64,000 bases of DNA. Origin: Octopus bimaculoides (taxonomy: Eukaryota). Below the pieces are notes generated by a model. The model had not been told where the DNA came from, did no database searches, and saw only the letters and a program-made list of their open reading frames with translations. The translations under genes and the position numbers were made by a program. Numbering within the stretch: the stretch's first letter is position 1; each line of letters opens with the position of its first letter. This document shows positions 1-64,000 of this stretch, piece by piece. The stretch covers positions 22,124,460-22,188,459 of the forward strand of contig NC_069004.1 in the NCBI RefSeq assembly GCF_001194135.2, written 5' to 3'.

Positions 1-412
1 TCATTTTCGTATTGTGCCTTAAAATTTAATACACTCACTGGTAAAATTTATTCCTTATTTTTATTTTCCTAGAATTTTCGTTGCGTCTTGNNNNNNNNNN
101 NNNNNNNNNNNNNNNNNNNNNNNNNNNNNNNNNNNNNNNNNNNNNNNNNNNNNNNNNNNNNNNNNNNNNNNNNNNNNNNNNNNNNNNNNNNNNNNNNNNN
201 NNNNNNNNNNNNNNNNNNNNNNNNNNNNNNNNNNNNNNNNNNNNNNNNNNNNNNNNNNNNNNNNNNNNNNNNNNNNNNNNNNNNNNNNNNNNNNNNNNNN
301 NNNNNNNNNNNNNNNNNNNNNNNNNNNNNNNNNNNNNNNNNNNNNNNNNNNNNNNNNNNNNNNNNNNNNNNNNNNNNNNNNNNNNNNNATATATATATAT
401 ATATATATATAT

Positions 413-575
413 AGGCATAGGAGTGGCTGTGTGGTAAGTAGCTTGCTTACCAACCACATGGTTCCTGGTTCAGTCCCACTGCGTAGCACCTTGTGCAAGT
501 GTCTTCTACTATAGCCTCGGACCAACCAAAGCCTTGTGAGTGGATTTGGTAGACGGAAACTGAAAGAAGCCTGTC
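413..575 (+). mobile_element. tRNA-derived CORE-like SINE family B, head portion
   Basis: A-box TGGCTGTGTGG, B-box GGTTCAGTCCC, CORE-like caccttg(t/g)gcaagtgtcttctactatagcc. Confidence 0.85.
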
Positions 576-1684
576 GTATATATGTATATATGAGTTGCTA
601 TGCAGTGTGACTGAAGCCAGAACCATGTGGTTGGGAAGCAATCTTGTTACTACACAGCTCCACTTGTGCCAATACATATATATTGTAATTACATGAGGAT
701 CGTTGTTTAATTCAGTAGACAGGAGAAGGATGTGTAAAAGGAAGATGGTGTGTATCTGTAGGTTACAAGAATGTGAAACGAGAAACATGATACACATATC
801 TTGATGCAGGCATGCCTGTGAAGGTAAGAAGACTGATTCCCAATCATATGATTTGGTAGGTGGAAATTGAAAGAAGCCAATTGTGTATGTTTGTGCATGT
901 GTCTCCTTGTCTTGACATTACACAACAAGCAGTGTCATTCATTTCTAAAATTCAGTGCAAACACATCTGGCCATAAGCAAATATTACCCTGAAGTGAGGA
1001 TCAGCGATTCAAAGTGCATCCAGCCATAGAAAATCTGCCACAATAAACTTCATCCAATCCATGCCAACATGGGAAAATAGACTTTAAGATTATGATGATG
1101 ATGATGATGTTATATTTATATCACATCAAGGGTGTGACTTGCAACAACGGAGAATGAGGAGAGTACAAAAATGTACATTAGCAAATCCATGAAACAAAAA
1201 CAGAACAAAGACCTACTCCATCGATATGGAAGAACAAACAATGAGCAAACAAAAATAGAAATCAACAAAAAACCTTGGAATATTCAATGATCAGATGGAA
1301 CAATAAACAACAAAAAACAAACACATACTGGATTACAACACCTTAATAAATCTATTTAGTGTCACGTTGCGAGTTGAGGTTTTTTTTTTCTTTCTCTTTT
1401 TTTTTTTTTACTTTTTTTCTTCATCATTGTACTTAGAAGCGCTCAGTTTCTGTTGTTGAAGAGGAGAAGAAAAACAAAAGCACAAAGTAAATACTATCAC
1501 ACATTCTCTATTATCTGAAATAACAAATATTTTGATGACAATGATGGTGGTGGTGGTGGTGGTGGCGGAAGTGACAGAAAAGAAATAAAGGTGATGATTG
1601 TGGAAAGTGATGGTATTAAGGTAGAAATAGTAGTGGCACTCCATGTGGTGATGCTGACAGTGGTAATAATGGTGGGATAGTAAT

Positions 1685-1740
1685 GGTGAGAACAGATGGT
1701 GGTGAGAACAGATGGTGGTGAGAACAGATGGTGGTGAGAA
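1685..1740. repeat. 16-bp tandem repeat x3.5
   Basis: Unit ggtgagaacagatggt. Confidence 0.9.
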
Positions 1741-4700
1741 TATTAAGATGGATAAGAAACAAGTTGTATCATGGCAGAGAAGAAACAAAAGAGGTGTAGA
1801 AAAGAAACAGAGTTGTTGTTGTTGTTGGTGGTGGTGGTGGTGGAGAAGGCAGTTGTTATTTAGCTACAATTCAGCTTGGATCAAGCCATTCCAGTTATGA
1901 CCATTCCAGTTTAATTGAAGCCATTCCATTTTGTGTGTGTGTGTTGTATTACACTTTCCAACGTGTCCATTCAAGAGAGTGTGAGTTGAGGGTGATTATT
2001 TCTAGCAAGCTGTATGACCACATAGAGACTCCTCTCACTTGTAATTCAAAACTAAAGTGGACAGAAGAAGTAATATTCTACAGCAAAGATCATTTCTCTA
2101 ACAGTCCTATTAGAATTCTTCCAATCATTCTTTCTTTCTTTTCCTCTTCCTTCTTATTATCACCGTTGCAGTCATTGGACTGCAGCCATCCTGGGCCACT
2201 GACAAATGGTTTTAGTTCAACAAACTGACCCCAGTACTCATTTACATGTAAATTTGTTACTTTTTCTATTGATCACTTTGATAAACTACTAAGTAATAAG
2301 AACATAAACAAACCAGCAGCAGTTGTCAAAGTCAGTGGTGGGAGAGGCACACATAAAAACACACACATATACGTAATATATACAAATACAACAAGCTTTC
2401 ACATAGCTTCTGTCTACCAAATTCACTCACAAGCTATTGGTAAGCCCAAGGCTATAGTAGAAGAAACTTGCCCAAGGTGCCATGCAGTGGGATAGAACCT
2501 GAAACCATGTAGTTCAGCTTCCTAACAGTACAGCCATGTCTGCACCTATTAACCTACTTATCTTTTACTTGTTTAAGTCATTAGACTCCAGCCATACTGG
2601 ATACTGCTTTGGAGTATTTCTAGTCAAATGAATTGATCCAGTACTTATTTTATTTTTAAGCCTGGCACTTATTCTAGCAGTCCCTCCTGCTGAACTGCTA
2701 ACCTATGGAGACACAGACACATCAAAACTGGTTGTCAAGTGGTGGTGAGGGACACTCAGTGACATACACACATATAAATATATATGAAAGTACATGACTT
2801 AGTGGTTAGGGTGTTGCACTTATGATTGCAAGATTGTGGTTTCAATTCCCAGACTGGGCATTGCATTGTGTTCTCGAGCAAAACACTTCATTTCACATTG
2901 CTCTATGATCATTTCATCAACTGACATGAGGCATGTTGTACAAATAATGTCAATTTAATGGAGGGAGTGAGCTTATGTGAACACAAACATTTGATCACTG
3001 TAAACAAATCATCTGTGTAAGATGTTCAGCAAGAAATTGCAGAACCCTCATATGTTGCCTAATCAAGGGAGAGTCCATGATATATATACAACAGGGTTCT
3101 TTTAGTTTCTATCAAATCCACTCACAAGGTTTTGGTCTGCCCAAGGCTATAGTAGTGGGAATAAGCACAGGATCAGTGCATTCCATTCTAATAGAGGATT
3201 TGTGTATGTGGAGAGTGTCAGCGAAAAAGTAAAGCCAGATGCTTTTTAAACACACCTCGTAATCCAAGCATCCCTGGTTCAGAACAACACACCACTTGTT
3301 TGACAGGCTCCCTACTCTTCTGACTTGGTACTATCATGTATATGATAAATGAAGCATCAAATAACAAAATATAAAGAACAGAGAGCAATAGAATCTGGTC
3401 TTTTTTTTCCTGCTAATTAAAACTTTTTGTTTTTGCTTGGTTTACTTTAAACCTATTTGATTGATTGTTGGAAGTTTGAATTTAGTTTCGGTCTGTGGCA
3501 TGCGTAAATTCTCATAGACAGTTGCTAGACGAATATCATAAACAAGAAGGAGTTGATAACAGAGCTCTAATGGACACCTACTTGCATACTGAACTCTTGT
3601 TAAAGGAGTCACTGTGCATGGTTTGTATGAATCTCACTATCCATTTATTTGGGTCTAGTTTTTTTTAATGGCCACCAAACAACAGGACCCTGTCGAAAGC
3701 CTTATCCAAGTTAACGAATGTTAGGTTTAGTGGCTTCTTCCATGCTGAGAACTTCTTTCGTTAATGTCCACTTAACCATGCTTGCATGGGTTGGACAGAG
3801 TCTGTTGAAGCATACTTTCCACAGTTAGATGCTTGTCCTATTGCCAATCTTCACGTGTTTCCAATATTTCTCATGGCCAGACATATTTTCTTGCAGATTG
3901 GAAATGAATAACACTGTTTGTATGATGTTAACACTTGTTTACAACTATTTTGCAGCTATCAAGGAGACATTAATGCATGCAACAGGCTTCTTATATAGAT
4001 ATAAGTTGGTCAATGAGATAAAGAAGAGTCAGTAATCTTGATTTTTAAAGGCTCTCATTTCAGACAAGTGAAATTAATGTGGCCATTGCAAAAACTGGAC
4101 ATGTGTAGGTCAATGTCTGAAGGTAAAAACAAGGATAGAAATGGAATTGGGAAGATAGGGGTGTCTGGTTTGAATGCTGCCAGCAGAATAAATCTTACAA
4201 AAAAGCATCCAAAGGACTGAAGAGGTAGGATGAAGAGGCTGCATTGATCCAAACTGCCTTTCCTTGTCACATCACAGTATTTCACTCTGGTAATGGACCT
4301 GATACTCTTGTGAGAAACCACAGAAACAAGGTTTGTTCTGATGCATTTTAACAACAGAAGTGTCAACACCTTCAAAACTTGACCAGATACAAACCTCAAA
4401 ACACAAACCAAAAAAAAAAAAGAAACAATTTAAAAGATAAATCATGAAATGGCTAATTAAATGAATGAGAGGTCATTAGCTGCAAGTCAATCTGCCACAG
4501 TAGTAGTAGTAGTAGAAGTAGTTGTTGTTGTTGTTGTTATTGTTATTGTAGTAGTTGTTGCTGTCTCAAAGGACAGATCAATAGCATGGAAAGAAGGGAA
4601 AAAATATTAACAAAAATCAATATCATCATATTGTCCAAGTTGGCGTAGAATACAATGGAAATAGACTGAGCTGTGTCTTCAAAATATTCTTTATCCCACG

Positions 4701-5271
4701 CACATGCTCTGCTAGCCACACACTTCACTCACTCTCTCTCTCCCTCTATCTCGCTCTTACACACACACACAGCAACAACAGGGAATAGCCTACACAAGAA
4801 TGATAATATTTATTCAGATGTATTGGTTTTGATTTTATTGCTGTTAATAGAATTTTAACATAAACTTCACTAAACCCACACTAATTTATGTAAACTCCCC
4901 CTCTCACCTAACATATTCCACCCCACAATTCCATCATATCAATTTAAAATGTTATCAAAGCCTAAATTTGAAATTTTTTAAAAACAAATTTGTTTTTATT
5001 GTTTCAAATATATCAGTTGATTAAAATGATACCACCAGTATATTAGTGGTACTATTTAACCAGCCACAGAAATATAAAAGTCTTACTTGCAACGAGGAAA
5101 GCTGAGGTTCAGTTTTAATTTGTATTTTGTTGTTAGAAGCAATTCTAATTTGTATTTTGATGTTTAATTTTTGCTATTTTCAAGCAAGATTTTTAAGTAT
5201 GCAGTTCATGTTTATTTGACCTGTAATGTGAAGTATGGGTTCTTGAAAAAATTAAATAGAATGGAAATAAT

Positions 5272-5470
5272 GATATCAAATTTTGGCACAAGGCCAGCAA
5301 TTTCGGAGGAAGTCAATTACATTGAACCCAGTATTTAACTTACCTTATTGACCCAAAAGGATGAAAGGCAAAGTTGACATTGGTAGAACTTGAACTCAGA
5401 ATGCAAAGACAGATGAAATGCAACTAAGCATTTTGCCCAGTGTGCTAACGATTCTGCCAGCTCATCGCCT
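5272..5470 (-). mobile_element. SINE family A copy
   Basis: Reverse complement of the 63027 element, from tcaaattttggcacaagg to ctgccagctcatcgcc. Confidence 0.85.
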
Positions 5471-5557
5471 TAAAAAAGTACAATAGAAATAATGTCCACA
5501 CATATGTATAGTGCAACACTATTTCTTTTAGACATTGGTAGATACTAACATGAAATA

Positions 5558-6803
5558 TTAGGTCATTAAGAAATGAAATGTCTGATTTTGAACTGAAAGT
5601 TTATTTTACTTTACCTCAACAAAAAGCAATGTAGTTAATCAAAGTATGCACCTAAATTATCAACGCAATTTTGCCATTTCATTGGTAGCTTATTTATGCT
5701 GGCAGCAAAGAATTCTGGAGAGCAAGAGGTGATGAAATCACGAAAGACTGTTTTTGCATCTTCTTCAGAAGCTTTCCCTTGCAAAAAGTTGTCTAATGCC
5801 TGGAAAACTTGATAATCAGTTGGTGCAAGGCCTCGTGAATATGGTGGATGACAGAGTACTTCCAAGTTCAGTTCCTGTAACCTGAGTAGCGTTCTTTGTG
5901 CAACATGTGGTTGAGCATTGTCTTGCAAGAGAATTGGCCTGTCTCTTTTGACCAAACTCACTTGTTTAATTGCAAGTTCATTCATCATTTCATCCAGTTG
6001 GTTGATGTATACATCTGCTGTAATTGACTTACGAGGTCCCATGAAGTTGTAGTGGATGACAACAGTGCTGGACCACCAAACAGACACCATTAGCGTTTTT
6101 TGGTGAATATTGTTTTTTTGGCACTTCGTCTCTACCCAACCACTGTGCAGAATGCTTGCTGTTGTTGAAAATCCATTTTTCATCACACGTAACAATGCGA
6201 TGCAAAAATGGTTCACTTTTATGCCGAGACAGCAAAGAACAGCAAGTTTTAAGACGTCTCATTTGATGATCGTTCAGTTTGTGTAGTACCCACTTGTCCA
6301 GTTTCTTTACCTTGCCAATTTGTTACAGATGGCCCAGTACAGTTGGAATCGAAACATCAAACCTTGCTAACTCAAGCGCAGTTTGAGATGTATCCGCTTC
6401 TACTATAGTTTCCAGCATATCATTATCAACCTTGGCCTCAAGTCTACCATGGGGCTAATTTTCCAGACCAGAACTTCTCAAACCATTGATGTACAGTGTG
6501 TTTCTTCGCCACATCTTCCCCAAGCACCTCTTTGATGTTTCAAACTGTCTGGGATGCAGTGGTTCCATGATGAAAATCATATTCATAAACAACATGAATT
6601 TTTTATCTACCCATGCATTCACAAAAATTGATTTACAAGAGAAAATTCACAATATAATCAGACATCATGAATTGCATTTCGAAAAGTGATGATGTAACAC
6701 TTCAATGTTGTAAAACAAAGAATTGTCAAGATAAAACATTAGAGTTAACGATTGTCAAACTTGGTGCATAAGAAAATCAGACATTTCATTCTTAATGACC
6801 TGA
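5558..6803 (-). mobile_element. Full-length decayed mariner (DD34D) transposon
   Basis: About 31-bp TIRs (tt/tcaggtcattaag[a]aatgaaatgtctgatttt) with TA at 5556-5557 and 6804-6805. Transposase motifs TCDEKW, QDNA and HPPYSRGLAPTDY are split by frameshift. Confidence 0.95.
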
Positions 6804-7136
6804 TATATTCAAATACTGACCATGTCATCATCATTAATATAACACCCACTTTTGCATGCTTGCATGGGTCAGATGAAACTTGTTGAGGCAGATTTTTTTC
6901 TATAGCTCAAGCTCTACTGGTTTCTGATATTTCTCTTAGTCAAACAATGAGCAACTCCATGGTCAGACATGTTTTTGTAGAGGAATGCAAACAAACTGAC
7001 AATATTTGACTGAATAATGACTGTCTACAATCATTACACAAAAGTCAAGACAAGAGGAAGATACAAATATAAACAGAGACACATCTATACACACACATAT
7101 ACATGTGCTATATACATGTGCTATATGTGCTATATG

Positions 7137-7172
<36 letters not shown>

Positions 7173-7194
7173 TATATATATATATATGTGAGAC

Positions 7195-7480
7195 CAACAG
7201 AAGTCCTTCAAGACTAGATTTAACAAGCACAGGTCCTCCTTTAATATCCACAAGTGGAATGTCACAGCCCTAACTGGGTAAACATATGCCAATGTTGAAA
7301 GAAAGCAGCATGGATCAAGTGAAGAGTATTAGAGAGGTGCATACTTTACTTTGATAACAGCAGGAGGTGCAGGCTATGCAAAAGGTGGAGAAAAGAATTC
7401 TCCTAACAAATTCTTTCCATCTATGGGTACTTACAAAAACTGTAAAAGAAGAATTTTTGTGATCCCACTCACATGAAAAA
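7195..7480 (+). pseudogene. Penelope-like element GIY-YIG endonuclease C-terminal remnant
   Basis: KSFKTRFNKHRSSF...TAL (from 7201) and YFDNSRRCRLC (7347-7379) resemble the PLE F K.R..NH..SF and C.LC..EK motifs; frameshifted. Confidence 0.55.
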
Positions 7481-8306
7481 ATATATGCACTTGAGTACTG
7501 GGGGACTGTGCCATGATTAGAAACATCAGAGATTCCACCAATGATACATGAGAGGGGGAAGTTAGGGAAGGGAAGGTGATGAGTAACACTACTGAAGTGG
7601 GATGAAGAGTAGTAGAATAGTAATGTAACACACACACACACACACACATATGAGTAATGTCAGAGTGTATGTATATCAGAGTGAAAATGATTTAAGAGAA
7701 AGATTGGGCAGAAAAGGCATCAGTTGTAGTGTGTAAGGGAGAAGACTTTGCTGGTATGGTTATGTGGTGTGTATGGATGAGGACAGCTGTATAAGGAACT
7801 ACTGATCTCTAATTATGGAACAAACCTCTGGAAGGGGAAGACTCAGAAAGATGTGAGATGAAGTTGTGAGAAAGGATCTTCAAACATTGGGCCTCACAGA
7901 TGACATGACAAGGGGCCAAGACCTCTTGCAGTTTGCTGTACCTGAGAAGACATATCAAGCTAATTAAAACTGTGGCCATCCATACATACAGGTATGTCCT
8001 CCACATCCTGCTCTCAGCCAAAAGGCCCTTCACTTGAGGGCTTGTGAGTATTAGTGTCACATAAAAAACACTCGTGCCAGTGTCATGGAAAAGCACCCAT
8101 GCAGGTGCCATGTAAAAGACCCTGTGCTGGTGCCATATAGAAGCATTTGTGCCAGTGCCATGCCAGAAGTATCCAGCACACTCTGTAAAGTGGTTGGGGT
8201 TAGGAAGGGCATCCAACCACAGAAACCATGCCAAAACAGACAAATGGAACCTGGGAAACATGTTAAATGATGATATAAAGTAAATATATATATATATAGA
8301 GAGAGA

Positions 8307-8349
<43 letters not shown>

Positions 8350-9636
8350 TATTTATATTTTGGTTGAATCAATCTCTGGCTACACTGGAGTTTTACCTAT
8401 GAATTCACAGGGTTATCAGCCAAATTATGAATGCAAATAATGGAGATTAAAGATACTTATAGAATTTCTTTCTGAGAATGGAATATAGAATATGTCTGTA
8501 GAAGAAAGAAAAAGGAAAAGGGGAAAGGAAAGAAGAGTAGGGATCTTAGTCTTGTGAGTTGTGTGGCAACCTCACTAGCGTTGGTACTATGAAAAGCACC
8601 CCCAGTCATTCTGTAAAATAATTGCCATTAGGAAGGACATTTAACCATAGAAATTAAGCTAAAGCAGAGAATGGAGCACAAGGCAGTTCTTGGATCTGTC
8701 AGATTCTGTAATACTTTCCAACCTACGCCAGCATGGAAGGTGGGTGTTAAAAGATGATATATATATATACATGTATGTGTGTGCACGCGCGCATGTGTGT
8801 GTGGATGCATGTCATCATCATCATCATTTGTGTGTGTGTGTGTGCATGCACATTTATATATGTGTGTGCACATTATCTGCATGTATGTATACGTAGATAA
8901 ATTTACTTCTACTCTTATTGCAGTCAATGCAATAAGAAGTTTAGCTTCCTTCTTTCCAAGATCTTCCTGGCTGCTTGCACTGCAATCTAAACTTGCACTG
9001 TTGTTTGACAGATTTACTAATGAAACACGATACCACCGACATTGCTATTTAATTCCCACCGACATATCAACCATACGCAAACAGAAACATACCTAACAAA
9101 TATACCAACACAAGCGCATCAATCATCCACCAACACAGACACAACATGACTAAAGATATCTGCTATATACGTATATATACATATATATAGCTGATGCACA
9201 CACATACATAGAATGTCTTCTCATACAAAACTGCAAGAATATTTTCATATACACTTGCAGTAATAGTGAGTGGTCTGGTGTGTGGGTGTAAGGTAATGAG
9301 TTTGTGGCCATGCTGTGGCATCACCTTTTAAGATATAATCAATTAGAGTGAATCCCCACAAGTAATTTTTATCAACAGGATACTTATTTTATCAATGATT
9401 TCAGATAGAGGAAATGCTGTTTGGATCTAAATAGGATTTGAACTCAGAATGCAAACAGACACAACCAATTACCAAATATTTCAAAATGTTACATCCAATG
9501 CTCTAATGATTCTGCTCTCTATCTGTCAGCCAATACACTTATTTCTGCAATTAATTATTTCTTTGTATATTTAATTCACTACAGGATATTTTTTAAGGGA
9601 AGAAGAAATGGAAAGTTGTGATGTCTTTTGCCTTAA

Positions 9637-10162
9637 CCCTTTAGCATTTAAACCAATCATATCCAGGCCAAATATTCTACCAAACTGGCCAGATTTGACC
9701 TCTCATATCTACCCTAAAATGTCATTCTGAAAATAAACAATCATATCATCAAAATCTTAAGCTGCGAAGCAGTGCCTGATTCAATCAAAACATTGTGAAT
9801 AAAAAACAGAGCATCGGGCTCACAATCATGAGGTAGTGAGTTTGATTCCTAGACCAGGCTGTGTACTGTGTTCTTGAGCAAGACACTTTATTTCACATTG
9901 CACCAATTAACTCGGCTGTAGAAATGAGCTGCGATGTCTCCGATGCCAAGCTGTATTGGCAATTGCCTTTCCCTTGGATGACATCAATGACATGGAGAGG
10001 GAAGGTGGGTATGCATGGGTGACTGCTGGTCTTCCATAAAAACAACTGTGCCCGGATTTGTGCCTCAGAGGGGAATGTTCTAGGTGCAATCTCATGGTCA
10101 TTCATGGCTGTGGGGAGATCTTTACCCTTTGCATTTGACAGAGTAATCTGGGAGCTAAAGGG
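9637..10162 (+). mobile_element. piggyBac-like MITE with nested SINE
   Basis: TTAA|CCCTTTAGCATT at 9633 and GCTAAAGGG|TTAA ending at 10166; internal sequence matches 59860-60079 apart from an insertion of about 320 bp. Confidence 0.85.
9810..10128 (+). mobile_element. tRNA-derived SINE family F
   Basis: gagtttgattcc B-box-like, cttgagcaagacactttatttcac core, tail ..ctaggtgcaatctcatggtcattcatg; reverse copies at about 55955-56250 and 60885-61180. Confidence 0.8.
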
Positions 10163-10339
10163 TTAAGGGCTTTATGGGGATATTTGAAGAGAAAGCATTC
10201 TAACTAATAATCAAATACATGCTACTCTCAAACAAAGGAGTAGAAATTAAGTTGAGCTTAGCTCTTGCTCTAAGCACTTGTTGATTAACTCTTTCCATAT
10301 CAACTCCATCTATGACCACCTCTATCTAGCCTGCGCCTC

Positions 10340-11660
10340 ATTGTAAGGAGACTGCAAGAGGAATACTGAGATAGGGAGAAGGAGTCGTACATGTGCTTCG
10401 TTGATCTGGAGAAGGCATTTGATAAGGTTCCAAAGAAGGTCATTGAGTGGGCATTGAGAAAAAGAGGTGTACTAGAGGTAATAGTGGGGGCAGTAATGAG
10501 TTTGTATGAGGGGGTAAAGACAAGAGTCAGAATTGGATCAGAATTGTTGGAGGAGTTTGCAGTGAAAGTTGGTGTGCATCAGGGATCTGTGTTGTCACCA
10601 TTCTTGTTTGCAGCAGTGGTTGATGTGGTGATGGAGAGTGCAAGAGAGGGACTGCTAATGGAGATACTGTATGCAGATGACCTTGTTCTGATGAGTGAGA
10701 CGATGGAAGGATTGAGGGAGAAGCTTTGGAAATGGAAGGAGGCGTTTGAAAGCAAGGGTTTGAAGGTAAACCTCGGGAAGACAAAGGTGATGGTGAGCGG
10801 GATGGAAGGAGAAGTGTTAGTGTGTAAGGTGGATCCATGTGGTGTATGTGGGAGGAGGGTAATGGCAAATGTGGTGTTGTGTATGTGAGAAATGGATTCA
10901 TGGTAGGTGTATGAAAATGCAGAAAGTGATCCAAAGACTGACAAGAGAGTTTGTTTGTAGAAGATGTGACAAAGGAACTGGGGGCTGGCAGAACCAGTGG
11001 AAACACTATGTGACGAGGTGGAGACAGTGAGAGGGTTTTGTTATTTGGGAGATAGGATGGATGTAAGCGGTGGATGTGAAGCAGTTGTGACAGCAAGAGC
11101 GAGACCTAGGCTGGATGAAGTTCAGGGAATGTAGAGTGTTGTTATATGGGAGAAGATTCTCATTGAAGATGAAAGGAAGGGTCTATAGGAGTTGCATGAG
11201 AACTGCAATGCTGTATGGGAGTGAGACATGGTGTCTGAGAGGGAGAGAGATGGTAATTTTGAGAAGGACTGAGAGAGCAATGGTGAGAGAAATGTGTGGA
11301 GTGAAGCTGTTTGATAATAGGACTGAGGACCTGATGAGGATACTGAGGTTGGAAGAATCGGTAGAACAGCTGGCAAGGGCGAATGGAGTGTGGTGGTATG
11401 GGCATGTGTTGAGGAGGGATGAGGAGCATGTTCTGAGGAGGGTGATTGTGGTTGAGGTAAATGGACAGCGAAAGCGAGGTAGACTGAGGAAATGGTGGAG
11501 GAGATTGGGAGGGTTAGTTTGAAAAAGGAGGATGCCCAAAACCGAGCAAGATGGGGAGATGGTGTGAGAGTGGTTGCTATGGCATTGAGGTAGATCCGCC
11601 CCCCCCCCCATTAACAGGGACAAAACCTGGATTTAAAACACTGGATGATGGATGGATGGA
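10340..11660 (+). mobile_element. 5'-truncated RTE-clade LINE (reverse transcriptase pseudogene with 3' end)
   Basis: FVDLEKAFDKVP, GVHQGSVLSPFLF, LYADDLVL, RTAMLYGSETW, WYGHVLRR and GQRKRGR motifs; (GAT/GGAT)n tail at about 11643-11660; purine-rich plus strand. Confidence 0.93.
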
Positions 11661-11667
11661 TATATAT

Positions 11668-12104
11668 ATTATCATCATCATCGTTGTCGTTTAACGTCCG
11701 CTTTCCATGCTAGCATGGGTTGGACGATTGACTGAGGACTGGTGGACCAGGAGGCGACACCAGGCTCCAATCTGATCTGGCAGAGTTTCTACAGCTAGAT
11801 GCCCTTCCTAACACCAACCACTGCAAGAGTGGGTGCTTTTACGTGCCACCAGCACAAGGGCCAGTCAGGCGGTACTGGCAACGGCCACGCTCAAAATGCA
11901 GTATTTTACATGCCACCTGCACAGAAACCAGTCCATCGGCAATGGCAACGATCTTGCTCGAATGTCTTTTCACATGCTACTGGCACAAGTGCCAGGAAGG
12001 CGACGTTGATAACAATCAACAGCCACGCTTGAAATGGTGTATTTTATGTGTCACCTGCACAGGAGCCAGTCCATCGGCACTGGCAACGATCTCGCTCAAA
12101 TGTC

Positions 12105-12105
<1 letters not shown>
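11668..12105 (-). mobile_element. Family C, (GAT)n-tailed RTE-related non-autonomous element
   Basis: Minus strand carries ggttgg(t/c)gttaggaagggcatc and ends ccaacccatgctagcatggaaagcggacgttaaacgac..gatgatgat; opposite-strand copies at about 7860-8280, 8620-8760, 33790-34030 and 45480-45740. Confidence 0.7.
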
Positions 12106-12138
<33 letters not shown>

Positions 12139-13182
12139 TGCATCTTTCAGTTTCTATCAACCAAATCCACTCATAAGGTCTATAGATTTAGTAAAAGACA
12201 CTTGCCCAAGATGTAACATTGAGGAACAACCCCAGACCACTTGAGTGAGATGACAGCTTCTTCACCGTGCACCCACAATGCTTTATTCAAAACTTTTGGT
12301 AACCACTGTATAAATATATCTAAATTATTCAACTACCAATAATTGAACAACAACAACCAGATATATTTACTGGCATTCAAATAGAAAGAGTCCTTAGAGC
12401 TTGTCCAAGCTTTTCAGCTCATGGTTTGATTCCCTAAAGAGTATTTGAAGTGTCAACAATTGCCAACAACAGATATTATAAGTTTAGATTAAAAATTTAT
12501 TAATTTTAACAAAGCCACTCAATTATTTTTTTTTAAAATTTGAAAAAACAGAAAAGAAAAGAAACAACAAAAATATAATTTGTGAAAAGTAAAAAGTGAA
12601 ACCACACTGTATTACTGGTAATTTTATCAACTCAGCAGAAAGATGAAGTAAACACCAGTTGGATTTGAATTTGGAGAGATTAGACTTAAATATTGTATAT
12701 TTAGTTCAACATTTCATTACTTCCACCACTTCATACCTTCTCTTTTGTGTTTTGTATCCTCACTTGCTTTCATATGTGATGTGTGCATGTGTGTGTATCT
12801 TTGATATAATTTTAACGAATACATGTTTATTATGGACTTCTGGTAATGTATGCACAATGGTATACCAGCCTTGGCCAGAGGGAAGTATTTATGGCTGGAC
12901 TAAATTTTATGCGCATGTGCAAATACAAGTAATCTGTCATTAAAATTTCTACTTGGCAGACATTGCATGTTCAAATATCTCTACAACTTTTATTAAAGCT
13001 TGTTTCATATCCTTTTTTTTTTTCAGTTAATATTCTTCATTCATTCATCATTGTTTTTTAATATTAAATGCATGTTCTGTTAATAACTGCTTTGCAATAT
13101 TTCATATTATAGCTGTCTGTTTAAAATTTTACATTTTCAATTGTTGCATTTTTTGCTGGCATCTACTAAGGATTCATTGCTT

Positions 13183-13892
13183 GGCATACCTACACATGTG
13201 TGCCCCACCTGACTTTCTTTCCTCATAACTCCCAGAAAAATGCATATTTTTTAATGAAATTTTCTACAAATATGCTTCAGACAATGTAGATTCCAATAAT
13301 TTGTAGTGGAACATGTTTTCTGTGGTCAGGGAGAGGAATTTCAGAAAATTCCCACAAGTAGGATTTGTTTCCATATAAATTTCAGAAAATGAATATTTTT
13401 TGATAAAATTTTCTACAAATAGCATTCAGAGTGTGTAGATTATGATTATATCAGAATTTAATATGAGAAATGAAAATTGGTAGGTTCACACACTTACTAA
13501 CACATATCACAGATATTGACAAAATGAAACTCGAAATTTCTAAAAGAAAAAATGTGATGTGTGTGTGTCAGTATGTATGCTTGTTCTCACCTTTGTCTTT
13601 TCACATCAAATTCCAATATAATCACAATTTACACACTCTGAAAGGTATTTATAGAAAATTTCATTAAAAAATGTCCATTTTTCTGAAAGTTGTGAGGAAA
13701 CAGAGCCAACTTGTGGAAATTTTCTGATACTCCTCTCCCCACCCACAGAGAAATCTTTTCACAACAAATTCCAATATAATCAGAATCTACAACATCTGAA
13801 GCATATGTGTAGAAAATTTTATTAAAAAATACTTATTTTTCTGGAAACTATGTGAAAACAATGTCAGTAGGGCACATTTGTGTAGTTATGCC
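13183..13892. mobile_element. Non-autonomous foldback element with long TIRs and 8-bp TSD (Merlin-like)
   Basis: Ends GGCATACCTACAC... and ...GTGTAGTTATGCC; exact TSD CATTGCTT at 13175-13182 and 13893-13900; imperfect inverted arms of about 300 bp, each with two sub-repeats. Confidence 0.85.
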
Positions 13893-14801
13893 CATTGCTT
13901 TAACATAAGTCATACTAAGTTCACATTGCTATTAAACATCTACATATCAGCTTGCATCACTTCACTTTCATTTTGTAACAATATTTGATAATGTAACTGC
14001 ATGTCATATATAAACAAACAATACACTTCTTTCATTTGGTTTGCATCAAGAGGGTGACAATAATGTGAATGAGATGGGCTCAATTTTTCACTACACATAA
14101 GGATAGATAGGATAATGGTAATTACAATAATATTGTGTATGGTAACGAATATGAATTGTATTAAAAATGCATCAAAGTGTGTGTATATATAAATGAATAC
14201 ACACACACTCACAGCCACATTAAAATCTATTGGCGGTATTTAGGTAGTAAATTTAATTGCATGTTCTTTTATCATAATTGCATTTCGTCTTGTAGCTCTA
14301 TTTTATGTTTCCCACTATTGACATTCAAGCTTCCTTCATGTTGCAAGTCGTGCCAGCATTCTTTTCACATGCATGATATATGTATAATTATGCATATACA
14401 CAGATGGAATTTATTTTCCAAGCAAGGTAATATTTCCCATGATCAGATATATTTTTCATGAAAGACTGAAAATGAACAGGCTTGTTTATAACCATCACAT
14501 GACATCAAGACAGGAATAGACACAAATATGCGAACACACATGTACATGCATGCACACGCACACAAACACATACTTACACACACGCACACACATCATTAGA
14601 AGGTGAAAACTTCTTGGCACTTAAGTTTTATATTTTCACTTTTAAAATAAGATCAGTATGTTAACTTGAATAGCATCAAAAAATTTGTGGCACCTATTTG
14701 TAAATGAAATGTTTTAAACTATATTTAATGTATTGAGTACTTCTACTTTTTGTTTATAAAAACAAGCTTATCTCTCTCTCTCTCTTTTTCATACTTTCTC
14801 A

Positions 14802-14843
<42 letters not shown>

Positions 14844-15534
14844 GCATATATTGAATTCACAATGATTTTTTTTTTGTTAGCTGTTGCTTGGTGCATAATG
14901 GATACAAGCATTGATAATCTGTTAAAACTGAAGTCAGCTGAAGATTCTGTTTGTGTCTATGTATATATGTACATATGTATAAATATATGTATTTATGCAT
15001 CTATCAATGTATGTATATATGTGTGTCTTAATGTGTGTGCATATATATACATATATCTATATATATATGTATGTGTGTGTGTGTGCATATGCACATGCAT
15101 ACACATTTTAACACAGCAGCTGCAGAGAAGCATCAAAATACGAGTGAATGTAGAATAAATCAGAAAATAGTAAAAACAGACTGATGATAGCTTTCTATTC
15201 TAGCAATACTATCACATGCAAATTACTGTTTTGGAGGGGACAGTATAAAAAAATAAATAAAATATATACATAGTTCCTGTTGCAGCCAATAAAATATTTA
15301 CTTGTTGTGCAATGTAGAAAAAGAAAAGAAAACCCCAAAATCATTAAACAGCTGACTGTATTTGCATTTATATGTTTCCATCTTGAAAACAGTACATTTA
15401 TTTTCAAAGATGTCATTGTTTCACATGGAACATACTAAATATCTGCAGAGACATTCTCCTGCTTAGCATAGCTATTAGCATAATTTATGCTGAGATTGGA
15501 ATACATGTGTATATAAATATATATATATATATTG

Positions 15535-15748
15535 GTTTCAAATTTTGATACTAGGCCAGCAAGCATGAGTGGGGAGGTAAGTTGATTATATCGACTCCAG
15601 TGCTCAACTGGTACTTATTTTATCAACCCTGAAAGGATGGAACACAAAGTTGACCTCAGCAGTTTTTGAACTCAGAATATAAAGACAGATGAAAAGTTGC
15701 TAAGCATTTTTCCTGACGTGGTTAACGATTCTGTCAGCTCGTTGCCTT
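15535..15748 (-). mobile_element. SINE family A copy
   Basis: ggtttcaaattttgatactaggcc...gattctgtcagctcgttgcc. Confidence 0.85.
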
Positions 15749-15989
15749 ATTACATGTATATATATTACCAATGTCATGTACTTAATGTATATACTTTGCT
15801 TATGTGCTTATTGGCAGTGGGATCTGTCCTGGGCAAAGTCCCTTGAAGATGTTGAGTGATAAGAAAAACACTGAATAAAAAAAAAACACTCAAACCAAAT
15901 GAAATGAATTGCCCCATAGGCAAATGAGAATAGTGAGTATAAATAATTCACTGTTATTTCAGCCCACGCTCTTAACCACTATGCACATG

Positions 15990-16224
15990 GGCATATGGCA
16001 TAGCGGTTAAGAGCACGGGCTACTAACCCCAAGATTCCAAGTTAGATTCCAGGCAGTGAACTTAATAATAATAATAATAATATCAAAAAATACCTTAGGA
16101 ATGAGAACCCAAGTTTGAAATTTCCCGAAGACACCTGAAGAAGGCTGGAGGGTGTATTGGCTGAAACGTTGTGTTAACAACAAACAAGATGAGTACGAAT
16201 ATCCGTCAAATGTAAATAATGTAG
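15990..16224 (+). mobile_element. tRNA-headed short element with (TAA)n linker and Penelope-type hammerhead-bearing 3' part
   Basis: A-box-like TGGCATAGCGG and B-box-like AAGTTAGATTCC (16039-16050), (TAA)n at 16062-16081, then a segment shared with 48403-48533. Confidence 0.6.
16130..16175 (+). ncRNA. Minimal type I hammerhead ribozyme motif (Penelope-associated, dimer-type)
   Basis: GACAC-CTGAAGA-A-GGCTG(gagggtgtat)TGGCT-GAAA-CGT-T-GTGTT. Stem I is GACAC/GTGTT, core CUGANGA and GAAA are intact, stem III is the palindrome AACGTT, and stem II is weakened by three G-U pairs. Confidence 0.6.
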
Positions 16225-16691
16225 TTCTAATATTGTTAATATTACTGATGTCACATACTTAAGGTATGGGTTTTGTTTATCTATTTATTAGCTGCAGAAT
16301 TTCGTCCAAGGGAAATAGCTTTAAGTGTTGAAAAATATAGAACACTTCAAACCAGATGAAACAAATTGATCCAAACCAGATGAAATAAATAGATGAATAA
16401 GAAGAATGACTATCAATATTTTGCTGTTATTTCAGCTTTTCGACACCATATACCTGAGTCACCTCAAAACAAATTCAAATCATAAATGCAGATAGTTAAA
16501 ATCTATCAACTGATGTGCAACAGTGTCACACAAGTGAAGCAAAATTCAAGTTTGAATTAGAAGCAGCTCTAATAATATAACAGGACTTTTCACTGAACAA
16601 ATCCTGCAGCCAATAAATGCATAAACAAAGAACATACATTAAGCTGACATGAAAATGATGATGATGATAAAATACTGATCAGTTTACTTAC

Positions 16692-17078
16692 GTCTATTTT
16701 CTTTGAAAGTTCTTTGGCTTTTTCCTCTAAAACTAATTCCAGTTGTCTCCTCTTCGTCTCCTCTTCTAAGGCGGTGTTACGTAAAGTTTCCATCTCTACG
16801 CGGTCAGCATCAATTTGTTTCACCATAAGTCCTTTGCTCTGTAACATTTCTAACAATTTTTTTATACTTTCATCCCTTGCAGCCAAGGTCTGTTTTTGGG
16901 TGGCAATTCTGATTTCCATTTCCTCCACAGTCTTCCGTAAAATAACAAGTTCTTTGTTTTGTTTGTCCTGTTCATATTTCATATTATCCATCTCCTCTTC
17001 ACTAACCGTCCGGTTACTTACTGACTGTCGTGTCTGGTCCAGCTGTAACTGCAGCTCTTTCCCCAATGAACTTTGTCT
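16692..17078 (-). CDS. ERC1: Internal coding exon (129 aa) of ELKS/CAST/ERC (Bruchpilot-family) active-zone scaffold protein
   Basis: Translation contains KELVILRKTVEEMEIRIATQKQTLAARDESIKKLLEMLQSKGL, matching the conserved ERC1/ERC2/BRP motif ELFLLRKTLEEMELRIETQKQTLNARDESIKKLLEMLQSKG. Acceptor ttgttgttttgcAG at 17080-17079, donor GTAAGT at 16691-16686. Length 387 nt, phase 0 at both ends. The symbol denotes the family; invertebrates usually have a single ERC gene. Confidence 0.95.
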
Positions 17079-17326
17079 CTGCAAAACAACAACAATGACA
17101 TTCAGATGAAGAATTGGAAGCAAAATATGGCAGTTTTGAAAAAGATCAAGTAAAGAAAGAAAGTTTGGGGTTCATATTTTAAATGTGGCTGAAAGGGTTA
17201 AGAAACTCGTTTTGCAACCATGTAGTTTTGGGTTAAGTGTGCTGAACCAAGTATCTTCTACTACAGCCCTGGGCTGACCAATATCTTGTGAATGCATATG
17301 CTAGACAGAAACTTGTGAAAGCCTGT

Positions 17327-17373
<47 letters not shown>

Positions 17374-17398
17374 ATATTTATGTCTTTCAAACACATAC

Positions 17399-17435
<37 letters not shown>

Positions 17436-18109
17436 CACACACACATGTACACAATGGTTTTCTTTCACTTTCTGTATGCCACATTCACTCACAAGGCTTA
17501 TTCAGCCTGAAGCTGTAGAAGAAGACGCTTACTCAAGGTGGCACATAGTGAGACTGAACCCGGAACCATGTGGCTGGGAAGCGAACTTCTTACCATACAG
17601 ACATGCCTGCACCTATCAATAAAGTTTAGTCAACACTGTGCGTATAAATGGATGTTAACATTGCTTTTATATACAATATCTTTGTGGACAGAAAAAACCT
17701 TATCAGTTGGACAAGCTTGTGTTGGGATTTCATCAGCAACTGCATTGCTGCTTTAACTATCCACCGAGACACCGCTTACAAAAGCCACTTTAAGTAACAA
17801 GGGCTTTAAGTAACATGGATAGACCAATTTGCATACATAATGCATTCTTGGTAGCTACTTCACTTAAAAAAAAATTACAGGTACATTTATAGTATTTTGT
17901 TTCAATGCTATACTGTTCTATGGAATATATATCTATAGAATTTTAACTCAGCACTGTATGTAAAAGACTGCTTTAAACAATTTGATTTTAAATAAAATAT
18001 CTTTTTAATCTTTTATCTTTTATTTGTTTCAGTCATTAGACCACAGCCATGTGGGGGGGGGGGTCACTGCCTTGAAGACAAAAGAAAAATAAACAGAGAN
18101 NNNNNNNNN

Positions 18110-18161
<52 letters not shown>

Positions 18162-18859
18162 CATGTTTGTCCCTTCCCCACTGCCTGCCTGACAACCAAT
18201 GTTGGTTTGTTTGTGTCTTTTGGCAAAAGAGAGTGATAGAATGAGTACTATAAGTAAGATAAGTACTGAAGTTGATTAGGTTGATTCAACCCTTCAAGGC
18301 AGTGCCCCAGCCTGACCACAGTCCAATGACTGAATCAAGTAAAATATAGGGTGGGCCAAAAGTCATGCACCAAAACGTTTGTCATTTTATTCATAGTTAT
18401 TGAGTGAGAGCAGTACATGCCATCACAGTGACACTGGGGTAAAATATACGAAGCCCAGTATACCCATCATGACTACCTGTCTGATAAGGGTACACCAAGC
18501 ACATACAACACAACTATATGTGCAATGTGATCTCATACCAAAATAAACAGTGCATGACTTTGCATGTGGGGCCCAATTAGAATTTTCTTCATGTCGAGTA
18601 GCCCATCCCACTCAAAGGGTTGCTTAAGGATGTTGAAGGAAACGCCCATGTTTCCAAAGGTGAATTATTCAAACCCCAAAGAATTCCTCTCAACACATGG
18701 CTATGATGCTCCACCACTACTTCTGCTCATGATCATATTGTCCTTCTATTATTTAGAAACCTTATTGTTTCTTTTTATCTAAATCTCATTTCATTATCAC
18801 AATTACAAAGCGTTTCAGAATCGTTTACCTTTAAAGCAAAAAAACAAAACCAACGTAAT

Positions 18860-19196
18860 TTCTAGACAATCAAATTTGGTACAGATTGATCCAGCGGTTT
18901 GGCTGTGCATAGAGGAAACACACACACAGAGTAAAAATAAAAGTGAAACAATAAAAGTGAAACTATAGTGTTATGGAAAGTGAAACTATTATACTGCTGC
19001 GAAAAAAAATGGGAAGGGTCTAGGGGGGGGGGTACAGCCTTCTACATGGACAAGGGTTAAATTTGATCCCCTAGAATCTCCCCGAGTAATGAAAAACCTT
19101 CATGCCAAATTTGGTACAGATTGATCCAGCAATTTGGCCATGCATAGAGGAAACACACACATATGCACACACACAGAGGATTTTATATATAAAGAT
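18860..19196 (+). mobile_element. Possible non-autonomous Helitron/Helentron-like element
   Basis: Duplicated aaatttggtacagattgatccagc...gcatagaggaaacacacac (about 18871 and 19108) and a terminal ttttatatataaagat, resembling Lep1/HINE-type ends. Family call from memory only. Confidence 0.35.
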
Positions 19197-19429
19197 ATAT
19201 CAATGTCTTATGAAAGCTAGGGACAGACTTAAAAAGAGGAAATAATACAACTAATAATAATTCCAAACAAGATACTCTTATTGTCCTGATGACAACTGTC
19301 AGCAGATTCAAGACATGAAAAACCATGAGAGTTACTGGATCACTGGTTACCCGAGTAAAGAGGGCTAACTTGTATTAGTATTTCTCAGTCATCCATCTTC
19401 TCTACCCACTATTCCTGGAAGGGCCATGG

Positions 19430-19690
19430 CAATAGGACCCTATGAAGAGTCACCCCTTCCATATCCTTCCAGGGTCCTATCAGAAGCAACTGTCACCACA
19501 CATTCTGACTGGGTTCCCAAGTGTGACCACCCGAGACTATGGATATTGTCCAACCACCTGGCATATAGTCTACCCCTAGGTCTCCTGCCTGTTGGACTGG
19601 ATTGAAGAATGTGCCTTGTGGATTCTTTCCTATAACATTCTAACCACATATCCATATTACTAGAACTGTGACCTTTTAACATAGATTAGA
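19430..19690 (-). mobile_element. RTE LINE 3' fragment
   Basis: ORF track reads ILQSSPTGRRPRGRLYARWLDNI, the RTE GRRPRGRP..RW.D motif. Confidence 0.65.
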
Positions 19691-21089
19691 TGATTGAGAA
19701 TACTTAGAATTTGGTAGAAGTTGTTGTTGTTTTCGTTGTTGATCTCCAATAATCTGTGACTGAAATAACCAATGATCAAAGGTGTTCCAAACATGACCAT
19801 TCCTCTTTATTCAGATATAAAGTATATCTAAGACTATATTATTCAATATCTTTCATTTTCCAAGACTGAAGCATGGGAGTAGAAGGAATACAGGCTGTTA
19901 TTCTAAGCAGGTCAAATGAAACTGTATGGTTAGTGATTAGGGTATTTGGCTCATGATTGAAAAGTTGTGAGTTCAATTCCTGGTAGCATGATCTGTCCAT
20001 TGCTTCAGTCCACTCAGCTGCCAAAAATGAGTTGTACCTGTATTTGAGCACATAACAAATGAAATATTTGGGCTAGATATAGTGCCAAAAAAGGTTAAAA
20101 AAACAAAATCTGTCACAAAACCCCCATCATTTTAGGTTGCTTTTAGTTTACATTCCCATTAGTTATGTCACTCTTGAAATCACATTCTTACTAATTTTCT
20201 TTAACTTATAGCCAGAAGTCAATATGAGACTGATAATTTCAATTCTACATTTCCACAGAAAATATATGCTCCAATTTACAATGTCTTCTGCTAAATACAA
20301 GTCTGCTCTGAGGGCAGTAGAAATAATGAATAGCATCAACAGGGACTGCAAGGCAGCTTGCAGAAAACTTGAGACTAATAGAGACTGTGACACTTGCTGT
20401 TATCAGAATGCTACCAGATAGACACTAGAGATGCTTGGTGACTGATAGACATACCTTCAACAAAATGCTACTAGACAGGCTACACACAGACATCACGAAC
20501 CCCAACAGCCCCTCAAAGAGCAAGACAAGCAGAGGCTAGATCCTGGCCAAATATGTATCAGTTGTGGAAAAGAGGTGCCTGCAACTATGATGCTGGACAG
20601 GACTATGCTTGTTAAAAAATAGTTTCCGTTGGTACCATGTCTAAGATTTGTGACAGATGCTTGGCTAAGAAAATAAGAGACAAAAATAATATTCTGTTCC
20701 AATGGAAAAGTTAATATATCAGTCTTTAGTGAGTCACCAGAGACCCTAAAATAGCTTCTTACTGCCACTACTGAATAATCTGAGTAGTGAAGGTACATAG
20801 CTTAGTGATTAGGGTATTCGATTCATGATTGTAAGGTCATGAGTTCGATTCCCAGATGCACATTATGTCCTTGAGCTAGACACTTTATTTTACATGCTCC
20901 AGTCCATTCTGCTGGCAAAGATGAGTTGTACCTGTAATTCAAATGGCCAGCCTTGTTACATTTTGTGTCATATTGAATCTTTCTGAGAACTACATGAAGG
21001 GTATATGTGTCTGTGGAGTGCTCAGCAACTTACAGATTAATTTCACAAGCAGGCTGTTCTATTGGTCATATCAATTGGAACCGACTTGT

Positions 21090-21470
21090 TTCAGTCATTA
21101 GGCTGTGGCCATGCTGGGGCTTCACCTTGAGGAATTTTAGTTGAATTAATCATCCACAGGACTTATTCTTTGTAAGCTATGTACTTATTCTATTGATCTC
21201 TTTTGCCAAACCACTAAGTTACAGGGACGTAAGCACACCAACACCAGTTGTCAAGCGGCAGTGGGGGACAAATACAGATGCAAAGACACACACAACCACA
21301 CATATACAACAGGCTTCTTTCAGTTTCCGTTGACCAAATCCACTCACAAGACTTTCGTTGATCTGAGGCTATAGAAAAAGTCACTTGCCCAAAGTGCCAC
21401 ACAGTGGGAGTGAATCCAGAACCATGTAGTTGGGAAGTAAACTTCTTACCACACAGCCATGCCTGTGCCT
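21090..21470 (-). mobile_element. SINE family B, complete two-part copy
   Basis: Head, core, short microsatellite and tail (..cagcatggccacagcc..aatgactgaaacaag) all present in reverse orientation. Confidence 0.8.
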
Positions 21471-22698
21471 AACCTGGTATTTTTATTCAGTACACTCCAA
21501 TTTGGTATAAGTCATCGACACAACAAATAGTGAAATATACTATTCATATCAAATACATAGGACAGTGCCAAATTGCTATAAAACCAGTGTAAAATAATTT
21601 AATGAAAATTAACTAATTAAGAGAAATAGAACAATGGTATATTAAATCAGTTATTCCTTGAACAACTCAGGGTCATTTATAGCTTCTTTTAACCCTGGGC
21701 AACATTGGGTGTTCTGTGTGTGTGTGTGGGGGGGGATTGAACCTAATACTAATACATGGTTGTGGCCTTCCCTACAGAGGTCCCCCATTAATGGCAATTC
21801 GATGACTGACTTCAGAGAGAAGAGAGGCAGAAGAGACCCCAGCCTCTCGTATATCAAGGTCATATGATGTGTTGTTCGTAAATGAATTTCATAGATTCAA
21901 TTGCTGTTGTTAGAAAGTGACCTGAGGTTTAATATTCAATGGGAAGGTGAAAAATCTCAATCAATTTTAAACAGATAAAACAAAAGGTTCTCTCTCCATA
22001 ATAAGTCAACTAATAGGTTTCCTCTTGTAAGCTGGTTGTGGGTAGTTTAACAAGGGTGCTTCTGTGTGTACAGCTGTGAGTGCATATTTGTTTGTGCATG
22101 CATATGCATAACTATACATGTGTATACATGCCTGTGTACATGTTTGTTTTTGTGCATGTATCTCTTTTGTAAGCATGTGAGTGTATTTCCATATGTGTGT
22201 GTGTGTGTGAGTGCAGTATCATGTCTGTGTGTTGTGTGCATATGTAGGTAAACATGAATGTACACACATACATTTTATGAGTGCGTATGTGCCTCCACAT
22301 GTGAGTACCTGCATATACCACATGTATATGTATGAACATACAAGTCTCTGTATATATGTTTAAATGTGCATAAGTTAGTACATGTATGTGTACACATATT
22401 TGTGAGTGTGTGTGTGTATGTGTGTGTAAAGTGTAATAGGTTTAATGTAAGATAAACACAGAGTGACAGCTACATCAAGTTGATGAAAGATTGAAGTAGC
22501 AAATTAGTTGAAGGGCTTCTATAATACGAACACTGGAGCTGACGGATTCACTCATTTTCTCACTTTCTCTCTACCATGCAGACATTTTCTTTCTCTTTTG
22601 AATACCTGGGGGGGGGGGGAGTAACTCTTATATATGTTAAGCCCTTCTTTGCTTTAGCTTAATAAGTAAGGGCTAAGAAACAGGTCGTTGGTTAGAAT

Positions 22699-22984
22699 TA
22701 GTGGTTCTCAACCAGGGCATCCATATAAGATTTTCTAGTTAAAATTAATCTGCAATAAATTGGTTATACCTCTGCAATACACAAAATATTCTATCAATTT
22801 TTTAATACAATTTTATACAAATAGATGTAAGCGTGACTGTGTGGTAAGAAGTTTGCTTCCTAATGCTTTCAGGTTCAGTCCCACTGCATGGCTACATTAG
22901 CCTCAGGCTGACCAAAGCCTTGTGAATGGATTTGGTAGGCAGAAACTGAGAGAAGCTCGTCATGTATGTGTGTGTGCATGTGTA

Positions 22985-23050
<66 letters not shown>

Positions 23051-23465
23051 GATATAGATATATATAGATAGATAGAAAGATAGATAGATAAATGGATGTG
23101 TGTGTCTCTGTGTTCGTGTTTGTCCCTCACCACTGCTTAACAACCGGTGTTGGTATTTATATCCCTGTAATTTAGCGGATTGGCAAAAGAGACTGATAGA
23201 AGTAGTACCAGGATTAAAAAAATAAAATAAAATAAAATAAGTATATGGAGTGATTCAATTGACTAAAAATTCAAGGCGGTGCCCCAGCATGGCCAGTCTG
23301 GTGACTGAAACAAGGAAAAAATACAAGATAAAAAAATTTCTAATATATTTAACTATGAAAATATATGATTTATTGAAACATCAGATGGTTAGGAGGGTAG
23401 ATTCTAGTAAAACAGGGATGTAAAATCAAAGGGGTCCAAAGGTTAAAAATGGTTGAGAAACATTG
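22699..23465. mobile_element. hAT-type MITE interrupted by a SINE
   Basis: TIRs tagtggttctcaacc / ggttgagaaacattg; 8-bp TSD gttagaat (22691-22698) vs gtcagaat (23466-23473). Confidence 0.75.
22830..23325 (+). mobile_element. SINE family B with long internal (TG/TA/TAGA)n tract
   Basis: Head 22830-22960, microsatellite 22962-23105, tail 23110-23325. Confidence 0.8.
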
Positions 23466-23635
23466 GTCAGAATGAAAAGCGAAGTGGGCCTTACAATTTG
23501 AACATAAACATCAAGTCAAAGGGTGATGGTGTGTGATTATTTCAATGAATGTAATGGTACTACTAACTCAGAATTAGAAGCTAGCGTATATATAATTTCA
23601 GTAAAAACCAACTTACTGAACCATTACAAAATGTA

Positions 23636-24922
23636 TCAGGTCATCCCATAAGTTCTGTCCGAATTTTGAATAAAGAAAACAAGTGATCAAATGTTATATT
23701 TAATTGAAATTTAATCACCAATGTACTTTCCCTGATTATCTATGACTTCCTTCCATCTATTTACAAGCTTTTTAATCCCATCAGTGTAAAACTCCTTTGG
23801 TTTCAAAGCGAAGAACTCTGAAATGTCAGTTTCGACCTCCTCCTGGCTTGCGAAAGTTATGTCCCTCAAATGATTCTGTAAACTACGAAACAAATGCTAG
23901 TCTGAAAGAGCAAGGTCGGGAGAATAAGTTGGATGAGGAATTTTTTCCCAACCAATCTCTTCGATCTTCTGTGATGTGATCTTTGCAGTGTGGAGTCGTG
24001 CATTGTCCTGATGAAGCATCATTCCTTTTCGATTCACTTAAGAGGGTAATTTGTTTTTTCTTCAAAACTTGGTTCAAACGCTCTAATTGCTAACAGTAGA
24101 CTTGAGCATTGATTGTTGCATTAGGTGGTAACAATTCAAAGGGAATTACTCCTTTGCAATCCCACCAGATAGAGAGAAAAATCTTTTTTCCATGAAGTTC
24201 TCTTCTCGGTTGTGGTTGAGCTTTTTCCCTTTCACCAAGCCACTGTTTACAACGTTTAACATTTCGATAGATCCATTTTTCGTCACCAGTCACAAGTCTA
24301 TCCAAAAAGGGTGAAATGAGTTTGTGAGAATGGGGAGAAGAGCAGATGTCAACTCAAGATTTGCGGTTGCTTTCGGACAATTCATGAGGCACCCATTTTC
24401 CAAGTTTAGGAACCTTTCCAAGTTGTTGAAGATGATGATGAACAGTTCTATGGTTTGAACTAAGCTTTATTGCCAATTCTTCAACTGATAATGCAGGATT
24501 TTCTTCACGTAATGCCTCAAGGAACTTATACTCAAACTCAACTGGACGTCTTGTTCGATCTTCATTTGCAAGGTTGAAATCTCCACTTCTGAATTTTGCC
24601 AACCATCTTCTGCAAGTTCTTTCATTCAAGCATTCTTTCCCATAAACTGAGTGTATATTTCGAGTCGCTTCGGATGCAGAGTTTCCTTTTTTTGTACTCA
24701 TAAAGCATTATGTGCCTTAAATGCTCTTTGGATACTTCCATGTTAGAAAGGGTTTTAATTAAAGAAATTTTAACTCTATTATTCTGTAAAATAATATTTA
24801 ATTAGTTTAAATGTACACAAATGCATAAAACTAATTTTTAATTCCATTAGACATTCTAAAATACTATTAAATTTCATTCAATTTTAAAAAAAGGTAAAAT
24901 CGGACAGAACTTGTGGGATGAC
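23636..24922 (-). mobile_element. Near full-length decayed mariner transposon
   Basis: TIRs gtcatccca(t/c)aagttctgtccg at both ends, right tip eroded. Transposase motifs WVPHEL, VTGDEKW and FRSLQNHL occur in several frames; start ATG at 24741. Confidence 0.93.
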
Positions 24923-38490: not shown

Positions 38491-38801
38491 TTGGTTGGTG
38501 TTTGTCAGATGATGTCAGAGATGAAAGGGGTGATAAATGACATTTGCTCCATTAATTTTACATCAAGATGAGAGCTTTGGGGCAAATTGGCCAACAGTTG
38601 GAATTCAACTTGGGACTGAAACAATAGAATGATTGCATTACAGAATTAATTCTCATCCATCCTTAACCTCTGATCAAACACCACTAGGTGTTTATTATAG
38701 ATGTATCATAGTCATGCTATTTAGCCGTCTTTAGCCCTCCACAGGAGCTAGCTTAACAGTACGCATGGATTGCTGCTTTTAAGCTAGTATGTAATATGTA
38801 T

Positions 38802-38851
<50 letters not shown>

Positions 38852-39503
38852 ATAAGTTTCGGCCAGTACTGGCTCAGGCCATGCCTAACTTAATAGCACC
38901 ACCAGAGTGTGTGTGTATATATGTGTGTATGTACGTGTGTGCATGTATATACATACACACATAGACATGCATACATATATGTACATACATTCATATATAA
39001 ATATAGGCACATTCACGTGTGTATGTGCATGTATATGTATACATACATACATATACACATAGGCACATATAATATACAATTAGATGTAATGTTCATATAA
39101 TATACACACAAATACATATACATTATATAATATGTGTGTGTGTACAGAAGGAAATATGGTTACTGGTAATAAAATCACAATAAGATTCCAGTTGTAGTAA
39201 ACATTAGCCCTAACAGTTGAACTCTTGCTTTTAGCATTACTGTTGAATTCCAAGTTGGCTTTGATTGGCCAAGCCTGGAATCAAAAGCATTCCAACCATG
39301 ACCATCTCATATTGTTTCCTCTTGACACAGGAAATTTGGCTACTATTTCTGGCAGGACAATGAACCACATAAAACAATACCTTTACAAGTTTACCATTCT
39401 GACTGTCCCCCACTGCCATCACCACTCACATATGTAAGACATATTTAGTCAGCTAACTGCAGTCAACCCATGCAAGCATGGAAAGATTTTGAAATGATGA
39501 TGA

Positions 39504-39511
39504 CACACGGG

Positions 39512-39571
<60 letters not shown>

Positions 39572-39622
39572 NNNNNNNNNNNNNNNNNNNNNNNNNNNNN
39601 NNNNNNNNNNNNNNNNNNNNNN

Positions 39623-39691
<69 letters not shown>
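39504..39691. repeat. (GT)n-gap-(GA)n compound microsatellite
   Basis: Read directly; N gap at 39572-39621. It represents dozens of CA/TA/GA tracts in the window. Confidence 0.95.
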
Positions 39692-39694
<3 letters not shown>

Positions 39695-41155
39695 TATATA
39701 TAAGCACAAGAACATATTACACAGCCACATATTCATGTAGCCATCTTTCAGACAATGCCATAGGGAATATTACCCTAACAGGCCTGTTCCGGAACACATT
39801 GAATGAGGAGAACTTATTTAGATAAAGTGGTGTGGGTAGTTTAACATATAACACTGACCCTGGTCAGGACACTAAACCATAGTGGGAAATATCTGGTAAG
39901 CTACTCCCATGTCATGTGACCAATGCCCCAAATTCTGGTTTCAATTTTGGCCTTCAAGTTTTAAACTGTTAATACTCTTTGGAAAAAGGCATTAAAAATA
40001 AATAAAAAAAGAAACCAAAAGCATAAACATGACTGCATGGTAAGAAGTTTAGTTCACAACCATAGAGTTCTGGGTTCAAATCCCACTGTGTTGTGTATTG
40101 GCAAATGATTTCTGCTATAGTCCTGAACCGTCCAATCCTTTGCAAGTAAATTTGACAGAAAAAAAAACTTGCCAAAACCCATTGTCTATTCATGTGTGTG
40201 TACACGTGAATGTTTTTCCCTTACAGCTTGACAACTGGTGTTGGTTTGTTTACATTCCCACAATTTAATAGTTTGACAAAAAGATGCTGATAGAATAAGT
40301 ACCAAACTTAAGAATATGCACTGGAAATAATTTGATCAACTGAAACCTTCAAGATAGTGCCACAGCATGGCCACAGTCCAATGATCAAAACAAGTAAAAC
40401 AATAAAATAATATACTGTTCTTTACACATGCACACAGTCATAAAGCACAAGTGCACACACATACACACACACATGTGCACACACACACACACACACATGT
40501 GCACACACACACACGCACACACATACACAAAGCTCAAACACCTGTACATTTCAAGTTTTGTGCTTGCTCATATATGGAAAAAAAAGTTGGTTGAAAGCCA
40601 AGTTTACATCACATTACATAATGCTACACCATGTTACATGACACCACCCTGGCCCACCCCACAGAACACGACACCATCATCACCATCGTCACCACACTGC
40701 ACACAAAGTAACGTGCTAGACAGAGCAATGTATGTTATCATATGACCTGCTAGAAATAACAGCTAAATCTTAAAATCACACCCAAAATTTTTGAAGAAAA
40801 TAGGACACGTTAATATGGCCCTAGATTATGACATAGGGAAAAGATGAGATGGTCATGGTTTGAAGGCCTTTGATGAGAGATCTGTTTAATCAGAGTTGGT
40901 CTCATTGACCAGGAGATAAACATCATTATACTGAACTGTATTAGAGAACACAAAACATAAGGATAGACAACTACCCCTGCCGACATCACAGCATCACATC
41001 ACCAAGTTCAATCACTTGCCATCACAACAAAATCACACCACCACAATCACCATCTCCGTCACCTTCATAATCTCACAATATCCATCATACTGTCAGATAT
41101 CACATGTTAGACCACATCACTAACATTCCCTTCACTTTATTGGCTTCTGCTGTAC

Positions 41156-41191
<36 letters not shown>

Positions 41192-41206
41192 ACTCTGTGT
41201 TTAAAT

Positions 41207-41238
<32 letters not shown>

Positions 41239-41427
41239 GATGTGTCAGTGCGTGTGTAATATTCAGTATCGTTAATCAATAAAAATCAGATAACATCAAC
41301 CATTTAGTCATGATGGGACATTACACTATTAGTAGAGTAAAATTTATTTATCACATTAAAATTGACTAAGACTTAAAATTTCACCTTAACTTATTCAATA
41401 CATATTTACACACACACATATATATAT

Positions 41428-41585
41428 AAGGTGTGGCTGTGTGATGAGAGGCTTGCTTCCCAACCACATGGTTCCAGGGTCAGTCCCACTGCGTGACACC
41501 TTAGGCAAGTGTCTTCTACAATGGCCTCGGGTCAACCAATGCCTTATGAGTGGATTTGGTAGATGGAAACTGAAAGAAGCTTGTC

Positions 41586-41617
<32 letters not shown>

Positions 41618-41725
41618 TTGTCTCCTAGTACCACTTGACAACCACTTGCCATAACTTAGCAGTTCAGCAAAAGAGGCTGATAGACTAAGTATCAGGCTTA
41701 ACAAAGAGTAAGTACTGGGGTGTAT
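41428..41725 (+). mobile_element. SINE family B copy
   Basis: ggtgtggctgtgtg...ggtcagtcccactgcgtgacaccttaggcaag...(TG)n...ttagcagttcagcaaaagag. Confidence 0.8.
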
Positions 41726-42465
41726 TCATTTGACGAAAAAAGAATGCTCCAGTATAGTCACAGTGTAATGAGTGAAAGAAATGAATANNNNNNNNNNNNN
41801 NNNNNNNNNNNNNNNNNNNNNNNNNNNNNNNNNNNNNNNNNNNNNNNNNNNNNNNNNNNNNNNNNNNNNNNNNNNNNNNNNNNNNNNNNNNNNNNNNNNN
41901 NNNNNNNNNNNNNNNNNNNNNNNNNNNNNNNNNNNNNNNNNNNNNNNNNTATATATATACAAAGCAGATAATAGATACACATGTACTTCACAGTACACAT
42001 GTCAACTCATCTAAAAACAAGGTACTTTTCATTGAAAGGAATAGAAAAATCTCGAATATATAACCCAGAGCATACATACATACACAAAACACATATTTCT
42101 GTGAGTATTTGTGTGTGTGTGCTATCATGTATCCACACATTGAACACTTATACAATACACACAAATACATGTGTTTATATACACACATCTGCATCAATTC
42201 CATTCATACAAATATCACTGTGCAAACACATCTACACTCGTACTAATACACCTTCATGCCGAGAGCTACAGACACACACAAACACACTTATACCTCTACA
42301 TACTCATGCACACAAACCAGTACATCTACACCTATGCACACACAGACACTGAACTAAACACATCTATACCTGAATACTCAGCTATACTTATAGAGACAAA
42401 CATGCGTGCAAACACCTATACTTAGATAAACCCATACACACTCGAATACATATATCTACATACAC

Positions 42466-42496
<31 letters not shown>

Positions 42497-42522
42497 GAGA
42501 GAGAGAAAGATATATGCATGTA

Positions 42523-42603
<81 letters not shown>

Positions 42604-42604
42604 G

Positions 42605-42649
<45 letters not shown>

Positions 42650-42659
42650 TATATATCTT

Positions 42660-43028
42660 TTCTCTTTTACTTGTTTCAGTCACTGCCTTCAAGAATTTTT
42701 AGTCGAATGCATTGACCCCAGTACTTACGTTTTGTTAAGTCTGGTACTTATTCTATCAGTCTCTTTGTCAAACTGCTAAGTTATGGGGACATAAACACGC
42801 CAACACCAGATGTCAAGCAGTGGCGGGGTCAAAGACAGACAGACACACACACACACACATATATACAGCAAGCTTTTTTTCAGTTTCCATCTACCAAATC
42901 TACTCACAAGGGTTTTGGTCGGACCAAGGCTTTAGTAGAAGACATTTGCCTAAGGTGACACACAATGGAACTGAACTAGGAACTATGTGGTTGGGAAGCA
43001 AGCTTCTTATCACAAAGCCACACCTGCA
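42660..43028 (-). mobile_element. SINE family B copy
   Basis: Same two-part structure in reverse orientation, starting about 100 nt into the intron after the MLSRLW donor. Confidence 0.8.
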
Positions 43029-43134
43029 CCAATATATATAAATACACACACACACACACACACAATCTAACTTTTTTCAGGAAATACAAAGATAACAACA
43101 ACAGCAACAAGTGTTCTACATATTCGGTACTTAC

Positions 43135-43152
43135 CCACAATCTGCTTAACAT
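43135..43152 (-). CDS. Candidate coding end of an alternative first exon (MLSRLW) of the ERC gene
   Basis: Minus strand reads aacaata ATG TTA AGC AGA TTG TGG | GTAAGT: A at -3, full consensus donor, phase 0. It joins the 17078 exon in frame as MLSRLW-RQSSLGKELQ. No transcript evidence. Confidence 0.55.
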
Positions 43153-44253
43153 TATTGTTGTTTTGTTGTCCAATTATATTAATTTGTTTCTCTCCTACTT
43201 TCCTTCCTAGTAGGTAAAGGTGTTGTGATTTTGCCCACTTCCACTGTATGTGTAGGGTTTTGGGGTTTCTTTTTTGTCTTTTTATGATCCAAGAAATGTC
43301 AAAATTGTCAAAATCCAATGACACACCCACTAATCCAAGTAACTGCTAAACTGACTGTCCAAGACCAGGTGACTGACCAGCGCAACTGAACCCCAAGTAT
43401 GTAGGTGTGTATATGTGTGAGTGTATGCATAAGTGTGTGTGTGTGTATAGTTCTAATAGTTTAATAATGCTACTGTAAATGATGATGATGATGATAATTA
43501 TAATGATAATTGGAAAAAGTAATAATGTTATTAGTATCAATAATAATTTGTAAAAATAAAAAGTAATAAGAATAATAATGCAAATGATGCCACTGGGGGT
43601 TTCCTATAGAGGCATGTTGCCACAGTGTGATGGGATGTTGAGGTTTTCATGCTTTTCTCAGCTTCATTAAAGATCATATAATGCATTAAAAATAATAAAA
43701 ATCTAAAGAAAGAAAACAGAAAAAAATCCAATACCACAAAGTCCCGGCAATTCCATGCAAAGGAAACTCGGAAACTGGAAGGGAGACGATGGGCAGTCGA
43801 AGGTCGTGGACTCGGCTTTGGTAAATGACAACGACAACAACAATGCTGACGATGACAACAACAACAATGATAATAATAATAATAATAACAATATGGACTT
43901 CCGGGTGATAATAAGCTATACTAATGATGTTGATGGTGACAATGATTGATAGTGATGAGGGTAGTGCTGGTAATGTAAATAGTGCAGTGATGCAAAACAC
44001 GAGCAGATGCACTTCAATGTGCAAGCATGTTCATTGATGAGAGAGAAATCGGAAGGCGGCAGAATTTGAAGGAAAAAAGAAAAGTGAAAATAAAAAACAA
44101 GTTAAGAATGACAAGCTGGGGAAAGTGAGAAAGTAAGAAATGGGGAGAGAAAGAAAGGGAGAATGGAAGAATACGAAGGAGAAAACAAACGAGAAATAAA
44201 GAATGAAAGAAAAAGGAAGGAAACTGGAACGAAGAGGAATGAAAGTGACAGAA

Positions 44254-44288
<35 letters not shown>

Positions 44289-44800
44289 AGAAATAAGAAA
44301 TAACCACTAATAAATATCTAAAATGTGCAGTTGCATATATAAGATGCGCTGTTTGCACTGCTGTGTGTTATTGATTGATTGATTCTGCTGGTTTCACCTT
44401 CATCTCTTTCTTCCTAGTTTTCATTAAATGAATGAAAAGTGGTAGTGGGAGGAGGAGGAAGTACAATAGTGTAGTAATAGTGGTAGTAGTAAGAGAGGAA
44501 AGTAGTAGTAGTAGTAGTAGTGTTGGTGTTGATAAGGACAGTAATAGTAAGTGTAGGAGTGGATACAGTGTGTAAGTAGTAGTAGTAGTAGTAGTGATGG
44601 TGATGGTTAATGGTAACAGTTATGGCAGTAGCAGGCAAGAGAGGAAGGATGAGGGGCATTAGATGATGAAGAGAGGGAGAGGGAGGGGGGGGGAAGTGAG
44701 AAGAGAAAGGAAAGAGAAAAGAAAAGAAGCAGTCAGACCGGCCAGCATTATTTGGACAGAATTGATAGCACAGTGGTCAAAATACCTGATGGAAGATAGT
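43153..44800 (-). promoter_or_regulatory. Candidate internal promoter / 5'UTR block upstream of the MLSRLW exon
   Basis: About 1.6 kb with no recognisable SINE or MITE, several retained CpGs and pyrimidine-rich simple repeats on the minus strand, ending at a strong donor. The TSS cannot be located from sequence. Confidence 0.3.
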
Positions 44801-47351
44801 TGTGTTCCTTTTTGTCCAGTGTTCAATATCTGCCACTGTTGACATTTCATCCATTCAGGGACAATGAAGCAAGTTATTTTATTTTTGTATTTGGCTTACG
44901 AGATTCTTGGTGTGAACTCATATGTTGAAACAGATTTTGTTGTTCTTTGGGAGGGTCATTATGTCAATAATAAACGCACACTGACTGTTTTTCACATTTT
45001 CATTATTCATCATTTGGTTATTTAACCAATTGATTGCTTAATTAACCATTTGGTTAATCAATCAATCAGCTGTGTATGCCAGTCCTTTCATCCACTTCAG
45101 TGACATGCTCTCTCACTACTCCAGATCAGCTTCAGGACTGTCTGTCCTTCAGTTTTAGGTTCTATATTTATGTAGTTGTATGGTTAATCAAACAACAGAT
45201 TAATTAGTTGGTTAAATAGCTAACTAATTGATGAATTATAAAGAAGTGAAATTGAACCAGTGCATGAGTTTATTGTTGGATTAGTGACTCTCCCAAGATA
45301 CAACAAAACTGTTATTTACTTGCTCTGATCTAGTTGACAATATAATTCCTTTCTCTATAGATTTGTAGATCCAATCTTATGCTGTTTAACATCAGATCAG
45401 CCCTGATCTTCCAACCATGACCATCCACCAACCACAACAAAATTGAGATCTTAAAACCAAGGCTCTACATAAAAAAGCTTTGGTGTGAGTGATGGTGTCA
45501 CATAAAAAGCACTGGTGCTGGTGCCACACAAAAAGCACTGGTGATAGTTTTACATAAAACACATCCAGTACACTCTGTAAAGTGGTTGATGTAAGGAAGG
45601 GCATCCAGCTGTAAGAACCAAGCCAAAACAGACCATGGAGCCTGGTGCAGCCTCTGGCCTTGCCAGTTACTGTCAAGCCATCCAACCCATGCCAGCATGG
45701 AAAACGAATGTTAAATGTTGATGATCATGATGATGATGATATTGGTATATAAGGGTCTACAATGTGCCAAATAGGCTGTGATTACTAGTAGGTAAGGAGC
45801 AGCCATGAAGGGACTCACTTAGCTTGACAATTACCATTATAATTAGGTTGGGAGATGGCAAAAAATGTAAATAAAAAAATTCTGCAATATTCAGTCTACA
45901 GCTTTTTTACATTAGGGGTTCAAATCCTGCTTAGATCAACTTTACTTTTCATCCTTACAGATTCAATAAAATGTTATGGTTGACATAATTGCTCCCACTC
46001 CAAATCAAATTTCTAGCCTTGTGCTCATATAAGAAATCAATACTGTACCCCTTTATTTTTCAAGTTCAAACCCCATCAGAGGAGGAATCAACTTTGTCAT
46101 TAAAAAAGAAGTAGATTGATGGAATCGGTAGAGCCCTGGGCACAAGACCTTGGGATATTTTGTGTTAGCATTTTACATTCTTTATTCAAGTCCTGCTGAA
46201 ATCCGTTTTGCTTTCCATCCCTCTGGGGTCATGTAACTAATCAATTACACACATTCCCTCAAATGTGACCCTGTTATCTGAAAGCAAGAACTTTCTTTTC
46301 CAGCCAAATCTTAACAAGTTCTTAAGTACCACTCAAAGAGGAAGTGTTTGTCCTGGGTGAGGAGTGCTGCTCTTAACCTAGTATGTCTGTAGAAAGGTGG
46401 TGAATATGGTTAAATGAAGGGGGCTTGAACTTACGGTTAGTTTGAGAAAATAGCATGAAAGGGCTATTTTCTTTTTTGGTAGACAAGGTATTTTGGGAAT
46501 TTATGTGGAATTCCCAGATTGGTTCTTGGTAGTGGGGGTCCTATTCAGACACACACAATGAGGTAAGCCAATGAGAGTCAATAATGGAACCTCTCTAACT
46601 TGCCTAAAATAACAACCAAATTCCATAAAATCACATACAACTGCTTTGAAAGTGGAAAGATACAGGATGGTCATGGTTAGCATATCTTTGGCCAGGGACC
46701 ACTTAAATTAAGACAGATCATGGGCTAAACAAGACATAATCAGTCTTCATGAATTCCTCTTTTCTAACCATTATTCTTTGTGATTCTAAAAGAAATTATC
46801 ATTAATGTTTCTTCTAAACTTTGTAGCTTTGTGCCTATATTAAAAAATCAACATTACAAGCATGACCAGTGGAAATTTCACAGTGTAAGTCAACATATTT
46901 GAATATCTACCAACATATGTATCAATATGGATAAACATTTAAACTAGTAATAAAAAAATATATAATAGCAGTGCCCCAGTATGGCCACAGCTTTTGGTCT
47001 GGGACACATAAAAGATAAAAGTGTAACATCCACAGCAATTTGCAAAGGTTATTTCACTTCAATTTATCTACCTGTTGATATATCTTTTTTTAAATTTATA
47101 GATCTTCCTGACATTGTTTCAGTACATTAAATATTTTGAGTGCACCTGCCATTTGAACACACAAATGCAGAATAATATAGTTCTTCTCTCTCTTTCTGTT
47201 TCTCTTTCCATTTTTCACTGACTGCACTATTTTCGTTTCTCTCCTTGTCTCCACTTCTTCCTCCTCCTCTCTCTTTGTATATCTTTCTCCATTTAAGTTA
47301 TTACCTTCCTTGGCATAAAACAGCCAGACTTCAGGAACAAGCATAATAATA

Positions 47352-47560
47352 TTGGTTTCAAATTTTGGCACAAGACCAGCAAGTTCAGGGGAAGGGCAAG
47401 TTGGTTACATTGACCCCAATGCTCAACTGATACTTATTTCATCAACCTTGAAAGGATGAAAAGCAAAGTCAATCTCTGCAGAATTTTGAACGCAGAACAT
47501 AAAGATACACAAAATACCGCAAAGCATTTTGCCCAGTGTGCTAACCATTCTGCAAGCACA
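47352..47560 (-). mobile_element. SINE family A copy
   Basis: ggtttcaaattttggcacaagacc...gtgctaaccattctgc. Confidence 0.85.
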
Positions 47561-47602
47561 CCATCCTAACAAGCAGAATAATATTATAATTATTTGGTGT
47601 GC

Positions 47603-47646
<44 letters not shown>

Positions 47647-47977
47647 ATCCCCCATGCAAATTGCAAACAAGTGTCGCCATCATGCAAGCAGTGTCTTTTA
47701 TTTGCATTCTTCTTTGAAAACATATCTGGCAATTGTGCTGTTTGTCTTCATAAGACATATGAAATACTGCCATACTTGAAAACACATGAGTGTTGGCAAC
47801 AGGAAAAGCATCCAATCAAAGAAAATCAACTTTCATGAATTTCATCTGACTGAGACAAGCAGAGAAATATATAAATATTTTGCTGAAGAACCAGAGAAAT
47901 ACAATAAAACCAAAACTTACTTTGTGGTATTTATATATCAGCAACAAAGGCAGTATTAATACCAAGAGATAATATTG

Positions 47978-48191
47978 ATCCCACTTAAAAGTGGATGTTC
48001 TATTAGAGCAAACTTTACTGTGGTAGTTGCCATGAGAAAAACTCTTGCATTGCATTTTTGGTGCAAAATGCACTAAAAAAAAACAAGAGTGCATTTTGCA
48101 CCAAAAAAAAAAACCCAACAAAAGAGTTTCTCTCATGGCAACTACTGCAGTAAAGTTTGTTCTGATAGAACATCCATATTTAAGTGGGGAT
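47978..48191. mobile_element. Palindromic hairpin MITE
   Basis: Arms of about 80 bp (cccacttaaa...ggatgttcta...ttgccatgag / ctcatggcaa...tagaacatcc...tttaagtggg) plus an inner hairpin gtgcaaaatgcact/agtgcattttgcac; a deleted relative lies at about 55315-55412. Confidence 0.8.
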
Positions 48192-48402
48192 AGATATTAC
48201 CCCTTTTATTCTACTCTTGCTGCATAGACAATCCCTTGTCACATTCACCATTAAAAATACATTGAACCAGTGACTAGCCTTTTGGAACTCTATAACAAAT
48301 GATTATTATTATTTACATTTTATTTTATATTGTGTACTTTGTGAATAAGTACTGGGGTACTTAAGGCTCCAAAATTTGTGACTCTTAGCCTCAGTTAAAT
48401 AT

Positions 48403-48702
<300 letters not shown>

Positions 48703-48705
48703 TAA

Positions 48706-49895
48706 GGCAACAAGTTGGCAGAATCATTAGCATGCTGGACTAAATGCTTAGCAGTACTTCACCCGTCACTACATTCTGAGTTCAAATTCCACCGAGGTCA
48801 ACTTTGCCTTTCATCCTTTCAAGGTCAATAAATTAAGTACCAGTGAAACACTGGGGTTGATGTAAATGACTAGTTCCCTCCTCACAAATTTCAGGTCTTG
48901 TGCCTTTAGTAGAAAGGATTATTATTAATATAATTATTATTGTTATGTTGTGAGTTTGAATATCTCATCACCAATAATGTTATGATGATGTTGGGGTGTG
49001 CACAAGGGTGTTGAACAGTATTACCCAAATAAATATTTGGATATGGTTATCTAGAATAACCTTTTGCAGAATTAATATGTTCAAACAGAATGTACTCCAC
49101 ACTATGCCAAATCTAGATACGATATTAACTAACACAATAATCCAATAGGAACGATCAATGCTCTCAAGTGCCTGCATTCAACTACTCAACAGTTCACACA
49201 GTTTCTTTATCTTATTGAAATGCGTCAATTCACTTTTGGTCAGGTGGGAGTGGTCAGGATCCTTGCACAACAATTGGTGGTGGTGGTAGAATTGTTAGCA
49301 AGCTGGGTGAAATGCTTAGCTGTATTTCATCTATCTTTATGTTTTGAGTTCAAATTCTGCTGGAGTTGACTTTGCCTTTCATCCTTTTGGGGGTCAATAA
49401 AATAAGTACCAGTTGAGCACTGGGGTCAATGTAATTGACTTACCCCCTCCCCTGAACTTGTGTCAAAATTCGAAATTATTATTAAGGTGATGATTCTGCA
49501 AAGGTTGACCTCGCTCTTCATCCTTTCATGATTAATAAATCAAGTACCAGTTAAGCACTGGGATCACTGTGACTGACTAGTCCCCTCCCACAAAGATTTT
49601 AGGCCTTGTGCCTATAGTAGAAAGATGGATCAGCATCATCATCATCAGTGGTGGTAGTGGTGGGGTGGAGGTAAGCTGACAAACTCATTAGTCTAACCCT
49701 AACCCTATTGAAAAAGCGTTTAGTGGCATATCTTCTGGTTTTACGCTCAGAGTTCAGATTCCACTAAAGTCAACTTTCCTTTTCATCCTTTTGGGGCTAA
49801 TCAAATAAGAACCAAGTGTAGGAGGAGGGGGGATCGATGTAATCAACCTTATACCTTCCCTCAAAATTTCTGATCTTGTACCAAAACTTAAAAGA
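48706..49895 (+). mobile_element. Cluster of four same-orientation SINE family A copies or fragments
   Basis: Copies at about 48706-48917, 49275-49480, 49500-49625 and 49665-49895, mostly ending in (ATT)n. Confidence 0.8.
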
Positions 49896-50763
49896 ATTAT
49901 TATTATTATTATTACCACTATTGTTGTTGTTATTTCTACCTTTCATTATTATGATGAGGATAATGAGAATCACCATCATAATCAATGTTAACAATATCTT
50001 ATCCCTATTGCCATGTCCATGCAAGAATAGGTAGGACAGGGTTTTGTAAAACAAGAACATGGTTTCCTTGCTCGAAACTTGAAGGAACTGTAGAGGTGCC
50101 ATTAAGACATGCACTGTGTCTTGGGCATTTTAAACCTGATGGACTCCATTTTCCACTCTTCTCTATTCATGTTTTAAAATTCTATTTCTTACTCTCATCT
50201 GTCAAGTCCAAAATTCTTTAATCAAGTCTATTTCTGCTAAATTTCTTTATTGTGAGAACATTCCACTTTGTTGCTTTTGTTTAGCCCTGGGTCTGCTCTG
50301 ATTGAGCAGGCTTGTGATCAGAGATGTTCTAAACGTGTTCCAGCTGTGATTGCCTCAATTCTATTTTCAGGCACACCGTATTTAAAACTACAGTATCTAA
50401 TATATGTACTTGAATTTTTTAAGAAAGCAGGATGAGATCTGAGATTTGACTGCTATTTCCTGGAGGTCAAGTGACAGCATACAGGCTCTCTTGTATACAA
50501 GTTTTGTTATTTAATCCTAAATCAGTTGTGATACTGTAGACATGTGATCAAGGACGTTCCAGCCATGACCATGCCATCTTCATATTCAAGCACAGTGATC
50601 TTTTTGAAAGATGGTCGTATATGATTTAAGGGAGATTTGGTTCTTATTTCTAATGGTTCAGGTGAACCCATTAAAGGCTTTCTCAATGACTTGTACTTAG
50701 AGTTAGGGGTTGATTGTTGTGACTGGCAAAACAACAAGAGGGGGTTGCTTCTAATGATTAGTA

Positions 50764-51025
50764 CAGTGTTTCCCAACCTATTTTTCACCAGACACCACAA
50801 TAACTTTCCAGAAAAATGTACGCTCCTCTGGTGGTTGGTAAAAAAATAATTTTATTTTTAATATTTTATCACAATTATTTAATAGAAAAGAATCTACCGG
50901 AAACTCTTTTATTAAATACTGAGTACAAAAAAAACATTGAGTAAGAAAAAAAGAGAATCACTTTAATAAGAATTTTGTTCCCAGGCCCCACTGGTGGGGT
51001 GTATACCCCACATTGGGAATCACTA
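50764..51025. mobile_element. hAT-like MITE
   Basis: TIRs cagtgtttcccaa / ttgggaatcacta; TSD not recognisable. Confidence 0.5.
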
Positions 51026-51922
51026 TACTAGGGTTTCTGGCTATCCCCTATATGACAAGTTCAAAACAACACATCAAAGACTGCCGCACAAATACTCAAT
51101 GTTAACTTAGACACCAAAATGGAAAGTACCAGTAAATTACTGGTATTTTAAGTCAAAGAATCAAGAGGAAATGTCAGCCTTATTGGCATTTCAATTGTCT
51201 TTATCCTTTCCATCTGATTACAAACAGGAGGAGTTTATAAACACACATGATGTACATACACACATACACAATCCTTAACGCAAGACAAACAAATACATAC
51301 AATTATATACAATTATATACACACAACACAAATGCATAATATTCTCTCTCTTATGTACACACACAGACACACACAACATAAACACACAGACAGATACACA
51401 CACAGACAGACACACCCTTTACAATCAAATTAACATAGCAGAATCAAACAACTTAAGTGTCAGAGAGAATCTACAGAGACATATTGAGTGAAAGAGAGAG
51501 GGGGAGGGGGAGGGAGAGGGAAAGAGAGAGAGAGAGAAAGGGCAAGAGAGAGGTGGAGATGATAGAGATGTTAAGCAGGAGCAGAATAAAGAACTTTGCC
51601 AAAATATTCCTGTCTCAAGGTACACAGCTCTGTTAAAAGCTGTTAAAGGCTGATTTAGCAATGTAGTTTGATGACCATTGTTTTAGTAAACAATGGCTAA
51701 TATCCAACCAAATTTGGCCATGAATATTAAATTGGCTAATTCTTCAAATAAGTAAATAAAAATAGAAAACAAATAAATAAATAATTTAAAGAAATTAGAA
51801 CTCAAATGTTTGTTCAGCATCAATCTTCAGTACTTTTTTATTCTAAGTTGTATTTGATATACGGATGGATTCAAAGAATTGGACCACTGATGAGGAAGGG
51901 AAGGGTTTTCAGTCCAACTTAA

Positions 51923-52110
51923 CCCCTTAACATTCAAACCAGCCATATCTGGTTCAGATATTCTACACATTTTATGCTAAAACTGGTTAGATCCAGCCTC
52001 TCACACATACCCGACAATGTCAATCTAAAAATAAGCAATCACATCATTAAAATTTAAAAACTACAAGATAACACATGATTAATTCAAAATGTGAAAAAAT
52101 AAACCTGGTA
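51923..52110 (+). mobile_element. piggyBac-like MITE copy, 3'-truncated
   Basis: ttaacccc...aaaccagccatatc...gcctctcacac...aagataa...attaattcaaaatgtgaa, same family. Confidence 0.7.
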
Positions 52111-53859
52111 CTTGACAGTTATATTTTTTACTGGCATTCCATTGGTTATGACAAGTGTTCCAGTCCAATGGAACAACCTGCTCATTATATTAACATGCAA
52201 GTGGCTGAGCACTCCATAGACACATGTACCACTTAACATAGTTCTCAGAGAAATCTAGCATGACACAAAATGTGACAAGGTTGGCTCTTTGAATTACAGG
52301 TACAACTCATTTTTGCTAGCTAAGTGTACTGGTGCAACGTGAAATAAAATGTCTTGCTCAAGGACGCATTGTGCCACTGGGAATTGAACTCATGACCTTA
52401 TGAGCATGAGCTGAATACCCTAACTACCAAGCCATGTGCCCTCACTAGAGCAATCTGAATGCAAAAGTGTTAAGAAGGGTTTTTACTAGTTAGTTGTTTA
52501 AGCTATGTATGATCAAAGATATTCAAATAATTGTCTATCTAGGACTACATGATTTAGTGTGCCTTCCTTCTCTTTTTGAAGATGATTGGGTGTGGTTTGA
52601 GGGATATGTGGCTGCTATTTAAAGATAGTAGAATTAACGTGGGACCTGTTATCAGTTGATTTTGATAGAATCAAAACCAAATACATTGTTTGACAGAAGT
52701 CTTCAGTCAGGTATGATGGAACCAAGACTTAAACTGTTGCGTTTGACAGAAGATATCACCAGTTGTATTTGGTGAAGTCAAGACTAAACAACTTGTGTTT
52801 TGACAGAAACTACCATCACATACAAATGCACATGGCTGAGTGGTTAAGTTGAAGTGACACTTCATTTCATGTTACTCCGGTCCCACTTTCGATCAGTGGA
52901 AATGGTTGGTCTGCTTGCCTTGCCAGCAGGGTGACATGATTCAAAGAACAAAACAAAGCAAAGTGTATTGTGACCAGTGATGTGTAACAACATCTGATAG
53001 TCTGGCCAGTCACATGATCACATGAACACACACACACTCATATACATACATATCCATACATAAATACATACACACATATATATGTACAAATATATACCCA
53101 TACATATACACACACAACATATAAATACACCTGTATACATACAATGAGCTTCCATCTACATGGTTGGTTTGAGTTATAGTAGAAAACTTTTGTTCAAAGT
53201 GTCATGCAAATGAGATTGAACCTGAAATCACCTGGTTGAAAAGCAAATTTCTTAACACAGCCTGCACCTCTAAAAAAGCAGGATGATCATTTTCGAAACA
53301 CCTTGGATCAGAATTGATTTGCGGCTAAACAATGTCTTTTACAGAGTGAATTGTACCTCCTCATGCTACCTATTTGTATCTTGATAAAAGAGCCGTTTGA
53401 ATCTTTTATTTTTCACCTTTTACTTGTCTTAGTCATTTTTAATTGAATAAAGCAACCCTTTTTTTAAAGTCTGGTGCTTATTCTATCAATCTCTTTTTGT
53501 CGAACTGCTAAGTTACAGGTATGTAAACACACAAACACCAGTTGTCAAGTGGTGGGAGACAAACATGCACATAGACACACATGTGCACACATATATATAA
53601 ATAAATAAATATGGGATTCTTTCAGTTTCCGTGTACCAAATCCACTCACATGGCCCAAGGTTATTGAAGAAAACACTTGCCTAAAGTGCAACACAGTGGA
53701 ACTGAACCTGGAATCACATGGTTGAAATGTGAGCTTTTTACCATACAACTGGGCATGAAATACTATCTCTGACCAGTTGTCCAACATACATTGAACAACT
53801 GAGAATACTCAGTAATGTATGGATGAATGCATTTGTGCATCTCCTCCTCCTCCTCATCA

Positions 53860-54090
53860 TCATTTTAATGTCTACATTTCCATGCTTGCATGGATCTAAT
53901 GTAGTTTATTGAGAGGAGTTTTCTACGGCCAGGTGACCTTCCTGTCACCAACCTTCACCCGTTTCCAAGCAAGGTAATATTTCCCCATGGCCAGACATGT
54001 TTTTCACGAAAGACTGGAAATGAACAATATCATCTGTATGGTGATGCTCGTTTACAACCATCATGTGGTGCCAGAACAAAGGTATGCACA
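53860..54090 (-). mobile_element. Family D, variant of family C
   Basis: tttccatgcttgcatgg...ccaagcaaggtaatatttcccc motif, also at about 790-1110, 3760-3965, 6825-7085, 14340-14525, 37065-37275 and 59125-59310. Confidence 0.7.
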
Positions 54091-54105
54091 AACACACACA
54101 CACAC

Positions 54106-54158
<53 letters not shown>

Positions 54159-54575
54159 AAATCCACTCGTGTTTGAATGCATGTATCTGTCTATGTCTAC
54201 AATTTTGTGTGCATATGTACTTATGTATTTCTCTTTGTATATATCAATTTGTAGAAGTGCTTATGTATGCTTGTGTCTATGTATCTGTTTGTATGGCAAC
54301 AAAAATTAGCTAACAGAACATTGGTTATTGGCAGCAGATATAAAACATCTGTTTCAGGCACCAACCAAAGTCTGCAATGCTACATTAAACAAATGTAACA
54401 TTTATGTTGATAATTCTATTGAGATTGGAATGGTGTTGTACAGATGTTTAAAGCTTGGATATATAGACAGACAAAGAGTAAAAGATAGATAGATAGAAAC
54501 ATAGAGAAATATAGGTTGACAGATAAACATATATAGATGGACAGATAGATACATAGAGGGAGGGAGGGAGGGAGA

Positions 54576-54626
<51 letters not shown>

Positions 54627-56783
54627 AATAAATAAGTTGCTAGACAGAGAGAGAGAGAGGACAGGTAGACAAAACAGAAAGACATACAATGGATAGAGAT
54701 AGACAACACAATACACACACACACATAGGAACATAGAGAAAGACGGAGAGTAAGAAGCACTGAAATAGGGAATTATTTGGCAGAGCTATACCTATAAAGC
54801 ATTCTCTTATGAACATTTTAACTATTTCTGCTGTGTGTAAAGATGATAATGGATTAAGTCATTAAATACATTTAAATGAAATTGTACTAGAGAATGAAGA
54901 GTGCACATATTGCTGTTGATATATTTAGGATAGCAGAAGGACTGGAGGCAGATGTTAATCAATACAGAATAGGTTGGGATTGATCCTTGGAACAATTTTT
55001 AAATAATCCAAGTTTCTCATTGTAGCTACTTCACATACAGATTATGAGAACAAGTTGATCAGTGAAATCCTTCAGATGGTTATACCAAAACCTAATTTTC
55101 TAAAAACAATTTCAATTTCTGATGAAGAATAAATTTTAAAATCTTTAATTTTAAAATTAAAATCAAGAATAAATTTCAGAATCTATCTCAGTTTAAGATA
55201 AAGTATTCCATGTTATTACATGTATAGTAAGAGACAAATAAAAATGTTGGCAACAGGAAAGTTAACCAGCTGTAAAACACTGCCTCAAAAAACCATCTAC
55301 ATTGTGGTAACAACTGTCCCCACTTAAATGTAGATGTTGTATGAGAACAAATGTTACTGCGGTAGTTACCATGAGAAAAACTCTCATATTGGCTTTATAT
55401 TGAAAGTGGGGAGATAAATCGCTTCCATCTCCAGTGATAAAACCACTAGATCATGTGATTTCAACCTTTCTTGGTCTTATCAATGATCAATGATGTTATT
55501 AATGTCTTATCAATGTCATCTGCATTGTGTTTCAAAGTCCCACATTGGACTTGAACTAGAAGCTTTTACTTCAAAATTATCTATAGATGTTCCCCCATTT
55601 GAAAATATTCAGTAAGATTAAATGCCCAAACAGACCATTGTCTTCATCAACTCAACAGAGATTTTGGTACTGATGAAACAAGTTAAAATACCAGTAATTA
55701 GCACAAGAAATGAAATCTCCACTGAACCAAATAGAAACCAATATATGAATATGTATTGGTTGCTTTATCATTTGGTGTTGCTTATATTTTACTACAACCA
55801 CCACCATCATCATCATCTTCATCAGCTTTATCTCGTATTTGAGAATTTAGCTTCTTTGCTGAATGCTTCCATCACCACCACCACCACCACCACTACAAAG
55901 ACAAAATGACAATAACAATACTAAACCTGCTACCAGTATGAAACTATCATCATAAAGATTCCCTTCAGTCACAAATGACTATGGGATTGTACCTAGAAAG
56001 TTCCCTTTGTTGGTACAAGTCCAGGTAAAGTTGTTTTGTGGAAGACCAGTAGTCGCCCATGCATACCAGCCTCCCCTCTCCATGCCAAAGGAAAGGCAAA
56101 GACCGATACAGCTTGGTACCAGTGATGTCGCAACTCATTTCTACAGATGAGTGAACTGGAGCAATGTGAAATAAAGTGTCTTGCTCAAGAACACAACACA
56201 GCCTAGTCTGCAAGTCGAACTCACAACCTCACATTTGCAAGCCCAACACTAGGCCATGTCATCACACACAACTATCACCACAACATCAACAACTTTTACC
56301 ACCACAAACATCAACTGTCACCACTACAACAACACTCTTTCTATCACTACCACAACACATCATCAAAAACAAGAACCATTCCCACCATCTTACCTTCACA
56401 ACAAAAACGAACCTCTCTTGCATGCCAGTTTTATATATTTGTTAGATCAATTTCAAAAAGAGCTTAAACTATTCATGTATGCATGCCAAGATTATATAGT
56501 ATAATAAGATTATATACACAATAAGATTATATACACAATAAGATTATATAGCACAAACATACAACACATGTAACATGAATGCATGACTTCCCTATTACAA
56601 ATGAAATTGGGGATAAAAACACTCTAACATAATTTTCTTTTAAACTTTATCAAAGTAAAACTTCCAAAGAGAGACTTGCCTCTTATTCAGTTAATGTCAT
56701 AGAAACTATAGAGAAGAATTAGTTGAGTAAACTGGTTACATCCATGAATAATAATAATAATGGTTTCAAATTTTGCCGCAAAG

Positions 56784-56995
56784 GAGATAGACAGGAAGTC
56801 AAGAAAGCTCTTAACGATGCATGGAGCCCATCATCCACGTACAGACACTGATTGCCTGTACAGGAAGAGAGTAAATGGAGAAAAGGGACTGATAAGTGTG
56901 GAAGACTGTATGCATATTGAACTCAAGAGCTTAATGAGATACCTAGCCCAAAGTAAGGAAACCTTGCTAGTGACAGTTAGGAACAATGGAGCTTG
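56784..56995 (+). mobile_element. Fragment of an RLE-type (R4/Dong or NeSL-like) non-LTR retrotransposon ORF
   Basis: EIDRKSRKLLTMHGAHHPRTDTDCLYRKRVNGEKGLISVED matches the post-RT motif DRKTRKL.TM..A.HP..D.DRLY..R..GGRGL.S.ED; flanked by (AAT)n. Confidence 0.7.
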
Positions 56996-57011
56996 CTGTT
57001 TTAATAATAAT

Positions 57012-57224
57012 AATCCTTTCTACTATACGCACAAGGCCTGAAATTTGGAGGAGGGGACAGTCGATTATATTGACCGCAGTGTTTCACTGGTACTTAATTT
57101 ATCAACTCTAAAAGGATGAGAGGTAAGGTCAACCTTGGTGGAATTTGAACCCAGAACGTAAAGACGGATGAATTGCTGCTAAGCATTTTGCTTGGTGTGC
57201 TAACAATTCTGCCAGCTCGCTGCC

Positions 57225-57273
<49 letters not shown>

Positions 57274-57400
57274 TAATAATAATGCATGCTGGGTGAAATG
57301 CTTAGTGGTATTTTGTCTGTCTTTATGTTCTGAGTTCAAATTCCGCTGAGGTCGACTTTGCTTTTCATCCTTTCAGGGCTTTGTGCCTAGAGTAGAAAAG
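57012..57400. mobile_element. Head-to-head pair of SINE family A copies around an (AAT)n tract
   Basis: Minus copy 57012-57226, (AAT)n 57227-57282, plus partial copy 57284-57400. Confidence 0.8.
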
Positions 57401-57424
57401 AATAATTATAATAATAATAATAAT

Positions 57425-57930
57425 GGCAGTACTAGGCACTGGCTCTCATGGCTTCTGATTGTAACTGAATGGAAGTGCTATGTGTATGTTTTGTCTTGGT
57501 GTAAAAGATGGGCTACAACAAATATTCTTCTCAATACCACAGATCTGCTTGTAAGTTTTTTGACCTTAACCAGTTGAGCAAGTCCTTTGGTTGCTGACAA
57601 CATGAGCATCTCTGATCACGAGCAGAAGTAGTGGGGGAGCATCATATCCATGTGTTGAGAGAAATTCTTTGGGGTTTGAATAATTCACCATTGGAAACAT
57701 GGGTGTTTCATTCAACATCCTTAAACTAGCCTTACCTAGGGACTTAAGTGGGCTCCACCTGCAAGGTCATGCACTGCTTATCTCGATAAAAGATCACCGT
57801 GTCGTGCACATATGGCTGTGATGCATGTGCCTGGTGTACCCTTATCAGATGGGTAGTCATGATGGGTATACTAGGCTTCGTATATTTATAGCTCAGTGTC
57901 ACTCTGATGTCATGTGCTTCTCTCTCAATC
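57425..57930 (+). mobile_element. Family E, (AAT)n-flanked non-coding retroelement segment
   Basis: Shares aattctttggggtttgaataattc...gtacccttatcaga..gtagtcatgatgggtata with 29975-30365 (+) and 18400-18740 (-); the copies at 57425 and 29975 end in aataataat. Confidence 0.75.
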
Positions 57931-59859
57931 AATAATAGTAGTAGTAGTAGTCGTGGCCAGTGCCAGTGTAAACTGAACGAAGCCCGTTGTGTGTGTGTAT
58001 CTACATTTGACCCCAATCACTATTTGACAATCAGTGTTGGTGTGGTTACATCCCCATAACTTAGTGGTTTAGCAAAACAGACCAATAAAAAAATTTAAAA
58101 TAAACACTGGAGCTGATTCAGTCAACTAAAAATTCTTCAAAGTGGTGCCCCAGCATGGCCACAGTCTAATGACTGAAACAAATAAAAGATAAAAGATAAA
58201 TACATTGAAGAGGTGTTTAGACAAAAGCTGTTATTTGTTTTGTTGGGTTGCTGCTGAAAGCTATTTCTTTGGAAACATACCTACTAAGTTCCAAGCAATA
58301 ATATCCATTACTTTCCTTCCATTATTATTTTACTTTGGTGGTGTACTTGACCAATACTTTATTTTCCATCTCCCTCCACTTGAAGGCCATCTTGACCTCA
58401 GCATTATTTGAACTCAGAGTGTCCAATATGCTAACAGCTTTGCTAATCCACTGCCAAAAATAAACAATGGGTTCACTTTCTCCCTCGGAGATTTGGGGAT
58501 AGCAAGGTTGAAGACCACAAACTGCAAACATACCAGGGAAGGCCATTTCTCTCACTATCTGATAAAAACTTTAAAATAGCAGGCTGCTTTGTCGAAAGAA
58601 ACTTATATATGCAGAATACAGCAGAGAGTGTTTAATTTATTCTCAATTTCACTTGTACACGTAAACCACAAATACAAAAATACAAAAATTTCACAGCATT
58701 AGGAGTGGCAAGGGAGAACAGAACATACTCATACATCATCCTCTCCACTTTGCCAAATAACAGCTATATCATTATATTTCCAATGTGTACTGCCAACACA
58801 CACACACACACACACACACAATTGGCACCAGTCTGGCTGGTCACTAAATGATAATGAAATTTCCAATTTGGATCTTTCTTTCAAACATACTAAAGTGTAC
58901 GCATCATCCAAAACCCTTAGGTAACCAAGATGTTTTAATACAAAAGTAGTTTTCCTCTACTGAATGGCCTCCTTCACAATAATAATTCTAACAGCATGAT
59001 GTGGAATTCTCTTCTTTTTTCTTTTAATAAAATTTATTTCTTAAAAATTCAGTTATTTAATTTTATATTTTCAATTTAAAATGGAAATGTTTGAAAGGAC
59101 ATAAATATATATATATATATATATCATCGTCATCCACTTTTTCATGCTTGCATGGGTCAGAAAGAGTTTATTTGAGGCACATTTTCTTACTTGTTTCCAA
59201 GCAATTTCCTCATGGTCAGGTATGTTCTTGCAGAACATTAGAAGTGAATGACACTGCTTGTAGGACAGTGGCATTCATTTACAACCATCAAAACAAACAG
59301 ACACAACCCATATACATACATATGACAGACTTCTTTCAGTTTCTGTCTACTGAATCCACTCACAAGACCTTCGTCACCCAAAATTATAATAGAAGATAGT
59401 TGCTCAAGCTGCTACACAGTGGGATTGAACCTAGAATCATAGTTGGGAAGCACACCTGTTCAACATGTTTTACCATCTTAGTACACAGGGTGGGAGACAC
59501 TTATCTAAGAAAAAATATGATCAGATGCCCTTTTTGACACTGATACTAACACTGTTTTTCAAGTAAGGGATCTTTTTATTCTACAGGTCTTTGAAAGCAG
59601 AGAACAATCAGTCATAATATCACTGTTTCACTTAGGTGCTGACAAATGAAACCATGCTACATCAACATGCACACACACAATATGATTCCTACAGTTTTTA
59701 TCTACAAAGGCATTAGTTGTCTCCAGGTTATAACAGAAGCCACTCACCCAAGGTGCTATTCAGTGGGTCTGAACCTGGAACCATGCGGTCACAAAGCAAA
59801 TTTCTTAACTACAAAATTGCTGGCCGTGTGTTCAAATAAGAAACCCTCCACCTTCTTAA

Positions 59860-60079
59860 CCCTCTTGCATTTAAACCAGCCATATCTAACCCAAATACTC
59901 TACCTTTTTTATACTCAAACCAGCCAGATCTGGCCTCTCACACCTACCCTACAATGTCACTCTAAAAATATACAATCACAATGTTGAAATTTCAAAGTTA
60001 TCAGATAATGTATGATTAATTCAAAATAATGTGAATAAATAAGCCTTACATTTGACAAAGTAATCTGAATGCTAAAGGG
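59860..60079 (+). mobile_element. piggyBac-like MITE (TTAA target, CCC termini)
   Basis: TTAA|CCCTCTTGCATT ... AATGCTAAAGGG|TTAA, with TTAA at 59856-59859 and 60080-60083. Confidence 0.85.
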
Positions 60080-60394
60080 TTAACTGCAAAGCTAAATATA
60101 TGAATGTATTTTAAGAAATTCCAAGCTGTTTCATAGAGAGATGGTTTACATAGTAAAAGCAAAACCCACAGAACAGGACAGAATTTGATGTTTAAAGGAG
60201 ATGAGTGTAGTTTTAATGTAAACAAAAATAAACAAGGTACCCATAACAAGGCCTTTGTTTATCAGGGTTTGACTACATCTGCATCGGTAAAATTCTTTTC
60301 CAGAATGCAGGTCAGGGTAAAGTTTTTTTAAAATGGAAAACAGGCTGTTGCATATGCAGCAAATCAGTTCTTTCCCTGTGGCCAATATTATCCC

Positions 60395-60605
60395 AGTGAA
60401 TGAGCATGCTGAACAAAATGCTTAGCAGCATTTCATCCATCTTTATGTTTTGAGTTCAAATTATGAAAGGCAAAGTTCAAGATCAACTTTGTCTTTCATC
60501 CTTTCGGGGTCGATAAAATAAGTATCAGTCATACACTGGGACTGATGTAATCAACTTTCGTCTTCTCCCCTGAACTTGCTGGCCTTGTGCCAAAATCTGA
60601 AACCA
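60395..60605 (+). mobile_element. SINE family A copy
   Basis: aaatgcttagc...gagttcaaat...ctttcatcctttcggggtcgataaaataagta...ggccttgtgccaaaatctgaaacc. Confidence 0.8.
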
Positions 60606-61654
60606 TTCTTAACCCAGTGAATGGCAAGAGCTGATACACCAGGTACTAGTGTTATCTCAGATGAATTTCTAACAGAAAGAGCTAAAACAAATGTCGCATT
60701 TATTTTGTTTGATATTCCAAGAATTCTTCCAACCAACTATTCTAGTTTGATATTTTACTTTATCAACTCTGGAAGGTTGAAAGGTAAAGTTGAACATCAA
60801 AAGAATTTTGAATCCAAAGCAGAAAAAGCCAAAAACAAAACTGCCAAATCTCCCTCACATCATACTTATAAAAGGGTAAAGACCACTTTCAGTAATGAAT
60901 GACAATGAGATTGCACCTAGAAAGGCACAAGTCTGGGCAAGGTTGCTTGTGGAAGACCAGCAGTTGCCCATGTATACCAGCCTCCCCTCTCCATGCCACT
61001 GATGTGACCCAAGTGAAAGGCAAAGGCCAATATAGTTTGATACCAGTGACGTTGCAACTCATTTCTACAGCTGAGAGAACTGGAACAACATGAAATAAAG
61101 TGTCTTGCTCAAGAATACAACACACAGCCCAGTCTGGGAATCAAACTCACAACTCCACTTTAATCATTGATCCATGTGCCTTCACCATCTTGCTTATAAC
61201 AGCTTTTAAAAAAAGGAAAGACACATTGGGTAATGTAGTTCTAGGTACACTAAGCCTAAAATGAAAAAGCGTAGGATGATCACAGCATTCAATCATAGGT
61301 TTAATTAATCAATTGATGTTGGGGAATTACAACAAAACTAACTGATAAAGGGGTTACTACATAGTTCTTCTATATATCCTGCTCAAATCACACTTCAACA
61401 TCTTAAACGAGAGAAGGATACATTAAATAATGTAGTCTTATATACTCAAATAAGGATGGGACGGCTACAGATGTAATGGTTTCGAGTTTAGAGCTGCTTG
61501 ATCACACATGGTGCTGAATACCACCACCACCACCACCATCATCGTGTATTCTTTATCAACTACACCATCACCATGATAGTTCCTGCTCCTTTGAGGTATG
61601 TATCATCTCACACAATGCACTCACCTTTTCTGCTCTAGTAATACTTATTGAACA

Positions 61655-61930
61655 TGTCATCACTCCATACTATGTGTCATCACTCCATACTATGTGTCAT
61701 CACTCTTCACTATGCATATTGTCACTCCTCACTAAGGATGTTATTACTTATTCTTGTGTCATCACTNNNNNNNNNNTCATCACTCCATACTATGTGTCAT
61801 CACTCTTCACTATGCATATTGTCACTCCTCACTAAGGATGTTATTACTTATTCTTGTGTCATCACTCCATCCCTGTGTGTCATCACTTTATCCACGCGTG
61901 CCATCACTCTATCCTGTATATCATCACTCC
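61655..61930. repeat. Degenerate approximately 20-bp tandem repeat (tcatcactcc-based) spanning an assembly gap
   Basis: Recurrent gtcatcactc units; about 90 bp duplicated exactly on either side of Ns 61768-61776. Confidence 0.8.
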
Positions 61931-62990
61931 TTATAGTTAATTAAATCAGCACTAGTAGTATACGACTGGTATCATTTTATTTACACCAAAATAATTAAAA
62001 GGCAAAGTTGCCCACAATGGGATATGAACTCAGATCATAAAGGAATGTAACTAAATAACCATAAGCTATTTTGTTCCCAGCTGCATCAATCTTACACTCT
62101 CATGACTAAATAACAAAACAAAAAAACAAACAAACAAGCTAAACCTGTCTCCATAACGTCTGTATAAGATGATTGTATCATTTTGTTCAGTCGTAGGTCA
62201 GTTCCCATCAGACTCGTTTCAGCTATAATTTCCAGATTTTGTTCTTCTTCCCCTCACCCCAGGCACCTTTTCCTTCTTTTTAGATGGCCATTTGGCTACT
62301 ATTTCTAGCTGATTAAGCAATCATGAAGAGGTTCCTTTGTTGACACAGATAACTATTGGTGTTGACAACTGGAACCAAAGTATCTGATGTTTCAGAAACT
62401 TCAGAAATTGCACAATAATCAGCTCACTGGTAACATTCTTTGACTCTAAAAACAAAATATTTCACTAAATAATGATTATAGCTGATAGCAGAGAATGTTG
62501 AAATTGTTAAAATATTTAATGTAAGAAGCAAAAGAACAATACCTTTAAATAATCGTAGCTATAATGATGGGACAAAAACAATTTTCGGGGGGAATCCTCC
62601 AAATATTAAATTACTTGGAAGAGATTAAAACTAATTTCCAAATATATAGTAATACAACTACCAAGTTATACAGAAGACCAAATCAACATAGAATTACCTC
62701 CCCTGGCAGAATCGTTAACGCGTTGAAACAATTCTGGCTCCTTACGTTCATAATCCCGCTGGTTTATTTTGCCTTTCATCCTTTCAGGGTCGATAAATTA
62801 AGTACTAATTAAGCACTCGAGCCGCTGCGATCAGCTAATCCTCCAACCTAAAATTACTAACCTTGAGCCAAAATTATTATTATTATTATCATAAGTACCA
62901 GTTACGCACTGGGTCGATATAATCGACTTAATCCCTTTGTCCTTGTTTGTCCCTTCTATGTTTAACCCCCTGTGGACAATAAAAAAATAA

Positions 62991-63026
<36 letters not shown>

Positions 63027-63226
63027 GGTGGTGAACTGGCAGAATCGTTAGCACGCCGGACGAAATGCTTAGCGGTAATTCGTCTGTCTTCATGTTCAAA
63101 TTCCGCCGAGGTCGACTTTGCCTTTCATCCTTTCGGTGTCGATAAATTAAGTACCAGTGAAACACTGGGTCGACGTAATCGACTAGTCCCCCTTCCTCAA
63201 ATTTCAGGCATTGTGCCTATAGTAGA
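63027..63226 (+). mobile_element. tRNA-derived SINE family A ((ATT)n-associated), least diverged copy
   Basis: A-box TGGCAGAATCG, B-box GTTCAAATTCC, body gtcgactttgcctttcatcctttcgg..gtcgataaattaagtaccag; CpGs retained. Confidence 0.85.
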
Positions 63227-63966
63227 CTTAATCCCTTTGTCTGTCCTTGTTTGTCCCCTCTATGTTTAGCCCTCTGTGGGCAATAAAGAAATAAGAAAGG
63301 ATTTTCATTAATTAATTCATTTGTTTTAAAGTAATGAGTCTAAATAGAATAAATACAACAAAAGAAAATGAAAACGATGACGTCGACGACGAGGATATAA
63401 TATACAATTCTCAGGATATCAATGTGCGTGTTGAGGCGTTACAAAACTTCAGAAGTTACAGAATGAAGGGTTCTTTACGCACAAACTTCAATTCTGAAGT
63501 AATTAAAGACGAAAACGACATTTTTGACGATGGTTCAATAGTTCATTAAAATATAAGTGTAAAAATGAGTTTCAGAACTCCACAAATTATTTGNNNNNNN
63601 NNNATAATCCTTCATGTATAAATGGTACCTTAAGCCAGAAGGATAAAAAGCGAATCTGAGCTCGGAATGATTTGATCTCAGACCGTAAGAAACCGGAACA
63701 AATGCTGCAAGGTATTTTGGCAGGTAATCTAAATTTTAACGTAGGTACAACACAATGAATCCGTGAAAGAGAATATAGTGGAGTATATCAAATGCTAGTA
63801 GGAGAATGGTTACTTTATTTCATCAACGTCTAAGCAAAGTTAAAACATCAAGGGAGGCTAACAACATTTATAGTTATCTCCCCTACCACAGAAATTTGCA
63901 GCTTCGCTTATTTTCTGTTGCTTAACTGCATGTGCGATACTGGTGATCAGAGTTATGATTAAAAAA

Positions 63967-64000
<34 letters not shown>

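What the first reader, a model, noticed from the sequence alone, without database searches (positions are those of the whole stretch)
43129..43175. Candidate alternative first exon giving an N-terminally truncated ERC isoform starting MLSRLW
Seen: ATG in A(-3) context, six codons, then G|GTAAGT, phase 0, joining in frame to the phase-0 ERC exon (MLSRLW-RQSSLGKEL). It sits at the end of a TE-free block. Established: Drosophila brp makes long and short isoforms from alternative promoters. The junction used here aligns to the position just after the conserved SSM.SIKTFWSPELKKER segment, which I did not find in this window. Inference: a two-promoter architecture of the active-zone scaffold may be shared between molluscs and arthropods. 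I recall a similar short N-terminal peptide in insect BRP isoforms but cannot verify it here.
Basis: partly seen in the sequence, partly recalled or inferred. Interest (0 to 1): 0.7.

Follow-up and report, generated by a model that had tools for sequence, protein, structure and literature searches.

The report
Conserved short-isoform start exon of octopus ELKS
A tiny six-codon exon inside a 190-kb octopus synapse-scaffold gene (ELKS/ERC) is a real alternative start exon, conserved across octopuses, cuttlefish and squid, that yields a protein lacking its first 330 residues; this kind of short isoform is already known in flies and mice, so it is a solid but modest result.

Summary
On the minus strand, ATG (43152-43150) opens MLSRLW. 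It is followed by G|GTAAGT (donor 43134-43129) and can join in phase 0 to the only ERC/ELKS exon in the window (17078-16692, aa 331-459 of O. bimaculoides ELKS).

The motif alone is not significant: 3-6 similar ATG...GTRAGT candidates lie in the 47 kb upstream. External evidence settles it:
- Octopus sinensis RefSeq isoform X3 (XP_036368899.1, 874 aa) starts MLSRLWRQSSLGKEL.
- A spliced cuttlefish-like transcript contig starts MLSRLWRQSSLGKEF.
- A squid-like transcript contig starts MLGKLWRQSSLGKEF.
- The Argonauta hians genome has ATG TTA AGC AGG TTA TGG|gtgagt about 4.8 kb upstream of the orthologous exon, as a small conserved island in unalignable intron (chance about 1e-7).

Codon changes are mostly synonymous. 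All four sequences have an upstream in-frame stop.

It is therefore a genuine alternative 5' coding exon. Its product lacks the Ser-rich N-terminus and the SIKTFWSPELKKER block.

The parallel with Drosophila BRP-170 and mammalian beta-ELKS is one of kind only. Those isoforms are cut further downstream and lose the ARDESIKKLLEMLQ block, which the cephalopod isoform keeps. The TSS and usage in O. bimaculoides itself remain unmeasured.

The parts
43153..43176 (-). Proximal 5' leader of the alternative exon: an A/C-rich stretch (ggacaacaaaacaacaata), A at -3, and an in-frame TAA at 43176-43174. The upstream limit of the exon (TSS) is not determined.
   Evidence: An A/C-rich leader and a purine at -3 are also seen in Argonauta, cuttlefish and squid.
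43135..43152 (-). Coding part of the alternative 5' exon: ATG TTA AGC AGA TTG TGG = MLSRLW.
   Evidence: The identical peptide is at the N-terminus of O. sinensis XP_036368899.1 (P0370) and cuttlefish-like P0387. The squid-like P0247 has MLGKLW. The Argonauta genome has it at L007 5101-5118.
43129..43134 (-). Splice donor GTAAGT (phase 0).
   Evidence: The Argonauta orthologue has GTGAGT.
17079..43134 (-). Intron of 26,056 nt between the mini-exon and the shared exon. It is rich in SINE copies, microsatellites and assembly gaps.
   Evidence: The equivalent interval in Argonauta is about 4.8 kb.
17079..17100 (-). Shared acceptor: polypyrimidine tract plus CAG (tgtcattgttgttgttttgcag).
   Evidence: It is conserved in a related Octopus and in Argonauta.
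16692..17078 (-). ERC/ELKS coding exon of 387 nt (129 codons), phase 0 at both ends: RQSSLGKELQLQL...AKELSKKID. This is aa 331-459 of full-length O. bimaculoides ELKS and aa 7-135 of the short isoform. It contains the conserved ARDESIKKLLEMLQSKG block.
   Evidence: Pfam Cast PF10174 matches.
16686..16691 (-). Donor GTAAGT of the shared exon.
   Evidence: The next residues in the proteins are ENGILSNQL; that exon is not in the window.

Best explanation
The window is part of the Octopus bimaculoides ELKS/ERC (CAST/BRP-family) gene, on the minus strand. Positions 43152-43135 are the coding part of an alternative 5' exon. This exon lies inside the large intron between the exon ending ...ITQAEFQ (outside the window) and the exon starting RQSSLGKEL (17078).

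Transcripts that start at or upstream of this mini-exon splice its GTAAGT donor to the same phase-0 acceptor that the full-length mRNA uses. Translation starts at the mini-exon ATG. The product is about 874 aa: MLSRLW plus residues 331-1198. It lacks the Ser-rich N-terminal 260 residues and the first ~100 positions of the Cast domain, including SIKTFWSPELKKER. It keeps the ARDESIKKLLEMLQSKG block, the remaining coiled coils and the C-terminal Rab-binding/FIP region.

What is shown:
- The sequence anatomy.
- The existence of this exact N-terminus in an O. sinensis RefSeq model and in spliced transcripts of two decapodiform species.
- Genomic conservation of the exon and donor in Argonauta.
- A substitution pattern indicating that the hexapeptide itself is under purifying selection.

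What is inferred:
- That the exon is used in O. bimaculoides.
- That it is truly the first exon, with its own promoter within a few hundred bp.
- That loss of the N-terminal coiled coil changes partner binding. In mammals the CCA-CCC region binds liprin-alpha and LL5beta, and in Drosophila the BRP N-terminus binds the Ca2+ channel. The short form may therefore be a scaffold with altered anchoring.
For: - Anatomy: ATG, six codons, G|GTAAGT, phase-0 join, upstream in-frame TAA.
- The window exon is identical to aa 331-459 of ELKS [O. bimaculoides] UVH70854.1.
- XP_036368899.1 isoform X3 [O. sinensis] is 874 aa and starts MLSRLWRQSSLGKEL.
- Logan contig L005 (SRR25158152) encodes an 872-aa ORF starting MLSRLWRQSSLGKEF. 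L006 (SRR27666071) encodes a 798-aa ORF starting MLGKLWRQSSLGKEF. Both are spliced and have non-ERC leaders with in-frame stops.
- Argonauta hians genome L007 5101-5118 reads ATG TTA AGC AGG TTA TGG|gtgagt, about 4.8 kb upstream of the orthologous RQSSLGKEL exon. It is a ~35-nt conserved island in otherwise unalignable sequence. The expected chance occurrence is 2e-8 to 9e-8 per 10 kb.
- Among the four species, codon differences are TTA/TTG, AGC/AGT, AGA/AGG and TTG/TTA (synonymous), plus two conservative replacements in squid only (S>G, R>K).
- All four have a purine at -3.
- Pfam: the Cast domain spans 261-1061 in the long form. The short form matches profile positions 101-766 only.
Against: - No RNA evidence from O. 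bimaculoides itself was available. Its RefSeq isoforms in the cluster (X1-X3: 1198, 1140 and 1104 aa) do not include a short form.
- The O. sinensis isoform is a computational RefSeq model whose supporting reads I could not inspect.
- The TSS is unmapped. The decapod leaders are only 48 and 80 nt, so further upstream non-coding exons cannot be excluded.
- No promoter signature (GC rise, CpG island) is visible around 43.2-44.9 kb.
- There is no protein-level evidence.
- The motif by itself is not above chance.
Confidence: 0.85

Rival explanations
1. The exon is real and coding, but it is not the first exon. One or more non-coding exons and the true promoter lie further upstream, possibly beyond the few hundred bp next to it. 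On this reading 43129-43175 is exon 2 of the short-isoform transcript.
For: - A plausible acceptor (cctttacctactag|GAAGG) lies about 50 nt upstream of the ATG.
- No promoter-like composition is seen nearby.
- The decapod leaders are short (48 and 80 nt) and are not alignable to the octopus upstream sequence.
- Other multi-part non-coding leaders exist at this gene (L010, 240 nt).
Against: - The A/C-rich sequence directly upstream of the ATG is shared by genomic (Octopus, Argonauta) and transcript (cuttlefish, squid) sequences, so at least ~15-20 nt are collinear.
- There is no AG between the in-frame TAA and the ATG in the window.
- Nothing positively shows an upstream exon.
Confidence: 0.2
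2. This is a chance ATG...GTAAGT motif in a long intron with no function. The resemblance to annotated isoforms is coincidental or a gene-prediction artefact.
For: - Three to six equivalent phase-0 candidates occur in the 47 kb upstream.
- Gene predictors do invent starts. The Batillaria model begins with intron read-through 'MSQ'.
Against: - The same hexapeptide joined to the same exon appears in two de novo spliced transcript assemblies from different decapodiform species.
- It appears as a conserved genomic island with a donor in Argonauta; chance is about 1e-7.
- The substitutions are mostly synonymous.
Confidence: 0.02
3. The element is a poison or cassette exon. It is included between the upstream constitutive exon and the RQSS exon in transcripts from the main promoter, where its in-frame TAA would truncate the protein or trigger NMD. 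It would not be an alternative start exon.
For: - The in-frame TAA 24 nt upstream of the ATG would terminate a read-through from the phase-0 upstream exon if an acceptor further upstream were used.
- A candidate acceptor exists.
Against: - Transcript contigs L005 and L006 carry non-ERC leaders, not upstream ERC coding sequence.
- Conservation is at the amino-acid level of the six codons after the ATG, with synonymous changes. This is not expected for a poison exon.
- RefSeq models it as a start.
Confidence: 0.05
4. The exon is functional in other coleoids but is not used, or is used only negligibly, in O. bimaculoides.
For: O. bimaculoides RefSeq isoforms in the cluster are all long. In mammals the beta isoforms make up only about 5% of ELKS protein (PMC5830537).
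Against: ATG, all six codons, the consensus donor, the upstream stop and the -3 purine are all intact in the window. The peptide is identical to that of the sister species O. sinensis.
Confidence: 0.07

Closest known systems
ELKS/Rab6-interacting/CAST family member 1 isoform X3, Octopus sinensis (XP_036368899.1, 874 aa)
   Same: It has the identical N-terminal hexapeptide MLSRLW joined at the identical junction to RQSSLGKEL. It is the orthologous gene, and the rest of the protein is collinear with the long isoform.
   Different: It is a computational RefSeq model in a sister species. No equivalent isoform is among the O. bimaculoides RefSeq proteins seen here. Its genomic locus could not be fetched.
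Drosophila Bruchpilot BRP-170 (Matkovic et al. 2013, PMC3747298)
   Same: It is a short isoform of the ELKS-family active-zone scaffold, made from a second internal promoter. It has only a very short unique N-terminal peptide (9 aa) spliced onto shared exons, and it lacks the conserved N-terminal ELKS-homology stretch.
   Different: The truncation point differs. Residue Q261 lies in a BRP-190-exclusive exon, and the conserved IARD-QAKG block is at 247-264. BRP-170 therefore loses that block, whereas the cephalopod short form keeps ARDESIKKLLEMLQSKG. Sequence similarity of the unique peptides was not testable here because no BRP sequence was retrieved.
Mammalian beta-ELKS (ELKS2beta from alternative exon 1''; ELKS1beta from a secondary start codon; Kaeser 2009 and Liu 2014 as reviewed in PMC5830537)
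   Same: These are N-terminally truncated isoforms of the same family, made by alternative 5' exon or start usage. They lose N-terminal coiled-coil interaction sites.
   Different: They lack about 350 residues, which is beyond the NARD-QSKG block at 303-320 in mouse. That is a larger deletion than in cephalopods. They are reported as minor species (about 5%). There is no known conserved unique peptide comparable to MLSRLW.
Non-coding-leader short isoforms at the same acceptor (O. sinensis isoform X4, 839 aa; squid contig L008; cuttlefish contig L010)
   Same: They use the same acceptor at the RQSSLGKE exon and are N-terminally truncated products of the same gene.
   Different: The leader has in-frame stops and no ATG, so translation starts 35 residues further in, at MDxMK. 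The corresponding leader was not found in the window.

Membership tests
ERC/ELKS/CAST/BRP active-zone scaffold gene (Pfam PF10174 Cast) | The exon product matches the Cast domain and known ELKS proteins. | tested here: met
   All top hits of the exon carry PF10174. The exon is identical to aa 331-459 of ELKS [O. bimaculoides]. Cast matches at E = 4.6e-125 in the long isoform and 1e-106 in the short one.
ERC/ELKS/CAST/BRP active-zone scaffold gene (Pfam PF10174 Cast) | Conserved ARDESIKKLLEMLQSKG block and C-terminal Rab6-binding/FIP-RBD region. | tested here: met
   The block is present in window exon 16692-17078. RBD-FIP PF09457 matches in P0246 and P0370. The C-terminal exons themselves are outside the window.
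Alternative-5'-exon short ELKS/BRP isoforms (BRP-170 / beta-ELKS class) | mRNA whose 5' end is a distinct leader lacking the upstream coding exons, spliced to a shared downstream exon. | tested here: met
   Contigs L005 and L006 have non-ERC leaders with in-frame stops, followed by ATG, six codons and the shared exon. This was shown in decapodiforms, not in O. bimaculoides.
Alternative-5'-exon short ELKS/BRP isoforms (BRP-170 / beta-ELKS class) | Short isoform-specific N-terminal peptide. | tested here: met
   MLSRLW or MLGKLW (6 aa) in four coleoids. BRP-170 has 9 unique aa.
Alternative-5'-exon short ELKS/BRP isoforms (BRP-170 / beta-ELKS class) | Independent promoter/TSS mapped upstream of the alternative exon. 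| not testable with these tools
   No CAGE, 5' RACE or RNA-seq for this locus. Composition shows no obvious promoter signature.
Alternative-5'-exon short ELKS/BRP isoforms (BRP-170 / beta-ELKS class) | Short protein detected (Western blot or mass spectrometry). | not testable with these tools
   No proteomic data were accessible.
Positional homologue of the BRP-170 / beta-ELKS start (shared ancestral internal promoter) | Truncation at the same position of the protein alignment. | tested here: not met
   The cephalopod junction lies between the SIKTFWSPELKKER block and the ARDESIKKLLEMLQ block. BRP-170 lacks at least residues up to 261, within IARD-QAKG 247-264. Beta-ELKS lack about 350 aa. This comparison rests on published numbering, not on an alignment made here.
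Positional homologue of the BRP-170 / beta-ELKS start (shared ancestral internal promoter) | Presence of the same mini-exon in non-cephalopod molluscs or other protostomes. | tested here: inconclusive
   No short MLSRLW-type isoform was found among RefSeq isoforms of 10 gastropod, bivalve and nemertean clusters. The Batillaria 'MSQ' start is an artefact. A nemertean isoform X6 starts at an internal Met of the orthologous exon, which hints at an alternative leader there. The introns of these species were not scanned.

The most novel reading that the evidence does not exclude
The six-residue peptide ML(S/G)(R/K)LW may itself be a functional module. An example would be a hydrophobic Met-Leu N-terminus of the type acetylated by NatC that serves for targeting or partner binding. 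An internal transcription start feeding the RQSS/ARDESIKKLLEMLQ exon may also be an old lophotrochozoan, or even bilaterian, feature of ELKS genes. On that reading, the cephalopod coding mini-exon, the non-coding leaders (O. sinensis X4, squid L008, cuttlefish L010, nemertean X6), BRP-170 and beta-ELKS would be descendants or repeated re-inventions of it.
Probability: 0.15. Interest if true: 0.6.

Novelty: new member of a known kind. Interest (0 to 1): 0.38.

Why it matters
ELKS/CAST/BRP scaffolds organise the presynaptic active zone. [quoted passage not shown] Cephalopods evolved large brains independently, and their synaptic scaffold isoforms are almost undescribed. The one comparative study found here looked at alternative transcripts only for unc13 (PMC9282427).

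A short ELKS isoform whose six-residue N-terminus is held constant from octopus to cuttlefish gives a concrete, testable handle. Isoform-specific probes, antibodies against the N-terminus, or deletion of an 18-nt exon could be used to ask whether long/short scaffold pairing is a general principle of complex synapses.

It also corrects the annotation of O. bimaculoides, where this isoform is missing. The result is incremental rather than surprising, because the isoform is already modelled in O. sinensis RefSeq and the principle is known in flies and mice.

Tried and rejected
The exon alone was used instead.
- I searched the 87-aa ORF overlapping the mini-exon, hoping to pull orthologous genomic contigs of related octopuses. 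It found nothing.
- The O. sinensis locus could not be fetched. Isoform X3 is not on record and the X1 gene range is 190 kb.
- A human ERC1 probe recalled from memory was used only to look for further exons. It found just the one exon, later confirmed with the real O. bimaculoides protein.
- The Batillaria model starting 'MSQ|RHRDLL' at the same junction looked like a gastropod counterpart. It is intron read-through...tgtcttgATGTCTCAG|AGG. Rejected.
- The 321-325-aa ORFs ending at the upstream junction (oyster P0422, octopus P0375) looked like an N-terminal-only isoform. They are better explained as a large first coding exon read into its intron, in samples that also contain unspliced sequence. 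Not pursued.
- The decapod non-coding leaders (L008, L010) and the 5' UTRs of L005 and L006 gave no credible match in the window or in Argonauta.
- An attempt to retrieve an insect BRP cluster for a direct alignment returned only deuterostome and nemertean proteins.
- The bacterial-type promoter scan was not used because it is irrelevant for an animal gene.

Full report
**What is in the sequence**

The gene lies on the minus strand. At 43152-43135 the sequence reads ATG TTA AGC AGA TTG TGG (MLSRLW), followed directly by GTAAGT at 43134-43129. There is an A at -3. An in-frame TAA sits 24 nt upstream (43176-43174), with no in-frame ATG in between.

About 26 kb downstream in gene orientation, the acceptor ...ttgttttgcag| (AG at 17080-17079) opens a 387-nt exon at 17078-16692. 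It is phase 0 at both ends and encodes RQSSLGKELQLQL...AKELSKKID. Its own donor GTAAGT is at 16691-16686.

**Is the motif alone meaningful?**

No. In the 46.9 kb upstream of the acceptor, three phase-0 ATG-open-frame-GTAAGT candidates and six with GTRAGT occur. A six-codon start exon of this form is what a long AT-rich intron yields by chance. Nothing in the local base composition marks a promoter.

**Gene identity and context**

- The exon's best matches all carry Pfam Cast PF10174.
- A search with a long cephalopod ERC protein returned ELKS [Octopus bimaculoides] UVH70854.1 (P0246, 1198 aa). Its residues 331-459 are identical to the window exon, and the preceding residues are ...NSIKTFWSPELKKERAQRKEEVSKYLNLNEQLKITQAEFQ|.
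- The window is therefore O. bimaculoides or a near-identical genome.
- It contains a single ELKS coding exon. The SIKTFWSPELKKER exon and the next downstream exon both lie outside it.
- This fits a gene range of about 190 kb in O. sinensis.
It is 25 residues after it.

**Decisive external evidence**

1. The 90% cluster of octopus ELKS proteins includes XP_036368899.1, 'isoform X3 [Octopus sinensis]', 874 aa. It begins MLSRLWRQSSLGKELQLQLDQTRQSVSNRTVSEEEM... This is exactly the predicted splice product, and 874 = 6 + (1198 - 330).

2. Two de novo transcript contigs from public sequencing runs carry the same architecture.
   - L005 (SRR25158152, 2841 nt) falls in the cluster that is 94% identical to Acanthosepion pharaonis ERC1, so it is cuttlefish-like. 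It encodes an 872-aa ORF starting MLSRLWRQSSLGKEF.
   - L006 (SRR27666071, 2773 nt) is from a more divergent decapodiform. It encodes a 798-aa ORF starting MLGKLWRQSSLGKEF.
   - Both are fully spliced ORFs. Their leaders (48 and 80 nt) contain no ELKS coding sequence and have an in-frame TAA.

3. The Argonauta hians genome (L007, GCA_054771915.1) carries ATG TTA AGC AGG TTA TGG|gtgagt at 5101-5118. This is about 4.8 kb upstream of the orthologous exon (gttgcag|AGA CAG AGC TCC CTG GGG AAG GAA TTG CAG...).
   - Around it, only about 35 nt align convincingly with the window: the A/C-rich 12 nt before the ATG, the 18 coding nt, and the donor. The flanks are unalignable low-complexity sequence.
   - The expected number of chance MLSRLW+GTRAGT occurrences in 10 kb is 2e-8 to 9e-8.

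4. The four coding sequences differ as follows.
   - Leu2: TTA/TTG
   - Ser3: AGC/AGT
   - Arg4: AGA/AGG
   - Leu5: TTG/TTA
   - These are all synonymous. The only replacements are S>G and R>K, in the squid-like sequence.
   - All four have a purine at -3, an upstream in-frame stop and no in-frame upstream ATG.

This pattern indicates selection on the encoded peptide, and hence on translation from this ATG, not merely on a splice site.

**Interpretation**

The element is a genuine alternative 5' coding exon of coleoid ELKS. It shares the phase-0 acceptor used by the full-length mRNA. The constitutive upstream donor in a related octopus is ...GAA TTT GAG|gtaaga, also phase 0.

The product lacks the Ser-rich N-terminal ~260 residues and the first ~100 profile positions of the Cast domain. 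Cast spans 261-1061 in the long form, and the short form matches profile positions 101-766. The product retains the ARDESIKKLLEMLQSKG block, the remaining coiled coils and the FIP-RBD region.

From the literature, N-terminal coiled coils of ELKS mediate liprin-alpha and LL5beta binding, and the BRP N-terminus binds the Ca2+ channel (PMC5830537, PMC3747298). That the short isoform is a scaffold with altered anchoring is an inference, not shown here.

Three things remain unmeasured:
- whether the exon is literally the first exon;
- where the TSS lies;
- how much it is used in O. bimaculoides.

The O. bimaculoides RefSeq isoforms seen (X1-X3) are all long.

**Comparison with known systems**

Drosophila brp makes BRP-190 and BRP-170 from two promoters, and BRP-170 has only 9 unique N-terminal residues (PMC3747298).

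Vertebrate Erc1 and Erc2 also make alpha and beta forms, by a secondary start codon or an alternative exon 1''. The beta forms lack about 350 residues (PMC5830537). A long/short architecture was thus already known in both arthropods and vertebrates.

The cut points differ:
- The review places the conserved blocks at D.m. 123-164 and 247-264 (IARD-QAKG), and at mouse 163-204 and 303-320.
- The brp-delta190 stop at Q261 lies in a BRP-190-exclusive exon.
- BRP-170 and beta-ELKS therefore lose the second block.
- The cephalopod short form starts between the two blocks and keeps the second.

The systems are analogous, but positional homology of the internal promoters is not supported. This rests on published numbering; I could not retrieve BRP sequences for a direct alignment.

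Outside cephalopods I found no MLSRLW-type isoform among RefSeq isoforms of ten gastropod, bivalve and nemertean clusters. A Batillaria model starting 'MSQ' at the same junction is intron read-through.

**Additional finding**

A second class of leader uses the same acceptor.
- Squid-like L008 and cuttlefish-like L010 have non-coding leaders with in-frame stops joined directly to the RQSS exon.
- Translation would then begin at the internal MDxMK, 35 residues further in.
- O. sinensis isoform X4 (839 aa, MDNMKHEQ...) has this form.
- A nemertean isoform X6 starts at an internal Met of the orthologous exon.
- The intron upstream of this exon thus seems to host more than one alternative start in coleoids.
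- Those leaders were not detectable in the window.

**Novelty and verdict**

The isoform is already present as a predicted protein in RefSeq for the sister species. The kind of isoform is well known. The literature held here does not describe it for cephalopods: the Aplysia/Octopus synaptic scaffold comparison analysed alternative transcripts only for unc13 (PMC9282427).

I classify it as a new member of a known kind.

The most novel reading not excluded has two parts. One is that the conserved hydrophobic-basic hexapeptide has a function of its own. The other is that internal starts at this exon are ancient.

Noticed in passing
L008 1-71; L010 1-240 (related loci); acceptor at window 17079-17080: There is a second class of 5' leader. 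Squid-like and cuttlefish-like transcript contigs join a non-coding leader (with in-frame stops) to the same RQSS acceptor, so the ORF starts at the internal MDxMK. O. sinensis isoform X4 (839 aa) and nemertean Tubulanus isoform X6 (642 aa) look like the same class. The leader was not found in the window.
   Followed up: partly
window 42686-43044 (+ copies at 21125-21465, 41429-41740, 2210-2514, 53460-53743, 40038-40314, 34770-35049, 400-585 and others): A SINE-like repeat family has at least 9 copies in the window (68-82% identity). One copy plus an (AC)n run (43044-43064) begins 65 nt downstream (gene sense) of the mini-exon donor.
   Followed up: partly
window 5635-6216 (-), 24090-24701 (-), 10391-10888 (+): There are degenerate mariner/Mos1-type transposase fragments (Pfam Transposase_1, HTH_48) and a reverse-transcriptase fragment (RVT_1) inside the ELKS introns.
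   Followed up: partly
window 44467-44595 (sense strand ACT/CTA units); L007 3001-5081: Long ACT/ACC triplet-repeat arrays lie on the sense strand upstream of the mini-exon in both Octopus and Argonauta, about 2 kb of them in Argonauta, ending 20 nt before the ATG. A polypyrimidine (CT-rich) stretch is at window 44060-44300. The meaning is unknown; it could be promoter-associated or simply microsatellite-prone sequence.
   Followed up: no
L007 ~9990-10117: The Argonauta orthologue of the RQSS exon carries a ~120-nt purine/GGN-rich insertion relative to Octopus. The GenBank model GAB1606323.1 starts 'partial' inside it with an odd N-terminus (TTAVAGAGART...), so that model is probably mis-started. 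The real start options are the upstream exons, including the MLSRLW exon at 5101-5118.
   Followed up: partly
P0387 versus P0247 (related proteins): The short N-terminus occurs with both C-terminal variants: the long ...IRAVRKIEHSKKRL...DTESCQST end (with FIP-RBD) and the short ...DEGLQRRNAAAAAGAAASMSFDSASTS end. N- and C-terminal alternatives therefore appear to combine freely, as in mammalian alpha/beta x A/B ELKS.
   Followed up: no
L011 1560-1580; P0375, P0422: ORFs of 321-325 aa covering the whole N-terminal part and ending just past the ...AEF(E/Q)| or ...AELK| junction are common in assemblies (oyster: 246 contigs). Most likely this is one large N-terminal coding exon read into its intron rather than an N-terminal-only isoform. 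Intronic polyadenylation at this intron was not excluded.
   Followed up: partly
window 88-414, 26400-26900, 41790-41960, 32080-32120, 39570-39620, 61760-61770: There are several runs of N (1026 N in total), meaning assembly gaps, mostly next to microsatellites. Intron lengths given here are therefore approximate.
   Followed up: no
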